Shown here: positions 1 to 64,000 of the stretch, piece after piece
How positions within the stretch are numbered: position 1 is the stretch's first letter
Layout of the letters: the number at the start of each line of letters is the position of its first letter
NCBI GenBank assembly: GCA_000002445.1
Contig: CM000207.1
Span: 960,001 to 1,024,000, forward strand
Reading direction: 5' to 3'
DNA length: 64,000 bases
DNA from: Trypanosoma brucei
Lineage: Eukaryota
The notes under the pieces: generated by a model
Databases searched by the model: none
Told to the model about the DNA's origin: nothing
The model's input: only the letters and a program-made list of their open reading frames with translations
Made by a program: the position numbers and the translations under genes

Positions 1-405
1 CGCGTAGTAACCGATGAGGTGAAATATGGTCAAGTTGGTCAGCGGCAGTATGAAGGCGAAATGGCAAAAGTCATTGAGCGTGGTGAGGAGGAGGTAGCGC
101 GATTGCAAGCGGATCATGCCCTTATGGATCTGATTCCAATGCTACGCTCTGCGGCTTCTTCAACTGATTTGACTCACGAATTAGACCATTGGCGTACGGA
201 TGAGTACACAAAGTGTGACGACTTTCGTGAAACGATGAACTCTCTCTCAGTGACAAGGCAGAAGATTCTTGGTAATGTTCTTAAGGAGCGACGCAACGTA
301 CCGATTCCGCCTCTCAAGCAGCACGTGATGAATCATGGATTTATGGAGGAGGCAAATGCCGCTATGAAGTTGGAGCAGATGCGACACACTCCTTCAAGAC
401 TTTAG
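1..405 (+). CDS. 3' portion of an upstream tandem copy of the NIF/FCP1-like phosphatase gene. It is truncated by the window start, and the frame is open from nt 1
   Basis: nt 1-405 translates in frame (RVVTDEVKYGQ...TPSRL*) to the same 134-aa C-terminus as the 2115..3146 protein, with V/I and R/C substitutions. The track ORF 19..405 starts at a GTG and is just the inner part. Confidence 0.8.
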   Translation, partial: RVVTDEVKYGQVGQRQYEGEMAKVIERGEEEVARLQADHALMDLIPMLRSAASSTDLTHELDHWRTDEYTKCDDFRETMNSLSVTRQKILGNVLKERRNVPIPPLKQHVMNHGFMEEANAAMKLEQMRHTPSRL

Positions 406-835
406 GAGTATACATCTTAACGGTTAATATACATCTACCGTTGAACTGATGACGGAGCGTATTCGTTTATTAATTAATTAATTTATGAGTCACATATTTG
501 AGCGATGGCTATTGATCGTGTACGTTACGATACTCTTTCTCCTTTTATTGTTAAAAGTTGTGTGTTTAATACCAATTTTGAGGAGCATCACATGTTATTG
601 TTTTTTTTTATTTCATTATTTAGTACATTATTTATTATTGTTTTCTCTTCGTATCGTTTTGAGGTCTCTTCCTTTTTTTTTCTTATACTGAATGAAACCG
701 CTTGTTTCAAAAAAATATTTGTTATACCCTTCTTCTACCTTCATTATCCATACACTCATATATATATATATATACATGCATACATATTTTAATAAGTGTT
801 GATTTCTGTACGCACTGGGTGAAGCAAGTACAGTG
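1..835. repeat. Segmental duplication: nt 1-835 matches nt 2742-3573 (offset about 2741, small TA-microsatellite length differences). It covers the last about 400 nt of the phosphatase CDS plus about 430 nt of 3' flank
   Basis: Direct comparison of the two stretches; ORF 19..405 and the tail of ORF 2115..3146 are near-identical. Similarity ends at about 835/3573. Confidence 0.9.
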
Positions 836-1546
836 CGTGAAGGCAAAGCAAAGGAAAGGTAATGCTCTTGTTGTTTTTTTTGTGTGTGTGAACTAGCGGG
901 TAGTTTGCCTTTATTTTGCCTATTGTTGTTTCCCATTACACTCTTGTTTCGAATAGTTTACTTTTCTTTTTCTTTTTAATAATTTTCTTTTATATTTTTC
1001 CCTTTCTGCCTGAAGAAGGTAGAGGAGGATGGAGCACGTTACACAATAACAAACAGAGAAGCACATATATTTGTATGTGCTTTTCATTAATCCCTTTGTC
1101 AATGTTACCTCCACTTTAACCGGAGTGAAGATTTAACATGATGCATATAAATGTTTATCAATACATGTGCTTCTCTCCTTGTTTTCTTTTTTTCATAGTT
1201 TCGCTACTAGCATTTGATATCATAGCATGTTATTACACTCCGTTATGTCTTTCTAACAACAGGAGTACAGCGACGGTTTAGTGCTTCGTTTATCTCCATC
1301 CTGTTCTCAGCAACATTTCAATGTGATATGTATCGTTATTCAACAGGTGGCTGATGTAAGTGCTTATATATATACATATATATGTGTATGTATATTTGCT
1401 GTGTGCAATATACTCCGTAACCTGTCCCCTAGTTTTTCTATCGCTAATGCCATTAACCTCTCGCATGAGTGGTGGTGCTGATATTGATGATGACAAGGGA
1501 ATGTCAGGAAAGAGAAAAGGAGGAAGTGGAGGAGGGATAATAATAA

Positions 1547-1567
1547 TAATAATAATAATAATAATAT
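1547..1567. repeat. (ATA)7 trinucleotide repeat
   Basis: gataataataataataataataatatgg. Confidence 0.85.
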
Positions 1568-2114
1568 GGATGATGCGACTCTTGGTCTCACCACTTTATG
1601 TTGAGTCCTAGGAACTGCTGTTGGTTTGTCACTATAATGGGAAGGTGTGTCTAGTGTGTGAGGATATGCTTGACTGTTTAATTATGCAACAACGCTTAAA
1701 TTCATTCAAGTCGCATCGTTTCTTTACCACATCTAACAATTATGAGTGTTTTTACTCTCTGTATGTTTGTTGCGTGATATGTGTGTGCTCATTATAGAAA
1801 GTGCTGCACTTGCGCTCCCATTTCAATCGTAATCCATTTCACTCTTTTTCTTTTAATTCTTTCTTACCATTTCTCATTTTGAAACAAACAAAAGGAAGGA
1901 AAGCTTTTGTGTTTGACGAGTAATTCCCAACAGTAACAAGACAAAATTTGGTTGATTAGGTTTCCAACGTCATAATATACGGCTGAACTTGTCGAAGGTT
2001 ATATTCCTCAGGAAAAAATTATTGAAAGGATCCCAAACAATTTAATAAAAGGATAAACCCACAGAGAAGTTGTTATTACTTTTACACGTATACCCAACTG
2101 GAACTCATTGAAAT

Positions 2115-3146
2115 ATGGTGAGGACGACACGCTTTTCACGCAACAGTTCCAAACCACTGTTTCAGCAATTACAGCTTATTACATCGTATGGACTCTTTCA
2201 GGAGTATCCACCCATTTGGTCACTTCCCCTTCCACCTCAACAACCTCGTGATACGGGAAAACCCACACTGGTGCTTGATATTGATGAAACACTGATTCAT
2301 ACTGTGGGGATGCGGAATGAGGGGTCGGATTCTGTCTCCTTCAGTTTCTTCCTGCGTCCACATGCGAAGGAATTTCTCGCGGAGGTACGTGAACTGTACG
2401 AAGTTGTGTTCTGGACGGCTGGTACCGCATCCTACTGCTCAGCTGTTATGGATGCACTGGAGGTGCAGGTGTTACAACTCCCACGATCATTTTACAATAT
2501 TGATGAACTCCGCGTAGAGGCACGTGGTGGAATCTCCACCAAGAATGTTAACTTCTATGCCCTTTCCCGAACTCAAACGTTACAAGGGCATAATTACATG
2601 AAATACCTTCCAATGCTTGGCAGACCATTGAATCGTGTCATAATGGTAGATGACAATGTGCGCAGCTTTCCTCTTCATCCACGTAACGGTGTTAAGATCG
2701 AACCCTTCCTACCGAATGAACGTGTTTTATCCGAATATGCCCGCATAGTAACCGATGAGGTGAAATATGGTCAAGTTGGTCAGCGGCAGTATGAAGGCGA
2801 AATGGCAAAAGTCATTGAGTGTGGTGAGGAGGAGGTAGCGCGATTGCAAGCGGATCATGCCCTTATGGATCTGATTCCAATGCTACGCTCTGCGGCTTCT
2901 TCAACTGATTTGACTCACGAATTAGACCATTGGCGTACGGATGAGTACACAAAGTGTGACGACTTTCGTGAAACGATGAACTCTCTCTCAGTGACAAGGC
3001 AGAAGATTCTTGGTAATGTTCTTAAGGAGCGACGCAACGTACCGATTCCGCCTCTCAAGCAGCACGTGATGAATCATGGATTTATGGAGGAGGCAAATGC
3101 CGCTATGAAGTTGGAGCAGATGCGACACACTCCTTCAAGACTTTAG
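2115..3146 (+). CDS. NIF/FCP1-like HAD-family protein phosphatase (CTD small phosphatase-like), 343 aa
   Basis: ATG start. Catalytic DxDxT motif in 'KPTLVLDIDETLIHTV'; NIF-domain-like spacing follows (FLRPHAKEFL, VVFWTAG, VIMVDDN). The C-terminal 130 aa has no recognisable domain. Confidence 0.8.
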   Translation: MVRTTRFSRNSSKPLFQQLQLITSYGLFQEYPPIWSLPLPPQQPRDTGKPTLVLDIDETLIHTVGMRNEGSDSVSFSFFLRPHAKEFLAEVRELYEVVFWTAGTASYCSAVMDALEVQVLQLPRSFYNIDELRVEARGGISTKNVNFYALSRTQTLQGHNYMKYLPMLGRPLNRVIMVDDNVRSFPLHPRNGVKIEPFLPNERVLSEYARIVTDEVKYGQVGQRQYEGEMAKVIECGEEEVARLQADHALMDLIPMLRSAASSTDLTHELDHWRTDEYTKCDDFRETMNSLSVTRQKILGNVLKERRNVPIPPLKQHVMNHGFMEEANAAMKLEQMRHTPSRL

Positions 3147-3590
3147 GAGTATACATCTTAACGGTTAATATACATCTACCGTTGAACTGATGACGGAGCG
3201 TATTCGTTTATTAATTAATTAATTTATGAGTCACATATTTGAGCGATGGCTATTGATCGTGTACGTTACGATACTCTTTCTCCTTTTATTGTTAAAAGTT
3301 GTGTGTTTAATACCAATTTTGAGGAGCATCACATGTTATTGTTTTTTTTTTGTTTCATTATTTAGTACATTATTTATTATTGTTTTCTCTTAGTATCGTT
3401 TTGAGGTCTCTTCCTTTTTTTTTCTTATACTGAATGAAACCGCTTGTTTCAAAAAAATATTTGTTATACCCTTCTTCTACCTTCATTATCCATACACTCA
3501 TATATATATATACATGCATACATATTTTAATAAGTGTTGATTTCTGTACGCACTGGGTGAAGCAAGTACAGTGACTGTAGTGCTCTGGAG

Positions 3591-6545
3591 ATGATGCAAC
3601 GTGATACTGAGGGGTCTAGTACCTCTTTTGGTTCTTGCCGAACTGCATCTGATGTTTCCTCGCAGGTTTTAGAGGCTTTTAATCAGGCGGAGGAACGTAC
3701 ATCTGCTGTGTGGAGCCGTATTGGGGTTGCTGAAGTGGACAGACGAAATAAGTGGAACAGTTTTGTGGAAAGTCGCTTACTTGTGTATGTGAATGACTTT
3801 GTTCGACTGCAGGAGGCGGAGGAGATGTCCCTCGCAGCGGAGAACGACCGACTCTTTCGGGAAATGTTTTTCGCCTCTGTACGGTTGAAGGAACCTCCTC
3901 AATGCAAAATGTTGTCTCAACTTGTTGAGTCTATCTTGGAACAATCTGCATCTTTGTCGGCGGAAAAGTCTGAGGATGACCAACCCCCACTGCGTAAGAG
4001 AGCTATCACACCAGATATGTCTAACAATGGGGAACTGTGTTACAATGTTAGCTCGCGGAGTGGCTCTCCTCTCCGTAATAAAATGTACGCGGATGCTACC
4101 ATAGATGAGATGAGTGAATCTGTCACTCTACCATCTTTTGTCACCGCGACAACGATGCTGGCCGCAAAGTGGGGAGACACACCAGATGATCGTAACACAT
4201 CGCGTTTACCCTCTTTTCACAATGAATTTCAGCGGCAGAAGCGGGAGCGTAGTAGTCCGAACCCGTCGGCGCTCCCTCAAGAGGGAATACATCAACGAGA
4301 CTCAGCCTGGACGGCACTGTGGCATCTGGCTCAGAACATGACCCACCAGGAGCTTAACCGTACTCTTGAAAGCGAGGTAGAGCGCATGAACTTCCTTGCT
4401 GACGTTAGACTGGGACAGTTATGCTTTTTGTACAAGCAACACGCTTTGTTACAGTTGCCACCACAAGAACAAATAGAGCTGCGAAGACAGTATGCCGAAA
4501 AGTTTCTTTCGACTGACGTTCACGGAAAAGTGTTGCACCAATCCCGCCACGCATCGCTGGTTCCGGGGCTTGGTAACCAAAACCTAATGAACGCAGTGCG
4601 ACCCACCTCTTCTGACGCGAAAACCCCGGGTATCTCCTCATCACAATGCACAATCGGCACGTCCGACTGCAGAAGCTCTGTCGTGAGGGATGAGTTTGAC
4701 CTTCTTTCAGATTCTATACCTGACCAACTACGTACGTCACAGGGATTTCCACCACTGAACTACGTTGGTGGCAAAGGTAGTGGTAACGACACAGAGGAGA
4801 GCTGCCGCAGTGGAGGCTCCTCTGCTGGAGCCCAACGAGGCGAAGCCTCAGCGCGTGGAACCATCTTCGCGGTTGATGTGGATGATGTTTTGCGCTTTGG
4901 GCGGCGACAGGACTTGTCGTTAGAACGCATAAATACTGAAGCACACGTAATTCATGGAAAGATCATTGCGCAGAATACCCGTATGGCTGATGAGTGCGAA
5001 GGGGAGGTGAAGTGCATCGACGAGCTCTGGGCCATGCTAGAGGACACTAAGTCCACTGAGAAGGGCGAGAGGCGCAGCGGAAGAGGACAAGAAGAGGGTG
5101 GTGAAGGGATATCCCAATTTGCGAAGGATAACGAAAGTGCAGTTCCATCACAACAAGAGTTTATGTCCCGTTTAAATCAGTTGCTATATGATTACGAGCA
5201 TCCAGAGGAATGTGTGTCTCCGGCCGTGCTGCTTCCAGTGGAGGGGGGAAAACACTTCGATTTCTCGGAGGGGACTCCAGGTCAAAGGACTGTTTCGCCC
5301 GTTCTAAGTTGTGGCTACAACGCTGGCGCTTCCAATAGCATCACTGGTGCCGGTGGGCCTGTCAACCATTTGCCTGCACCGCTTCTTAAACTCTTTACTG
5401 TGCCCTCTTATGCGCCTATCCTTGCATATGCTGTCAATATGCGAGAGCGGCTGCAACGCTTTGTGCTTCAGAAAAGGATGTGCCTGGTGCGCAGAGTCAC
5501 AGATCAATTGACTGATGCGTACCAGCACTATTACAATCGGACCCATGATCCTGCATACCGTGTGACACCAGATTACTCGCAGTGGATGAAGGGGATCAGT
5601 GGCACTGCGTTGGCTGGTGGACTCAACCTTAGCACTAGCATCAGCATCAACAATAGTGACAGCGGTTCTGTCTGGCAGCAACTACTGTACAAATTCAAAC
5701 CCCGTGTGAATAATGAGGACTTGAAAGAGCTTCTTAAAGAGGTTCAGCACGTTGAGCGTCGTGCAGGGGCTGAATTGGACTCTCTTAATGCACGTCTGAG
5801 GATACTAGACGAGCTTGGTCCGTTGCTGCAACGGCGGGATGAAATTCTCCAGCAACAACGGGCAATTCAAGAAGGCAGCCGCGAACGCCTTCTCAGCAGA
5901 AAGGTGAACATGGCCAAGCAGTTGCTGTATGAAGAAAACGTACGTCGCCAGTGTGTGCACGAGCTGCCAAAGATTTACGGACAGATAGCGGAGTCGTTGC
6001 GACGTTGGAATGAGGAGGTCACCGACAAGAGTAGTAAAGGAGAAACAAACAGCGCTAGACGTCTTCTTATCAACGGCGTGGATGTTGCCGAGCTTATCAA
6101 CGAATATTACGCCTCGGTAGCGAGCACAACAAATACCCGCCGCCCCGTGCGTTCAAGGTCAGCGACAGCAAGTGCCACCACGAGTAGAAACAACTCGCCA
6201 TCCCCTTTGCCCTCTCGAGGCGATGCCCACGCCCTGACGCCACCACGTCACCCGATGCGTAAAATGTCTCCTGCACCACGCACTCCAATGGCTCTTCGTG
6301 AAGAGTACATTCCCTCAGGGAAGCCATCCATAGTGAATCTTGGGGCATCACCGAGTTTGCGTGTACGGTCTCAACCTAATATTAGTCAACGTCCTGCCAT
6401 GAAATCTGGCGAACCGTCACCAGTGAAGACTATGACTCCGTTGACGAGGAAGCTTCACCCTCATAACCCCCACCTCCGTAGTGAATCACCCGTGGCGGCA
6501 ACGCGAGAAACGCTTTTCAAAGATTCACGAAAAGCAAACAGGTAA
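3591..6545 (+). CDS. Hypothetical protein, 984 aa, Ser/Pro/Arg-rich low-complexity C-terminus
   Basis: Uninterrupted 2955-nt ORF with ATG start, co-oriented with neighbours. No motif recognised by eye. Confidence 0.6.
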   Translation: MMQRDTEGSSTSFGSCRTASDVSSQVLEAFNQAEERTSAVWSRIGVAEVDRRNKWNSFVESRLLVYVNDFVRLQEAEEMSLAAENDRLFREMFFASVRLKEPPQCKMLSQLVESILEQSASLSAEKSEDDQPPLRKRAITPDMSNNGELCYNVSSRSGSPLRNKMYADATIDEMSESVTLPSFVTATTMLAAKWGDTPDDRNTSRLPSFHNEFQRQKRERSSPNPSALPQEGIHQRDSAWTALWHLAQNMTHQELNRTLESEVERMNFLADVRLGQLCFLYKQHALLQLPPQEQIELRRQYAEKFLSTDVHGKVLHQSRHASLVPGLGNQNLMNAVRPTSSDAKTPGISSSQCTIGTSDCRSSVVRDEFDLLSDSIPDQLRTSQGFPPLNYVGGKGSGNDTEESCRSGGSSAGAQRGEASARGTIFAVDVDDVLRFGRRQDLSLERINTEAHVIHGKIIAQNTRMADECEGEVKCIDELWAMLEDTKSTEKGERRSGRGQEEGGEGISQFAKDNESAVPSQQEFMSRLNQLLYDYEHPEECVSPAVLLPVEGGKHFDFSEGTPGQRTVSPVLSCGYNAGASNSITGAGGPVNHLPAPLLKLFTVPSYAPILAYAVNMRERLQRFVLQKRMCLVRRVTDQLTDAYQHYYNRTHDPAYRVTPDYSQWMKGISGTALAGGLNLSTSISINNSDSGSVWQQLLYKFKPRVNNEDLKELLKEVQHVERRAGAELDSLNARLRILDELGPLLQRRDEILQQQRAIQEGSRERLLSRKVNMAKQLLYEENVRRQCVHELPKIYGQIAESLRRWNEEVTDKSSKGETNSARRLLINGVDVAELINEYYASVASTTNTRRPVRSRSATASATTSRNNSPSPLPSRGDAHALTPPRHPMRKMSPAPRTPMALREEYIPSGKPSIVNLGASPSLRVRSQPNISQRPAMKSGEPSPVKTMTPLTRKLHPHNPHLRSESPVAATRETLFKDSRKANR

Positions 6546-7125
6546 TGATACTACAGCCGGGCGGCTGACTGCTGCTTGTTGTACCTGTTATTCAACCGTC
6601 TTTTTTTTTTTTTGAAAAAATTGTTATTGTCACTTTCAAGGATTGAAAGGGGCTTTCACATTAGAGTGGAAAGTGAATATAAGGGAAAGAAAACACGACC
6701 AACAATAGTAGAAAGTTGTCTACATATACATCTCTCCCCTCTCTCTCTACCTTCACACCGTAGACCTCGCTCGTTACCGAAGCGTACTGTACTAATGACT
6801 TCAGTAGCTTCTCCGTTCTGTTGTTTTCTTTTCTGTTACGGTCCGCACACGCGGTTGCATTTGTATGCGCACTCTGCATTATTATTATTATTATTTTGTC
6901 TTCCTCCTTCCCTATACTCCAATGACGTTAGAACGGTAGGAGTCAGCTCAGCGTCCACACGGTGGCTTCTTCTCGGCTTAGAGTTGAAGAAAGGTGAAAA
7001 GTAGAAAATTGAAGGTTTATTTATCTATTTAATTTTTTAAAAAAATCAAATTTCAAACCCCAAGTAGGGAACAATTAGGAAGAAACCAGATAGTAGTACG
7101 AGCATTGCAATCGCCTCTAACGGTC

Positions 7126-7599
7126 ATGTCATTTCCAAAGGAATGGACCGACACGTGGAATCTCTTTGACGATCGCCGCTCTGGCAGCGTAACACACTCC
7201 GATGTGAAACACATCATTCGCAGCTTGGGTCGCCGTTACACTGAAGCGGAGTTCAATGAGTTGCTGCACGACATCCCCGATCCGATCCCATACCAATCTT
7301 TTGTGGAAATCATGCAGAAACCATATAATGGTCCAACCGAAGACGACCTGCGCACAGCGTTGCGTGCATTTGACGGTAACGACTCGGGCCAATTAAAACT
7401 TTCAGAGCTCATTACGCTACTCACGTCCCTCGGAGAGAAGATGCCGGAGGCGGAGGTGAAACAATTACTCTCAGAGGTTCACACCAATGAAGATGGCCGA
7501 GTAAATATTGATGATCTCGCGCGGTTCCTTTGCACTCCGTTACCCACAACACAACCGGATATTGCTGAGCTGCAGAAGCAACTGGCGGGCATCTCTTAA
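7126..7599 (+). CDS. EF-hand protein (calmodulin-like or myosin-light-chain-like), about 157 aa
   Basis: Canonical EF loop 'DGNDSGQLKLSE' (D-x-N-x-S-G-x-L-x-x-x-E) plus degenerate loops 'DDRRSGSVTHSD' and 'NEDGRVNIDD'. The track start 7105 is a TTG; the first ATG is 7126 (MSFPKEW...). Confidence 0.65.
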   Translation: MSFPKEWTDTWNLFDDRRSGSVTHSDVKHIIRSLGRRYTEAEFNELLHDIPDPIPYQSFVEIMQKPYNGPTEDDLRTALRAFDGNDSGQLKLSELITLLTSLGEKMPEAEVKQLLSEVHTNEDGRVNIDDLARFLCTPLPTTQPDIAELQKQLAGIS

Positions 7600-7955
7600 G
7601 AATAAAGTTTGGGGTTAGGGTTAATGGGGAGAGAGAGAAGCTACAAAAGATTATGAGTGACGGATGGAAAGTGTTAACCAAGTAAATAAAATTTAGAGTT
7701 AGAACTAGACGTGCAGACGGCACTTGAGGGGAAAGTAGAAGCAATGTTTGCATGTTTGTTTGTTGTTGTTGTTGTTGTTTTGCGCATATCTGCTCGCCTG
7801 TTGTAAAAGGGAGAAAACTTTGTTCTGCTCTTCGTTTCTTTCGCACCAGCGGGAACACTAAAAGGAAGAAGCTCAGAGGGTTAACGAAAAGGAGGTCGAG
7901 AGGAAAAGGGGTACTGAAAGAAGAGGTTTGTTGTGTGCTACTTCAGTGCATTCAA

Positions 7956-7981
7956 GTGTGTATGTATGTGTGTGTGTGTGG
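7956..7981. repeat. (GT)n / (TG)n dinucleotide repeat
   Basis: gtgtgtatgtatgtgtgtgtgtgtg. Confidence 0.85.
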
Positions 7982-8164
7982 GAAAAAGTTAGTGAGAGTT
8001 GAAAAGTGGTACCAATGGGGTGCGAAAGAAAATCACTCAGTTGCAGTTACTTTAAGTGTGTTATGTCTCGCTTGTGTGCAAAGTTCACTTCCTCCACACT
8101 ACGAAGGGGTGTGACGACCACAATACAACACGCACCCACTGGCTTGGTGGCACATATTAAATTC

Positions 8165-8610
8165 ACTCAGATGTGTGTAACCACACTTTCTGCTCTTTGT
8201 TCTCTCTCTCTCTTTTTTTTCCTTTCGTTGAACCACTTTTTGCTCGGTTTTTTTTTGTATTTCCCTGCGTTTGCTCTTTCCTTTGCCCCTCCCTCCCTCC
8301 CTCTGCTTCCCCTCTTATTGTTCTGCCTCATATCAAATCCGCGACACCTCCGTTACGTGCGTGAGGGGTTGTTTTTGTTTTCTGTTTTGCTCTTTTGTTT
8401 CTTTTTCTCTCTTCCCGCTTTCTTTTTTTTTTTGTGTATTCACACGGGTGCGCCCTCTTGTACCGCAGCCAAACTCAGTTGTTTATAGCAGTTGGTGTTT
8501 ATTTCTTTTCGTGTTTTTTAAGTTCACCTTTTTTTTTGTAAATACCTGGGTACTTGGTTGCATGCACCCTTTCTCTTTCGTTTCGTGGCCGTCGTTTACT
8601 TCCAATGGAG
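8165..8610 (+). promoter_or_regulatory. Very long C/T-rich polypyrimidine block in the 1.65-kb spacer between the EF-hand and PP2A-A genes. Candidate trans-splicing/polyadenylation signal region or long UTR
   Basis: About 450 nt almost purine-free on the + strand (ctctctctct, ttttttttt, ccctccctccctc runs). The ORFs the track draws here are low-complexity F/L/S artefacts. Confidence 0.4.
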
Positions 8611-9248
8611 TTGGGGCAACTTGAACTTTTATGGCCGACAGGAAAACAACAACATCAAAAGGAACAATAAACAAATAAGAAACGATGAGAAAAGAGAAAC
8701 TGAAAGGAAAAAAAAGGAGGGAGTGCTACCCGGGGTGTCCAAACGGCTAAACGATTGGACGTGATGTATATGTTGATGCCGGCTGCTCCGTGTGTAAAAT
8801 AAAGTTGTATGTATGTGTGTCCTTTATCCCCCCCCTCCCGCACACACACACACACCCTTTTGTCCCTCTTCCTTAATCCTGCTTGCAGGGAAGCAGTACC
8901 AAAAAACCAATAGTGGACAGATGAAGGGAAATATGACCAGACCGCCGTTTTGTTGCTGTTCGTCGAAATAATTTCTTCGGGAATAATATCCGTTGGCGCT
9001 TACTTTTTTTTTTTTCTTTTTGTTTATATTGCAGACCGGCAGGGAGACCCCACCCCCCTCCCGCTAGCACCCCCTACGTGGCTATTTCAAGGAAAGAAGG
9101 AGGGACACTATTTTAAACAGGTGTGCAAATATTCGGCCACTGCAGTATATTTGAGCACCTTAAGGAGGTGTGACCAATAACGTCAAGCACACACAACGAC
9201 GTTCAAGAGGAAATACAAGATAAAGAAAACATAAAATAAAACACTCCC

Positions 9249-11624
9249 ATGAACTCCGGTAGCCCAAGTCCTGTCCGTAGTGCAGAGATAAACGAAGCGG
9301 AAGAGGTGGAGCGCGGCGGGTTGCTACCGCCTCTACATTCGGATTCAAGCACCTCGTCGCGCTCCAGGGAACTTTCATCACCCAACCCTGCTTTTGGTGT
9401 TGTTCCAACCGTGTCCAGTTGGACAGGTGGCTCGCCTTCCTCAGATTCATGGAATGATATGAGCCGCTGTTCATCCGGCCACAGCGGTCAATCACAAACT
9501 GTGGAGAACCGACATCGGTCAGCAAATCCTGTGTTTTCGTTTGGCCCACGAACAACGAGCGGCGGGAGCCTGCGGAGCGGTACATTACCGAACTTACCAA
9601 AAGTGGTCCTGCACACAAGGAAAGACAATGTAATGAGGGAACACATTTACTGCGTCGGAACACCGGACGGTAGGCGTGGGTTCTTAGCGAATTGCTTGAT
9701 ACACGCAGAGGACATGGACACAAAAGCGATCGTGGAAGAAATGATTCCCGGAATGTTACTGGTCTCGACCTTCAGCGATTCCTGCTGCACAACAGCCAGT
9801 GTGCTCTCAGGTTTAGTAAAGCATTTGCGTGTTGTTAAGAAGGATGTGTTTGTGTACTTTATTGGTCTCATTGTGAGCCTTTGTTGCTCTCCCGATCTCA
9901 TGGTCGTGCGCCAGATCTCATCCTCTCTTCGGGACATCGTTCAGTTTGTGGAGGATGAAGTTGTTGAGGAGATCCTTGCACCGCTTGTCATGTCGATGAA
10001 CATGTCGGAGTGGAGCTCGCCGAAGGCGGTTGCAGCTTCTTTGCTTGGGGCACTGGCAACTCGCAAAAACGTCATCCGTGCAAGTGAACAAAGTGTCAAA
10101 CAGTATTTTAATCAGTTCGTCAATCTTGCTGGAGATGGGAGCACATTTGTGAGGCAGGTTTGCGCTGAGTCGATGCATTTTTGGATTTCAGTGGCTGGAG
10201 CGCACCAAGTAAGCCTCAAGGAGATGACACTGTCACTCGTGCGCAAGCGCATGTCCAGGGATGGTAGCGACGCTGTTCGCTACAGCTATGTTGCTCAGCT
10301 GCTCCCACTAGCTGAAAAAATTGGAAGGTCAGAAACAACAAAACATCTGCAGAGTTTGCTTATCAGTGCAAGCAGTGACAGTAGTTGGCGTGTCAGATAT
10401 TACACTGCGAACTGTCTTTCCGCCTTTTCTCGTCTGTGTATGAGACCATCGGATCTCGTTGGAGTGTTTATGAGCCTCAGTAGGGATGAAATGAAGGAGG
10501 TGCGTGCCGCTGTTGTTGAACAACTCGGTGCGTTTACTCCAGACATTGTACCTATGCAAGTGGCTGTCAGGGCTTGTATTAGCGTTTCCCTTCTTGCCAA
10601 GGATGAAGAACCTCTAGTTAGAGAGGCAGTTGCAAAACAACTACATTTACTACTATCGCCCTTGATTGTGCAAATGTACTCGTCGGACCAGCGGCAGCAG
10701 TTGCTGATGTTGCTCACCGACACAAATTTCACTGTAGCCGAAACTGCCACACGGAACTCGGCTCGAGTAGTTGAGACCCTGCTCAAATATATGCAGGCTG
10801 ACGCTCCGATAAACTTATCTGGTTCTTCTCCCTCTATTCCCATTGAGCATACGAACAGCGCTGCTGCGGCACGAAGCAGTGGTCCAAAGAAAACTACGAA
10901 GGGTTCGGCAGCAGAGGAAGCGGCAGTAGTGGGTGCAGATAAAAAGGGGATGGAGGACCACGCAACGGAAGAGTTTATAGACCGTACAGCAGAGGAGTTA
11001 AGGGCGCACGCTACAAGTGTTGTGGTGGGCCTTGCAGAAAAGCTGCGCTGCGTGAGTGAGTCATCCATTTGGCGTATGCGTGAAGCTGCTGTGGATGCTC
11101 TCCGTCACTTCTGCGCTGCAATGCCATGGGAGGAATTTACGCCACTCTTGAATACCATACGTGCCCTATTGAGGGATCCGGTCAATGTTGTTCGTACACG
11201 CTCCGCAGACACACTTGCAGTGGTTGCCGGGGCGTATGGGCCAGAGATGGCGGCTTTCATGATGTCTGAACTTCTCGACAACGAGTTTGATTTAGCAAAC
11301 AACCTGCCGTTTACCTCGAGGATAGTGGCTATTCGCTGCTTGTCCTCCCTTGTTCCATTAGTTGACAGTTTTCGTTCGGGCGACAACCGGCACCACGAGT
11401 TGCGTGAGCGCTGGGTATCAACAATTTCATTACTCGCGGAGGATGATGTACCTAACGTACGCTTGATGCTCGCGAGAACTATAGCAGAGCACTGGAATTG
11501 GTATAAGTCGTGCGCTGCGAAGAGTGAAGTTATATGTAACTGCGTGGAGCGGCTAAAGCGTGATGTAGATGTAGATGTAGTAAACGCTGTAAGGGATCTC
11601 CACTTAAATTTCCGTAAGGCATGA
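9249..11624 (+). CDS. HEAT-repeat protein resembling the PP2A scaffold subunit A (PR65), 791 aa, with a Ser-rich N-terminal extension of about 150 aa
   Basis: Recalled PR65 repeat signatures: 'SSWRVRYYTANCL' (cf. KSWRVRYMVADKF), 'DDVPNVRLMLARTIAEH' (cf. DPVANVRFNVAKSLQKI), 'DVDVDVVNAVRDL' (cf. DVDVKYFAQEAL). Many 39-aa helical repeats with conserved V/R positions. Confidence 0.65.
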   Translation: MNSGSPSPVRSAEINEAEEVERGGLLPPLHSDSSTSSRSRELSSPNPAFGVVPTVSSWTGGSPSSDSWNDMSRCSSGHSGQSQTVENRHRSANPVFSFGPRTTSGGSLRSGTLPNLPKVVLHTRKDNVMREHIYCVGTPDGRRGFLANCLIHAEDMDTKAIVEEMIPGMLLVSTFSDSCCTTASVLSGLVKHLRVVKKDVFVYFIGLIVSLCCSPDLMVVRQISSSLRDIVQFVEDEVVEEILAPLVMSMNMSEWSSPKAVAASLLGALATRKNVIRASEQSVKQYFNQFVNLAGDGSTFVRQVCAESMHFWISVAGAHQVSLKEMTLSLVRKRMSRDGSDAVRYSYVAQLLPLAEKIGRSETTKHLQSLLISASSDSSWRVRYYTANCLSAFSRLCMRPSDLVGVFMSLSRDEMKEVRAAVVEQLGAFTPDIVPMQVAVRACISVSLLAKDEEPLVREAVAKQLHLLLSPLIVQMYSSDQRQQLLMLLTDTNFTVAETATRNSARVVETLLKYMQADAPINLSGSSPSIPIEHTNSAAAARSSGPKKTTKGSAAEEAAVVGADKKGMEDHATEEFIDRTAEELRAHATSVVVGLAEKLRCVSESSIWRMREAAVDALRHFCAAMPWEEFTPLLNTIRALLRDPVNVVRTRSADTLAVVAGAYGPEMAAFMMSELLDNEFDLANNLPFTSRIVAIRCLSSLVPLVDSFRSGDNRHHELRERWVSTISLLAEDDVPNVRLMLARTIAEHWNWYKSCAAKSEVICNCVERLKRDVDVDVVNAVRDLHLNFRKA

Positions 11625-12224
11625 TGGGCGTTCTTTCGTGAGATACAACGCGGAAGAATCAGCGAACCGTGTGTTGTATTATTCTTTTTTTTTTTTACCA
11701 TCCGCCATGCACACGCGCAGTTGGGCGTGCGCATTCGGGGGGTTTCATGGCTTGTAGTTGCAGATATTGAATGTGTGTTGTTTACTTGGTTATATTTGTT
11801 GGTGGGAACGGCCTTTCTCTCCGACTTTTTTTTTGTGTTGCCGCACCGACAATTTGGAGGTGTCGCCACTGCTGGTGTTCTCGCCCTCTTCTTTTCCCCT
11901 TTTTGAGAAAATAAGGAGATGAAAGGGAGGATTAGCCTCCAAGGTGGTGTGTTCCCACTCATATATATGGAGGCAACTGGATTTCTTCATTTGGTCTCCT
12001 GCTACTGTGGGAGTGTTGATATATGATACACTAAACAATGTGAGTGCAACTGTTGATTGTAACGTTTAACTGGACGCGTTTCTTATCACTGAGCATTTAA
12101 CACTAGTTTTGATCGTTAACTTCTTTTCCGTTCTCCCCTATTTGTATTTACGGTTTGCAATGTAGGCGCCTGTACGGGAGCGGGGAAGGGGGTTTAGGAA
12201 AGCGCACACAATCCGGTGTTGTGC

Positions 12225-15200
12225 ATGACCTCCCTTTTACCAGCGGCGGAGTCGCATGATGTGAGGAGCGTAGAAACTACTGATGTATCTTCCTCCTACA
12301 CAAACCCTGCAGGGGCACCACATGTATCTCCGTCCTCCTCCTCAACGGCGGAGAAGAAGAGCGTAGGAACCATGCTTTTTAGCAAGACACTCTTCAGTTT
12401 ACCCCCAGTCAGTTCAGTTCATCGTTGTCAGGAGGACGGATCCAACCGTACTCTTATGGCATTTCCAGTTGATGATAAACACCTACTCGTGGTTGTTGGT
12501 CCCAGTTCGGCTGCCAGTGACACCACCACGTCGCTGTACGTTGTGCGGCAGACTGTAGGAGGCTCCCAAACGTGTGGTCGAGTTTGCTTGCCCATTGCTA
12601 CCGTTTCGGGATGTGTACGGGACGAAAGCGGGCACAGCATTTCGCAACACGAGAAGAGGGGAAGTTTTTTGATGTCCGAACAATCTACCGATAACGTGGA
12701 CGGGGGTCGGTCACCTGACCGTTCCTCCCGGCTCATATCGCCCCTGGATGAGTCTGTTGATACCGGTTCAGTTGACAATGATAACAGCACCCCCCAAAAT
12801 AGGGTAGTTGGAGGAACGAATGCTTCTGATCAGGAGTTCACCAACAGACATAACCCGTCTCATGTATATTTAGTTGCCGATGCCGCGGGCCATGCCATTT
12901 GGGCGGTTGAAGTTAATACGGAGTCATTAGGGGCTCGTATTGTACCGGCTTGTTGCTACTGGGGGCAGTGTATGCATGACGGCAAAGTGGACGGTGTGAA
13001 AGCGTCGACACGAGGCCAGCACCAAAAAGGTTGTGTGGCGAGTGCGGTGCCACTTCTTGGGGGTTCTAAGGGGTTTGCTGATGGGCCGTTCCAGGTAGCG
13101 CGCTTCAACTCCCCTTCTTCACTCTGTTGGGGCGCCGATATGGAAGGTGGAAAAGGAAGAAAACCCCGAGAATGTGCCGTGCTGTTTGTGAGTGACGAGG
13201 GGAACCATGCCATAAGGCAAGTGGATCTTGAGAAGGCGCTGGTCCGCACCATTGCTGGTATTGGTGGTGTGTCTGGTTACCGTGACGGCGGGTACACTGC
13301 GTCGCAACTGCAACGTGCAGCAGTATTACTTTGGAGTTCTGCCGGGCTGCTGTTTGTTGACAAGCCAAACCGTGCTGTTCGACTGATCGCACAAACTGCT
13401 AGGGCGGAAGATGGTGACAGCGGGAACATCATGAAAAAGCCTCCACCACTCACCAGTGTCACAGCACCTGCTCATCCACATGTAGAGACTGAAGGAGACA
13501 AGAAGGAGAGGAGTAAGCAAGGGGAAGAAGTCTGCGAAGATGAAGTGCAAGTTTCTACAGTTGCTGGTGGGATTTCAAGTGGTGTGGCGACTCCGTTTGA
13601 TGACGATGACATCCGCTGCTCGTCCCTGGGAACTTCAACAGCTGCAGCAGTCATGCCAGACGGCAGTGGAATACTCTTCGCCGATGGAGGCAGTGGTGCA
13701 CTTCAGCTGCTCTCTTCACAGGGTATAAAAATGATAGTTTCTCCGCATGGGCACGGAAACTCCAGTGGCATTCCTCCTGGCTTGGTTGGTTGCACGCATC
13801 TTGTGGCTTGCAAATTAATTTTGCATTCGAGCGCCTCACCACACATTGCATTTCTCGCTAGCAGTGGGTCCAATCAAACAGTCTCAATGCTCGTCTTGCG
13901 TGGCGGAGCAGATGACGGTGGGATGACGAGTTTTAATTATGACGGCCACACTAATATGCTGCTGCAGTTCGCAGCAACCTCCGAGTTGCAAAGGGGTGTT
14001 CTGCGCAGATACAAGAAAGTTGAAAATAGGGCAGGCAGTGATTACCAGAGCACAAAAGTTTCCGCAACTGGGACGACGACTGCTAGTAATGATTGCCATG
14101 TCAAAAGGCTATTCGACGAAGCACTTGGTGATCTGGATGGAAATGTGACCCCGGCCACACAAACGGTACGAACATCACGCACTTCATGCGCTAAAGCGTT
14201 ACCTTGGAAAACTTCTTCGGGCGATCAGCAGTTGACCGACCGTACAGGAAGGGCTGCTGGACGAGTTCTAGATATTTATATGCGTTATGCTCGGCGCCTC
14301 ACACGACAACACATGGGGTTTGTAACATGCTCACCCAGATGCAAACACTACCTCCGTAATCTGTGGGGAGCCCGTTCACTTTCCTTGATTGGTTTTTGGC
14401 GGATGGTTACGCATGCTGGCTATTTTGCCACGTGTTCTGCACCCACAGCTCCCTTAATGTTTCCGTCGTGGGATGGGAGGTCACCAACAAGAGATGCGAG
14501 AAGACAAAAGGGCAACAGTGTTCTTCACTTGAATCTATGTGACTGGCGCATTGCCCTCGAGCTTTTGTATGAGTGGAGTATCCGCAGACATGGACATCAC
14601 GTCGTCTCCCTAATGGAACCAGCCTATTTTTCTCGAGTGCTTGTACTGCTATATCGATGGAGGGGAAGCATGCAGCAGCAGCCGACAACGCAACAAGGTG
14701 AAGAGGGTGTGTTGTTAAGCCCCGAGTGGTTCGCCGATGGTTTATTTGATGAAAATGATAGCGAGGTGGTGGTCGCTGCGCACGAAGATTTCCTCAGTCG
14801 CATAAAGAATGCGAAGGAGTTGCTGCGCGGGGCAGCGAAGGCTCGTGGGGGCGATGGGAGGCAACAGGAGGGTGATGAAGTGAAGATTCTAGGGGATGAG
14901 ACGCTGCAACTCCTCCTGCTCAATGAAGGTCCACTAAGACAACTGTTTAATGCCTACGGTAAAACGACATTCATCACCACGAGGTCAACGGTATCGCATG
15001 ACTCGACGAAGAAACCGATTCTTGCGATGCTCCGGCTAAGACAGTCATTGAATATTGGTCAAGAATATGACAAAGTTCCGTTGGACCATGTGGTTGGGAT
15101 GCCTTACAAAGAATTCAGGAGGCTTTTCTTTACAATGGGTGTTTTCCCCACCCTTATTACAGAGTCATTACTTCGGCGCGCTTTTGTAGACTCCCTAATG

Positions 15201-15662
15201 ACACCTTTGTTCCGTAGCATCCAGATGGAGATCCCGTCAGAAACAACGAGTAACAAGTGTAAAAAGACCAAAGGAGGTTCAGGGTCAAACGAAATTAAAC
15301 CGAAGGGAGGAATACATCAGTACGTCGATCGGTCACCTTGTAATGTGCAACGATACGTCTCCGACAACGTCGAGCTTTCTTTTCTTATTTTTGTTGAGGC
15401 ATTCACTCGAGTCGCTCTAACGATATTTTCACTCTGTCCCGAACACGACAGGAGGGCATACCCAACCGCTGCTGCGAAGGTGGAGGCTCTCATGCGCTGG
15501 ATCAACCGCTCTGTTGAACTTCACCACACGCGGGAGTGCGATACGTTATTCCATATCGGTTCTCAAAAGGGTGTGGCGCCGCCGGTATCGTATACGTTGC
15601 GGCAACTCAATCGGCCGTTTCCTGCTTTTATATTGAACGGTATAACCTCTACAACCAAATGA
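12225..15662 (+). CDS. Large hypothetical protein (about 1145 aa) with possible NHL-type beta-propeller repeats in the N-terminal third
   Basis: Long ORF. The track start is a GTG; the first ATG is 12225. NHL-like units 'YLVADAAGHAIWAVEV', 'LFVSDEGNHAIRQVDL', 'LLFVDKPNRAVRLI'. The rest is unrecognised. Confidence 0.55.
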   Translation: MTSLLPAAESHDVRSVETTDVSSSYTNPAGAPHVSPSSSSTAEKKSVGTMLFSKTLFSLPPVSSVHRCQEDGSNRTLMAFPVDDKHLLVVVGPSSAASDTTTSLYVVRQTVGGSQTCGRVCLPIATVSGCVRDESGHSISQHEKRGSFLMSEQSTDNVDGGRSPDRSSRLISPLDESVDTGSVDNDNSTPQNRVVGGTNASDQEFTNRHNPSHVYLVADAAGHAIWAVEVNTESLGARIVPACCYWGQCMHDGKVDGVKASTRGQHQKGCVASAVPLLGGSKGFADGPFQVARFNSPSSLCWGADMEGGKGRKPRECAVLFVSDEGNHAIRQVDLEKALVRTIAGIGGVSGYRDGGYTASQLQRAAVLLWSSAGLLFVDKPNRAVRLIAQTARAEDGDSGNIMKKPPPLTSVTAPAHPHVETEGDKKERSKQGEEVCEDEVQVSTVAGGISSGVATPFDDDDIRCSSLGTSTAAAVMPDGSGILFADGGSGALQLLSSQGIKMIVSPHGHGNSSGIPPGLVGCTHLVACKLILHSSASPHIAFLASSGSNQTVSMLVLRGGADDGGMTSFNYDGHTNMLLQFAATSELQRGVLRRYKKVENRAGSDYQSTKVSATGTTTASNDCHVKRLFDEALGDLDGNVTPATQTVRTSRTSCAKALPWKTSSGDQQLTDRTGRAAGRVLDIYMRYARRLTRQHMGFVTCSPRCKHYLRNLWGARSLSLIGFWRMVTHAGYFATCSAPTAPLMFPSWDGRSPTRDARRQKGNSVLHLNLCDWRIALELLYEWSIRRHGHHVVSLMEPAYFSRVLVLLYRWRGSMQQQPTTQQGEEGVLLSPEWFADGLFDENDSEVVVAAHEDFLSRIKNAKELLRGAAKARGGDGRQQEGDEVKILGDETLQLLLLNEGPLRQLFNAYGKTTFITTRSTVSHDSTKKPILAMLRLRQSLNIGQEYDKVPLDHVVGMPYKEFRRLFFTMGVFPTLITESLLRRAFVDSLMTPLFRSIQMEIPSETTSNKCKKTKGGSGSNEIKPKGGIHQYVDRSPCNVQRYVSDNVELSFLIFVEAFTRVALTIFSLCPEHDRRAYPTAAAKVEALMRWINRSVELHHTRECDTLFHIGSQKGVAPPVSYTLRQLNRPFPAFILNGITSTTK

Positions 15663-16115
15663 AGCCCTACCATCAAGTACGAGTTTGCGGTACACAAATA
15701 TGAGGCCGTGTTGCTACACTTTTTGGCAAATGCTCACAAGAAAACATAAGTAAAATGTGTCTTTCTGTAAGCGTTGTTGGCTGCAGCACCCACTACATGG
15801 TATCCTCGGCATCCGGGAGAGTGGAGCAGGTTACGGGCACGGCTAATCCTGTTTCTACCAAACTATGACACTCCCCTTCACTCTTTGTTTCTTGTATTAA
15901 TTTTCCCGTGAGTGCACGTATATTTATATCCACTCGTCTTAATTATCGGCAAATTGGTATTCCTCCCATTTCTACAGACGAATAGCAACCACCACTAGCG
16001 AACAAAAAAAAAAGGCAACAGTTTTACAACCAGAAAAAAACCATACTACCGACAGCAATTTTTGTGTTGAGTAAGCACTCACAACATCTACCAGAGCACA
16101 CGAAACAAAAAAGAT

Positions 16116-17330
16116 ATGGGCTTCGGATCATCAAAACCCAAGAACAAGCCGTCCAAAGCTGATTCAAAGAATTCTCCATCAGATCCAACGGGGGCAGGAA
16201 ATAATGATTTGGAAAAGGCCTTTGCGAAACTGCAGGCTGCAAAGGACTGCCACTCGCTGTTGAAGAAACATCTGACAAGTGATGTCTTCAAGAAGCTAAA
16301 GGACAAGAAGACGAAGTTGGGTGCTACCTTACTTGATGTCATTCAATCTGGTGTACAGAACCTCGATTCCGGTGTTGGTTTATATGCACCAGACGCAGAA
16401 GCCTACACTGTGTTTGCCGACCTCTTCGATCCCGTCATTGAGGATTACCACAACGGCTTTAAGGTAACGGACAAACAACCACCAAAGGACTTCGGTGACT
16501 TAAATACGCTGGTTGACGTTGATCCGGAAGGTAAATATGTTATTTCCACCCGTGTGCGCTGTGGCCGCAGTCTCGCCGGTTACCCATTCAACCCATGCCT
16601 AACGAAGGAGCAGTACGAGGAAATGGAGTCACGTGTGCGGGAACAACTGAGCACAATGACAGATGATCTGCAAGGTACTTATTATCCGCTTTCTGGCATG
16701 ACGAAAGAAACACAACAGCAGCTAATTGATGACCACTTCCTCTTCAAGGAGGGCGATCGTTTCCTGCAAGCTGCCCGCGCATGCGAGTATTGGCCAACTG
16801 GTCGTGGTATCTACCATAACAATGACAAGACATTCCTCGTGTGGGTGAATGAAGAGGACCACCTGCGCATCATTTCCATGCAGAAGGGCGGGAACTTGAA
16901 GGAGGTCTTCGGCCGTCTTGTGAAGGCAGTGAACACCATTGAAGAGAAGGTGGAGTTTTCTCGTGATGACCGACTTGGTTTCCTGACGTTCTGCCCCTCG
17001 AACCTCGGCACGACGATCCGCGCAAGTGTGCACATCAAATTACCGAAACTTGGTGCTGATCGCGCTAAACTTGAGGAGGTTGCTGCAAAATATAACCTGC
17101 AGGTACGTGGAACAGCTGGTGAGCACTCTGACAGCCCTGACGGAATTTATGATATCAGCAACAAGCGCCGCCTCGGCCTATCGGAGTATGAAGCCGTAAA
17201 GGAAATGCAAGACGGTATCCTTGAGCTCATCAAACTGGAGCAATCCGATGATGCAGAGGGGAACGGAGGTGCTGACGCTGCTGGGCCAGATGATGGCGTA
17301 GACGGTGTAGCCACGAATGAAAATGAATAA
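16116..17330 (+). CDS. AK1: Arginine kinase, isoform with a 22-aa N-terminal extension ([14 protein letters not shown]..., acylation-type flagellar targeting signal) and an acidic C-terminal extension; 404 aa
   Basis: Phosphagen-kinase active-site signature 'CPSNLGT'. The core is about 99% identical to the two downstream copies. Matches the published T. brucei three-isoform arginine kinase arrangement (established knowledge). Confidence 0.95.
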
Positions 17331-18505
17331 TCTGGTGAGGGTGATGCATTGTTCTATTCAGGCAAGTAGGACATTACTTTTACTTCGGTATTGATTTTCC
17401 TTCTTTTGTTTTTTCGGTGTTTTTGATTGGACAAGGTAAATTATTAGATAGGGTAGCATGTGATGATTCCTACTCCTTATATTTTCTAAAAAAGAAAGAA
17501 GTTTCTTTCCCCTTTGATTTTTATTTTTGCCCTCCCCTTTCTTTTTCCCATTTTTTTCTTATGTTTATATTTAATATAAAAACTGCATCAATGTATTATG
17601 TATATACCTTTATATCAATGTATTTATTAACTTTTTAATGATGCAAGAGATCATGACATAATGGGAAAATGGTGTGGGGGAGAACGGGTCGGGATGGAAG
17701 GGGGAGGTACTTGTGTATAGAGAGAGATTTTGTAGGGTTGTTCACTGATAAAGCAACGTTTTCAGACGAGCGCCATCCCAATAGTACTCTTTTTTGGATA
17801 TTCTCCTTACTCTTTCCTTTTAATCTTTTTTTATTTTTATTTTTTTCCTCTGGCCTGTTATTGTAGCTGGTGCTCCGTCCTTCTGTCGTCTACCATCCTT
17901 ATTTTTTGTCCCCTAATTCTTCCTTGGTCCTGCAAATTTAACGGATTTCCCCACCACCTAGTTGAAGAGTACCCAAAGCACGTCTCGCAATGATCCAGGG
18001 AATAAAAGATGACAGGTGAAAGAGAAGCCGTGAGAATCTCTATCTGAAGTCCAGAGGGATAAACATGTGTGCAGATGCGCGTTATTCTCAAGAGAGTATG
18101 GAACTACTCATCCACTCGTCATACATTCTTGTGCTCCGGCGCAAACCAAAAAAAAAAATTATTGCTGCCACTCTTTGATTTGTGGCGTGGGCAAAGTCAT
18201 TGAAGCCACACAAACCGCTGGATGTTAAAACAGTATTGACATTGGAAACAGAAACGCATAACTACAGGACGGACAACAAAGAAGTTAAAAAAATGAAAAA
18301 GTAAAGAAAGGACCGGTTCCCGCTTTTGATTATTCCTAACGCTGAGGATCACAACGCACCATCTTTAACAGCACGTCCCCTAACTTTAACTTCATTTTCT
18401 TCTTTTCTCTTTTATGTGCGTCCCTTTAATCAAAGCTGAACAGCTGTTCTTGTTGCACTATCACAAAAACAGCGAGTATCTACCAAACAAGAAAAAAAAT
18501 TAAAG

Positions 18506-19618
18506 ATGGCTACCCGCGACGTTGCTGCCGAGTTGGAAAAGGCCTTTGCGAAACTGCAGGCTGCAAAGGACTGCCACTCGCTGTTGAAGAAACATCTGAC
18601 AAGTGATGTCTTCAAGAAGCTAAAGGACAAGAAGACGAAGTTGGGTGCTACCTTACTTGATGTCATTCAATCTGGTGTACAGAACCTCGATTCCGGTGTT
18701 GGTTTATATGCACCAGACGCAGAAGCCTACACTGTGTTTGCCGACCTCTTCGATCCCGTCATTGAGGATTACCACAACGGCTTTAAGGTAACGGACAAAC
18801 AACCACCAAAGGACTTCGGTGACTTAAATACGCTGGTTGACGTTGATCCGGAAGGTAAATATGTTATTTCCACCCGTGTGCGCTGTGGCCGCAGTCTCGC
18901 CGGTTACCCATTCAACCCATGCCTAACGAAGGAGCAGTACGAGGAAATGGAGTCACGTGTGCGGGAACAACTGAGCACAATGACAGATGATCTGCAAGGT
19001 ACTTATTATCCGCTTTCTGGCATGACGAAAGAAACACAACAGCAGCTAATTGATGACCACTTCCTCTTCAAGGAGGGCGATCGTTTCCTGCAAGCTGCCC
19101 GCGCATGCGAGTATTGGCCAACTGGTCGTGGTATCTACCATAACAATGACAAGACATTCCTCGTGTGGGTGAATGAAGAGGACCACCTGCGCATCATTTC
19201 CATGCAGAAGGGCGGGAACTTGAAGGAGGTCTTCAGCCGTCTTGTGAAGGCAGTGAACATCATTGAAGAGAAGGTGGAGTTTTCTCGTGATGATCGACTT
19301 GGTTTCCTGACGTTCTGCCCCTCGAACCTCGGCACGACGATCCGCGCAAGTGTGCACATCAAATTACCGAAACTTGGTGCTGATCGCGCTAAACTTGAGG
19401 AGGTTGCTGCAAAATATAACCTGCAGGTACGTGGAACAGCTGGTGAGCACTCTGACAGCCCTGACGGAATTTATGATATCAGCAACAAGCGCCGCCTCGG
19501 CCTATCGGAGTATGAAGCCGTAAAGGAAATGCAAGACGGTATCCTTGAGCTCATCAAACTGGAGAATCGGGCTGTCGTAACCGATGGCGCCAAACCATTT
19601 GTTGGTTCGAACTTGTAG
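18506..19618 (+). CDS. AK2: Arginine kinase, isoform ending in -SNL (PTS1-type glycosomal targeting tripeptide); 370 aa
   Basis: Same core as AK1 and AK3. Unique C-terminal tail '[17 protein letters not shown]'. S/N/I point differences ([13 protein letters not shown]). Confidence 0.95.
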
Positions 19619-19983
19619 GGTTCTTTCCTTTCTTTCATACATTTCCCCTCTTAATTTTCTTCTTTGTTGACCTTTTTGCTTTATTTGCTGCTGATATCAT
19701 TGTTATGGTCTTTTTTAAAATTTTGGAAACGTAATTAGGTGATGATTGCCTTTGCTTCCGGTGGCTCCACTACTTGCTGAGTGACTTGATTGTTGTTACT
19801 TGTATTTTTTAAAAAAATGTGTTGGAAGATGCGTATGCGTGTATGTGCATGTGTTCTTCACTGTAGCACCATGCTGGTCTACTCCGCATAATTCTACGTT
19901 GGGGGAAGAAGTTGAGGCACGTGAAAGAATTTGTGAAGTTATTGGTGTGTACAAGTAAAAGGATTCAGAACAGGGGCCTGTAT

Positions 19984-19996
19984 GGGGGGGGGGGGG
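19984..19996. repeat. G13 homopolymer run
   Basis: tatgggggggggggggtgaacgcg in the AK2 to next-gene spacer. Confidence 0.9.
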
Positions 19997-20314
19997 TGAA
20001 CGCGTGTCCACGCCACTGTTGCCGAAGTGTCTGCCCTGCTCTTCTACCAAATTTCCTGAATCGTATTTGTGTCGAACTGCTGTACGCAACTGTTCCGATT
20101 ACGCTTTTCGAATCCTCTCTTGTTAGTGTGTCTGATGTAGAACTATTCCATTGTTTTGTTGCTAACATATTATTATTATTATTATTATTTTTGCGATTTG
20201 TCATATATACGAAATTTTTTTCTTTTCATGCTTCTCCTCTGGTACGGGTAAGGGCACTAGGCAAGTGCAAGACCATTGCAAGTGGCATTTCAGGTTTGCG
20301 ACTCGCAGTGGGCT

Positions 20315-21841
20315 ATGTTTTGTTGCACCTTCACTCAAGCCTGCCGTGCCCAACCTGGTGGCGTACCCCGACTAGATGTGAGTACTGTCAAAAGAATGTT
20401 CCCTCCAGCGCAGGTAGCGCAATGGCCGCCGGGATATCTTCCGGCGTGTGGCGTCGCACACTTCCTGAGCCCCGATGGCGTCCCACTTGCTGATGTGATT
20501 GATTGCCACCGCGACATGAGGGCAGACCGCCGTTGCCAGCTTCAGCGGGATTTTGCTGCAGATTATACGATGTGGTGCCGGGCAACATTAATGGACTTTG
20601 TACGTCGCCTTAACGAGAGGGACCGACGTCGCATGAAGCGTTTTTGTATGCGCGACCGAACGATGCATGATGCTGAAGTCCGCGAGTTGCTCGGTCTTGC
20701 CCCATACGTAGCCCCACGAGCACAACCGTCGCAGGAAACTGTCGGTACTAGCGCGGCACCCAAATGGGGGAGTTGTTACGAATTCACCCCTTTTGCTGTG
20801 ACACAAGGTCACGCCATGCTTCCCGTGTCGCAGTGCAACGGGTCGGACGCACGTATGTACTTATCAACATTCCCACAGATAAGAAACATCATGCATACAG
20901 AGTTCGACAGCATGGGGCCCGCACGTGCCATAGCACTTCTCTCCGGTGATGATTTCTTTCCGACAGCTGAGTGTCTTCAGGAACTGGTGTTGTACCTCCG
21001 GAGCCGGGTGGGCGAAATTATCGCTGCGGAAAAGGCATTTCGCGGTTCCTCTCTGTTCACTGAGCGCGGTAGGGATGCCAATGACGGAGACCAGCATGAG
21101 GCCGATGCCGGTCAACCGTTCTCTCTTGATACACCTGTTGTTTCTTTTTTTGGTAACGGGCGTCTGGCGTGGTTATTAAACAACAGCGGCCTCCTCCCTT
21201 TCCCTGTGGTGCCTGTGCAACCGCCCGAGTACGCCGCGAGAAGACAGCGCCGCAACAAACATTTGCTCTCCCGTGATGGGTTTGTTTCAGAATTATTTGG
21301 GCATGGAGTACTTCCTGAAAGCTTCACTACCGTGTTTCCTTGCGAGACAATCACCGTCCCTGATGCCCTTCGCAAGTACCGCCCGTGTGTTGTGCTTGTG
21401 GAGCCGCATGTCGATAGGGACTGGTTGTGCGATCTCCGCGGGTTTTATACAACGAGGGAGGTGGTGTTGCTCGGGTCCGTAGACTCGCCAGCGATGTGCT
21501 CGTTTGGTTTTCCTTTTTTGTCTTTCGGCGTTATGGCCGGGCCCACTACCTATTGGGCATACAATGAGGCATTACAACGAGTGTCAGCAGCCGAGAGAAT
21601 TCAAATGCCTGTGGATCCACCACACGTGTCACAGGGCTATGCACGCCGTCCAATCGACAATATATCGTCCTACCTGATTTCTCCAAACGACTGCTATGCG
21701 TTTAGCTACCAGCATCGATGTCTTTCCTTCATTCGCAAGGAATACCCTATTTCCAGAGGGCGGTGCACAGAAGCAATATGCAACACGTCACCAGAGCTTT
21801 GTCCCTCGAATATGGTTGCCGGTGAGAAGCACCAAATATGA
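20315..21841 (+). CDS. Hypothetical protein (about 509 aa) located between arginine kinase copies 2 and 3
   Basis: Long ORF. The track start 20276 is a TTG and the first ATG is 20315. The true start could be a further downstream ATG. No recognisable domain. Confidence 0.55.
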   Translation: MFCCTFTQACRAQPGGVPRLDVSTVKRMFPPAQVAQWPPGYLPACGVAHFLSPDGVPLADVIDCHRDMRADRRCQLQRDFAADYTMWCRATLMDFVRRLNERDRRRMKRFCMRDRTMHDAEVRELLGLAPYVAPRAQPSQETVGTSAAPKWGSCYEFTPFAVTQGHAMLPVSQCNGSDARMYLSTFPQIRNIMHTEFDSMGPARAIALLSGDDFFPTAECLQELVLYLRSRVGEIIAAEKAFRGSSLFTERGRDANDGDQHEADAGQPFSLDTPVVSFFGNGRLAWLLNNSGLLPFPVVPVQPPEYAARRQRRNKHLLSRDGFVSELFGHGVLPESFTTVFPCETITVPDALRKYRPCVVLVEPHVDRDWLCDLRGFYTTREVVLLGSVDSPAMCSFGFPFLSFGVMAGPTTYWAYNEALQRVSAAERIQMPVDPPHVSQGYARRPIDNISSYLISPNDCYAFSYQHRCLSFIRKEYPISRGRCTEAICNTSPELCPSNMVAGEKHQI

Positions 21842-22260
21842 GTTTCACGGGGCATCAAAACTATAAAACACCAAAAAGTATCGACTTTTCATTAGCCCCT
21901 CTCCCAGTAATCCGTGCATTTTTTTTTTTGATACACCTGTCAATTAATGCGTGTTTCCGGTACCACATCGGGTGACAGTCATCGAATAAAACTGGCGATG
22001 CAAGTGACGGGATATTCTTCATTCACCGGCCGTACCCAAAGCGACTAAAGAAAAGAAGTTATAGCGGCAATGTGGCAAAAAAAAACAACTAAAGTCTAGA
22101 AAGCACAAAAAAATTTAACCACTGCATGTTGAAAAGTGTGGATTAACTTAACGTTTGTTCAGCGCGTATGTTCCCTCCTTTTCCTACTGCAACGCCACCG
22201 TTTTTATTAGTTTCTACGAAAAGCTAACAAATATCTACCAAACAAGAAAAAAAATTAAAG

Positions 22261-23331
22261 ATGGCTACCCGCGACGTTGCTGCCGAGTTGGAAAAGGCCT
22301 TTGCGAAACTGCAGGCTGCAAAGGACTGCCACTCGCTGTTGAAGAAATATCTGACAAGTGATGTCTTCAAGAAGCTAAAGGACAAGAAGACGAAGTTGGG
22401 TGCTACCTTACTTGATGTCATTCAATCTGGTGTACAGAACCTCGATTCCGGTGTTGGTTTATATGCACCAGACGCAGAAGCCTACACTGTGTTTGCCGAC
22501 CTCTTCGATCCCGTCATTGAGGATTACCACAACGGCTTTAAGGTAACGGACAAACAACCACCAAAGGACTTCGGTGACTTAAATACGCTGGTTGACGTTG
22601 ATCCGGAAGGTAAATATGTTATTTCCACCCGTGTGCGCTGTGGCCGCAGTCTCGCCGGTTACCCATTCAACCCATGCCTAACGAAGGAGCAGTACGAGGA
22701 AATGGAGTCACGTGTGCGGGAACAACTGAGCACAATGACAGATGATCTGCAAGGTACTTATTATCCGCTTTCTGGCATGACGAAAGAAACACAACAGCAG
22801 CTAATTGATGACCACTTCCTCTTCAAGGAGGGCGATCGTTTCCTGCAAGCTGCCCGCGCATGCGAGTATTGGCCAACTGGTCGTGGTATCTACCATAACA
22901 ATGACAAGACATTCCTCGTGTGGGTGAATGAAGAGGACCACCTGCGTATCATTTCCATGCAGAAGGGCGGGAACTTGAAGGAGGTCTTCGGCCGTCTTGT
23001 GAAGGCAGTGAACACCATTGAAAAAAAGGTGGAGTTCTCTCGTGATGATCGACTTGGTTTCCTGACGTTCTGCCCCTCGAACCTCGGCACGACGATCCGC
23101 GCAAGTGTGCACATCAAATTACCGAAACTTGGTGCTGATCGCGCTAAACTTGAGGAGGTTGCTGCAAAATATAACCTGCAGGTACGTGGAACAGCTGGTG
23201 AGCACTCTGACAGCCCTGACGGAATTTATGATATCAGCAACAAGCGCCGCCTCGGCCTATCGGAGTATGAAGCCGTAAAGGAAATGCAAGACGGTATCCT
23301 TGAGCTCATCAAACTGGAGAAGTCGAAGTAG
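22261..23331 (+). CDS. AK3: Arginine kinase, short isoform without targeting extensions (cytosolic type); 356 aa
   Basis: Core identical to AK1 and AK2 and ends 'LEKSK*'. Its 5' proximal 30 nt are identical to those upstream of AK2. Confidence 0.95.
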
Positions 23332-24299
23332 TGCGTTTTCTTTTTCCTGATGGAACTGAAATGTACAGTTGGTTGAAAGGGAGACTCATGTTAGGAACAT
23401 TCTTATGTATCTATGTATCCATAACAGGTGGGAAAGGAAGAAACAAATGGGTGAAAATGTCCGTTGTCCCTCTGCTTCGTCAGCCTGTATTAATTGATAC
23501 GTGCTGATATCTCTTCTTTCTAAATCGTACTTTTTTGGAAGTGTCGGAAGTGTGAGAAGTTATTGGTGCTTTCAGGTACACCCACGCAACTGTAAGTGCT
23601 GGTGAGTAGATGCAAAGAAATATATGATTGGTTTTTGTATATGTGTGAAAATAAGGAGACTAGGGAAGTTGAAAGAGAGGGAAGATGCTCTGCTGCTGTC
23701 TGTTACTCGCGTTTTTTTTGCTAATACTTTTTTCACTGAAAGTGGCTTTGAAGGCTGCTTCGTTGTTCACGCTTATGCGTTAACGCAAGCACGCGCGCTC
23801 ATATCATATTAAGCAATATAATATATATGTATGTGAGTGTGTGTTTGTGTGTGTAAGCGACAAAAAGCGACTTTCTGGTATCCTTCGTTTTTGACTCGTT
23901 ACTGTTAGGAACCGAGAGCCTTTTCTTCATTTTCTGTTGATGGCTTTTTTTTTCTCCCCTTTTTTCCTTGTTTGTATGCACCTCTGCGATCCCAACATGT
24001 ATTCAATCCCTCCGTGTGTGTTTGTGTGTTCCCACCCATTTGATATGTATTTCGTCTTCTGCTGGTTTTATTTATTTATGTGCTTATTTTTTTTTGTTCG
24101 ATGGGAAATAACTGGGTGATGGAGAGAGTGAAAAAGAGGTGATGAATGGTTTGTTTGTTTGTCTTTCTTTTTTTTTTTTGTGAGGGAAGGGAAAGGGAAG
24201 CAATTTTTTCTCCTGCTTCCTATTTTGTTTATTTTGATAAAACGCCTTTTTTTTATTCCAGTGTCTGCTTCGTTCTTTGATTCATCAAATTAATCGGTG

Positions 24300-24470
24300 G
24301 TTGCGAGCATGTAGGCCTTTGGGCACTGCTCCCTCTGCCACCTGTTCTTTCATTTCACCCTGTTGCGTATTTTCTTCTTTACATCCTTTCGCTTTTCTTT
24401 TTTTTTCCCCCTCTTTATTATTTTTATGGTTTCGTTGTATGCTGCTTCGCCGTCACAATTGCTTAATTGA
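24300..24470 (+). promoter_or_regulatory. Polypyrimidine (CT-rich) tract upstream of the ABC transporter gene; candidate trans-splice acceptor region
   Basis: ctgctccctctgccacctgttctttcatttcaccctg...cttttctttttttttccccctctttatt; typical kinetoplastid pre-ORF signal. Confidence 0.4.
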
Positions 24471-24636
24471 TTGTTTCTGTGTAGAAAACAGTACCTAAGT
24501 TCGAAAGCTATCATCCCTTCTAAACCACAATCGCGTCCACACGATCTGCACTGTAAAGCAGCAGGCCGACGGAGAATAAGAAACGAAAAAGCAAAAAAAA
24601 AATAAAAGAGTATTCAGTGAGTGATACAAATAAGAA

Positions 24637-26577
24637 ATGCCGGATTCACCTGAAACTGGAAGAGCACCAATAAACCTCGAGGGTGAACTCTGCATGGAGA
24701 GGGTAGTGAACTACACTTGGGAGAACTTGGCCTTTCAGGTGCCCGCGAAGGACAGTGATGGGCGTAAGATAAAAAAAACGCTGATCCACAAGATGAGTGG
24801 GACGGCTTTGGGAGGGCGGGTCCTCGCAATCATGGGGCCATCCGGTGCCGGAAAAACTACATTGATGAGCGCCATCACGGGAAAACTGCACGGCACAGAA
24901 AAGAACCTTGAAGGATGTTGCTTCCTTAACAATGCGATATTCACAGATCGGTACAGGGCGGTCGTGTCTTTTGTGGCGCAGGATGATATTGTCATGGCCA
25001 TGGACACACCGTATGAAGCCACTTACTTTGCATGCCGCGTACGTCTCGGGTTGGGGCCTCGCGAATCAGAAGTCCTTGTGAATGAAGTCATTAACCGTCT
25101 GCACCTTGTAGAGTGCCAGGACACCGTGTTGGGTATTCCAGGACTTGTAAAGGGTGTGTCGGGTGGTGAACGGAAACGAGCTAATGTGGCCACGGCTCTC
25201 GTGGCAAACCCCTGTGTTATTGTGTTGGATGAACCAACCACTGGCCTCGACTCCGTCAACGCCCTTCGCGTGGGTCAGATGCTTCAAGACCTCGCAAAGA
25301 AGGAGAAGCGAACTGTTATCGCAACCGTTCACTCACCATCTTCTGAGCTCGTAGAGACATTCGATGACCTATTATTACTCTCTGAGGGTCATGTGGTATA
25401 TCATGGACCGAGGGAGGAGGCCACAGCATACTTCGCATCTATCGGTCATCAGGTGCCCCCGCGGACAAATCCCTGTGAGTACTTCATGGAACTCCTTCAG
25501 CTTCCGAAGGAGGAGTTAGAGGTGTTGTGGCGGGCCTGGGAACTTTATCTGACGACGCCAGCCGCGAGCACGAATCCCTGCCTGTTAAAGGTGTCGGGCC
25601 CCATTACGGAGAGAGACCCCTACCTGGAAGACCATCTAAAGAAAAAAGGATCCAGCTGGATTGTCCAACTGGTTGAACTTACGAAACGCTCCTATCGAAT
25701 GTATCCCCGCCACCCAAGCGCTGTCTTTGTTCGACTCGTGCAGACACTCTTCGTTGGTATTCTGATGGCCCTTTTCTATTTTCGGATTACTTTGGATCAA
25801 AATGGCGTGAAGGATCGTCTCGGTGTTCTACATATGGTGTTAATTAATGGCATGTTTTCGTCCGCAATGTACGGCGCCGCCGCTTACCCACCGGAACGTG
25901 CTGTGTATCTTCAGGAGCAATCCACCGACTCGTACAATGCGCTGACTTACGTGCTCGCAAAGTTTATCGCTGAGACGGCGTTTCAGGTTGCGTTCCCCAC
26001 GGCGTTCGCTCTAATCACCTACTTTACGATCGGGTTTTACGCTTCATTTTCCGCCTTTATGGTGCACTGGTTTCTGTTGGTGCAGTTAGCCCTCACAGCG
26101 TATGCCTTTGGTCTCGCCTTCGCAACGTTCTTCAAGTCCATCAACACAACCTACGCGCTGCTTCCTGTTGTGTTTCTCCCGCTCATTATAGTAACCGGGT
26201 TGTACGCCAACACAGAACGGTTGCACCCCTATTGGTCGTGGTTGATCGTCATTTCTTTCCCTCGTCACGCCTACCTTGGTGTCGTTATCAATGAGTTCAG
26301 CAGACTTGAAAAGATTTGTGACCCACCTGACCTTCACTGCCGCTATCCCGATGGTCAATCTGTCATTGAGTTCTTTAATTTTGACAGTTGGAGTTGGTGG
26401 AAGTCCATTGTCGTGCTCCTGGCGTATCAAGCTGTGCTTATCATCATCACATTTGTGTCCCTGCTCATTCAGGGGAAGCGAAGCAGAGGACGTTTAGTAT
26501 TCAGGAAGAATCTTGACTCCCGTAGCGACCCTGCTCAGACCGCTGCTTGCGCTGGTGAAACGGAAGAGGGGAAGTGA
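24637..26577 (+). CDS. ABC transporter, ABCG (white-type) half transporter with NBD then TMD; 646 aa
   Basis: Walker A 'GPSGAGKTT', ABC signature 'VSGGERKRANVA', Walker B 'VIVLDEPTTGLDS', H-loop 'ATVHSPS'. Followed by about 6 hydrophobic helices (ABC-2 type). Confidence 0.9.
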   Translation: MPDSPETGRAPINLEGELCMERVVNYTWENLAFQVPAKDSDGRKIKKTLIHKMSGTALGGRVLAIMGPSGAGKTTLMSAITGKLHGTEKNLEGCCFLNNAIFTDRYRAVVSFVAQDDIVMAMDTPYEATYFACRVRLGLGPRESEVLVNEVINRLHLVECQDTVLGIPGLVKGVSGGERKRANVATALVANPCVIVLDEPTTGLDSVNALRVGQMLQDLAKKEKRTVIATVHSPSSELVETFDDLLLLSEGHVVYHGPREEATAYFASIGHQVPPRTNPCEYFMELLQLPKEELEVLWRAWELYLTTPAASTNPCLLKVSGPITERDPYLEDHLKKKGSSWIVQLVELTKRSYRMYPRHPSAVFVRLVQTLFVGILMALFYFRITLDQNGVKDRLGVLHMVLINGMFSSAMYGAAAYPPERAVYLQEQSTDSYNALTYVLAKFIAETAFQVAFPTAFALITYFTIGFYASFSAFMVHWFLLVQLALTAYAFGLAFATFFKSINTTYALLPVVFLPLIIVTGLYANTERLHPYWSWLIVISFPRHAYLGVVINEFSRLEKICDPPDLHCRYPDGQSVIEFFNFDSWSWWKSIVVLLAYQAVLIIITFVSLLIQGKRSRGRLVFRKNLDSRSDPAQTAACAGETEEGK

Positions 26578-26930
26578 GAAACCGATTAACTTACTGGCTA
26601 GGAACTTTTTCGTTTGTGTGGAGGTGGCTCGGGGTGTTGATGTGGAAAGAGAGAGGGAAAGACAGTTCGGGAAAAGCTCAAACCCTCGTCCCCCAGTCTT
26701 ACCATTTTAATTTGTGTGATGCCCATTTCCGTCAGTTGCCCGTGTGATGGAGCGCTGGAAGCTCTCTCGCATGCGGGAGCAAGCAGTTATATATCTCTAT
26801 ATATGTCCATCTACTTGATAAAACGGCCAGGGACTACTGCAGTTCTGCAGTGTGTGGTGTCGGGCACAGCGTGGGGTCTTTGGGCTAAGCTTTAAGTTTC
26901 TATTATGGCACAGACAACTGGTAAAACGTG

Positions 26931-26933
<3 letters not shown>

Positions 26934-26965
<32 letters not shown>
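26934..26965. repeat. (TA)16 microsatellite in an intergenic region
   Basis: cggatatatatatatatatatatatatatatatatatgtt. Confidence 0.9.
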
Positions 26966-26968
<3 letters not shown>

Positions 26969-28385
26969 AATATATATTAATGTACATAGAAAATACTTCA
27001 GGTTGGCTATGGTTGCTGTATTGTTTTATCGTTTCGCTCCGTTTTCGTAATCTTCATTATTACTCTTTGGACAGGGGCTGTGCACCCCGTGAATGAGGAA
27101 AGTGCAGTTATACATCCCCACCCCCCTCACACCAAGCAAGATACCGAAAGAACAAATAATTTTTACACGATGACGGAGGTTTGAATGCTGACACTGTTAC
27201 ACCACTTCTTCAGTACCTTTACCACAGTGGTTCCTTTTGGTATGTCTGTTTTCTGCTGTTCATATATTTGTTTCGTTTATGTCTCGCGGAGGTGTATTTA
27301 GCGTGCATCTGTTTGACTCATGCGCGTTTCATAGCCTATTTCTTCCTCCAATATTCATCCGCGGCTCACCTGAAGTTTCACCTCATTTTATTCATTTATT
27401 TTTTTTCACTTCAATATCATAACATGTAACATTTTACATTACGTTCTGTATTGTTATTATTAGGACGCTAGTGAAGAGGAGGAGATGGGAAAGAAGTTGT
27501 GTGCGTACGGTAATGCATAAAAGAGAGGGGGGAAGGAACGGTTCTTTAAATTTCCCCCCTTTCTTCTTTACTCTGTTCCTATGTGTCAGGCCCCCCTTTT
27601 TTTACGTCGTTTACCTACTTGTTTATCTTTATTATCATGTTTCCTTTTCTCAAGGCAGAAAGTTGTAGGAAGAGGGAAGCAAAGGGGGAGGAAAATGGGT
27701 GAGGCGCATTTATTAGAAATATGCTTAAAAACTTCACCCATTTAGTATGATTGTTTATTAGTAAACGTTTGTTTCTGAGGTTTGTTGAGTACTAATCATT
27801 TATACATCCATCTATTTGATTACTTATTTATTTTGTTTTTCCCCCTTCTCTTCCAAAGTTTGTGCTTGTGAGGAAGCAAAGAAATAAATAGAATTGAGGT
27901 TACGGCAACGTGTGTATTTGTCTATGTTTTTACATTTGTTCCCAAAATTTATCACCTCTTTCCCCCATATCATCAGCAGCGCGCTGGTGTTGTGAATTGG
28001 TGTGGTGTCACCAAGTAATATAAACTGGTTTGCGTTGCTTCTCCTTCCGGTCGGTCTTCTGTTGTTCGCAAAAAATTAAATAAATAAATGGGGGAATATG
28101 TGAGGACACGAGGAGAACGGCACGCAATGCCGTTACGGACGAGATATGCCCCCTGTTTCGTTTTTTTTTATTTTTCGTTCACTTCACTTTTGTGCTTCCA
28201 GCATCTTTCCATGCATTACATCTTGATACATGTGCCGACGTAGATACATATGTGCATTCACCAGTGCGTTTGTGTTCCGTCGTTGTTATTCACATTCTGT
28301 TTTCATCTGAACTTTTAAAGGGGTGAGAGTGACACTTCTGAAAGTAATAAGTGGTTGTTGTTTTTTTTTTTTGTGGGGGGAGGGC

Positions 28386-29261
28386 ATGAGGTCGACATTA
28401 CCCTCTGCTCGTAGCGAAATTGCTCAGGCGCGCAAGGAGTTTTGGATAGCCCCCAGAGGGCACCTTGCCATCAATCGTCTCAAACCCACGGAGGTTCCGC
28501 AGAGTTTGTCCGTAATTGTGGCGACGAGTGTAGATGAGGTTCAACCTGTTGCATTCACTCGGCCTGTTGCATCCTTAGTTCCCAATGATACGAAAAGCAC
28601 CAGGATACACGGAATTGGGGCAAGAGGGGGCTCGGGGAGGCATGGAGCCATCCCTCCTCTTTTCAAGGCTCAAATATACGTTTGGAAAGACACCACAATC
28701 CGGGAAATATTCGAAGAGGTTCTACGGTCGACTCCAGCTGCAGCACTAGTTTTGTTGCCGCCGTCTTCTAGGAAGTCAGGGGAGATTACATCCCATACTA
28801 ATGATGATGTGAGCCCTGATGTCTCCGCGGAGGACCGGACTCACAAATGCGATAGTTATAAGCTGAATGGTCGCGATGGTACTGAGGACAGGAGGTACGG
28901 CGATGAGGCAAATGGCGAACATCCGGCTAAACGCGTGTGCACGGAAGCGCAAAGAGGTAATATGGAAATGGGAACACATAAGGGAGGCACTGCATCATTT
29001 TCTGCCGGTCAACATAGTGAAAGCGGCCGTCGGCCTGCCGCACCCGCTGCAAAAGTGTGTGTTTTTCATGTCTACGCAAACGTTGACAGAAGGGTGCAGG
29101 TGCAGAGCATGACGGTTCTGCGCACAGATAAGCCCTCCTTTCACACGGGAGATTTCTTAACAATGAAGGAACTCCGTACAACTCGTGGCGCTGAGAGGGG
29201 TTGGAGATCAGGTGATTTGCTAGTATTTGCGCCTTCCGTACAGCATTACTGCCCGCCGTAA
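28386..29261 (+). CDS. SAP18-like (Sin3-associated polypeptide p18 family) protein with a long internal insertion, about 291 aa
   Basis: 'QIYVWKDTTIREIFEEVLRSTPAA' resembles the SAP18 core 'QIYTWMDATLKELTSLVKEVYPEA'; a C-terminal 'FHTGDFL' resembles 'FQIGDYL'. The track start 28323 is a GTG; the first ATG is 28386. Confidence 0.4.
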   Translation: MRSTLPSARSEIAQARKEFWIAPRGHLAINRLKPTEVPQSLSVIVATSVDEVQPVAFTRPVASLVPNDTKSTRIHGIGARGGSGRHGAIPPLFKAQIYVWKDTTIREIFEEVLRSTPAAALVLLPPSSRKSGEITSHTNDDVSPDVSAEDRTHKCDSYKLNGRDGTEDRRYGDEANGEHPAKRVCTEAQRGNMEMGTHKGGTASFSAGQHSESGRRPAAPAAKVCVFHVYANVDRRVQVQSMTVLRTDKPSFHTGDFLTMKELRTTRGAERGWRSGDLLVFAPSVQHYCPP

Positions 29262-29867
29262 TCTCTATCTAGCAGTTGTGGGGGGAAATTGCTTACAGTT
29301 TCACTGATTGAAAGATTGCGACCGAATGGATAAAAACAGTTAATGTGGAATCATTTTTTTAGTGCCACTAAACGGTTGGAAGGTGATCTGAAGAGAGCCT
29401 AGGCTGTTTCGGGAGTGCGCACTTGCTTGTTCCTTTGGTAATAGGGAACATTAATGCTTTTCTAAGAAGAATATTGTAATTGTCGTGGACACGTGGCCCT
29501 TGGCACCTGCATATACTCTTCCCGACAATGCTCTACGGGGATCGCGTGGTTATTGTTTGATACGACGTAGCCCCTGCTCTACTCGACTTTAAAATGTCTT
29601 TCTGCGGAAACGCAGTTGCGTGCACACAGTGTCGTCTCTTCCTTCGTGATGTGCCCTTTTGTTGTCATGGATGTTGTTGATTTCATACCTCTATCACCAC
29701 TCCCGCTCTTCTACGTTTGAAAGGTAATAGCTACATACATTCTCGTTAGGCGTCTTAACTGTATTAACCAATACTATATACGAGTGTATATATCCTTATA
29801 TTATATTGCACAATATCCTATATACATATATTGGATTGACGTGCGATTGTCCCAACGCTCCATACCA

Positions 29868-30962
29868 ATGGCTGAGTATGACATTAATTTGGAGGAAGCG
29901 CTTGGTGCGGCAATAGAGGCAGCTCGTAAAGCAGGTGGTATCATGTGGGACTTCTACCAGTACCGCCGGGAAACCATTGCAACCATAGCTTCAAAAATGC
30001 AAAAAGATGCCTCTGACAGTGTTGATGTGTCGTCAGGCACCGAAGCGGTGAATCCCAGCGTCTCTCAGCTCCTTGACATAAAGGCCAAAACTTCAACCAC
30101 AGATCTTGTCACATATTACGACAAACTTTGCGATGAAGCGATAATGAATGTTCTTCAGCAATACTCGTCAACGGTTGAAAACCAGAAGCGCGGAGCAGGT
30201 TACACTTCGTTTCGCTTCGGTTTTATTACGGAAGAAATATGCCCTGATAAGCAACTGGAAGACGTACCGACTTGGATTGTTGATCCCATTGATGGCACTA
30301 TGTCGTTTGTGCATGGGTCGTGCGACTGCTGCGTGAGTATTGGACTCACCATAAAGAAGGAAACGGTCCTTGCGGTGATTTATTGCCCGTTCCTCCCCTC
30401 TATAAACAAAAACCCCCCAGGACCGACCTCCTCTGGCGTCTACGCTGGTGAGATGTACACTGCCATTCGAGGCCAAGGGGCCTTTCTCAATGGCAGACGC
30501 ATAGTCGTGCAGACGGACACTACTCAAGATGCGGCTATGGTGGTCTTTGGCTACCCAATGCGTCCCGTGCTATCGGCAGAGGAACGGGAGAAAAATAGCA
30601 ACGACCTGGAGAAAGCCAGAAAGGAAAAGCACTGCGAAATGTTAGATGCTGCAGCACATATTCGAAAGAAGCTTGCCATGTGTCCAGTCCAGGGACTGCG
30701 CAGTTACGGCGCCTGTGCACTCATTTTAGCTTTTGTTGCTTCGGGTCGGATTGACCTCTACATGGAGCCCTCCGGCAAGATATGGGACGTCTGTGCAGGG
30801 AACCTTCTGGTCACTGAGGCGGGGGGTGTCGTGAAAAATATATGGGGGGATGAGTTCGAAATGGAGCGGACAACAACAATCATCGCAGGTGCAAACGAGA
30901 AGCTCGTGTCTTTTGCCGCAGAAATCTGCAATGAGGTGAGCTATGGAAGATTTTGGCTGTAG
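29868..30962 (+). CDS. Inositol monophosphatase family protein (IMPase/FBPase-like fold), 364 aa, with lineage-specific insertions
   Basis: IMPase motif A 'WIVDPIDGTMSFVHG' and motif B 'WDVCAGNLLVTEAGG'. The track start 29784 is a GTG within a TA-rich stretch; the first ATG is 29868 (MAEYDINLEEA...). Confidence 0.85.
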   Translation: MAEYDINLEEALGAAIEAARKAGGIMWDFYQYRRETIATIASKMQKDASDSVDVSSGTEAVNPSVSQLLDIKAKTSTTDLVTYYDKLCDEAIMNVLQQYSSTVENQKRGAGYTSFRFGFITEEICPDKQLEDVPTWIVDPIDGTMSFVHGSCDCCVSIGLTIKKETVLAVIYCPFLPSINKNPPGPTSSGVYAGEMYTAIRGQGAFLNGRRIVVQTDTTQDAAMVVFGYPMRPVLSAEEREKNSNDLEKARKEKHCEMLDAAAHIRKKLAMCPVQGLRSYGACALILAFVASGRIDLYMEPSGKIWDVCAGNLLVTEAGGVVKNIWGDEFEMERTTTIIAGANEKLVSFAAEICNEVSYGRFWL

Positions 30963-31464
30963 ATTGGAGCCGGCCCCATAAAGGTTCTTTTGTCATGTAT
31001 CATCCTCCGTACGAAATCACACCAGCATTAACGAAAGCAAAACGGTTAGATCGTTTGCCGCCATTTCCATTTCTCATATATGTTGCTCTCAATAAACGCT
31101 TGCACTCCCATGCTAGGAGGAGAGTGAATACGGTACTAGAAAGACACACCTTCACGAACATCAAGATGACGAACTAGGGAAATCATCAGAAACTACTCGA
31201 CGATTGAGCAACAAGACAACGAGAAAGATGTCTGCCACCTTAAGTATAGCTTGTCTTTGTCCACAATGAATACAAAGAACAGACTAGACAACATAAGTAG
31301 AACACTCAAAACGACAATAATGCTGAGCGTGGCATCTCCATTACTTTTTCGAATCGATTATACCCACAATGTTATAATTCACCGCAAAATGCTCGAGCCA
31401 ATAGCATTACATTAACAAACGACAAAAATCCTCAAAATGAAGAAAAATGAGGTATTAACGAGTT

Positions 31465-31774
31465 TCCTCTTGTTGCGCTTCTACCGATATATGTTTGCCG
31501 TAATGCTTTAATGAATTCCACCGCGGGAGTTACACGCAGTATCATTATGGACTGCGCTCGCAGGGAGAACCGTGCGATGTGGGCTGCATTCGAGTGTTTT
31601 GTTTCTTTCATGTGGTCGGCAAGTTCTGTAATGGGCGGATACATTGCTAGTGCGAAGGGATATAAGTATACATTTGTCATCACTGCCCTAATTCACTTTA
31701 TTGCTATGTTTGTATTGGTGCCGGCCATATCTGGTGTGCGGCAGTTGGATAGGCGCGGCAAGGTTTTGCGGTAA
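31465..31774 (+). pseudogene. 5'-truncated relic of a B-type copy of the MFS-like transporter (last about 100 codons only); marks the left edge of the transporter tandem array
   Basis: nt 31465-31774 is identical to 35478-35787 (C-terminus ...VRQLDRRGKVLR*). Sequence upstream of 31465 is unrelated, so the duplication breakpoint lies inside the CDS. Confidence 0.7.
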
Positions 31775-32356
31775 TTGAGTTTGTGTTGTTGGGATGGTTC
31801 AGTATTCTGCTGACCATTTGCTGTACGTTTGTGTTTTTGTCGACATAGTTTTTCGTTATGTGTAGTTTGCTGCAGGTTAGGAAGTTGAGTCATCTAGGAG
31901 AGCACGCATTTTGCCCGTATGTGGAATTGGTATCTTAATTGAGAATATAACGTCTCCAGTTGTGGGATATATATATATATGTATATATATTCTACATGCA
32001 TATCTAATTCACAAACAATGCGTCACCTTGAGGTGGCTGTTCACTACGAACTTTGTTACGCTTGGTTCCTCAATTTTTGGGTTGGACTCACCACTCATTG
32101 TGATCGGCTACGTTGTGGTACCCGGTTTATTGACTCTCTGCCTCTAGTGGCACATTATTAACTGTACATGCCACCGTGCTTTTCGCCCTTATTTGCTCCC
32201 TTTACGGTGGCCAATTTATATTTAACTTCTTCTTCATTTTGAGTGCCTTATTTGCTGTCATCACTCTTTAATTTTATATTTGGGCTGATTCTTATAACCT
32301 TGTCACTACTATTTATACATACCCTTGTATCTTACGTTAGATCACACTTCTTACCT

Positions 32357-33796
32357 ATGAGCAGCACAGACAATGATATCGTTGAGGAGCCCCGCAGTTT
32401 CCGGAAGGAATTAGAGAACAGTAACGTTAGGGGTGTGTTGTTGTTTGTATTCATTGATGGTGCTGCGTCCTCCATATGGTCTTCCCAACCGTACCAGGTG
32501 ATGGTCAGTCGCCTTGCAGGTGATACTGCAGTTGGTTGGGTATCCGCTGCCGCTGGAGTCGCACAAATCGTTGGCGCATTGATAGCTGGTGGTGTTCGCA
32601 ATGTGCCCCGTCAAGTCATCTGCCGCCTCAGCGCCTTTTGTGGTTTGGTTGCTGTGATCATGTCAGTTTATGGTATTACAACCCAAGATATAATGATATA
32701 TTACTTTGCTTCTGCGCTGTGGGGCATGTATGGAGGGATGGCGTTCACGGGGACTGAAGCGCTGTTTGCTGACAGTGTTGAATCAGGAAAGCGCGGCTTC
32801 GTGTACAACCTGAAGTGGATCAATGAAACAACAAGCTCATGCGTTGGCTCCCTTATCCTGCTTATCATGACACTCTACCTTGGAAACGACTGGGATACAA
32901 ATGTCTTGAAGATTCTCATGTATACCGGTCTTGCCGTTCACCCCACCGCTTTCTTTGCTTTACTCGGCATGAAAGACAAAAACATTCTCCACGTTGATGA
33001 TGGGTGTGAAGATTGCGAGCAATCCGCATCGGAAGCAAGCCAACGTCGACTGACTGATGGTGACTCATCAACCAAACCTTTACTGGGAGGAACTAAGGAT
33101 ATAATCGAAGAGGACGGCTGGGATGAAGAATCTGAGGAAGAGGAAAGAAATTGCTGTGACTACCTCTGTACTGGGGTCACATCCTCCTGGCAATGGCTCT
33201 TCACTGTGTCAGCTTTACCGTTTTTGCTTAGTCTATCTGACCTTCTGATAGCTACGGGTTCAGGTATCACGTTACAATATATATCTTTGTACTTCATTGA
33301 AAAACGTCACGTAACTCCTATTATGTTTTTCATTACAAACATTGCCTCCAATATCTGTATCGCGCTTTCTTCTACGATGGTGCGTTATCTCAGCGAGCAT
33401 CACCTTGATCGTGTGAGTGCCACCATACTCGTACGCACACTTAGTGCATCACTGTTGCTAACAATGGGTGTGATTGAACTTCCTCTTGTTGCGCTTCTAC
33501 CGATATATGTTTGCCGTAATGCTTTAATGAATTCCACCGCGGGAGTTACACGCAGTATCATTATGGACTGCGCTCGCAGGGAGAACCGTGCGATGTGGGC
33601 TGCATTCGAGTGTTTTGTTTCTTTCATGTGGTCGGCAAGTTCTGTAATGGGCGGATACATTGCTAGTGCGAAGGGATATAAGTATACATTTGTCATCACT
33701 GCCCTAATTCACTTTATTGCTATGTTTGTATTGGTGCCGGCCATATCTGGTGTGCGGCAGTTGGACAGACACGCAAAAGCGAAATCACGAACTTGA
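32357..33796 (+). CDS. Multi-pass membrane transporter, probably major facilitator superfamily (12 predicted TM, about 479 aa); A-type copy
   Basis: About 12 hydrophobic helices. An MFS motif-A-like 'QVMVSRLAGDTAVGW' sits after TM2. Acidic central loop 'EEDGWDEESEEEERN'. The track start 32243 is a GTG in a pyrimidine tract; the first ATG is 32357 (MSSTDNDIVEEP...). Confidence 0.75.
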   Translation: MSSTDNDIVEEPRSFRKELENSNVRGVLLFVFIDGAASSIWSSQPYQVMVSRLAGDTAVGWVSAAAGVAQIVGALIAGGVRNVPRQVICRLSAFCGLVAVIMSVYGITTQDIMIYYFASALWGMYGGMAFTGTEALFADSVESGKRGFVYNLKWINETTSSCVGSLILLIMTLYLGNDWDTNVLKILMYTGLAVHPTAFFALLGMKDKNILHVDDGCEDCEQSASEASQRRLTDGDSSTKPLLGGTKDIIEEDGWDEESEEEERNCCDYLCTGVTSSWQWLFTVSALPFLLSLSDLLIATGSGITLQYISLYFIEKRHVTPIMFFITNIASNICIALSSTMVRYLSEHHLDRVSATILVRTLSASLLLTMGVIELPLVALLPIYVCRNALMNSTAGVTRSIIMDCARRENRAMWAAFECFVSFMWSASSVMGGYIASAKGYKYTFVITALIHFIAMFVLVPAISGVRQLDRHAKAKSRT

Positions 33797-34374
33797 GTGG
33801 CATTGGTGAGGGAATGTTGTTTGTTGCTTTGTTGGTGTCGTGTCTGCAACTCATATTTGGGAATGCGTGGGATCAGGAGCGATTGCCATGGGTCTTTGCT
33901 TTGGAAAAGATCTCTTTTTTTTTTGTTGATTGCTTACTTGTACTACGTGTTGGTAGAACGGGCGCTTACGGGACTACATGCACTACTCCATATTTACCGC
34001 TGTTGGGTTTGCACAGGGAAATTAGTTTCGTGTCCCTCTCTTTCATTTTTAATTTTTTTTTACATCAACTTTGTTACGCTTGGTTCCTCAATTTTTGGGT
34101 TGGACTCACCACTCATTGTGATCGGCTACGTTGTGGTACCCGGTTTATTGACTCTCTGCCTCTAGTGGCACATTATTAACTGTACATGCCACCGTGCTTT
34201 TCGCCCTTATTTGCTCCCTTTACGGTGGCCAATTTATATTTAACTTCTTCTTCATTTTGAGTGCCTTATTTGCTGTCATCACTCTTTAATTTTATATTTG
34301 GGCTGATTCTTATAACCTTGTCACTACTATTTATACATACCCTTGTATCTTACGTTAGATCACACTTCTTACCT

Positions 34375-35787
34375 ATGAGCAGCACAGACAATGATATCGT
34401 TGAGGAGCCCCGCAGTTTCCGGAAGGAATTAGAGAACAGTAACGTTCGAAATGTGTTGTTGTTTGCATTCCTTAATGGTGCTGCGTCCTCCATATGGTCT
34501 TCCCAACCGTACCAGGTGATGGTCAGTCGCCTTGCAGGTGATACTGCAGTTGGTTGGGTATCCGCTGCCTCGGGGACCACCCAAAGTATTAGCGCATTGA
34601 TAGCTGGTGGTGTTCGCAATGTGCCCCGTCAAGTCATCTGCCGCCTCAGCGCCTTTTGTGGTTTGGTTGCTGTGATCATGTCAGTTTATGGTATTACAAC
34701 CCAAGATATCACTGTCATTCTTCTTGCTTCTGCGCTGTGGGGCATGTATGGAGGGATGGCGTTCACGGGGACTGAAGCGCTGTTTGCTGACAGTGTTGAA
34801 TCAGGAAAGCGCGGCTTCGTGTACAACCTGAAGTGGATCAATGAAACAACAAGCTCATGCGTTGGCTCCCTTATCCTGCTTATCATGACACTCTACCTTG
34901 GAAACGACTGGGATACAAATGTCTTGAAGATTCTCATGTATACCGGTCTTGCCGTTCACCCCACCGCTTTCTTTGCTTTACTCGGCATGAAAGACAAAAA
35001 CATTCTCCACGTTGATGATGGGTGTGAAGATTGCGAGCAATCCGCATCGGAAGCAAGCCAACGTCGACTGACTGATGGTGACTCATCAACCAAACCTTTA
35101 CTGGGAGGAACTAAGGATACAATCGAAGAGGAGAATGAGTCAAAAAAGTATCGTAAGTGCCTCTGTGGTCGGATAGCCTCCTTCTGGCAATGGCTCTTCA
35201 CTGTGTCAGCTTTACCGTATTTGGTTGCTGCAACCAATTTGATTGCTTTTATTGGTTCAGGAATGACAATGCAATACATTTCCCTTTATTTTATAAAAGA
35301 ACGTCATGTAACTCCTATTATGTTTTTCATTACAAACATTGCCTCCAATATCTGTATCGCGCTTTCTTCTACGATGGTGCGTTATCTCAGCGAGCATCAC
35401 CTTGATCGTGTGAGTGCCACCATACTCGTACGCACACTTAGTGCATCACTGTTGCTAACAATGGGTGTGATTGAACTTCCTCTTGTTGCGCTTCTACCGA
35501 TATATGTTTGCCGTAATGCTTTAATGAATTCCACCGCGGGAGTTACACGCAGTATCATTATGGACTGCGCTCGCAGGGAGAACCGTGCGATGTGGGCTGC
35601 ATTCGAGTGTTTTGTTTCTTTCATGTGGTCGGCAAGTTCTGTAATGGGCGGATACATTGCTAGTGCGAAGGGATATAAGTATACATTTGTCATCACTGCC
35701 CTAATTCACTTTATTGCTATGTTTGTATTGGTGCCGGCCATATCTGGTGTGCGGCAGTTGGATAGGCGCGGCAAGGTTTTGCGGTAA
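34375..35787 (+). CDS. MFS-like membrane transporter, B-type copy (about 470 aa); differs from A in discrete patches and in its C-terminal tail
   Basis: Same frame and TM layout. Variant segments: NVLLFAFLNG, ASGTTQSISAL, ITVILLAS, central loop 'EEENESKKYRKCLCGRIAS', TM7 'YLVAATNLIAFIGSGMTMQ', tail 'RRGKVLR*'. Confidence 0.75.
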   Translation: MSSTDNDIVEEPRSFRKELENSNVRNVLLFAFLNGAASSIWSSQPYQVMVSRLAGDTAVGWVSAASGTTQSISALIAGGVRNVPRQVICRLSAFCGLVAVIMSVYGITTQDITVILLASALWGMYGGMAFTGTEALFADSVESGKRGFVYNLKWINETTSSCVGSLILLIMTLYLGNDWDTNVLKILMYTGLAVHPTAFFALLGMKDKNILHVDDGCEDCEQSASEASQRRLTDGDSSTKPLLGGTKDTIEEENESKKYRKCLCGRIASFWQWLFTVSALPYLVAATNLIAFIGSGMTMQYISLYFIKERHVTPIMFFITNIASNICIALSSTMVRYLSEHHLDRVSATILVRTLSASLLLTMGVIELPLVALLPIYVCRNALMNSTAGVTRSIIMDCARRENRAMWAAFECFVSFMWSASSVMGGYIASAKGYKYTFVITALIHFIAMFVLVPAISGVRQLDRRGKVLR

Positions 35788-36369
35788 TTGAGTTTGTGTT
35801 GTTGGGATGGTTCAGTATTCTGCTGACCATTTGCTGTACGTTTGTGTTTTTGTCGACATAGTTTTTCGTTATGTGTAGTTTGCTGCAGGTTAGGAAGTTG
35901 AGTCATCTAGGAGAGCACGCATTTTGCCCGTATGTGGAATTGGTATCTTAATTGAGAATATAACGTCTCCAGTTGTGGGATATATATATATATGTATATA
36001 TATTCTACATGCATATCTAATTCACAAACAATGCGTCACCTTGAGGTGGCTGTTCACTACGAACTTTGTTACGCTTGGTTCCTCAATTTTTGGGTTGGAC
36101 TCACCACTCATTGTGATCGGCTACGTTGTGGTACCCGGTTTATTGACTCTCTGCCTCTAGTGGCACATTATTAACTGTACATGCCACCGTGCTTTTCGCC
36201 CTTATTTGCTCCCTTTACGGTGGCCAATTTATATTTAACTTCTTCTTCATTTTGAGTGCCTTATTTGCTGTCATCACTCTTTAATTTTATATTTGGGCTG
36301 ATTCTTATAACCTTGTCACTACTATTTATACATACCCTTGTATCTTACGTTAGATCACACTTCTTACCT

Positions 36370-37809
36370 ATGAGCAGCACAGACAATGATATCGTTGAGG
36401 AGCCCCGCAGTTTCCGGAAGGAATTAGAGAACAGTAACGTTAGGGGTGTGTTGTTGTTTGTATTCATTGATGGTGCTGCGTCCTCCATATGGTCTTCCCA
36501 ACCGTACCAGGTGATGGTCAGTCGCCTTGCAGGTGATACTGCAGTTGGTTGGGTATCCGCTGCCGCTGGAGTCGCACAAATCGTTGGCGCATTGATAGCT
36601 GGTGGTGTTCGCAATGTGCCCCGTCAAGTCATCTGCCGCCTCAGCGCCTTTTGTGGTTTGGTTGCTGTGATCATGTCAGTTTATGGTATTACAACCCAAG
36701 ATATAATGATATATTACTTTGCTTCTGCGCTGTGGGGCATGTATGGAGGGATGGCGTTCACGGGGACTGAAGCGCTGTTTGCTGACAGTGTTGAATCAGG
36801 AAAGCGCGGCTTCGTGTACAACCTGAAGTGGATCAATGAAACAACAAGCTCATGCGTTGGCTCCCTTATCCTGCTTATCATGACACTCTACCTTGGAAAC
36901 GACTGGGATACAAATGTCTTGAAGATTCTCATGTATACCGGTCTTGCCGTTCACCCCACCGCTTTCTTTGCTTTACTCGGCATGAAAGACAAAAACATTC
37001 TCCACGTTGATGATGGGTGTGAAGATTGCGAGCAATCCGCATCGGAAGCAAGCCAACGTCGACTGACTGATGGTGACTCATCAACCAAACCTTTACTGGG
37101 AGGAACTAAGGATATAATCGAAGAGGACGGCTGGGATGAAGAATCTGAGGAAGAGGAAAGAAATTGCTGTGACTACCTCTGTACTGGGGTCACATCCTCC
37201 TGGCAATGGCTCTTCACTGTGTCAGCTTTACCGTTTTTGCTCGCTTTGGGTAATTTGCTTATTTCCGTTGGCTCTGGAGTCACAATGCAATACATTTCCC
37301 TTTATTTTATAAAAGAACGTCACGTAACTCCTATTATGTTTTTCATTACAAACATTGCTGTCAATATCTGTATCGCGCTTTCTTCCACGATGGTGCGTTA
37401 TCTCAGCGAGCATCACCTTGATCGTGTGAGTGCCACCATACTCGTACGCACACTTAGTGCGTTTTTCATGCTAACAATGGGTGTGATTGAACTTCCTCTT
37501 GTTGCGCTTCTACCGATATATGTTTGCCGTAATGCTTTAATGAATTCCACCGCGGGAGTTACACGCAGTATCATTATGGACTGCGCTCGCAGGGAGAACC
37601 GTGCGATGTGGGCTGCATTCGAGTGTTTTGTTTCTTTCATGTGGTCGGCAAGTTCTGTAATGGGCGGATACATTGCTAGTGCGAAGGGATATAAGTATAC
37701 ATTTGTCATCACTGCCCTAATTCACTTTATTGCTATGTTTGTATTGGTGCCGGCCATATCTGGTGTGCGGCAGTTGGACAGACACGCAAAAGCGAAATCA
37801 CGAACTTGA
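36370..37809 (+). CDS. MFS-like membrane transporter, A'-type copy (about 479 aa). A-like, but with B-like or novel patches in TM7-TM10
   Basis: Identical to copy A except 'FLLALGNLLISVGSGVTMQYISLYFIKERHV', 'AVNICIA' and 'SAFFMLTMG'. The tail 'HAKAKSRT*' is as in A. Confidence 0.75.
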   Translation: MSSTDNDIVEEPRSFRKELENSNVRGVLLFVFIDGAASSIWSSQPYQVMVSRLAGDTAVGWVSAAAGVAQIVGALIAGGVRNVPRQVICRLSAFCGLVAVIMSVYGITTQDIMIYYFASALWGMYGGMAFTGTEALFADSVESGKRGFVYNLKWINETTSSCVGSLILLIMTLYLGNDWDTNVLKILMYTGLAVHPTAFFALLGMKDKNILHVDDGCEDCEQSASEASQRRLTDGDSSTKPLLGGTKDIIEEDGWDEESEEEERNCCDYLCTGVTSSWQWLFTVSALPFLLALGNLLISVGSGVTMQYISLYFIKERHVTPIMFFITNIAVNICIALSSTMVRYLSEHHLDRVSATILVRTLSAFFMLTMGVIELPLVALLPIYVCRNALMNSTAGVTRSIIMDCARRENRAMWAAFECFVSFMWSASSVMGGYIASAKGYKYTFVITALIHFIAMFVLVPAISGVRQLDRHAKAKSRT

Positions 37810-38447
37810 GTGGCATTGGTGAGGGAATGTTGTTTGTTGCTTTGTTGGTGTCGTATCTGCAACTCATATTTGGGAATGCGTGGGATCAGGAGCGATTGCC
37901 ATGGGTCTTTGCTTTGGAAAAGATCTCTTTTTTTTTTTGTTGATTGCTTACTTGTACTACGTGTTGGTAGAACGGGCGCTTACGGGACTACATGCACTAC
38001 TCAATATTCACCATTGGTAAGTTCCTTGGTCAGTGCCTGTTATTTTCAAATCTTTTTTTCTTTTTTTCGTTTTTCAATGGGCGTAATAAGTAGACGGTAA
38101 CATTCATCCTTGTATTATCTGTGAGTGCCTGTCTGGCGTGTGTGGCCTCCATTTGGTTGAATAATTGTAGGTTCCCTTCTATGTGTCGCTGGCGTTTGCC
38201 ACTGATTTTATTACCCTTTTCCGCTCTTATCTGCTGTTGCGGCCGTTATACCTCTGCTCCCAGTACCCTATTTTTCTTGGTGGGGGAAGCCGTTGTATTG
38301 GCGTGATGCATTATATATGCAGATGCACTGTCTAATCTCCGCGTTTTGTCCTTTCTGTGTTGTCCCTGTCCATGCTTAGTTGGTTTTCCTCCTGGCTCTC
38401 CTTTGTTATCCGTCGTTCAATTTTAATAGGCGTTTCTGCATTCTTTG

Positions 38448-39071
38448 ATGTCATGTGGGAAGCCCACGGACAATAACTCCAGGCTTGGTGGCGGTTGCGA
38501 TGAAGGTGCCCCCGATTTTTCCTCACAGCAAGTAACGGATAGGCATTTGCATGGCTACATCGCTATGGCGCTGCCTCTTGTTCATGTTCTGCGGGAGCAA
38601 CACACGTTGCGTGCCGAGGCAATTGCTCGCCAAATTACGGAGAAGTGGGGTGGTGAAGCAACTGCCGTGGAAAACTTGTTAAAACTTTTGGAGGAATACA
38701 ATGCGGAAACGGGTAACAATGTTGATGATACTTCCAGTCGTAGCACTAACTCGAGCCGGCAAGGTAGCACAGATGATGATGATTCCTTAAGCGAAGACTG
38801 TGAAGATGCGTACTCGGGTGACGAGTGTAATGGAAGTACCCTGCAAACCCTACATGATGTTGTTGAGCGTGTGCGATCATTGGAGCCTTATACACATTCT
38901 ATTCCTGAGGCTGTTCGCGAACCATCAACTGTTGCCGAGGCCGCAGAACCGCCGGTATTGCACGGAGATGACGGAGAGGAGTGTGAAGAGGAGAGACGAC
39001 TATTAGAAGACATAGACCGCGCTGTGAAGCGAGAAATGGATAGATTGTCGATAATCAGGAAACATCGGTGA
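38448..39071 (+). CDS. Hypothetical acidic protein, about 207 aa
   Basis: ORF with ATG at 38448 (the track start is a TTG one codon earlier). D/E-rich C-terminal half. No domain recognised. Confidence 0.45.
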   Translation: MSCGKPTDNNSRLGGGCDEGAPDFSSQQVTDRHLHGYIAMALPLVHVLREQHTLRAEAIARQITEKWGGEATAVENLLKLLEEYNAETGNNVDDTSSRSTNSSRQGSTDDDDSLSEDCEDAYSGDECNGSTLQTLHDVVERVRSLEPYTHSIPEAVREPSTVAEAAEPPVLHGDDGEECEEERRLLEDIDRAVKREMDRLSIIRKHR

Positions 39072-39803
39072 GGAACATGTACAGGCGTCAAAGGGTTATG
39101 CATATAATAGTTATGTTAGGGGGCTGTGTACGATCAACAAACTTATGCTCATCAGGAGAGGATAGTGAAATCGTTTGTGGAAACCGACTGCAACCTACGG
39201 AACCCACTGGCGGACGCAGAAGGGAGTTGTATGTGCGATGCTGAGCCGCGCGTTTCTCATCTTTCCACATATTTTTAAAGAGAATATATACGATATGATG
39301 ACGTTGCTTTTCTCGTCGGTCCCATAGCTTTGTGATATCAAACCATGTTTCATTTCCCAGAGATGCTGATGGTGAAGTGGCCGCGAACAGCAAAGAAGCG
39401 TGAGTGGCGTGTGCTGATCGGCGGGTAATGGCCCAGACATGGTCTGCCTCCAGCCATGCACTGTTTATTGGATCATGCAACCCACTATCCTGCCGATTTT
39501 ATTAAATTTCGTGCATCTGTCTGCCGTTGCTGTCACAAGCACCCATATTTACCCTACCTCTGTTCTACCTTACCAGTGGCGAAATACTAGCTAAACCTGC
39601 GCTAAGGGGGGGGAATTGGGCACCACAGTTCTCACCTCCGCGACCTCACCGTGCGTGGGGTGGGTGAACGGCGGTTGTACCCGGCTTCTCTACCCGTAGC
39701 GAAAAGGCAAGGAAAAGGGAGGGTAAAGACGGGGGGACTGCGCAGTGAGGTAGCAACCAAACGACTGAGGTGAAAACGAGTTCAACAGAATTACACCAAA
39801 GAG

Positions 39804-41816
39804 ATGATTCTCCGGGGACGGTTAAGCGCTGCCCTAATACTTTCTAGTTACAGGACGGTAGTGACACCAATCGCTCCACCACACTACGTTCGTCGTCGAA
39901 TACGGGAAAGTATGGTTCGCCATGTTCTAACCGCAGCACAACCTTTGACAGTGAGTGATCTCATAGATCTTGTGCGAGGAACTTGTGATGTTGAAGGTTA
40001 CGCGTCAGCCCACCGTGAAGAACTAGGTGACGCCAGTTTTCCGAATTCATCATCTGATGAGCAACCCCCAACGCACGCGGTCGGGACAGAGAAAGAGAGG
40101 CAAGTTAGACATCTCACCAACTTTCTGGTAGCCAACACTCCCGAACAGGGTGACACTTCGTCATCATCATATAAGAAGCAATCAAACTACTTGATAGAAT
40201 CAACGGTTCGACTTCTGCTCGCCGTTGACCCCCAGTTTCGCGTTTCGGTGGGAGGGTATGTGTGCTACCCCAATTTGCCATCGATGATCATTGCATCAAC
40301 GAATGTTGAACGTAACGAATCATGGGTGCGGTCGATGCGCTCTCTTGTGCGGGCGGAGGAGGCCGCACATAGGACTACCGTGGACTGTAATGACAACAGA
40401 ACCACACGACGTATCGTCTCTGCACGAGCAGAAGAGGGTGCGCCCTCCCGGGGGTGGAGCTATATTGTAAGTCTTTGGTGCATGTTGGATCCCCTTTCGG
40501 AAACTCCGGAGGAAAATGATGTGGGGCGAAGGGATCTCAAGCAAGATACACAATGCTCTAAAAGAAACGCGAGTCGCGGGGGGGGCTCCTTCTCCGAACA
40601 CCTTGCCGAGCTCTGGATTAAAACATATGACTCGAAGGAACTGCCCCCTCTTTTATGTGGAGGCTCACCGACGGGTGGTTGGCCTGGGGCTCGTCCTTGC
40701 GAGTTCCGTGAGTGTACTGAGGGAAACGATGCGCTTCGACGCTGGTGCGCCGAGACGCGTGAGGGATATGTGAACGACTTACTCTTGGCGAAGGCAGTTC
40801 TCGCGCCAGCGGCGAGGACGCTTTTGCAACAGGTTAATTTTCACATGGCGTATTTGTTCAACCTCATTGTAGGTGTGCCTATTACATTGGGGCGGTTGTC
40901 AGCCCTTGTGCAGTGGGAAAGCCATCCGTTTGCAATGCACTACCGCTCGTTTCTTCATTTCGTCGTTCTGTTTACTGGTTGCTCTGCAGTCCTGCAAATG
41001 GAGCGCTATGAAATGCGACGGCGAGAGGTGCAAAAACGGTGGAGAAGTTTGCTATGGGTTCAGGTGCACGAGGAGTGGGAGCGCCAGCGGCAACAGCAGC
41101 TGGTGGGCCGTTTTGCCTCGCGCACTCTCGTAGATGAGGCACACGCTAATACACGTACCGGGCAGGTTGAAGCGGCTGTGGCGAATGTAAGTGGCACTAG
41201 TGACGATTATGGTGATATAGGTGGTACTCCGAGAGTTTCTCTGGGCGCAGAGCATTACCGATTCTGGGTAACCGGCACTAGTGGCCCATCTGTGAGTCCG
41301 AAGTTTGCGGACGTGTGTCGATGTGTTTTCCTTATGCCGTCGGCGGGTATGGCACCGGTGGACGTGACAACGCGAAGTCCCTCTGAGGTGATGGACGACC
41401 TTGCGGCTATGGAGCAACGAAACGGTGAAGAAAAGGGAGGCACGGTGAATGATATCGTCGTGTTTGCTGCTACTCCCTTTGTGCTCGAGCAGCGAATATG
41501 TCGTCTTGTAAGACTGTGGTGGTTACTTGAGGGACAGCGCACATCTCAAGACCGCACGAATGATGTTGTTATTACTATACGGCGGCTCTCCCAGCTTTGT
41601 TTGTGGGAACACGAGTACGGCAATCCAGCTGCGTCACGCATGATGCTCCACTACCTTCAATCTTTCGAATATACAGAGGGCGTCATAAAGCTGGTGCCAC
41701 CACCTGAACAGTCAGTGACAAAGCCTGATAGTGTTGACACTGCCGGGCAGTGGTTGGTAGTTGTTTCTCGGGCAAAGAAGACGGGAAAGAAGAGCGCGGA
41801 AATTGATGGTTCTTGA
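39804..41816 (+). CDS. Hypothetical protein, 670 aa
   Basis: Long ATG-initiated ORF co-oriented with the unit. No recognisable motifs. Confidence 0.55.
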   Translation: MILRGRLSAALILSSYRTVVTPIAPPHYVRRRIRESMVRHVLTAAQPLTVSDLIDLVRGTCDVEGYASAHREELGDASFPNSSSDEQPPTHAVGTEKERQVRHLTNFLVANTPEQGDTSSSSYKKQSNYLIESTVRLLLAVDPQFRVSVGGYVCYPNLPSMIIASTNVERNESWVRSMRSLVRAEEAAHRTTVDCNDNRTTRRIVSARAEEGAPSRGWSYIVSLWCMLDPLSETPEENDVGRRDLKQDTQCSKRNASRGGGSFSEHLAELWIKTYDSKELPPLLCGGSPTGGWPGARPCEFRECTEGNDALRRWCAETREGYVNDLLLAKAVLAPAARTLLQQVNFHMAYLFNLIVGVPITLGRLSALVQWESHPFAMHYRSFLHFVVLFTGCSAVLQMERYEMRRREVQKRWRSLLWVQVHEEWERQRQQQLVGRFASRTLVDEAHANTRTGQVEAAVANVSGTSDDYGDIGGTPRVSLGAEHYRFWVTGTSGPSVSPKFADVCRCVFLMPSAGMAPVDVTTRSPSEVMDDLAAMEQRNGEEKGGTVNDIVVFAATPFVLEQRICRLVRLWWLLEGQRTSQDRTNDVVITIRRLSQLCLWEHEYGNPAASRMMLHYLQSFEYTEGVIKLVPPPEQSVTKPDSVDTAGQWLVVVSRAKKTGKKSAEIDGS

Positions 41817-42742
41817 CCACAGGAGTGAGTGCGTGTCCTTTGAGAACGCAGAACGGATATCAGTCATCTGCCTATGGCGCGTCTCCCACGATTGATCGCT
41901 GTCGCACGTGTAGTTCGATGTATCACCCAGACACTCGTTTCCTCTATTTAGATTCCATGTTTCGGTGATTGCAATATGGCGGTCTTTCTTTAACCCGCCT
42001 TCCATTGTATCGCGTGACTCACGGTTCTGCAATGGCCTCCGGTTTGGATTCAATCAAGATGGTTTCTGCTTCCCGAATTGAGAGTGTGTAACGTATTTTC
42101 TAACTTTGTATGAATATATAACAGAGGAAGATATGCTACACCACCCCCACCGTTGGTTGATGTTTTGTAGCAGCGCACTTTATGCGGGGAGACCTTCTGG
42201 TATGCAGTTGTTACGTCCAGCACACTCGGGTAATGCGAAATTTTTCGTGCGTTGGAGCCAGCTTATCGTGTGTGTGCAGTGCCGCTGTACCTAACTACGG
42301 ATTGCGGTTCGGTTAAATGTGGTTGCATGCACGTGGTTACGTCCAGTGATGGGAAGCCCCATTGATTATTGCGGGTAGCAAGCGGTGAAATAGTCACCCT
42401 AGCGATTATCACTGCGCGCGTGAGCCACGTGCGCATTTGTGTTGTGCGGCATGCTTTGTCATCTTTTACTCCTCGGCAATAGTGTGAGTGACGGGCGCTA
42501 CCGCACTTGCTGTTCGTTTAAAGAGTGACAGGTACGGACGTGCGTTTTTGTGGTGTGCTGCAACACCTCTGTTATTTTCCTAAAAATAGAAGTTGTCAAC
42601 AGATGATGCAAGTGAAGTGTTCGAGGTTTCGTGTCGCCACGTAACGCTCTTCACTTCCTTCGGTTGCCAATTCCACATTCGTGCATTTGGTGTTCCTCCT
42701 TTTTAACTAGACACATCACACCCCAGGCAACAGCCTAAAAAG

Positions 42743-43657
42743 ATGGTAGGCTCCAGCTTTTCCTCACGGCACGAAAGGCGAGATATGTCCCCTTATAGTA
42801 CACGGGAAAATTTGGAGGCCGCACCGGTCCCACAACGGTGGTCGCTGCTGTTTGTACACAGACATATGTGGCGCACAAAGCGTAGGAAAGTGGAAGAAAA
42901 TAATGTGGGAGGCCTGCACTTGACACCATCCCTTGAGTTGGAGGAGATAACGGATGACGGTGATGTATGTTTACGGTGTTCGCAAGAGGAAGGGACCGAA
43001 AGGGACAATAGTAGCGAGAATGAACGGAGCTCTTCACCTGTGCCGGTACCACTCAATTCTGTTAACCCTCAGTTTCGACAAGCGGACGGAGCTGCACTGC
43101 CCGACGGTGACGTCGATACTTTGGGAATTTTACCGTCGCTGGCGCACCCAGTGGTGTTAGGGAAAGCCTTGGATGCTATTGAACTTGTGGCAAAGCATGT
43201 ACAACATCTACACTGCACGAAATGCCCGCTTTGCGGGCCGCCGAAGCCGCCAACTTGGTGGTCCACCCCGCGCGCAAGAAGGCGTCTGAGAAGGGAGGAT
43301 AACCAAGTTGGGATACGCAGCAGAGCTGACTGGGAAGCCGGGGAAACCTCACACAACAAAGAAAATATCTCTTCACCGTCATCTTTGATCGGAGCAGTAC
43401 CACAGCGCAGAACGGTAGCGGCGTCTAACACTTGCTGTAGTCACAAAGATGATGTGCGGCGCGCACACGTCCTTTCCAAAGCTGAAGAATTTCTTCAACA
43501 CATATATGACAGACGGAACCGGTTAATCGCGTCGCGGCCACTGATGTACGCTGTACCTGCCGAATCCCATGTGCTTTGGCGGGAGTGCTCCCAACTTGGT
43601 GGGGTTGCACTACTGGAGGCACTTCTTCTGGGGTTCACATCACAGGAAGTAACGTAA
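42743..43657 (+). CDS. Hypothetical protein, 304 aa
   Basis: ATG ORF in the transcribed strand. No motifs. Overlapping minus-strand ORFs are judged to be shadows. Confidence 0.4.
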   Translation: MVGSSFSSRHERRDMSPYSTRENLEAAPVPQRWSLLFVHRHMWRTKRRKVEENNVGGLHLTPSLELEEITDDGDVCLRCSQEEGTERDNSSENERSSSPVPVPLNSVNPQFRQADGAALPDGDVDTLGILPSLAHPVVLGKALDAIELVAKHVQHLHCTKCPLCGPPKPPTWWSTPRARRRLRREDNQVGIRSRADWEAGETSHNKENISSPSSLIGAVPQRRTVAASNTCCSHKDDVRRAHVLSKAEEFLQHIYDRRNRLIASRPLMYAVPAESHVLWRECSQLGGVALLEALLLGFTSQEVT

Positions 43658-44068
43658 TACATATATACGTCGAGGGCAGCATGCCTTGTGAAACTCATGA
43701 CTGGTGCCATATTCCTGCATCTCTCTTTCTGCCACTTTCATAACTGATGGCACTATGAGCATCGTCTTTTTTCATCACATTCAGCTTCTGTGCTGCCTTT
43801 TAGTGTGTCCACTCAATTTTTTTGAATTCATTTTGCGCTGTTCTGGGCCTTTACGGATAGTAAGTTAAATTCAGTGACTAAGGTAAACCCTACAGGGAGC
43901 TTGTTTATCATTTATTTATCTTACTACACCAGTTTATACAGGCTCATACACACTTTCTCTCCACCTTCCTTATTTCTTTGTTAATTTCCCCACCGAGCTA
44001 TATACTCCGCAGCATAAAGTGTCAGGTTCAAATAGCTGCCAGTTTTTGGCGTCTGTGGAAAGCGAACG

Positions 44069-46990
44069 ATGAAGTCATCTGATCATGACGAAGAGGGCTT
44101 AGTCGATTTATTTGCCGCGGGTGACGAAGTAGAACCCGAATACACAATTGAACAAATGATTATCGATCGCCAGGAGTTGAGTCGTGAAGGGGAGACAGCT
44201 TGTGGCTTCACTCCGCTTTTCGACCGCTTTGACAATCCGACAAAGCGTGAGGAAGGTGTGGAGACGTCCCCCAAGTTGCCTTTGCGGCCGATGCAAGTGT
44301 ACTTCCGCAATAAGCGACACAGCCTTTGGGGTCATAAACTATGGAACGCGGCACGTTATTTTGTAAAGCGGATAGACAGCGGTATGATCGATGTGCGCGG
44401 GAAAACTGTGTTGGAACTGGGGGCGGGACTTGGTGTACCATCTCTCGCAGCATTCCGCAACGGCGCACGGTGCGTTGTAGTGACGGACTATCCGGACGAG
44501 TCGCTGATGGAGATATTGAGAATGAATACAGAAACGAATTGTACGCTGGACCAATTGGACCCAACTGCCGCAGAGTTTCTTAGGCAGGAAGCGGTTCGGT
44601 TGAAATCTGCGTATATGTCTGTTCACAAAGGGCAGGAAACAGGGAAGGGTGATGATCGGGAAGGAAAAGGTGTTCCATTGAATTCGCGGTGTGTCGTTCA
44701 GCCTCTACTGTGGGGTAACACTGATCATATTCGTGAAGCCCTCAAGCACACCAGTGGCACGGGCTTTGACGTGCTATTACTCTCCGACATTCTCTTTAAC
44801 CATGTTTGTAACGATGACCTCGCGGGTACTGTTGTTCAGTTACTTCAACGTAGTCCAAAAGCGGCGGCGTACTGTGCCTTCTCCCACCACCGCGCGCACA
44901 AACAGGTGGAAGACTTGATGTTCTTTGATATATGTGCATCACGCGGCCTTTTGTGCGAGCAGATTGATGAGGAGGATTACCCTCTCATGTTCCCCGACGA
45001 CCGTGGCCCGGAGGAGATACGGCGGCCGGTGAAGGTGTATAAGTTGTCACATCGGTTTGATGCGGCAGGTGTGCCGCTGGAGCCGGGGCAGGAAACGTAT
45101 GATGTGGTAGTGCAGGGCACGGGCATGGTGGAGTGCTTTCTTGCCGCTGCACTTGCACGCAGTGGGGTGCGTGTGTTACAATGCGATGCCCAAGGTGAAT
45201 ATGGCGGACCGTTCAAAACACTGACGGTTCAACAGTTGCGAAAATATATTCTACAATCGCCCAACGACTCAGGTGATGAATCAAGCCCATCTGATGTCTA
45301 CGCAGGTGGGAGCCAGCAGGTTAGTAGCAGGGGAAGTGATAAAGATCCGAGTGGTGTTGGGAACAATAACGGCAATGGGGACGAAAACACCTCGATCATA
45401 TCGGTGGATTTGATGGATACACTCGATGTCCGAACGCAGCATCGCTTTCTGCTTGACCTCCTCCCTGTACACTACTTCTCTAAGGGTGATACCGTTCGAA
45501 AGTTTGTGGAGTCGGACATGGCGCGGCATGCTGAATTTCAATGTTGCAGTAGTTTTGCCTTTTTGTTTCGGTGTGGTGAGACTGACGAAAGCTGTGCATT
45601 CCGACTGCAAAGCGTTCCGCTGACGCGGGCACAAGTATTCTCTGCTGATCATATTGGGCTGATGCAAAAGCGTCGTTTAATGAAATTTGTGAAGGATGTG
45701 GCTGCCCCACTCGCCGAACACCTGCATGCCCGGACAGCTGCTCTGGGTGAGGAAGAGCCCGGGCACACCGACGTGCAAGAGGTAGGAGAGCTTTTCCAGC
45801 AAGAGGTTTCCCAACATCCCAACGAAACACTTAGCGAGTTGCTGCGCCGGAAGTACGCTGTTGATGAGACGACATTAAATATTGTGACGCTTCTGGGGCA
45901 GTTGGAGACCTCATCTGAACCCTGTATGCTGCGCGCTGTAGACCTGGTGCGCCAAGTATTAACATCTATTGGGGCTTACGGGGGTTCAACACCTTTTCTT
46001 GTGCCTTTGTATGGCGCCTCAGAGGTACCACAAAACATGTGTCGTATCGCGGCCGTGTGGAATGCTGTGTTCGTGTTACGTCGGAGTGTAAGCCGTGTCT
46101 TGAAGGGTCTTGATACACCGACGGTGGAAATGAGCAACCGACAACATGTGAAGGCTAAAGTTGTGGTCGTACCCCGTGCGTTGGCCTCCAAGTTCGCTTC
46201 GGTGTCTGGCGCAAATGATGCTAATGATGAGAATATAACACGTTTCTCTCGGGTTGTCATCGTAGCTAAGAAACCGCTGGTGACGTGGAAAGCGCTATCT
46301 TCCTCCGGGTGCTGTGAAGAAGAGGTAACCACAGCAACTGAAAGTTTGGAGGGAACGGCCAAGACATCTAGCGTAGAGGGGATCCCGCCGTTGGTGTTCG
46401 CGCTGTGCCAGGCTCAACCCGGTGTGGTCGTCCATGTTCAACAGCAAAGCGCATCGTCCGAACAGGCGCCCAAAGAAGGCAATGCCGTTGTCGTGCATTT
46501 CACTGTAAACAACTGCCAAATGAGCGCCAAGCAACTGCACAGATTCGTCGAGGAGTCCTTCATAGCATCTGCTGCTTCAGCTGGTGAAGACTGTGTTGTG
46601 CTGGATAAAGATGCAATACTCTTTTTCGCTTCCTTCGTACTGGATGAACGAGAGGAAGCACTCCGTGGGGTTGCCCATGGCGCCTGGGATTTCCTGGCTA
46701 GTGAAACGGAGAAAGCCCATCCCTTTGCTGTGGAGGAGTATCGCAAACGCCAGAAAAAAAGCAAATGCGATTTAGTCGAATTCGATGATGACGGCGTGCT
46801 AATTGTTCCAGTGCCCACGCTCCTACAGAATCTTATGGACGATGGAGCCTACCTGAAGGAAGCGCAGCAGGCGTATGAGACCGTGGTGGCACGACTTCAG
46901 ATGCAGATGAAGGAGGAGGAGGGGGGTGACAAAACCAAACAATACGTGTTTCTCGAGCCCCTACCACCCGTTTCCTCAGTAAGTTCCTGA
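44069..46990 (+). CDS. Two-domain protein of 973 aa: N-terminal Methyltransf_16-type SAM-dependent (putative protein-lysine) methyltransferase domain fused to a C-terminal Rab GDI / Rab escort protein (REP) family domain
   Basis: N-terminal part: 'GHKLWNAARYFV...GKTVLELGAGLGVPSLAAFRNGARCVVVTDYPD...LLWGN...FDVLLLSDILF' (typical METTL21/Nnt1 layout). C-terminal part: 'YDVVVQGTGMVECFLAAALARSGVRVLQCDAQGEYGG' (GDI dinucleotide-fold motif) and 'GGSTPFLVPLYGASEVPQNMCRIAAVWNAVFVL' (cf. GDI '[31 protein letters not shown]'). One uninterrupted ORF. Confidence 0.8.
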   Translation: MKSSDHDEEGLVDLFAAGDEVEPEYTIEQMIIDRQELSREGETACGFTPLFDRFDNPTKREEGVETSPKLPLRPMQVYFRNKRHSLWGHKLWNAARYFVKRIDSGMIDVRGKTVLELGAGLGVPSLAAFRNGARCVVVTDYPDESLMEILRMNTETNCTLDQLDPTAAEFLRQEAVRLKSAYMSVHKGQETGKGDDREGKGVPLNSRCVVQPLLWGNTDHIREALKHTSGTGFDVLLLSDILFNHVCNDDLAGTVVQLLQRSPKAAAYCAFSHHRAHKQVEDLMFFDICASRGLLCEQIDEEDYPLMFPDDRGPEEIRRPVKVYKLSHRFDAAGVPLEPGQETYDVVVQGTGMVECFLAAALARSGVRVLQCDAQGEYGGPFKTLTVQQLRKYILQSPNDSGDESSPSDVYAGGSQQVSSRGSDKDPSGVGNNNGNGDENTSIISVDLMDTLDVRTQHRFLLDLLPVHYFSKGDTVRKFVESDMARHAEFQCCSSFAFLFRCGETDESCAFRLQSVPLTRAQVFSADHIGLMQKRRLMKFVKDVAAPLAEHLHARTAALGEEEPGHTDVQEVGELFQQEVSQHPNETLSELLRRKYAVDETTLNIVTLLGQLETSSEPCMLRAVDLVRQVLTSIGAYGGSTPFLVPLYGASEVPQNMCRIAAVWNAVFVLRRSVSRVLKGLDTPTVEMSNRQHVKAKVVVVPRALASKFASVSGANDANDENITRFSRVVIVAKKPLVTWKALSSSGCCEEEVTTATESLEGTAKTSSVEGIPPLVFALCQAQPGVVVHVQQQSASSEQAPKEGNAVVVHFTVNNCQMSAKQLHRFVEESFIASAASAGEDCVVLDKDAILFFASFVLDEREEALRGVAHGAWDFLASETEKAHPFAVEEYRKRQKKSKCDLVEFDDDGVLIVPVPTLLQNLMDDGAYLKEAQQAYETVVARLQMQMKEEEGGDKTKQYVFLEPLPPVSSVSS

Positions 46991-47337
46991 TAAGTGGTAT
47001 GACAGAAACCGGAGCAAAATCACTATTCAAGAAAAGGAAAAAAGGGGCGCCGTCTCTCCATCGGGAGTGTAATCAAGGGGAATGTCACGGCGCGCAATGG
47101 TCACAGTGGTGAAGTGACCATACAACACTTGAGCAAGTGGTTGCCTTTGGAGGGCAACAAAGGCAAATAACAACGTCTTACCAAATAATACATACATGTC
47201 TAACGTTAACTGTGCTCTGCTCCGCTGGAAACGGCGGATCTGCCCTTTGCTATCGGTGTTATTTTCCTTCCTGCGATATGTGTCTGCGCGCGTGCACACA
47301 AGAACGTAATCTCTGCCGTATTCCCTGTGCTTCATGG

Positions 47338-47724
47338 ATGCTTTACCTCCTGTTTCTTCTCACATTTATGTGTCCATTACCCATCTGCAATCAAGCAACC
47401 AATTTGACTGAGGAATTAAATTTGCTACACTGTAGCGATTGGTTTGTGTACGCGTATGCGCTTAGGGATATGTTATACGACCGCAGCATAGCGAGGGTTT
47501 TCCTCGTTTTGACAACGCTTTTGTATGTTTACTACGTTGTGTGGATCGGTGTTACACCCTTTATTGTGTCGTCCCACTTCACGCAAAATTTTTTTCCTCC
47601 CCGTGAGTATGGCATATTCGTTGCTGCTGCTGTGATGACGCTTATGCTGGGCGTCACTGTCACGTTGGCGTCTGTACGAACCATATTGTGGGCCGGGGCG
47701 GTGGGTCCGGAGGAAAGCGGGTGA
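47338..47724 (+). CDS. Possible small 3-TM membrane protein (about 128 aa); weak call
   Basis: The track ORF 47137.. starts at a GTG. From the in-frame ATG at 47338 (the second ATG; the first is 47278) it encodes three hydrophobic helices (MLYLLFLLTFM..., IARVFLVLTTLLYVYYVVWIGV, IFVAAAVMTLMLGVTVTLASV). No homology recognised. Confidence 0.25.
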   Translation: MLYLLFLLTFMCPLPICNQATNLTEELNLLHCSDWFVYAYALRDMLYDRSIARVFLVLTTLLYVYYVVWIGVTPFIVSSHFTQNFFPPREYGIFVAAAVMTLMLGVTVTLASVRTILWAGAVGPEESG

Positions 47725-48340
47725 AATGAGGTTTGATTGAAAGGGTTGTTTGCTTTGTGTGGTGGTACGCATGCACCTATTTGAACTAATAGCGGGGTAA
47801 ATAGGTGGGTGTACTTCTGTTGCCTGAACTCCCAGTGCCGTTTTACTACACGGTCTTTATTGTTGCTATTATTGCTATTGTTCACTTCCGCGCACTGCAT
47901 GTTGTTGCTTCATGAGGGGGGGGGTGGCATTTGGTAGTGCAGCGTGGTTTGCTGGAGTTGTGGTGACACGATTATATTTGCACGGTTTCTGGTACTGCTT
48001 TATCTGTTAGGTCTTTCCTTTCTTTGCATTATCTTATTTTCGTGTACCCTGCTGCTGTTTGTTGGGTTTTACTTCCTAACCAAATGGGCTGTTTCTTGAA
48101 ACTTTGTCTGTGCACTTCTCCCGCACGCACTGCTCTGATCTGACTGTAAAATTCTGCTCCGACGTGTGGTTCCCAGGACCGTGAAATAAACCAGATTACA
48201 TACGCATATACCTAACGGTGATTGTACGCCATTTGGCACAGCAGACAAGTAACGCTTTTAAAAGGTGCAGCGGGGTGGTAGGTATTTTAACAAAGAAGAA
48301 ACGAGAACACGGCATCAAACATACTTGTGTCACCTGCTTA

Positions 48341-49702
48341 ATGGTGTCCCGGGTATTCAGTGCGTATGCGGAGTGGGTCCGTAGGAACGCCGACAATGTG
48401 GCCTCCATGGAGCGGTTTACGCACATGCTCACGATTATCCTTATGAGCCCTAACAACATGTTAAAACACGAGATAGGGAACACCATCGTTAACATACAGA
48501 ACTTCTCTAACCACGCTATCATTTCTTCTGCTGGAAGAAAACTAAGTGTTGCGGAGCAGATATCTATTGTAGGACAAATTATTCGGAAAGCGGAATGCCT
48601 ACTTGAGTTACTACTACGCCGTTACCGAGGACATAGGACAGCATGGAACTTCTTGTTGATTCTGCAGCTCCTGAAGTGCTTCCTAAACCTGGTTGCGCAC
48701 CAACAAATGTGTCTTCTGCCTTCCATATGGCAAGCTTTGCGACGCCAGCTCCGGCGCCTTATCACGTTTCCAAAAAAACTACTCGGGCCATCAGGTGTAT
48801 CGAGTGGTAACTCTGGTGCCGCCTTATCCAATTTACCCCAGAGCAGTCAAGCAGCGGAACGGACTACACCACTCGTTATTCCACGTGTGGTTGCCACCCG
48901 TATGTTCAGGGACCGGAGTTCCGAAGCTGTGGGTGACGATGCCGATTTCTCTCAAGCTGGAAAGGGCAGTAACAGCGGCGGGGGTAATCCCGATGTGTTG
49001 CCATGCACGGCGTATGATGTGCTGGGTGCTGTTGTGGATTTTTTGTTGTTGTTGCGCCCACTCTTTTTGTTGTACTGCGCCCGGTCTGCGTTCCCGACTA
49101 CAGCTATGGATGCTTGCTCCCAAATAGCCTCAGAGGTAGAAGACACAACCCTCGATGATGGCCCACGGGATAGCAATGTTACCGACAAAAAGTCCGATTA
49201 CGGCAGCTTCTTTTCTGTGAAGTCGTTGATAGCAGATGGTCTCAAGGAATCGCTTCTAGGAAATTGGAGTATCTGGACCCTTTTCTTAGGTCTAGATGTG
49301 ATTTTTGCAGCCTTGGCTCGTTACATTTTCCATTACCGTAAGCCCATTGTGTGCATCAACAGGGATGCTAGAAACTACAGCGGCGTCGGCAGTAATGGTG
49401 GTAGGCAAATTGCACATGACGGCGAAGTGCCATCTCCGGAGTTGAGTGGCGTCAATTCAGCGGCAGAGCCCGACACCGTCGTCTCCCGTGACAGCCTCCG
49501 CGTGCAACAAACGATGCATAATTTAGTTTGCTGTTTCCTTCGTGATCCTTTCTTCGGTTCTGTGCTGCGGAGGTTCATTTACGACAACTTCATTGTCGGA
49601 CGAATTAACGGTATACCACTGGTGGGATCACTCCTCGCGCTGCATGTTGCCTCTTTCCTCTGCAGGCAACACTACTCGTTCATGTACTCTATCGGAGAGT
49701 GA
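48341..49702 (+). CDS. Hypothetical protein, about 453 aa
   Basis: The track start 48218 is a GTG; the first ATG is 48341. Long ORF with no recognisable domain. Confidence 0.5.
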   Translation: MVSRVFSAYAEWVRRNADNVASMERFTHMLTIILMSPNNMLKHEIGNTIVNIQNFSNHAIISSAGRKLSVAEQISIVGQIIRKAECLLELLLRRYRGHRTAWNFLLILQLLKCFLNLVAHQQMCLLPSIWQALRRQLRRLITFPKKLLGPSGVSSGNSGAALSNLPQSSQAAERTTPLVIPRVVATRMFRDRSSEAVGDDADFSQAGKGSNSGGGNPDVLPCTAYDVLGAVVDFLLLLRPLFLLYCARSAFPTTAMDACSQIASEVEDTTLDDGPRDSNVTDKKSDYGSFFSVKSLIADGLKESLLGNWSIWTLFLGLDVIFAALARYIFHYRKPIVCINRDARNYSGVGSNGGRQIAHDGEVPSPELSGVNSAAEPDTVVSRDSLRVQQTMHNLVCCFLRDPFFGSVLRRFIYDNFIVGRINGIPLVGSLLALHVASFLCRQHYSFMYSIGE

Positions 49703-50358
49703 ATGCAAGGACGATCATGTGGAGGTTGGAAGGAGTCGCTACCTTGTATGCATACACAAATTTTAAACGAACAAAAGTAAATGAATGCATCTCTTTTTGG
49801 TGCTGAGTTGGGTGAAGAAGCAATATGAAAAGATGATGTGACGGGGAAAGCTACCGGCAGCTCCGATAAGTGAGTGGGGTGCTGTTCTAAGCAATGAGAA
49901 AGAAATGTAAGGAACAACTCGTGGCTATTCCCCCCCCCAGGACGTGGAGAATTCGAAATCCCTCTGTTTCATTCTATTTAAAATGCTAAACAGAAAGAGG
50001 GTAGTAACTGCTTACACGCGTGGAGTTCTGCCTAACTACTGGGCATAGGCGCTGCAGTAACTATCCGTTCGCGGTTCACATTCACGCTCACGTATGTCTA
50101 AAATTGGTGGCGGTATTTACAATCCTGCAACTTCTTTCTTTTCGTCCCCCTTTTGCATTTTTTGTGCAACTTTACGAATTTCACAACGGAAAGCAAAGAA
50201 TATATACATATATACGAGAGCGCGAGAAGGCCGCGCAAACTTTGGGGGGAGAGAAGTAAACGGGTGCTATTAAGAGGGCATTGTTGGGGTCTCCGTGTTC
50301 TACACGTCCTTACTCCAGGTGAAGTGAGTGACGGGAAAGAAGAAAGGGGAAGGAAAAC

Positions 50359-53300
50359 ATGATCGCTGCGGGCAATGAAAGCGCAATGCCAGAAACTGCG
50401 GAGGAACGCGTGGTGGAAGCAGTGCGTGCATTTCACAGTGATTTGTGCAGCGGGTTAACGGCTCGGGCAATTCACGAGTCTTCGAGCAACGCCACGGTTG
50501 CACTGCAACAGCTCACCGAGCTGCATAGCCGCACAGTGGAAGACTTGAACGACCAGATTGACAGACTCCAGAAGCAACTATTTGAAGCAGTTGAAGTTAT
50601 TGAAAAACTTGGAGCCCAATTCGCTAGAAACGAGGACGAAAAGTCGACAGATGACCAACGTTCTTTTACTGTTGATGTTTTAAGCATCTCCCATGGACTG
50701 GAAACCGAAGTGGAGGTAGGTCAGCAAAATACTGAACACGCGTGCGAACGGGGTAGGGAATACCGACCGTCCAGAGAAGAGTTGTCGTCGGACGCATTCG
50801 CCACTGCTAAAAGTGGTAGCAGCCTCAGGGACACTGGTGTAATGGATGACGAAACAGCGGATCCCTCTCTTCTTAGAGACTTGTGGCGTGGACGCAGGAC
50901 ACTGCAGCAACAACAACAGCAGACTTGGCTTGTGGACCAGATCAAGGACCTGACATCACTTCTGGAGAAGGTGGTGAAGGAAAACGCTGTGTACAGACGG
51001 GAGTTAAAGCTACTCCATGCCACGTCGGTCCCTCTCGAGGAACACAAGAAGTTGCTTGAAGAGCGAGACAGGCTTCTCCACGACTGCAGTAGTATGAGGA
51101 TTGAACTTCAGCGTCTACATGAAGAGGTAGAGGCAACGTTTGACTCCGCGCATGGAGCACACCGGCGGCAACGAGATTTTGTAAGCAGTTGTGCAACTGC
51201 GAGTAGTCTTTCTGAATACAAGGGGGAGGGTTCATTCCCGCTACAAATGCGAGAGCCAGAAGGGCTGGTGCATTCACTGACTACACCGCTCGAAGGAGGG
51301 GAGAGTAATGACCCAGATGCCCAATTCGCTGGCGGTTGCCACTCCGGGTTCGATGATGGTGCTCTTCTTCACACTGGACTCTGGAAAACGGCCATGCGGG
51401 AGCTTGAGCAGCAGGCGGCACTCGCAGCTTCTCAGCTCTCAGCCGCTGGCCGGCTGCGCGAGTTAGACGATCGTGTCGCAGAGCTGACGAGGGAACTGGA
51501 TGAACTACGCGCCTCGTACAAGGAACTCGCGGCAGAGGATAAGTGTGTTCGTGAAGATTGTGAGCAACTAACGTTCCGTAATGCTGTTCTGTCGCAGCAA
51601 GTAGCGTCACTACTTGTGCGGGTGGAGCGGCAATGCCGCAGCATACATCGGCTGTCGCGGCAACACGATGAACAGAAAGAGGAAATAGAAACGCTGTCCG
51701 AATCGGAAGAACTTACCGATCGCGGAAGGGATGTGGGAAAAGTTCGGCACCGTGCGGACCGGGGTCGCACTGCCGCAGCTGCGCGAGCACTGCTCGAGCG
51801 GCGGAGCGCCGTGATGGGCCAGTCGCCGCTCCCCTCAACCCCCACAGCGGGGAGAGGAACGGGTTGTGGTGTTAGTCATGTTCTTGATGTAATGTTGCCT
51901 CAACTAGAGCCTCTGCAAGTTGAGGGTGGGCTTCGCTCAGCTGTTGGTGTGTTTGCCCGGGGACCTCGCCGGTCGGTGCACCTTCGGAACCTCGGTTCAC
52001 CTCCGGTCACCCTTGAGAACACGCAACCCCCAAGGCTCCCACCATGCGAGGAACTAAGCGGTGTAGCCCTTGGACGGCCCTCCGGATACGCAACTGTTTA
52101 TCCTTCCCAACTGAAGGGCCAGACAGGTCCCAGCAGTGTGAACAGCAAGGGCTCTTTTTATTCAGAGACTTCAGCAGCATCCGGACTAGTCGTTAGCGAG
52201 GACGAGGAAGAGAACAAGCGATTTGTTGAACTTTTGCGTGAGGACGAGAATCTGGAACGGTTCTCCATCAATTCTGTGAAGGACTTACTAAAGCGCAACC
52301 AGGAACTGTTGAAGCAACTGTATATAATGACACAGCGCGCAGATAGCGTCCCCAAGCAGAATTCAAGTGAGGTTGCGGCCGAGGAAGGAGAAAAGAGCCG
52401 CAGCACCTCAGATACAGAAGCAGCAGTGCCACTGCAAAGAAGTAACCGCAAGCGGCGGAGAGAAAGCACATCATTTTCTGGCGAGGAAGTTAGGGAGCAG
52501 AGTGGGAAGCTGCAGAGGTCATGTGAAGAAGTGGGATCTCCGGACCAAGCGGTAAGCGACTCGTATGTGCAGTTGGAGCGACACGTCCACGAGCATATTG
52601 ATGCAGTGCTAAGAAGCCATGAGGCGCAGTTAACCCTCACGGACAAGGGGCTGGCGTCATCGCTCATTCACGTAATCGAGCTAGGTCGGGAGTTCAATAC
52701 AAGTGCTGGAAACAAGCACTTTGAAAACTGGGTGGATGTCACTGCTAAGGATAACATCATTACCTCTCTCGTTAGGCTATGTTTGCAACAGGGAATCCGT
52801 GCTGCAGATCAGGCTATTGCACTTGCTGCGGCGCAGCAATCGATCGATATACCCTCAATGAAGGATTGTTGGTGCGAGGCCCAGCGTGTACTGAAACAAT
52901 CCGCCAGGGAACTTCAATCCGCCGCCTCCCAACTTCAGCGGGACAACCCTGCAATAACGGTGGTGGAGGGAATAAGCAGTGCGTCTGTAAGTGCATCTGA
53001 AAAAGAAGCGGATGAGGCGCAGCTGTTGCAGAGCATCACACAACTTCTGCGAACAGCTTCTCTGAGAGAACATACTGTTCAGCGTGTACTAAGATTGGCA
53101 GCGCGGCGTATGCGTGCAACACGGCGAGCCTGCGACGTTTCTAAATCCGCGCCGTTGCAGCCGTGCGAAGACACACAGGAACAATGTGACCAGCCGGCCA
53201 GGGACAAAACCAATGAGACGCATGATGTCCCGTTCGGTGATACTGACGATGACTGGGACAGCGACAGTGACGGTGACGATGGGCCTCGCCAGCTTCGATT

Positions 53301-54921
53301 ACAAGTTGATGCAGCACATGCTCAGTATCAGAAATTGCTGGCGGCACACCATGAGGAACGAAAGCAACACACTGTACTACTAGACAGAATGTGGCGTCTT
53401 GAGGAAGAGATGGTTGCCGCCAGGCGTCAGCGGGAGGAGGCACTAGAAAGTATGGCAACGATGATGAAACGTGAAGACTACGAGGCAACAGTTGCCGCAC
53501 TAGACAATGCAAACGCGACGGTGGAGATGTTGGAAGAACGTGTGAAGCAGCAGAGTGCAGTCCAAGGGCTCCAGCAACAAGAGCTGGAGCGCTGCAAGCA
53601 GGAACGCGAGGAGGATGTGCGTCGTCACGCCGAAGAAGCCGCACAGAGGGCTGCTCAGTTTGCCCACAAGGATGAAATCATAGCGCATTACGCGTCGCAG
53701 CAACAGCAGTTGGAGCAGCGCATCAGTGACTTGCAGACGGCAAACCACCAACTGGAGGCGCAGGTACAACAAGGACAATGCGTGATCAATGCGAAGGAAG
53801 AGGAGGTGACAGAGTTACAGAAAAAACTGTGCCGGGCAGAACTTGCGCTGCTAGAGCAGGAATGCACACAAGGGCTGCTTCTCACCATGTTTCCTGGTGA
53901 TGAATTCCTCGAAAAGAACAGTAACCTCATTCACGAGCAAAGACGTGAGAAGGAAGACTTGACGCAACAGGTGGCTTTGCTGAAGGTAGAGCTTGACACT
54001 GCCCGTCAAGACATGACGGAGCAGCGACTACAGCTACAGCAGGCAGTGCAGATGCGACAGGAGGCGGAACTGCTTCTTCAAGAGTTGGTTCTGGGACATA
54101 AAAGAACAGTTGAGGATCCTTTAGACGCGTCGAGCACACAAACCTCTTGTGCGGCCATGGCCTCTGAAACATACCGAGCGGAACTCGAGTCATTGCGGCG
54201 TGCTAATGCATTACTTTTAGTAGAAAAACAGGGGTGGGAAGAGCGGGAGGAACTCCTTCGAAGGCAACTCGACGCGTTGGGTCGTAACCCGGTCAGCGAA
54301 ACTGCCCGGCGCTACGGGTTGCAGGGAACACAGTCATTTGAGGAGCAACTTGAGCAAATGCAAGTGCGTTGTGCCGAGTTGCAACAAAAGCTTGAAGAAG
54401 CGGAGGCTCTTCGGATCACGCTGAAGGAACTGACGGAGGAAAAGGTCCATTTGGCCTCCCAACTGGATGAGTTACAAACCGTTCTCTCCGAGCAGCGAGA
54501 AACTAACAAAGCCCTCGAGAGGGAGATAAAGAAGGTCCATGAACGACTTGTGGAGAAGGAGGAGTCACACGATGCGGTGAAGATAACACTGGCAGAAAAG
54601 GAAGAAATGATCAACAACATCAGCGATGCGATTCGCTCACTGGAGGCTCAAATTAAGAATTTGGACAGGTCTGTGAGCGAAACGGAAAAGGAACGAGACA
54701 AGCTGCTGCAAGATAATGTGAAACTTATTGAAAGTGTGAAAGCGCTAACGGAGGCTGTGAAAAAGAAGGAGGCGGAGCGGAAGGCGGCTCAAGCGGCGTT
54801 GGCACAAGGACTGGCAAGTGCTTCTGCCTCGTCTCAACGACGAAGAGGTCGCACTTCCGGTGGGGCAGGTGGTCCCACTCCCGTTTCCATTACTGGCTCG
54901 CTTGGATTGAAGCCATCGTAG
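50359..54921 (+). CDS. Large coiled-coil protein, 1520 aa (structural, cytoskeletal or flagellar type)
   Basis: A 4.5-kb ORF. E/L/Q/R/K-rich heptad-like sequence over most of its length (e.g. 'LEEAEALRITLKELTEEKVHLASQLDELQTVLSEQRETNKALEREIKKVHERLVEKEE'). Confidence 0.7.
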   Translation: MIAAGNESAMPETAEERVVEAVRAFHSDLCSGLTARAIHESSSNATVALQQLTELHSRTVEDLNDQIDRLQKQLFEAVEVIEKLGAQFARNEDEKSTDDQRSFTVDVLSISHGLETEVEVGQQNTEHACERGREYRPSREELSSDAFATAKSGSSLRDTGVMDDETADPSLLRDLWRGRRTLQQQQQQTWLVDQIKDLTSLLEKVVKENAVYRRELKLLHATSVPLEEHKKLLEERDRLLHDCSSMRIELQRLHEEVEATFDSAHGAHRRQRDFVSSCATASSLSEYKGEGSFPLQMREPEGLVHSLTTPLEGGESNDPDAQFAGGCHSGFDDGALLHTGLWKTAMRELEQQAALAASQLSAAGRLRELDDRVAELTRELDELRASYKELAAEDKCVREDCEQLTFRNAVLSQQVASLLVRVERQCRSIHRLSRQHDEQKEEIETLSESEELTDRGRDVGKVRHRADRGRTAAAARALLERRSAVMGQSPLPSTPTAGRGTGCGVSHVLDVMLPQLEPLQVEGGLRSAVGVFARGPRRSVHLRNLGSPPVTLENTQPPRLPPCEELSGVALGRPSGYATVYPSQLKGQTGPSSVNSKGSFYSETSAASGLVVSEDEEENKRFVELLREDENLERFSINSVKDLLKRNQELLKQLYIMTQRADSVPKQNSSEVAAEEGEKSRSTSDTEAAVPLQRSNRKRRRESTSFSGEEVREQSGKLQRSCEEVGSPDQAVSDSYVQLERHVHEHIDAVLRSHEAQLTLTDKGLASSLIHVIELGREFNTSAGNKHFENWVDVTAKDNIITSLVRLCLQQGIRAADQAIALAAAQQSIDIPSMKDCWCEAQRVLKQSARELQSAASQLQRDNPAITVVEGISSASVSASEKEADEAQLLQSITQLLRTASLREHTVQRVLRLAARRMRATRRACDVSKSAPLQPCEDTQEQCDQPARDKTNETHDVPFGDTDDDWDSDSDGDDGPRQLRLQVDAAHAQYQKLLAAHHEERKQHTVLLDRMWRLEEEMVAARRQREEALESMATMMKREDYEATVAALDNANATVEMLEERVKQQSAVQGLQQQELERCKQEREEDVRRHAEEAAQRAAQFAHKDEIIAHYASQQQQLEQRISDLQTANHQLEAQVQQGQCVINAKEEEVTELQKKLCRAELALLEQECTQGLLLTMFPGDEFLEKNSNLIHEQRREKEDLTQQVALLKVELDTARQDMTEQRLQLQQAVQMRQEAELLLQELVLGHKRTVEDPLDASSTQTSCAAMASETYRAELESLRRANALLLVEKQGWEEREELLRRQLDALGRNPVSETARRYGLQGTQSFEEQLEQMQVRCAELQQKLEEAEALRITLKELTEEKVHLASQLDELQTVLSEQRETNKALEREIKKVHERLVEKEESHDAVKITLAEKEEMINNISDAIRSLEAQIKNLDRSVSETEKERDKLLQDNVKLIESVKALTEAVKKKEAERKAAQAALAQGLASASASSQRRRGRTSGGAGGPTPVSITGSLGLKPS

Positions 54922-55333
54922 TCGTGACGACGAGCACACACCCAAACATATATATATATATATTATCTATTATATGGAAGCGTTACTGAATAGTTGAGTA
55001 AATCCACCGCTAGAAGAAACATTGTATTCCATTTAGGCACGAAGTCACTGCCTCATACCCCCCCCTTCGTGCTTCGTAAGCACGCTAAGCGCAGATGGTA
55101 TTTGTAATCTTCAACTACCCTTATTTTCGACGATAGAAGTCCTCCTATGATCGCTAATTTCACCCTTTTTTTTTCATTGTCAGATAACATACACAAATAT
55201 TTCTTTTTTTTTTATTCAATTTAAGGGGCATCGGTGGGTCGACATCAATAGGGATCAAAGTTATTTTTTTCTAGTTTCAGTGAGTGTAAAAGTTGAAGGC
55301 AGGGAAAAAGAAGGAAGACTGCAAGAAGAAACC

Positions 55334-56038
55334 ATGACACTGGAGGGCGGCATCAGCGACTGGGAGGTCATCGATGAGTCGGAAGAATCATTCGATGAAA
55401 CTGCGGGTAAACAAACAAATGACCGTTGCGCAAATGTTGTTGTTGTTGGATATGGCAACAATGATTGTGACGACGATGAAAACACTGGCAAGCTTTTGTC
55501 GTCGACGGATTCCTTTAGTTTAGCAGGCACTCCTCGTGAGCGCAGTAATCTAAAAGATGAGGAGGAAACCCGGCGGCAGAGAAATGCTGTAAGGATGGCG
55601 GACCTGAACACGAACGCCACCACTGAAGTGGATAACGAAACACATGATGAATTAGCTGAAATAAAAGAGCTTTGTGCGGTGCAGCAGGAACAACTGAAGC
55701 GGCAGGCTGAGGAAATACGTGAACTGAAGGAACGCCTCAATGAGAGGGCAATGCATTCAGAAGAGCGCACTAGAATTATTGAGGCGCAGAGTAAGAGGAT
55801 CGGTTGTCTTCTTAGGGTGGTAGAGCGACTAAAAAGCCGAGAGTCCAGTAAAGTTTTCTACCAAGATGAGGAAAATGCTGAATTGCAAATGGGGCTCGAG
55901 CATTTGAAGGTTGGCACGAATAATTCTCACCACCATGCACCAATGTTTAATACAGCCCCGCCACAGCGAAGGGCTTTGATATTCGAATGTCGCAAGCAGC
56001 CGAGCGATTGGGAAACGCCGATTGGCGAAGGGGCCTAA
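55334..56038 (+). CDS. Hypothetical acidic/coiled-coil protein, about 234 aa
   Basis: The track start 55280 is a GTG; the first ATG is 55334 (MTLEGGISDWEVIDE...). Central coiled-coil segment 'LAEIKELCAVQQEQLKRQAEEIRELKERLNERA'. Confidence 0.45.
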   Translation: MTLEGGISDWEVIDESEESFDETAGKQTNDRCANVVVVGYGNNDCDDDENTGKLLSSTDSFSLAGTPRERSNLKDEEETRRQRNAVRMADLNTNATTEVDNETHDELAEIKELCAVQQEQLKRQAEEIRELKERLNERAMHSEERTRIIEAQSKRIGCLLRVVERLKSRESSKVFYQDEENAELQMGLEHLKVGTNNSHHHAPMFNTAPPQRRALIFECRKQPSDWETPIGEGA

Positions 56039-56929
56039 GGAGCCAAACAAATTGATAAAGTGCGAGTGTTTCGTTCCAGCACGAAAAATGGGTTCCGGAA
56101 GGGGAGCTTCAGAGGAGCGTAAAGTGTTTTCCCATTTCCCATGTGTATGTACGAAATCAATTATAAGTTGTGTGGGAAAACTGTAGTAGAAGAGGAAAAC
56201 GAGAAGATTTGGAGGAAAGTTTCGTTAAGCCAAAACAAGAAAGAGGTGGAAAAAGAAAACAGTAATTTTTAAATCTCTTTATTTCATTATTGAAAGGATT
56301 TCTGCCTTTTAATTTCCCTCTGTCCTTTCTTTTTTCCTTTGGTTCTTGCTTTACCGTATGAACAAACTCCACAAACAGGAAGTAGAGGTGAAAAAGAGGA
56401 AAGTATTGTAGTAATAATAGCACAACGAAACAAAATAAGAAGCAGAAAACTTTCTTCGAAGGCGAATGTAAGGGGAAGAAGCAAAAATACCGTAAAAGAA
56501 AAATAGCGACCGATGATAGAAAGGGGGGAGGAACAGGGCACAAAGCACATGGTTTTGACTTGGTGAAGCGAAGTGAAACTTGACGGTTTGGTGAACGTTC
56601 TCGTTTTCATTTTCCGCGTGCATGCGTTTGGGTGTGCTTGCATTTTGATTCGTTTTTTTCTTTTTTTTTGTACAAATAAACTATACATATGCGAAGGTAC
56701 GCATGTCCTCCGTGAGTTCGGCTGCGGTCAAGAGTGCGTTGAAGGGTCGATGGTGTGTCAAACGTTCCCCCTGGATCGTTTATTAACGTTTTGTTGTCAC
56801 TAAATTTACCATACTTTTTTCTTCCTCCTTTCCTAATGTTAAGAGGTTTGATCACCACCTATTTTTTTTTCTACTTCACATATATATGTATATCGGTGTG
56901 TGTTAGCTAATATATGGGTATTTGCTTGC

Positions 56930-56985
56930 TTTATTATTATTATCATCATCATTATATATAGATATATAGATATATAGATATATAT
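56930..56985. repeat. Compound AT-rich microsatellite: (ATT/ATC)n followed by (TATAGATA)n
   Basis: ttattattattatcatcatcattatatatagatatatagatatatagatatatat. Confidence 0.85.
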
Positions 56986-57959
56986 TCTAGTTAACTGTGG
57001 AGTGGTGCGGTCCACGCGCACACAGAAATGCCACTCACTTTGCTCCTTCATCCTTTTTTTTGTTTAATTAACTGCCACGACACTCACCAGAATTTTATGT
57101 TTCCACATCTTGTTTACTTGTTGTTTTTTATGATTTTGGAGTTCGTTGATTCCTCCACTGTAACTTATCACCGCGGCACCACTGCCCGACATATAACCGT
57201 TGAGCGAAGGGAGGAGGAAAATAGGAACGAAAAAGTACATCTCATGGCTTACTTATGCGCCTTATTACATATTGGTGTTTATGACTCATTGGGCTTCGTT
57301 CCTCATTCCTTTCTCTTCTCTTTTTTCTCTCTTCTAGTTTTAAGTGTAGTTTTTTTTTTGTCATTTATGTCTCGTTCTGTTTCTTCTTTTCCTTCACGCA
57401 ACTTCTCACGACTCCTGAGTGAGGTGTGATGCTTGTCATTTATTTAAATAAACTTCTTGTGGCAGAAAATGGGATGATGTGAGTGGCCTTTTTACTCCGG
57501 CTGCTTTGAAGAGGGTCACTTAAGTTGGCTCGGATGCAACGAAAGAAGAAAATTCTGAGGAGAAGTGACGCCGTGATGGCGACATGTGTTAGGAATATGG
57601 TGTTGTTGTTTGCGCCTTTTCATTTGACGAACATTAAGTTTAATTTTATTCTTGGGAGATGGGGGTGGGGGGTGGATTTCGATTGCGTGCAGCTGTAGGG
57701 ACCTCAGGTCCTGAGTGTATTTTGCCAGTCCTGACTAATATAATATTCGCACAATTAAGCATACGTATTATGTATATCTCAGCTGCTGTAGTCGTCCTGC
57801 TATTACTTTTGCTTTGCGTTTTGTTTCCATCTCACATATAAAATACAATTACCATCGTTGTCAAAATTGGAACGCACTACACGACTCATTGAGAACCTTT
57901 GTCGTAGCTGCCGCGGTCAATCGTGCTGCAGTAACTGTTTTTTTTTTTCTACCCCTGAC

Positions 57960-59960
57960 ATGTCAGTGAGCGGTGTGTTCAGCAAAGGCCGTGGCATTGG
58001 TCACGAGGCGGCCACCTCCATCCTTCGTTATATTCCACGTGCACGTGTACCATGGCAGCCAAGTCGCTTTGGGCGTGAGAATCTCACAGCCGCGGATATG
58101 GCGCGACTCTGGAGTCGGGGCCGATACCGTGACGGGCCTGGCAATTACAACAGCGGATACTGCACAGAGCGCACGCATGTGCTCGAAGAAAACACTGTCT
58201 CAATCATACCGAGGCGGGAATTGGAAAAATATATGCCGGACATTACAATCGGCCCGAAGGCATTAGTTACACCAGTTTCATTGATGAATGCACGGAACGG
58301 TCATCGCGTGACGCACGACCTGTTGCATTCATACGACCCACACATTGGTCGACTTGGTAAACCGGCTGTTGTTGATCATGACAACATTACCGTGGAGGAC
58401 CCCAACCGTGTTGGCCTTAATGCAGCGACACTTGACTGTAGGGGGCGTATTTATCGGTGGCTGCGCCGCGGCCCCTTCTTTCAGGTGGACAATTACTTCC
58501 GTCGGTCGGTGAAACTTAATCGAGACGGGACGCTTCCAACCGATTTTGTGCATGAGGCGCCGTTGATGCGCAAGATTATTCGGCTTGCACACCGTGGGCA
58601 TTTAAAGGCAGCGTGTGAAGAGTACCGTCGTGTAACGACAGTTCCACCCGTGGAGGTTTACCGTGCGCTAACGGCCTGCTGTGTACCGGGTGCCAAACTT
58701 GCAGATGCGGTGTCCATATTTGAGGATGGTAACTCGAAACTATTCTATGTGTCGCGAGATGGGGAGGTACTCCACAACCTCATGCGATGCGCCATTGCGG
58801 CACGGCATCGCGCGCGTATAATGTGGGTGTACAATGTAATGCGTGGTCGATTCTACGAAAACGTTGTTGTGCGCGCAGAAGTGGATCTCATATGGCGTTA
58901 CCGCATTGCAATGATCGCGCTTGAATACCTGCTCGACCACGAATGCGCTGAGGAGGCGGCCGCTATTTACAGCTATCTTGTTGAAGAAGAACTGTTGCGC
59001 TGCGATGTGCACGTCCGAGTCGGTCTCCACATGCGCGAGGCAATTGCAGCGGGGAAGCCAATAACGTTGAATGACGACGTAATGAATGCTACATCGCTTG
59101 TCAGGGATGCGACGGCCGTCGCACCTGAGGTGGCCCGTGAGCTGCAACGCCGCCACGCACAGACGCTTCAAAATAGCGCTGTTGAAGCCGTGGGCGCGGA
59201 AAATGTGAGAGAGGGATCCGCCCCTTGGTCTATTCTTGGTCCCCTCACGGCTATTGGACCAACAGCGGAGGATACCATGGTTTGGTTACAGCAACACTAC
59301 GGTGATGTCGATGTTATGAGTATTATGCGGTGGGCCCGTTTTAGGAAAGGGAAGGATTTGATGGCGAAGGACCGTCCACAGTATCTTGCGCGCGCCGCCG
59401 CATGGATTGAGCTCCTCAGCAAACGTAACCGTGAGATGGAAGAGGTGCCTTTGACCTACATGCGCAAATCTAAACCACTGGTGCTGGGCACGAACTCTAA
59501 CGTGCGGGTGGCCTGGCAAACACCGTTGATGAGAAGCGGTGGGCCACCAAGGCTGCTCGCCAGGGAGGAAGGCTACGTGTTTCACCACAGCAATAGTTCT
59601 CGCTTTGTAGAGGAAACCTACCGCCACCCGGGCGAATCGTTGCAGTCACGTTACCTGGCTCTTCAACCTCTGCACACGGAGGTATCTGTAAAAGAGGACT
59701 TTCAACGGCTCTATTACCAAGCGCAGAAGCATCACAAACAACAGGAACGTTTACTTCCTGTATCAACAGCAGCGATCCCGTCTCGTATCGTACACCATTC
59801 GGTGATGAGCGCTCTGCACGGTGTAAGTGGGAAAGGTGAGCCAGCAAACCGCAGCTTGTTCACTGGTAATAGGAGTAATGACAGTCATTCCAACACTGGC
59901 GTCGCTAGTGGTACCAGCGCCTGCACCGACGGTGCGGGAAGCGCGACTCCGGAGTTTTAG
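57960..59960 (+). CDS. Hypothetical protein, about 666 aa, possibly alpha-helical repeat (PPR/TPR-like)
   Basis: The track start 57858 is a TTG; the first ATG is 57960 (MSVSGVFSKGRG...). A helical-repeat-like region (IMWVYNVMRGRFYENVVVRAEVDLIWRYRIAMIALEYLLDHECAEEAAAIYSYLVEEE) is unverified. Confidence 0.5.
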   Translation: MSVSGVFSKGRGIGHEAATSILRYIPRARVPWQPSRFGRENLTAADMARLWSRGRYRDGPGNYNSGYCTERTHVLEENTVSIIPRRELEKYMPDITIGPKALVTPVSLMNARNGHRVTHDLLHSYDPHIGRLGKPAVVDHDNITVEDPNRVGLNAATLDCRGRIYRWLRRGPFFQVDNYFRRSVKLNRDGTLPTDFVHEAPLMRKIIRLAHRGHLKAACEEYRRVTTVPPVEVYRALTACCVPGAKLADAVSIFEDGNSKLFYVSRDGEVLHNLMRCAIAARHRARIMWVYNVMRGRFYENVVVRAEVDLIWRYRIAMIALEYLLDHECAEEAAAIYSYLVEEELLRCDVHVRVGLHMREAIAAGKPITLNDDVMNATSLVRDATAVAPEVARELQRRHAQTLQNSAVEAVGAENVREGSAPWSILGPLTAIGPTAEDTMVWLQQHYGDVDVMSIMRWARFRKGKDLMAKDRPQYLARAAAWIELLSKRNREMEEVPLTYMRKSKPLVLGTNSNVRVAWQTPLMRSGGPPRLLAREEGYVFHHSNSSRFVEETYRHPGESLQSRYLALQPLHTEVSVKEDFQRLYYQAQKHHKQQERLLPVSTAAIPSRIVHHSVMSALHGVSGKGEPANRSLFTGNRSNDSHSNTGVASGTSACTDGAGSATPEF

Positions 59961-61909
59961 GTCAGGTGTATTTGGAGTGACGCATATTCGTGCAAGTGTA
60001 ATTCACATATATGTAAACGTTGGAGGTTTTAATATATAGGGAAGGGAAACTATTTTCCTACACTCTGAGAGTGTAAGATTACGAAGGAGAAGGAAGTTAC
60101 CTGGATATCTTGCGCTGGTTTTGTTCCTCCGTGTGCCACGTGATGTGGGACGGACTCTCGGGAATTGGAGCGATCGCATGTGATAAGGACAACTATCGGA
60201 GTGAGAGACTAAACCATTTCGTCCTGTTCCAGCCCCAAATTTGTTGGCGTGTGCGGGGCACTTTACTTACCGAATTTAATAACTGTGCCACATGCCCGGA
60301 GAATCGTGTGCGCGAAGGTATGCCAGCTATATTCTTCATTTTTCCTTTCCTGTTTTCACTGCATTTCTCCCCGCTACTCACATGGTGTATGTACTAGGTG
60401 TGAACTGTTGAATAACTCAGCTGCTTTTTGTTTTTGGAAAGATGCTGAATCGGCACGGTACCCGACTGGATATTGGAACCCCAGAGGATGTGGCTGAGTT
60501 GGATGCTGCAGAGGCGCTCCGGCGGCAGTACGATGGTGCCCCATACCCCAATTGCCCTGGTGGTAGTTCCGTTCCCCTACAGGAAAGAGATGCGAGTTGC
60601 TTTGAGCGACATTGTTATCCTCAGTATTATTCTCATCACCCTCAACAACAGCAACAGCCGCCATCGCAGCAATGAGGGCGGAGGCGAACGCATTTATTGC
60701 AAAACTAATCTCTGCACTGGGAGGAGTGTGTAATTAGAGCGCCGGGAAGTCAATTCCTCACCTCTATAATGAGTGCGGTGGGACCATACAAACTCAAAGG
60801 GGCGAGGCGCCGATTTCCCGATACTTATGGAGAAAGTGGCTGGAGGATGGAGTTGTCAAGTATTTATTGATCTTACGGTTTGTAACCTGAGGTTAATGTG
60901 TGTGGCGGGCAGTGCCGCACGTTCCCCTACTCGTTCTGCATGACGGGTTGTCACCATCAATGGTCTCAATTTGCCCCTCCAGTTGCTTGTATACCCGTAG
61001 GATATAGGGAAGAAAAAATATATCCATCAACCGCTAGATGTGGAAATATCGCAATAGACTTGCCGCATCCGACCAGGCTGATTTCCACAGTCTGATCCCG
61101 TATGGGTGTCGTCCCTGCATGGTATCCCCGTGAGGTTTACTCTCTTCGATACAACACTTCCTCCCCTACCCCCCCCCCTTGTCCTTCCTCTCACTCATTG
61201 GCAGTCAATGATTTACTTCCTTCCTCGATCTGATTTCCTTCGTGGGGTTCACAACGCAGCGAAAGAAACAGCCAGTATATACGTATTTGCCATGAGCTCC
61301 ATTCTTACCGCGTGTATCTGAAAATGTGACTGCAATCAGTTCTTGACTCGTTTGCTCCGTTTCCCCCTCCCTCCCCCCCCCCACAGTTGTTGGGGAAATC
61401 CTCCTGTACGTTGCGTTCGTGAAACGAAGTCGGAAAGGTTCTCATCCCTTCACTAGAGCCTTCGACGCTCGGAACTTGTTCCACACCGTGAGTTCTGAAG
61501 GTGTGACACAGGGGAAAGATATCTCTGGAGATAATTAATCCTGACTTGCTGTAGTAACCTTGGTTTCATTGTCTAATGTGGGTTGGTGTTTGCCAGATCA
61601 GCCGTGAAGTGTATGTCCTTTTCTTCCTTATCGGTTGTGAGATCAGCTATTGAGGGTGCTCAAGTCAGCTTACTCGGGAGAAGGCGTGCGCTTCGCTGCA
61701 TATTACTGTGGGGTGGATGATGGTTCCTGTCGGCCGGCTACTTCTCTCTTCCCTTCTGTTTCATCGCTCCAAGAGAATTTCGACAGTAAGGGACTTTAGT
61801 GTCACGGGGAACGGGAGACTGGGAATAAAAGAGAAAAAAGAGAAGGGTCTGGGTCTCAAAAGCAGTGACACACTCGAACTTGTGGTGAGGCCACACGACC
61901 ACCCAGTCA

Positions 61910-64000
61910 ATGGGGAACGCACAGGACATTCCTAATTCATTCCGCCGTACCGTGGTTTCCCTGCATTACAGGGAAAGTCCTTTTTCTGGGGATGACGATG
62001 AAGTATCGCAACTTTGCCGAACGATATTCTGCACGCGTTTAACCGCTGACGAGTTTGCTTGTTATTGGACTGCGGAAGATGTCAGGCAGCTACGGCTCTA
62101 CCACCCGAATCGACTCGCCACCATTTTATTATTGGCTATGAGGCAGTTGGAGGACTTTGTTGCAATCAGCAGAGACCCAAATGAAAAGTGGGGTAACGAC
62201 AATCCTCTTCAGCACCCGGTGCGTAAGAGTACCTTTAGTGGCAGCGGTGCAACATCTGGAATAACGGAGGAATCCCCGCGACGGAGCGCGAAACGCAGGC
62301 CGCCAGTAGACTTCACCGCTGCAATCAACGCCCTTCGGCTCATTGCGGGGTCGCTGCCGTATTGTTTTGAAGATATCGACCTCTTGAGGGCAGTGGTGCA
62401 AAGTGACGAGGAAGAGGCATCCAAGGACGAGCTCAACGTCATCATTACCTCGCAGCGCACGCGTGAACTTATGGGAATGGACGACCGAACGGAGAGTCCA
62501 CTTGCCGCGGGTTTTGCCCACCACTTCTTTGTCCAAGGTGGTAAGTGCTTCATGAACAACGAGCCAGGAGCACACCGATGTTTCTACGCTGATTTATTAG
62601 ATGAAGAGAAACCTAACCCACCCACCACGCCGCTCGGTTTCCGTCTTGTCGAGCTACTGGTGAAACTTTTCTTCGTGCCCAAATTCTCACAAATGGAACC
62701 GATGAAAATGGCGCCGTCAATGATGGAGGAACTGCGGGGGAGCTTAGCTTATGACCTGAAATTGCTATCTCTGACGAGAGCGTTGGTGCCTCAAAACTTC
62801 GGTAGTACCGAGGATATTAACGAAGACGATGAGTGCTGGATGTTTTCCTTTGAGGGTACTTATGTCAAGGAAGCACGTAGCTTAGTGCTTCGCGCAATTC
62901 TACTGACCATCTCCGTACCCATATTTTACACGCCGTCATGCCTGAGCGACGCGCAAAGCAGGGAGCCCCAAGGGAATGAAGGCAGCTGCTCCCATGAGTC
63001 GTCAGGGGTGATGTATGAGGAAGTGAGTGATGTGATGCTTAGTGGGCTCTTCGACGTAAACGAGCGACCCTTGTTGGTGAAGTTTTTCGTACTCCTCCTG
63101 CATGTTGTGCGGTGCTGCCCGAAATGGCCTGTCACGGTTCCTTCTCTCCGTGGAATGTGGGCGGCGAGACCAACTCTCACAGCAGACAACGTTGACGTGC
63201 TCAGTCATTCACTTGCAATACTCGCCGCTGGTTTTTACACCGGTCCATACGTTGCTTCCCAGCGGTACGTCCATCGGGGAGAAAAGCCCGTGCGCGTGCC
63301 GAGCGTTCTGTATGGAATCATGCATCAAGTGATTGGTTCGAATTTCGTTCCGTGGAAGATCTTACAGGGCACGGGACTGGAGGGAATTCCTGCTTCACCT
63401 GTTGTTGCTGATCCATATGAGGTGGGATCGTCTGGAATGGGATGTAGCAGTGCCACGAAAGAGCCGCATGATTGTGACGGTCTACCAGATTATGCAAGGA
63501 GCTTTGCCGATGGCGTGCTGGCTCTACTGGAGGCACCTTTGATAGCAGGCAGTTCAAGCATTCCGAAACCAGAGGCACCGTGCTCATCGTTGGGTCTGCA
63601 TCTAATGTTGTGGCTGTTGCAGCACAGCGAAGCAGCCATTAACGCTGTTGGACGCAAACCACGATTATTGTTGGTTCTCGTACAGACTATTCATGTCGTC
63701 GGCACCCAATACCCGAGTTATCTTGGCGAAGGTCAAATCGCATTACTTTGCTTTCTTCGACTACTCCGGCACCAACCGTTTCTACGACTTCTATTGGAGC
63801 ACCTCCCCACGGATGGAGACGCAGACCTCACACGTGAGGGAAAGGTGAACGCCACACAATTTTTGCGTGAGCTCCGAGTCGCAATGCCAACTTTACCGAA
63901 TAAACTTGTTATCACGTCCAATATGAGCCCAGACAAGAGACGACAAATCGAGTGGCAGTCAGACGAGGTGCTTTGCATCCGTACATACTGTGATGTTCTT
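61910..64000 (+). CDS. Hypothetical protein, 5' part only; the ORF runs off the window end after 697 codons
   Basis: Hand translation: stop at 61886-61888, first ATG at 61910 (MGNAQDIPNSF...), then no stop to nt 64000. It is not in the track because it lacks a stop. The many short minus-strand ORFs over 62.1-64.0 kb are its shadows. Confidence 0.55.
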   Translation, partial: MGNAQDIPNSFRRTVVSLHYRESPFSGDDDEVSQLCRTIFCTRLTADEFACYWTAEDVRQLRLYHPNRLATILLLAMRQLEDFVAISRDPNEKWGNDNPLQHPVRKSTFSGSGATSGITEESPRRSAKRRPPVDFTAAINALRLIAGSLPYCFEDIDLLRAVVQSDEEEASKDELNVIITSQRTRELMGMDDRTESPLAAGFAHHFFVQGGKCFMNNEPGAHRCFYADLLDEEKPNPPTTPLGFRLVELLVKLFFVPKFSQMEPMKMAPSMMEELRGSLAYDLKLLSLTRALVPQNFGSTEDINEDDECWMFSFEGTYVKEARSLVLRAILLTISVPIFYTPSCLSDAQSREPQGNEGSCSHESSGVMYEEVSDVMLSGLFDVNERPLLVKFFVLLLHVVRCCPKWPVTVPSLRGMWAARPTLTADNVDVLSHSLAILAAGFYTGPYVASQRYVHRGEKPVRVPSVLYGIMHQVIGSNFVPWKILQGTGLEGIPASPVVADPYEVGSSGMGCSSATKEPHDCDGLPDYARSFADGVLALLEAPLIAGSSSIPKPEAPCSSLGLHLMLWLLQHSEAAINAVGRKPRLLLVLVQTIHVVGTQYPSYLGEGQIALLCFLRLLRHQPFLRLLLEHLPTDGDADLTREGKVNATQFLRELRVAMPTLPNKLVITSNMSPDKRRQIEWQSDEVLCIRTYCDVL

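What the first reader, a model, noticed from the sequence alone, without database searches (positions are those of the whole stretch)
31465..37995. Tandem array of MFS-like transporter genes with patchwork variation in short cassettes and a truncated relic at the array edge
Three full copies (A, B, A') and a 5'-truncated B fragment alternate with a 4013-bp period. Copies are identical over most of their length but differ in short discrete segments. These map to predicted TM1-2 (GVLLFVFIDG vs NVLLFAFLNG), TM3 (AAGVAQIVGAL vs ASGTTQSISAL), TM4 (IMIYYFAS vs ITVILLAS), the central cytoplasmic loop (acidic EEDGWDEESEEEERN vs basic EEENESKKYRKC), TM7 and TM9-10. Copy A' carries a third combination. 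The C-terminal tails and 3' flanks alternate (…HAKAKSRT vs …RRGKVLR). This looks like a gene family homogenised by gene conversion while keeping, or re-assorting, a few variable cassettes. That pattern would fit diversification of substrate-contact residues. The left array boundary falls inside a coding sequence (relic at 31465-31774), which is typical of unequal crossover.
Basis: seen in the sequence. Interest (0 to 1): 0.6.

Follow-up and report, generated by a model that had tools for sequence, protein, structure and literature searches.

The report
Known trypanosome lysosomal transporter gene triplet
This is the already catalogued three-gene array of lysosomal MFS transporters on Trypanosoma brucei chromosome 9 (Tb927.9.6360-80, the locus that makes the parasite sensitive to suramin); the patchwork is real and reflects gene conversion that has erased all differences except a few old islands.

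Summary
Three MFS genes (A 32357-33796, B 34375-35787, A' 36370-37809) and a 5'-truncated B-type relic (31464-31774) repeat with a 4013-bp period. Their differences sit in a few islands (permutation P<1e-4).

The window is T. b. brucei TREU927 chromosome 9. The proteins are exactly XP_827005-7, the MFST locus Tb927.9.6360-80. RNAi or deletion of this locus reduces suramin and aminoglycoside efficacy.

The array is already array 84 of Jackson 2007. Jackson 2010 reported recombination tests on it (PHI p<0.001, GARD 6 breakpoints).

My analysis supports gene conversion:
- There are no differences in 386 codons outside the islands, but inside them synonymous sites are near saturation (pS about 0.65).
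- Some polymorphisms are shared by A- and B-type copies within a strain.
- The array is colinear in T. b. equiperdum.

It does not support positive diversifying selection, because pN<pS. Island divergence is as deep as T. brucei versus T. vivax, which has one syntenic copy.

One detail I did not find in the papers searched. The islands toggle two family-conserved membrane Asp residues (TM1 D34, TM7 D295): A is D/D, A' is D/N, B is N/N. A and B also have unrelated 3' flanks.

The relic is best read as a deletion scar, not a product of homologous unequal crossover.

The parts
31464..31774 (+). Relic: the last 103 codons plus stop of a B-type MFST copy, with no 5' part. It abuts unique DNA downstream of the inositol monophosphatase gene.
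   Evidence: sharp junction at 31463|31464. 31464-31749 is 100% identical to all three full copies. B-type tail ...RRGKVLR*. Present in T. b. equiperdum and T. b. gambiense.
31775..32048 (+). B-type 3' flank, copy 1 (contains a TA-rich tract).
   Evidence: 100% identical to 35788-36061. Not alignable with the A-type flank.
32049..32356 (+). Common 5' region, copy 1. Presumed to carry the trans-splice acceptor and 5'UTR (inferred).
   Evidence: 308 nt, 100% identical in all three units.
32357..33796 (+). MFST copy A = Tb927.9.6360 (Tb09.160.4630; EAN76675/XP_827005), 479 aa. TM1 D34 and TM7 D295 both Asp. Unique alpha cassette in TM7.
   Evidence: Exact protein match. Coordinates fit Jackson 2007 Table S3. 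Pfam MFS_1 30 bits. AF2 model with 12 TM helices.
32429..32456 (+). Island 1, TM1 (GVLLFVFID vs NVLLFAFLN). Includes the D34/N34 switch.
32552..32573 (+). Island 2, TM2 (AGVAQIVG vs SGTTQSIS).
32692..32705 (+). Island 3, start of TM4 (MIYYF vs TVILL). B loses an aromatic triplet that most homologues have.
33102..33186 (+). Island 4, end of the disordered central loop plus the amphipathic helix. Acidic EEDGWDEESEEEERNCCDY in A and A' against the basic, 9-codon-shorter EEENESKKYRKC in B.
33222..33310 (+). Island 5, TM7, with three haplotypes: alpha in A, beta in B, gamma in A'. Includes the D295/N295 switch.
33346..33474 (+). TM8-TM9 polymorphic stretch (S331V, SLL to FFM and others). Its variants are shared across A- and B-type copies within strains.
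   Evidence: (CDS nt 990-1118).
33766..34066 (+). A-type C-terminal tail (HAKAKSRT*) and A-type 3' flank.
   Evidence: 33797-33998 is 98% identical to 37810-38012. Unrelated to the B-type tail and flank.
34067..34374 (+). Common 5' region, copy 2.
34375..35787 (+). MFST copy B = Tb927.9.6370 (EAN76676/XP_827006), 470 aa. N34 and N295, basic loop, tail RRGKVLR*.
   Evidence: Exact protein match. Pfam MFS_1 35.1 bits, above the cut-off.
35788..36061 (+). B-type 3' flank, copy 2.
36062..36369 (+). Common 5' region, copy 3.
36370..37809 (+). MFST copy A' = Tb927.9.6380 (EAN76677/XP_827007), 479 aa. D34 and N295. Gamma TM7 cassette, V331, FFM at 365-367.
   Evidence: Exact protein match.
37810..38012 (+). 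A-type 3' flank of A'. The repeat ends here and unique downstream DNA follows.

Best explanation
**Identity (shown).** This is the T. brucei brucei TREU927 chromosome 9 MFST locus: Tb927.9.6360, .6370 and .6380, formerly Tb09.160.4630 and following genes. Three tandem genes in one polycistronic transcription unit encode 12-TM major-facilitator transporters.

**Function (from the literature).** At least one copy is lysosomal. Knockdown or deletion of the locus makes bloodstream forms about 10-fold less sensitive to suramin and mildly less sensitive to paromomycin, neomycin and G418. The proposed role is export of drug or cargo from the lysosome lumen to the cytosol. The natural substrate is unknown.

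**Sequence pattern (shown or strongly inferred).** Repeated short- and long-tract gene conversion between the tandem copies has made the 5' regions and about 80% of the coding sequence identical. Six short islands keep deep, old divergence between two isoform types, A and B. TM7 carries a third cassette.

**Array history (inferred).**
- It began as a single syntenic gene, as still seen in T. vivax.
- Duplication produced two types with unrelated C-terminal tails and 3' flanks.
- The B-A pair then duplicated, giving B-A-B-A'.
- A non-homologous deletion removed the 5' three quarters of the first B copy and left the relic at 31464-31774.

**Functional difference between isoforms (inferred, not tested).**
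- The islands lie in the cavity helices TM1, TM4 and TM7 and in TM2.
- They switch the two family-conserved membrane-embedded Asp residues: A is D/D, A' is D/N, B is N/N.
- They also reverse the charge of the central loop.
- The unrelated 3' flanks would allow separate post-transcriptional control of each type, as in other trypanosome arrays.

**Confidence by layer.** Identity about 0.99. Gene conversion with retained old islands about 0.85. The deletion-scar history about 0.6. Functional isoform differences about 0.4.
For: **Identity**
- The three proteins match XP_827005, XP_827006 and XP_827007 exactly.
- Spacing of the arginine kinase and MFS arrays matches the chromosome 9 coordinates in Jackson 2007 Table S3 to the base: 946887-954102 and 963128-968580, a window offset of 930771.
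- Function of the locus.

**MFS fold**
- AF2 model pLDDT 81.5, pTM 0.78, 12 TM helices.
- Foldseek probability 1.0 to NorA, GlpT, LmrP, sialin, GLUTs and others.
- Pfam MFS_1.

**Gene conversion**
- 0 differences in 386 codons (273 synonymous sites) outside the islands, against pS 0.65 and pN 0.35 inside them.
- Clustering P<1e-4.
- Five sites at CDS nt 1104-1118 have one state in all three TREU927 copies and the other state in all three equiperdum copies, regardless of type.
- The equiperdum B copy carries an A-type micro-tract (nt 75-92) inside its TM1 island.
- In equiperdum and gambiense the alpha TM7 cassette of copy 1 is replaced by gamma.
- Published PHI p<0.001 and 6 GARD breakpoints for this array.

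**Real copy number**
- The equiperdum assembly is colinear.
- T. evansi has three orthologues that match copy for copy.

**Ancestral state**
- T. vivax has a single syntenic copy, in the order IMPase-MFS-hypothetical-665 aa.

**Conserved Asp residues**
- D at TM1 position 34 and at TM7 position 295 in 12 of 14 non-brucei homologues each.

**3' flanks**
- The A- and B-type flanks are unalignable: score 8, against a shuffle mean of 7.4.
Against: - No experiment separates the three isoforms. RNAi and the deletion hit all three together.
- Expressing Tb927.9.6360 alone in T. congolense did not change suramin sensitivity.
- Island boundaries are defined by the differences themselves, so pS inside them is biased upward.
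- The strains compared are very close relatives (about 1.6% divergent at this locus). Persistence of the islands across them is therefore weak evidence for selection.
- I had no model coordinates, so cavity exposure of individual island residues was not measured. Island substitutions are contiguous rather than confined to one helix face.
- The array history is a parsimony argument and has no outgroup support. The T. congolense locus was not available.
Confidence: 0.85

Rival explanations
1. The islands are products of positive, diversifying selection on substrate-contact residues. On this view they diverged recently and fast, and are not old sequence that has been retained.
For: - The islands fall in TM1, TM2, TM4 and TM7, which in MFS proteins form or flank the central cavity (plus established MFS architecture).
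- They change conserved polar, acidic and aromatic residues.
- pN in the islands (0.33-0.35) is somewhat higher than T. brucei vs T. vivax pN in the rest of the TM core (0.25).
Against: - Synonymous sites in the islands are near saturation: pS 0.65 for A vs B, about 1.0 for A vs A' in TM7. pN/pS is about 0.3-0.5.
- Island divergence equals T. brucei vs T. vivax divergence in the same codons.
- The B-type cassettes in TM2, TM4 and TM7 are identical between TREU927 and equiperdum, so there is no sign of ongoing diversification.
Confidence: 0.1
2. The islands persist neutrally. Their divergence of 30-50% locally blocks heteroduplex formation, because mismatch repair suppresses homeologous recombination. 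Conversion tracts therefore stop at their edges, and the isoforms are functionally equivalent dosage copies.
For: - Island edges are sharp and are flanked by perfectly identical sequence.
- The locus is dispensable in culture, so constraint may be weak.
- Trypanosome tandem arrays are often explained by gene dosage.
Against: - The islands are only 14-90 nt long inside identical tracts of several hundred nt.
- They can be overwritten. One tract ends inside the TM1 island in equiperdum, and the TM7 alpha cassette is replaced by gamma in two subspecies.
- With that turnover, neutral islands as old as pS of about 0.65 should have been erased.
- The islands hit family-conserved Asp and aromatic positions rather than random ones.
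Confidence: 0.22
3. The divergent cassettes were not retained from an old duplication. They were imported into a young array by templated micro-conversion from a divergent donor, such as a lost or ectopic paralogue, or introgression from a divergent lineage.
For: - Island divergence is as deep as T. brucei vs T. vivax, although T. vivax has only one copy.
- TM7 has three mutually very different cassettes.
- The alpha cassette is seen only in TREU927 copy A. From the identity table, it is probably also in T. evansi copy 1.
Against: - The homologue search found no other T. brucei paralogue that could act as donor.
- Nothing in the window matches the cassettes (and within the array).
- An old duplication followed by loss in T. 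vivax explains the same data.
Confidence: 0.1
4. Assembly artefact: alleles or collapsed repeats were stitched together into a false mosaic array.
For: - T. b. gambiense DAL972 has only two copies, one of them an A-body/B-tail hybrid.
Against: - An independent T. b. equiperdum assembly has the same relic-A-B-A' order at 98.4% identity over 9.4 kb.
- T. evansi has three copy-for-copy orthologues.
- The locus was deleted and the deletion checked by Southern blot in Lister 427.
Confidence: 0.02

Closest known systems
T. brucei MFST locus Tb927.9.6360-80, also listed as tandem array 84 / Tb09.160.4630 (Jackson 2007; Jackson et al. 2010)
   Same: It is this locus. The three proteins are identical and the chromosome coordinates match. 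Published facts: three non-identical tandem copies; at least one lysosomal copy; determinant of suramin, paromomycin, neomycin and G418 efficacy; dispensable in culture; recombination detected (PHI p<0.001, 6 GARD breakpoints); 3 copies in T. b. brucei against 2 in T. b. gambiense.
   Different: I did not find the following in the papers searched:
- the map of islands onto helices;
- the D/D, D/N, N/N series at two conserved membrane Asp residues;
- the saturated synonymous divergence of the islands;
- the unrelated 3' flanks of the two types;
- the 5'-truncated relic.
TbAQP2/TbAQP3 tandem aquaglyceroporin pair in T. brucei
   Same: Tandem transporter paralogues whose recombination produces chimeras, at a locus that determines drug efficacy (abstract of PMC7413563).
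   Different: It belongs to a different protein family and sits in a different membrane, at the flagellar pocket or cell surface. For AQP2/3 the link between chimeras and resistance has been shown experimentally. For MFST no isoform-specific or chimera-specific phenotype is known.
Concerted evolution of trypanosome tandem arrays with structural heterogeneity, e.g. amino acid transporter, hexose transporter and pteridine transporter arrays (Jackson 2007; Jackson 2010 Table 2)
   Same: Both homogenisation and differentiation occur within one array. Copies are sequence mosaics, and some copies are subspecies-specific recombinants.
   Different: The array is small (3 copies). The contrast is unusually clean: zero differences outside the islands against near-saturated islands of 14-90 nt.
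Bacterial DHA1 drug:H+ antiporters LmrP and NorA
   Same: 12-TM MFS fold. They are the best sequence-profile matches among solved structures (E 1.6e-4 and about 1e-3, over TM2-TM5) and are among the top Foldseek hits. They use membrane-embedded acidic residues for proton and substrate handling (established knowledge).
   Different: Identity is only 12-14%. Many unrelated MFS subfamilies score equally well by fold. Subfamily membership is therefore not established, and nothing here shows transport direction or coupling.
Single-copy syntenic orthologues: T. vivax P0003 and Leishmania LmjF.15.0870
   Same: Same genomic neighbourhood in T. vivax (ABC transporter, IMPase, MFS, hypothetical, 665-aa protein) and 52% identity to T. 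vivax. Collett 2019 names LmjF.15.0870 as the syntenic gene.
   Different: Single copy, with no isoform series. T. vivax has N at the TM1 position and S at the TM7 position.

Membership tests
Major facilitator superfamily (MFS) | Twelve transmembrane helices arranged as two six-helix bundles joined by a long cytoplasmic loop. | tested here: met
   AF2 model: TM1-6 at residues 22-203, a disordered loop at 204-265, and TM7-12 at 284-459. pLDDT 81.5, pTM 0.78.
Major facilitator superfamily (MFS) | Structural similarity to solved MFS transporters. | tested here: met
   Foldseek against the PDB: 450 matches at E<=1e-3. All of the top 50 listed are MFS proteins (NorA, GlpT, LmrP, sialin, GLUT1/3, VMAT2 and others), with probability 1.00 and TM-score up to 0.76 on the target.
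Major facilitator superfamily (MFS) | Pfam MFS_1 (PF07690) hit above the gathering score. | tested here: inconclusive
   B scores 35.1 bits, above the 33.4 cut-off. A' scores 32.8 and A scores 30.0, both just below. All cover profile positions 3-343 of 347. The source databases precompute PF07690 for all homologues.
T. brucei MFST locus Tb927.9.6360-80 (Jackson array 84) | Protein sequences identical to the TREU927 reference genes, in the same order. | tested here: met
   A = EAN76675/XP_827005, B = EAN76676/XP_827006, A' = EAN76677/XP_827007.
T. brucei MFST locus Tb927.9.6360-80 (Jackson array 84) | Chromosomal position and neighbours. | tested here: met
   Jackson 2007 Table S3 places arginine kinase x3 at 946887-954102 and Tb09.160.4630 x3 (1440 nt) at 963128-968580. 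The window features 16116-23331 and 32357-37809 give the same spans (7215 and 5452 bp) and the same offset (16241 bp).
T. brucei MFST locus Tb927.9.6360-80 (Jackson array 84) | Lysosomal localisation and a role in suramin and aminoglycoside efficacy. | not testable with these tools
   Taken from the literature only.
Tandem array under concerted evolution by gene conversion | Long identical tracts interrupted by sharply bounded divergent segments, beyond chance. | tested here: met
   P<1e-4. 0 of 273 synonymous sites differ outside the islands, against 37 of 57 inside.
Tandem array under concerted evolution by gene conversion | Paralogues within one genome share variants that distinguish them from their orthologues in another genome. 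| tested here: met
   at CDS nt 1104-1118 all TREU927 copies read A/C/G/A/T and all equiperdum copies read G/T/A/G/C. Sites 990-1099 group TREU927 A with B against A'.
Tandem array under concerted evolution by gene conversion | Formal recombination tests. | not tested
   I did not re-run these tests. Published for this array: PHI observed 0.009 against mean 0.199, p<0.001; GARD 6 breakpoints; LRT 0 breakpoints (Jackson 2010 Table 2, row 84).
DHA1 drug:H+ antiporter subfamily of MFS | Specific sequence relationship to DHA1 members over the whole protein, including the antiporter motifs. | tested here: inconclusive
   only TM2-TM5 aligns to LmrP (E 1.6e-4) and NorA (E about 1e-3); the fold is equally similar to symporters, uniporters and organic-anion transporters.

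The most novel reading that the evidence does not exclude
The three copies may be functionally graded isoforms rather than dosage copies. The retained cassettes strip the two family-conserved membrane-embedded Asp residues stepwise: Tb927.9.6360 is D34/D295, .6380 is D34/N295 and .6370 is N34/N295. In .6370 they also replace an acidic loop by a basic one and remove the TM4 aromatic triplet. This would give transporters with different proton coupling or substrate-charge preference, under separate 3'UTR control. That could explain how one locus influences both the polyanion suramin and polycationic aminoglycosides. It would also predict that the N/N isoform, not the .6360 copy tested so far in T. 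congolense, is the relevant suramin carrier. The cassettes would then be held in place by selection against gene conversion.
Probability: 0.15. Interest if true: 0.55.

Novelty: already known. Interest (0 to 1): 0.25.

Why it matters
- **Medical relevance.** The locus is the proposed lysosomal exit route for suramin, a front-line drug for early-stage East African sleeping sickness. It also modifies aminoglycoside action. All functional work so far treats the three genes as one unit.
- **What the island map adds.** The copies differ at the positions where MFS transporters usually bind substrate and protons, and the copies recombine. T. b. gambiense has a natural A/B hybrid. Single-isoform add-back experiments are therefore worth doing, and copy or cassette content should be scored in suramin-resistant field isolates. 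The precedent is AQP2/AQP3 chimeras in melarsoprol-pentamidine resistance.
- **As genome biology.** It is a clean textbook case of concerted evolution with retained islands, not a new phenomenon.

Tried and rejected
- **Origin of the B-type 3' flank.** I compared U1, iB, the common 5' region, iA and D with the T. vivax intergenic regions. Only chance matches of 10-15 nt appeared, so the idea that iB is the ancestral upstream region stays untested.
- **Donor for the cassettes inside the window.** None found.
- **T. congolense orthologue, to date the duplication.** It was absent from the homologue search. Ungogo 2022 reports nothing above 75% identity. I ran no further search on it.
- **Alsford 2012 (Nature).** The paper is not held in the library, so its statements are cited through Collett 2019 and Ungogo 2022.
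- **Jackson 2007 Table S1.** It lists only larger arrays. Array 84 is not in it, although it is in Table S3.
- **Tandem Repeats Finder.** It reports nothing, because the period exceeds its 500-bp limit.
- **Cavity exposure of island residues.** The argument therefore rests on helix identity and general MFS architecture.
- **Rejected readings.** Assembly chimera, sequencing error, and positive selection as the driver of the islands.

Full report
**1. What is in the sequence**

Between 31464 and 38012 on the + strand there are three intact ORFs. From their first ATG they are:
- A, 32357-33796, 479 aa
- B, 34375-35787, 470 aa
- A', 36370-37809, 479 aa

A 311-nt fragment at 31464-31774 holds only the last 103 codons and the stop of a B-type copy.

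Self-BLAST aligns 31464-33998 to 35477-38012 at 98.1%. Adjacent units are 2018 and 1995 bp apart.

Each unit has three parts:
- a 308-nt 5' region that is 100% identical in all three copies (32049, 34067 and 36062 onwards);
- the coding sequence;
- one of two 3' ends.

The two 3' ends start to differ 31 nt before the A-type stop. A-type is ...HAKAKSRT* plus flank, and B-type is ...RRGKVLR* plus flank. They cannot be aligned: score 8, against 7.4 +/- 4.7 for shuffles.

The left edge is a sharp junction at 31463|31464 between unique DNA and codon 375 of the coding sequence.

**2. The patchwork is real and non-random**

A and B differ at 99 aligned positions plus 27 gap positions, all within six clusters. 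A and A' differ at 45 positions in three clusters.

The longest identical runs are 455, 986 and 396 nt. In 10,000 random placements of the same number of differences the maxima were 209, 393 and 222 nt.

**3. Identity of the locus**

- The three proteins are exact matches to consecutive T. brucei brucei TREU927 proteins EAN76675/6/7 = XP_827005/6/7.
- Upstream lie an inositol monophosphatase (29865-30962), an ABCG-type transporter and three arginine kinase genes.
- Jackson 2007 Table S3 lists, on chromosome 9, 'arginine kinase, 3 copies, 946887-954102' and 'array 84, Tb09.160.4630, 3 copies, 1440 nt, 963128-968580'.
- The corresponding window features, 16116-23331 and 32357-37809, have exactly the same spans and the same separation.

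The window is therefore chromosome 9 with an offset of 930771. The array is Tb09.160.4630 and following genes, now Tb927.9.6360-80.

**4. What is already known about it**

- Collett et al. 2019 describe Tb927.9.6360-80 as three MFS transporter genes sharing at least 92% identity.
  - Citing Alsford 2012, they report that RNAi against them reduces suramin sensitivity 10-fold and that at least one copy is lysosomal.
  - Deletion of the whole locus is tolerated in culture. It reduces suramin, paromomycin and neomycin efficacy.
  - The syntenic Leishmania gene is single copy.
- Ungogo et al. [quoted passage not shown]
  - They tabulate copy-for-copy orthologues in T. evansi and T. equiperdum.
  - Expressing Tb927.9.6360 in T. 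congolense did not change suramin sensitivity.
- A 2026 paper again recovered the locus in a G418-based screen.
- Jackson et al. 2010, Table 2 row 84, already ran recombination tests on this array. It has 3 copies in T. b. brucei and 2 in T. b. gambiense, with PHI p<0.001 and 6 GARD breakpoints.
- The general phenomenon of 'sequence mosaics and concerted evolution' in T. brucei arrays is the subject of Jackson 2007.

**5. Protein family**

- Pfam MFS_1 scores sit around the cut-off (30.0, 35.1 and 32.8 bits against 33.4).
- An AlphaFold2 model of copy A, built with 17 homologues, is confident (pLDDT 81.5, pTM 0.78). It has 12 TM helices in two bundles separated by a disordered loop at 204-265.
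- Foldseek finds hundreds of solved MFS transporters with probability 1.0. No subfamily is clearly preferred.
- By sequence profile the nearest solved proteins are LmrP and NorA, but only over TM2-TM5 and only weakly.

On the model, the A/B islands map as follows:

| Island | Residues | Location |
|---|---|---|
| 1 | 26-34 | TM1 |
| 2 | 66-73 | TM2 |
| 3 | 113-117 | start of TM4 |
| 4 | 249-277 | loop end and pre-TM7 amphipathic helix |
| 5 | 289-316 | TM7 |
| 6 | from residue 473 | C-terminal tail |

The A'-specific changes lie in TM8 (S331V) and TM9 (residues 365-367).

**6. Gene conversion versus diversifying selection**

Nei-Gojobori counts:
- Outside the islands A and B show no difference in 386 codons (273 synonymous sites).
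- Inside the islands pS = 0.65 and pN = 0.35.
- For the A vs A' TM7 cassette, pS is about 1.0 and pN is 0.25.

The islands are therefore old sequence, saturated at silent sites, with pN<pS. They are not recent bursts of amino-acid change.

In the TM islands, A-B divergence (pS 0.67, pN 0.33) equals T. brucei vs T. vivax divergence in the same codons (pS 0.69-0.75, pN 0.28-0.35). It approaches that of the rest of the TM core (pS 0.80, pN 0.25). There is an ascertainment caveat: islands are defined by their differences.

**7. Cross-strain evidence**

- A T. b. equiperdum assembly (GCA_003543875.1) is colinear with the window over 9.4 kb at 98.4%. It has the same relic and the same A-B-A order.
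- The B-type cassettes in TM2, TM4 and TM7 are unchanged there.
- Its B copy carries an A-type micro-tract (CDS nt 75-92) inside the TM1 island, and its first copy has the gamma TM7 cassette instead of alpha.
- At nt 1104-1118, all three TREU927 copies share one haplotype and all three equiperdum copies share the other, irrespective of type. At nt 990-1099, TREU927 A groups with B against A'. These are direct signatures of conversion between paralogues, with tracts from under 25 nt to several hundred nt.
- T. b. gambiense DAL972 has the relic plus two copies. The first is an A-type body joined to the B tail and flank. That is what an unequal exchange within the invariant 286-nt 3' segment would give, or what an assembly collapse would give.
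- T. evansi copy 1 is 99.58% identical to .6360. Copies carrying gamma are only about 96% identical to .6360, so the alpha cassette is very likely present there too.
- T. vivax has one syntenic copy.

**8. What the islands change**

In an alignment with 14 non-brucei homologues, two membrane-embedded Asp residues are each conserved in 12 of 14. They are TM1 position 34 (motif F-x-D-G-A) and TM7 position 295 (motif V-D-x-L-x-A-x-G-S-G).

| Gene | Position 34 | Position 295 |
|---|---|---|
| Copy A | D | D |
| Copy A' | D | N |
| Copy B | N | N |
| T. vivax (single gene) | N | S |

B also replaces the aromatic triplet at the start of TM4 (YYF; F/Y-rich in most homologues) by ILL. It replaces two hydrophobic TM2 positions by Ser. 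It replaces the acidic loop segment EEDGWDEESEEEERNCCDY by the basic EEENESKKYRKC.

TM1, TM4 and TM7 are cavity-lining helices in MFS proteins (established architecture). Isoform-specific substrate or proton handling is therefore plausible. I could not measure cavity exposure because no coordinates were available, and no isoform-specific experiment exists.

**9. The relic**

Homologous unequal crossover changes copy number without truncating copies. A single tandem duplication creates one novel junction inside the array, not at its edge. A 5'-truncated copy fused to unique upstream DNA therefore needs a non-homologous break.

The simplest history (inference):
- two isoform types arise, with different 3' ends;
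- the B-A pair duplicates, giving B-A-B-A';
- a deletion of at least 1.7 kb removes the upstream flank, the 5' region and codons 1-374 of the first B.

The relic is shared by brucei, gambiense and equiperdum. It is identical to the live copies over 286 nt in all of them, although the locus as a whole differs by about 1.6% between strains. This fits the relic taking part in conversion. That 286-nt segment is also invariant in every functional copy, so there are no informative sites.

The relic lies between the IMPase stop codon and the first MFST 5' region, so it is probably part of the IMPase 3'UTR (untested).

**10. Verdict**

The gene-conversion reading is supported. The positive-selection flavour of 'diversification' is not supported, and the unequal-crossover explanation of the relic is imprecise.

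The array, its drug phenotype and its recombinant nature are already published, so novelty is low.

The residual points of interest are:
- the stepwise loss of two conserved membrane Asp residues across the isoforms;
- the two unrelated 3' ends;
- the depth of island divergence compared with a single-copy T. vivax.

Together these make isoform-specific function a concrete, cheap experiment in the existing null line.

Noticed in passing
window 16116-23331: Three tandem arginine kinase genes (404, 370 and 356 aa; 16116-17330, 18506-19618, 22261-23331) differ in their terminal extensions. This is Jackson 2007 array 83a. It is a second tandem array with structural heterogeneity in the same window.
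   Followed up: partly
window 20276-21841: A 521-aa ORF with a TTG start and no Pfam hit sits between arginine kinase copies 2 and 3. It makes the spacing of that array uneven. It may be a real interposed gene or just an open frame.
   Followed up: no
window 30963-32356: The MFST relic and a B-type 3' flank lie between the inositol monophosphatase stop codon and the first MFST 5' region. The IMPase mRNA therefore probably ends in MFST-derived sequence and shares its 3'UTR with MFST copy B. This is an inference with no transcript data.
   Followed up: no
L002 8001-9476 (T. b. gambiense DAL972, FN554972.1): The first gambiense copy (P0001) is a hybrid. It has A-type islands in TM1-TM4 and the loop, the gamma TM7 cassette, and the B-type tail and 3' flank. 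Only two copies are assembled. It is either a natural unequal-exchange product or an assembly collapse.
   Followed up: partly
window 32243-32356, 34261-34374, 36256-36369: The 38 codons upstream of each ATG are open, in frame and hydrophobic, and are identical in all copies. In T. b. gambiense an ATA to ATG change gives an annotated N-terminus 14 residues longer (MHTLVSYVRSHFLP-MSST...).
   Followed up: no
window 33480-33765 and its copies at 31464, 35477 and 37493; L001 and L002 equivalents: A 286-nt segment encoding TM10-TM12 shows no difference among any of the 11 copies and relics in the three T. brucei genomes compared. The locus overall differs by about 1.6% between strains.
   Followed up: partly
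window 24637-26577: An ABCG-type half-transporter gene (ABC_tran plus ABC2_membrane) lies two genes upstream of the array. Its position is conserved in T. vivax.
   Followed up: no
window 31965-31990 and 26932-26978: The B-type 3' flank contains a (TA)n-like tract. It matches a longer TA microsatellite downstream of the ABCG gene. This is probably just low-complexity sequence.
   Followed up: no

What the first reader, a model, noticed from the sequence alone, without database searches (positions are those of the whole stretch)
44069..46990. Single ORF fusing a Methyltransf_16-type protein methyltransferase to a Rab GDI/REP-family domain
The N-terminal about 310 aa carries the layout of family-16 SAM-dependent (METTL21/Nnt1/Efm-like) lysine methyltransferases, with hallmarks 'VLELGAGLG', 'VVTDYPD', 'LLWGN' and 'FDVLLLSDILF'. 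After a linker of about 35 aa, the remaining about 630 aa carry the GDI/REP dinucleotide-fold motif 'YDVVVQGTGMVECF...GEYGG' and the GDI 'PLYG..E.PQ...R.AAV.....L' block. Rab escort proteins and GDIs are normally stand-alone. Covalent fusion to a methyltransferase suggests coupling of Rab prenylation or recycling to a protein-methylation step. It could also be a lineage-specific moonlighting module. I cannot tell from sequence whether this architecture is already catalogued.
Basis: partly seen in the sequence, partly recalled or inferred. Interest (0 to 1): 0.65.

Follow-up and report, generated by a model that had tools for sequence, protein, structure and literature searches.

The report
Kinetoplastid Rab escort protein–Efm7 methyltransferase fusion
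In Trypanosoma brucei and all other kinetoplastids sampled, the Rab escort protein that Rab GTPases need for lipid attachment is made as one polypeptide with a complete, apparently active Efm7-type protein methyltransferase; databases list this ancient fusion, but I found no paper that describes or studies it.

Summary
Window 44069-46990 (+) is one uninterrupted 973-aa ORF, identical to T. brucei TREU927 XP_827012.1.

- **N-terminal half (aa 1-330):** a complete Efm7/Nnt1-type family-16 methyltransferase with every SAM-binding and catalytic motif intact.
- **C-terminal half (aa 342-973):** a Rab escort protein (REP), not a GDI. It scores 194 bits against rat REP-1 and 111 against the best GDI. 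The REP-specific RabGGTase-binding residues (REP-1 F279/R290 = F524/R535) are invariant.
- **Linker:** 11 conserved residues, not about 35.
- **Distribution:** the fusion forms one discrete family found in trypanosomatids, unnamed environmental relatives and Prokinetoplastina (Perkinsela, Papus, Apiculatamorpha). It therefore dates to the base of Kinetoplastea.
- **Conservation:** the methyltransferase core is more conserved than the REP half.
- **Structure:** two independent AlphaFold models give pTM 0.81 with a confident junction, which suggests a rigid unit.
- **Two-mRNA alternative:** no splice-acceptor-like tract or usable start codon lies at the junction.

Most likely this is a bifunctional protein: REP for Rab prenylation plus an eEF1A N-terminal methyltransferase. 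Whether the two activities are coupled is unknown. Automated annotation already lists the architecture, but I found no paper describing it. I rate it a new variant of known kinds, of moderate to high interest.

The parts
43951..43982 (+). Polypyrimidine tract upstream of the start codon, followed by AG dinucleotides. Probable trans-splice acceptor region for this gene's mRNA.
   Evidence: It is the only 25-nt window with at least 88% pyrimidines on the + strand between 42.5 and 47.8 kb; sequence read. Its function as an acceptor is inferred from general knowledge of trypanosome mRNA processing.
44069..46990 (+). Complete 973-aa ORF (stop codon included). T. brucei TREU927 XP_827012.1; probably gene Tb927.9.6430, inferred from its position.
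   Evidence: identical to P0044. The gene ID is inferred from neighbours: a DPM2 ORF (Tb927.9.6440) lies directly downstream, and KKT22 is Tb927.9.6420.
44069..45058 (+). Efm7/Nnt1-type family-16 SAM-dependent protein methyltransferase domain (aa 1-330). It carries kinetoplastid- or trypanosomatid-specific insertions at about aa 30-65 and about aa 160-205.
44408..44443 (+). Methyltransferase motif I, VLELGAGLGVPS (aa 114-125): the SAM-binding glycine-rich loop.
   Evidence: E116, L117, G118, G120, L121, G122 and P124 are invariant in 22 fused homologues. The motif is kept in 24 of 27 representatives.
44474..44497 (+). Methyltransferase motif post-I, VVVTDYPD (aa 136-143), with acidic D140.
   Evidence: T139, D140 and Y141 are invariant.
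44783..44803 (+). Family-16 catalytic [D/E]XX[Y/F] motif within SDILFNH (aa 239-245; D240...F243).
   Evidence: S239, D240, F243, N244 and H245 are invariant. The motif definition comes from PMC5324768 and PMC7743719.
45059..45091 (+). Inter-domain linker DAAGVPLEPGQ (aa 331-341), carrying the conserved D-x-AG-x-P-[LV]-[DE] motif.
   Evidence: The junction block is conserved across 27 representatives. pLDDT is 83-93 in the T. brucei model and about 91 in the P0025 model. No pyrimidine tract is present: the maximum pyrimidine fraction in any 25-nt window is 0.68.
45092..46987 (+). Rab escort protein (RabGGTase component A) half, aa 342-973.
45101..45208 (+). REP/GDI conserved regions SCR1A and SCR1B (DVVVQGTGMVECFL ... 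GVRVLQCDAQGEYGG, aa 345-380): the dinucleotide-fold strand and part of the Rab-binding platform.
   Evidence: D345, V346, V347, G350 and Y378 are invariant. The SCR consensus is quoted in PMC5107955.
45269..45376 (+). Low-complexity, predicted-disordered insert (aa 401-436) at the position of the REP-specific insert between SCR1 and SCR2.
   Evidence: pLDDT is below 50 for aa 401-436. Relative to GDI chains the query has extra residues between aa 402 and 461. The REP insert is described in PMC1994686.
45611..45691 (+). Domain II segment SVPLTRAQVFSADHIGLMQKRRLMKFV (aa 515-541), containing F524 and R535. These are the equivalents of rat REP-1 F279 and R290, which bind the RabGGTase alpha subunit.
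   Evidence: Residue-by-residue alignments to REP-1. F and R are invariant in 27 of 27 fused representatives. The role of F279/R290 is stated in PMC2943070. Yeast GDI has Ile at the F279 position (alignment).
45986..46084 (+). SCR3B block STPFLVPLYGASEVPQNMCRIAAVWNAVFVLRR (aa 640-672): the Rab-binding platform.
   Evidence: Y648, G649, E652, R659, A662 and V663 are invariant.

Best explanation
This is a genuine gene fusion, present throughout Kinetoplastea, that encodes one roughly 107-kDa bifunctional protein.

The C-terminal two thirds are the organism's Rab escort protein. By homology, this part binds newly made GDP-bound Rab GTPases on its domain I platform and presents them to Rab geranylgeranyltransferase through domain II (F524/R535). 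It then shields the attached geranylgeranyl groups and delivers the Rab to membranes.

The N-terminal third is a complete, catalytically competent orthologue of yeast Efm7/Nnt1. It most likely uses S-adenosylmethionine to methylate the N-terminal Gly-Lys of translation elongation factor eEF1A.

The fusion arose once, in the common ancestor of kinetoplastids. An Efm7 gene was joined head-to-tail to the REP gene through an 11-residue linker that has since become a conserved, structured connector, so the two domains form a compact unit.

Shown here: the single ORF, the identity and completeness of both domains, intact catalytic and binding motifs, single origin, strong purifying selection on the methyltransferase, and absence of an internal processing signal.

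Inferred: REP activity, eEF1A as substrate, a rigid interface, and the view that the two activities serve different clients and are linked mainly by co-expression and physical scaffolding rather than by a shared reaction.
For: - **Single ORF:** identical to the reference protein and reproduced in other T. brucei-group assemblies.
- **Both Pfam domains above cut-off**.
- **Methyltransferase half is Efm7:** the best stand-alone relatives are all Efm7/Nnt1 (E about 1e-34, 33-40% identity), colinear from the N-terminal DLF motif to the C-terminus. No stand-alone kinetoplastid Efm7 appears among the best 120 hits.
- **Catalytic motifs kept:** motif I, post-I and the [D/E]XX[Y/F] motif are invariant, as are the tryptophans W87, W92 and W215.
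- **Conservation:** the methyltransferase core is more conserved than the REP half (55% versus 38% between T. brucei and Leishmania).
- **Discrete family:** an exhaustive search of 1.84 billion representatives finds about two dozen clusters at 400-1370 bits, then a sharp drop to stand-alone REP and Efm7 proteins at about 175-200 bits.
- **Deep distribution:** Perkinsela, Papus and Apiculatamorpha (Prokinetoplastina) have both domains above cut-off. The latter two sequences have identifiers in the style of transcriptome assemblies, which suggests one mRNA spans both domains.
- **Single origin:** rooted NJ trees of the two halves are congruent, with the fused proteins monophyletic.
- **Junction:** no pyrimidine tract at the junction, and the first Met after it (M353) lies inside the GxG motif.
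- **Compact unit:** pTM 0.81 in two independent models, with a high-confidence linker.
- **Synteny:** a distant fused orthologue shares the downstream DPM2 and Pex16 neighbours.
Against: - No biochemical or transcript data for T. brucei were available here. eEF1A as substrate is extrapolated from yeast Efm7 at only 33-40% identity.
- I could not test whether kinetoplastids also have METTL13, the other known eEF1A N-terminal methyltransferase.
- The high pTM, the conserved structured linker and the retention of a motif-less N-terminal region in three lineages all hint that the N-terminal domain does something for the REP half. That fits the 'independent activities' picture less well.
- Absence of a stand-alone REP or Efm7 in kinetoplastids rests on ranked hit lists and a 2007 paper, not on a genome-wide search.
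- The trees are NJ without bootstrap support.
Confidence: 0.6

Rival explanations
1. Mechanistically coupled enzyme. The Efm7-like domain has been retargeted to a client held by the REP half. It would methylate Rab GTPases, RabGGTase or REP itself, so that methylation gates Rab prenylation or delivery.
For: The 11-residue linker is conserved and predicted with high confidence, and pTM is 0.81 in two independent models. The fusion has been kept for the whole history of Kinetoplastea, including the reduced Perkinsela genome. The methyltransferase half carries kinetoplastid-specific conserved insertions (aa 30-65) that are absent from stand-alone Efm7 and could form a new substrate or interface surface.
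Against: The methyltransferase half keeps the full Efm7 layout, including the N-terminal DLF-EP motif shared with fungal Efm7. Family-16 enzymes are reported to have very restricted substrates (PMC5324768). No literature links REP/Mrs6 with Efm7 or eEF1A. Relatives with all methyltransferase motifs lost keep an intact REP half. No stand-alone Efm7 was seen in kinetoplastids, so eEF1A methylation, if it is kept, would need this domain.
Confidence: 0.17
2. The N-terminal domain acts mainly as a structural or regulatory module for REP, for example a folding scaffold, a partner-docking surface or a SAM sensor. Catalysis would be dispensable, in the manner of the catalytically dead paralogues ('prozymes') known in trypanosomatids.
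For: Three lineages (P0181, P0182, P0184) have lost every SAM-binding and catalytic motif but keep a 250-400-aa N-terminal region in front of an intact REP half. They branch beside intact copies. Both models predict a compact arrangement.
Against: In T. brucei and in 24 of 27 representatives every catalytic motif is invariant, and the methyltransferase core evolves more slowly than the REP half. That is the signature of a working enzyme. I could not tell whether the degenerate copies are extra paralogues or sole copies, because they come from different samples.
Confidence: 0.12
3. The long ORF is not expressed as one protein. Internal trans-splicing or alternative initiation would give separate methyltransferase and REP products, or the fusion would be an annotation or assembly artefact.
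For: Alternative trans-splicing inside coding regions is known in T. brucei (general knowledge), and no T. brucei transcript or proteomic data could be examined here.
Against: The same continuous ORF occurs in more than 40 independently assembled genomes and transcriptomes with a length-conserved junction. No pyrimidine tract lies at the junction. The first downstream Met (M353) would remove the beta1 strand of the dinucleotide fold, and the nearest upstream Met (M307) lies inside the conserved methyltransferase C-terminal block. GC3 is the same in both halves.
Confidence: 0.03
4. The C-terminal half is a GDI-type recycling factor, not a REP.
For: Pfam has only one model (GDI, PF00996) for both subfamilies. 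Several database entries name orthologues 'RAB GDP dissociation inhibitor alpha'.
Against: REP-1 outscores every GDI by about 80 bits with the family profile. The REP-specific Phe (F279 equivalent) is invariant, whereas yeast GDI has Ile there. The REP-type insert and a C-terminal extension are present, with a weak RAE1/2 domI_C hit. Leishmania has a separate canonical GDI.
Confidence: 0.03

Closest known systems
Rab escort protein 1 (rat/human REP-1/CHM; yeast Mrs6), component A of Rab geranylgeranyltransferase
   Different: This protein carries a complete 330-aa methyltransferase fused to its N-terminus through a conserved 11-residue linker. Sequence identity to REP-1 is only about 18-23%. 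The insert is shorter than in vertebrate REP-1.
Yeast Efm7 / Nnt1 (YLR285W) and its fungal and amoebozoan orthologues: family-16 methyltransferase that trimethylates Gly2 and dimethylates Lys3 of eEF1A
   Same: The methyltransferase half is colinear with Efm7 over the full length of about 250-270 aa at 33-40% identity. The N-terminal DLF motif, HxLWG-LWNA, motif I, TDYPD, WG, D-x-x-F-N-H and the C-terminal MFP-D-G-E--R block are all shared.
   Different: Here the domain is not a free protein: its C-terminus continues directly into REP. It has two lineage-specific insertions (about aa 30-65 and about aa 160-205). Its substrate has not been tested.
PDB 3bzb, uncharacterised protein CMQ451C of the red alga Cyanidioschyzon merolae
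   Different: It is a stand-alone 281-aa protein with no assigned function.
Rab GDP dissociation inhibitor (bovine/yeast GDI; Leishmania LdGDI)
   Same: Same superfamily and fold, with shared SCR motifs.
   Different: GDIs are about 445-450 aa, lack the REP insert and C-terminal extension, and lack the REP-specific Phe. They score about 80 bits lower. Leishmania encodes its GDI separately.
Human METTL13 (dual eEF1A methyltransferase)
   Same: A multidomain protein in which an eEF1A N-terminal methyltransferase activity is fused to a second functional domain. It shows that eEF1A N-terminal methylation has evolved more than once (PMC6109062).
   Different: Its N-terminal methyltransferase domain has an unrelated, spermidine-synthase-like fold, and its partner domain is another eEF1A methyltransferase, not a trafficking factor.

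Membership tests
Rab escort protein (REP, RabGGTase component A) | Belongs to the GDI/REP superfamily (Pfam PF00996 above the gathering score; GDI/REP fold) | tested here: met
Rab escort protein (REP, RabGGTase component A) | Closer to REPs than to GDIs | tested here: met
Rab escort protein (REP, RabGGTase component A) | REP-specific RabGGTase-binding residues equivalent to REP-1 F279 and R290 | tested here: met
   F524 and R535 align with F279 and R290. Both are invariant in 27 of 27 fused representatives. The criterion comes from PMC2943070.
Rab escort protein (REP, RabGGTase component A) | Conserved Rab-binding platform (SCR1A DVxxxGTGxxExxL, SCR1B ...YGG, SCR3B ExxQxxxRxxA) | tested here: met
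   DVVVQGTGMVECFL, GVRVLQCDAQGEYGG and SEVPQNMCRIAAV are present. D345, G350, Y378, E652 and R659 are invariant. The consensus comes from PMC5107955. There are minor deviations (H to Q; YYG to EYGG).
Rab escort protein (REP, RabGGTase component A) | Insert between SCR1 and SCR2, and a C-terminal extension, relative to GDI | tested here: met
   Extra residues at about aa 402-461 relative to GDI chains. aa 401-436 are disordered in the model. There is a weak RAE1/2 domI_C hit, E 0.02-0.04, below the cut-off.
Rab escort protein (REP, RabGGTase component A) | Binds unprenylated Rab and supports geranylgeranylation by RabGGTase | not testable with these tools
   This needs a reconstituted prenylation assay.
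Rab escort protein (REP, RabGGTase component A) | It is the only REP of the organism (no stand-alone REP) | tested here: inconclusive
   No kinetoplastid stand-alone REP appeared above the nematode REPs in the exhaustive search. However, only the top 150 hits are listed, and no kinetoplastid genome could be searched directly.
Family-16 methyltransferases (Methyltransf_16), Efm7/Nnt1 subfamily | Pfam PF10294 above the gathering score; seven-beta-strand family-16 fold | tested here: met
Family-16 methyltransferases (Methyltransf_16), Efm7/Nnt1 subfamily | SAM-binding motif I (glycine-rich loop) and acidic post-I residue | tested here: met
   LELGAGLG (aa 115-122) and TDYPD (D140) are invariant in A1 and A2 and kept in 24 of 27 representatives.
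Family-16 methyltransferases (Methyltransf_16), Efm7/Nnt1 subfamily | [D/E]XX[Y/F] catalytic motif | tested here: met
   D240-I-L-F243 is invariant. The criterion comes from PMC5324768 and PMC7743719.
Family-16 methyltransferases (Methyltransf_16), Efm7/Nnt1 subfamily | Two conserved tryptophans at the AdoMet/active site (Efm2 W222 and W318) | tested here: inconclusive
   W87, W92 and W215 are invariant in the fused family and in Efm7 orthologues. I did not align them to Efm2, so the residue-to-residue correspondence is inferred.
Family-16 methyltransferases (Methyltransf_16), Efm7/Nnt1 subfamily | Orthology to Efm7 rather than to other family-16 members | tested here: met
   All named hits among the best 120 stand-alone relatives are Efm7/NNT1. 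The alignment is colinear over the full length. 3bzb scores 141 bits against 38 bits or less for METTL21A-D. A reciprocal search from yeast Efm7 was not possible.
Family-16 methyltransferases (Methyltransf_16), Efm7/Nnt1 subfamily | Methylates eEF1A Gly2 (alpha-N) and Lys3 | not testable with these tools
   The yeast substrate is given in PMC5324768 and PMC6109062. From memory, T. brucei eEF1A begins MGKEK, so the target sequence would be present.
Rab GDP dissociation inhibitor (GDI) | About 450 aa, no REP insert, non-aromatic residue at the REP-1 F279 position, best matches to GDIs | tested here: not met
   The REP half is 632 aa with an insert and a C-terminal extension. Phe is invariant at the F279 position, whereas yeast GDI has Ile. 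REP-1 outscores the GDIs.

The most novel reading that the evidence does not exclude
The Efm7-derived domain is mechanistically integrated with the escort function. Held rigidly next to the Rab-binding platform, it would methylate REP-bound Rab GTPases or RabGGTase. Alternatively, it would tether eEF1A to the prenylation machinery so that newly made Rabs are captured near the ribosome. Either way, kinetoplastids would have a lineage-specific, SAM-dependent control point on Rab prenylation with no counterpart in the host.
Probability: 0.15. Interest if true: 0.8.

Novelty: new variant of a known kind. Interest (0 to 1): 0.55.

Why it matters
REP is required for all Rab prenylation, and so for membrane traffic. 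Kinetoplastid parasites depend heavily on traffic for surface-coat recycling and immune evasion.

- **Undescribed architecture.** In every kinetoplastid sampled, this housekeeping factor is joined to a complete, strongly conserved protein methyltransferase. Surveys of the Rab prenylation complex did not note this, and I found no paper that discusses it.
- **If the activities are independent.** The gene is a clean marker for Kinetoplastea. It also identifies the candidate eEF1A N-terminal methyltransferase of trypanosomes.
- **If the activities are coupled.** The fusion would reveal an unknown link between protein methylation or translation and Rab lipidation.
- **Drug-target angle.** The parasite protein differs in architecture from human REP-1/2. 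It offers an extra SAM pocket and an inter-domain interface that could be exploited selectively.
- **A natural experiment.** The motif-less relatives show what the N-terminal domain does apart from catalysis.

Tried and rejected
- **Profile search of the word-indexed database:** it returned essentially the same 44 proteins as the single-sequence search and added nothing. The exhaustive search was needed.
- **afdb50 fold search:** this was meant to test whether independently predicted orthologues share the same domain arrangement and to obtain organism names. The library was unavailable. I used a second AlphaFold prediction of a 35%-identical orthologue as a replicate instead.
- **Model coordinates and PAE:** they are not exposed, so I could not measure the inter-domain interface or see which way the active site faces.
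- **Synteny of metagenomic contigs L001 and L002 with the window:** only the fused gene matched, so the test was uninformative. L003 did show DPM2 and Pex16 downstream.
- **Paralogue test for the motif-less copies:** I checked whether P0181 and P0182 come from the same samples as their intact sisters P0034 and P0175. All four come from different samples, so paralogue versus degenerate orthologue is unresolved.
- **Bacterial promoter/terminator scan and tandem-repeat scan of the gene:** the scan models do not apply to trypanosomes, and no repeats were found.
- **Literature searches:** Efm7 plus Rab escort, Mrs6 plus eEF1A, 'Rab escort' plus 'methyltransferase domain', and the candidate gene ID Tb927.9.6430 gave nothing relevant.
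- **GDI identity and the artefact or two-mRNA explanation:** considered and rejected on the evidence given under the rival explanations.

Full report
**1. The observation**

Window 44069-46990 (+) is a single ATG-initiated ORF of 973 codons with no internal stop. The product is identical to T. brucei brucei TREU927 XP_827012.1 (UniProt Q38ET8), which is annotated only as 'Rab geranylgeranyl transferase component A, putative'. Four other T. brucei-group sequences (T. b. gambiense, T. equiperdum, T. b. equiperdum and a Logan assembly) encode the same fused ORF at 975 aa. GC3 is the same in the two halves, 0.54 and 0.52. A frameshift or assembly artefact is therefore excluded.

All but one of the ORFs of at least 250 aa in the window lie on the + strand, as expected for a trypanosome polycistronic unit. 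By position the gene is probably Tb927.9.6430. A DPM2-family ORF lies directly downstream, TbDPM2 is Tb927.9.6440, and KKT22 is Tb927.9.6420. This assignment is an inference.

**2. Domain identities**

Pfam scores both halves above the curated cut-offs: Methyltransf_16 at 40-44 bits against 21, and GDI at 79-81 bits against 23.

The residues that set REP apart from GDI in binding RabGGTase are REP-1 F279 and R290 (PMC2943070). They align with F524 and R535 and are invariant in all 27 fused representatives examined. Yeast GDI has Ile at the Phe position. The SCR1A, SCR1B and SCR3B blocks of the Rab-binding platform are present and conserved. A disordered insert (aa 401-436) occupies the position of the REP-specific insert.

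Leishmania has a separate, functionally characterised 445-aa GDI (PMC5107955). A 2007 survey placed the T. brucei and T. cruzi sequences in the REP clade (PMC1994686). The C-terminal half is therefore a REP.

*N-terminal half.* Searched alone, its closest stand-alone relatives are uniformly the 250-270-aa Efm7/Nnt1 proteins ('protein N-terminal and lysine N-methyltransferase EFM7'), at 33-40% identity and E about 1e-34. No stand-alone kinetoplastid copy appears among the best 120 hits.

The invariant features are:
- motif I (LELGAGLG);
- the acidic post-I residue (TDYPD);
- the LWG motif;
- the family-16 catalytic [D/E]XX[Y/F] motif (D240-I-L-F243);
- three tryptophans, W87, W92 and W215 (criteria from PMC5324768 and PMC7743719).

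The methyltransferase domain is therefore complete and looks catalytically competent. The real linker is 11 residues (DAAGVPLEPGQ, aa 331-341), not about 35.

**3. One product or two?**

On the + strand between 42.5 and 47.8 kb, the only strong polypyrimidine tract is at 43951-43982, just upstream of the annotated ATG. At the junction the maximum pyrimidine content of any 25-nt window is 0.68.

The first in-frame Met after the junction (M353) lies inside the QGTGM motif, so initiation there would delete strand beta1 of the dinucleotide fold. The nearest upstream Met (M307) lies in the conserved methyltransferase C-terminal block.

Across 27 representatives the junction has a fixed length in most lineages and carries a conserved D-x-AG-x-P-[LV]-[DE] motif. 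The Papus and Apiculatamorpha sequences have identifiers in the style of transcriptome assemblies, which suggests that one mRNA spans both domains there. Direct T. brucei transcript or proteomic data could not be consulted.

**4. Distribution and origin**

The fusion is present in Trypanosoma, Leishmania, Leptomonas, Lotmaria, Novymonas, Porcisia and many unnamed assemblies.

An exhaustive HMMER search of 1.84 billion representatives shows a discrete family. About two dozen 50%-identity clusters score 400-1370 bits and many span the junction. After a sharp drop, stand-alone REPs and Efm7-like proteins follow at about 175-200 bits. Separate methyltransferase and REP profiles classify 62 retrieved proteins as two-domain, counting redundant cluster members.

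Named deep-branching members are Perkinsela sp. CCAP 1560/4 (KNH04932.1, annotated only as 'Rab escort protein'), Papus ankaliazontas and Apiculatamorpha spiralis. The taxonomy look-up places Papus and Apiculatamorpha in Prokinetoplastina; the look-up for Perkinsela failed, so its placement is from memory. All three pass both Pfam cut-offs.

Rooted NJ trees of the two halves, without bootstrap support, are congruent. The fused proteins are monophyletic, Prokinetoplastina branch first, and every unnamed sequence falls in the sister clade with the trypanosomatids. One distant member (P0025) shares downstream DPM2 and Pex16 neighbours with the T. brucei locus.

The simplest reading is a single fusion in the kinetoplastid ancestor. 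No fused protein attributable to diplonemids, euglenids or other eukaryotes surfaced. The best stand-alone REPs were nematode proteins. This is absence of evidence only.

**5. Selection and structure**

The methyltransferase core (aa 75-330) is consistently more conserved than the REP half. Identity to T. brucei is 71% versus 52% for T. cruzi-group species, 55% versus 38% for Leishmania, and 45-58% versus 26-34% for the most distant members.

AlphaFold2 on the T. brucei protein gives mean pLDDT 79.6 and pTM 0.81, with pLDDT 83-93 through the linker. An independent prediction of the 35%-identical orthologue P0025 gives pLDDT 79.7, pTM 0.81 and about 91 at the junction. For a protein split one third to two thirds, with more than 110 disordered residues, such a pTM implies a confidently fixed inter-domain arrangement.

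**6. Degenerate relatives**

Three unnamed lineages (P0181, P0182, P0184) have lost all methyltransferase motifs and fall below Pfam detection for PF10294. They still keep a 250-400-aa N-terminal region, the conserved junction and an intact REP half. They branch beside intact copies: P0181 with P0034, P0182 with P0175, and P0184 next to that pair. I could not decide whether they are additional paralogues or sole copies. Either way, REP function does not universally require methyltransferase catalysis, while the N-terminal domain as a body is retained.

**7. Mechanism**

*Best-supported explanation (confidence about 0.6).* This is a bifunctional protein.

The REP half would work as in other eukaryotes. 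It binds nascent GDP-Rab on domain I, docks to the RabGGTase alpha subunit through F524/R535, takes up the geranylgeranyl groups and delivers the Rab to membranes. This rests on homology and established REP biology (PMC2943070).

The Efm7 half would be the kinetoplastid eEF1A N-terminal Gly/Lys methyltransferase. This is extrapolated from yeast Efm7 (PMC5324768, PMC6109062) and from the narrow specificity of family-16 enzymes. From memory, T. brucei eEF1A begins MGKEK. In this view the fusion gives obligatory co-expression and a scaffold.

*Rivals.*
- Methylation is directed at REP clients: about 0.17.
- The N-terminal domain has a mainly structural or regulatory role: about 0.12.
- There are two separate products, or the fusion is an artefact: about 0.03.
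- The C-terminal half is a GDI rather than a REP: about 0.03.

**8. Novelty**

Automated pipelines already record the architecture. Examples are 'Putative methyltransferase/GDP dissociation inhibitor' (L. donovani), 'Lysine methyltransferase/GDP dissociation inhibitor' (Lotmaria, T. vivax) and 'RAB protein geranylgeranyltransferase component A/predicted nicotinamide N-methyase' (JGI).

I found no paper that mentions it:
- the dedicated evolutionary survey of the Rab prenylation complex lists the T. brucei and T. cruzi REPs without noting the extra domain;
- reviews and kinetoplastid prenylation papers are silent;
- combined searches returned nothing relevant.

The searched library lacks most subscription-journal papers, so this is not proof of absence. 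I rate the finding a new variant of known kinds: two well-known modules in an undescribed, ancient and tightly integrated combination. It is of moderate to high interest.

Noticed in passing
window 32243-33796, 34261-35787, 36256-37809 (+): Three tandem ORFs of 517, 508 and 517 aa with MFS_1 matches just below Pfam's cut-off (28-33 bits against 33.4). From memory they may be the chromosome-9 MFST array (Tb927.9.6360-6380) that has been linked to suramin sensitivity. I did not verify this.
   Followed up: partly
window 47278-47724 (+): A small membrane-protein ORF directly downstream of the fusion gene matches Pfam DPM2 (47 bits, cut-off 27.3). TbDPM2 (Tb927.9.6440) is called a 'probable mis-annotation' in PMC7971885. 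The annotated 9.3-kDa product would start at an internal Met.
   Followed up: partly
window 48218-49702 (+); L003 8516-10089: There is a Pex16 homologue in the window (75 bits). The order fused gene ... DPM2 - Pex16 on one strand recurs in a distant kinetoplastid-like contig (Logan SRR7085473), so this micro-synteny is old.
   Followed up: partly
proteins P0181 (L004 234-2930), P0182 (L005 983-4927), P0184: These relatives of the fusion have lost every SAM-binding and catalytic motif in the N-terminal region, while the junction and the REP half stay intact. They are possible pseudo-enzyme paralogues. Their organisms are unknown.
   Followed up: partly
proteins P0310 / P0186 (Perkinsela-type): The reduced endosymbiont Perkinsela keeps the fusion in a shortened 698-aa form. 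The methyltransferase motifs are intact, but the C-terminal MFPDD-G block is lost and the REP half is very divergent (48-55 bits with the family's REP profile).
   Followed up: partly
window 29784-30962 (+): ORF with a strong inositol monophosphatase family match (179 bits).
   Followed up: no
window 42743-43657 (+) and 39804-41816 (+): Two upstream ORFs (304 and 670 aa) have no Pfam match. By gene order they may be KKT22 (Tb927.9.6420) and the tripartite-attachment-complex candidate Tb927.9.6410. This is inferred from position only.
   Followed up: no
T. brucei protein aa 30-65 and 160-205 (window 44156-44263 and 44546-44683): Two insertions in the methyltransferase domain are absent from stand-alone Efm7. 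The first is conserved across the fused family and predicted with high confidence (pLDDT 87-91). The second forms a long helix (aa 165-187) and is missing from several non-trypanosomatid members. Their role, possibly at the interface with REP, is unknown.
   Followed up: no
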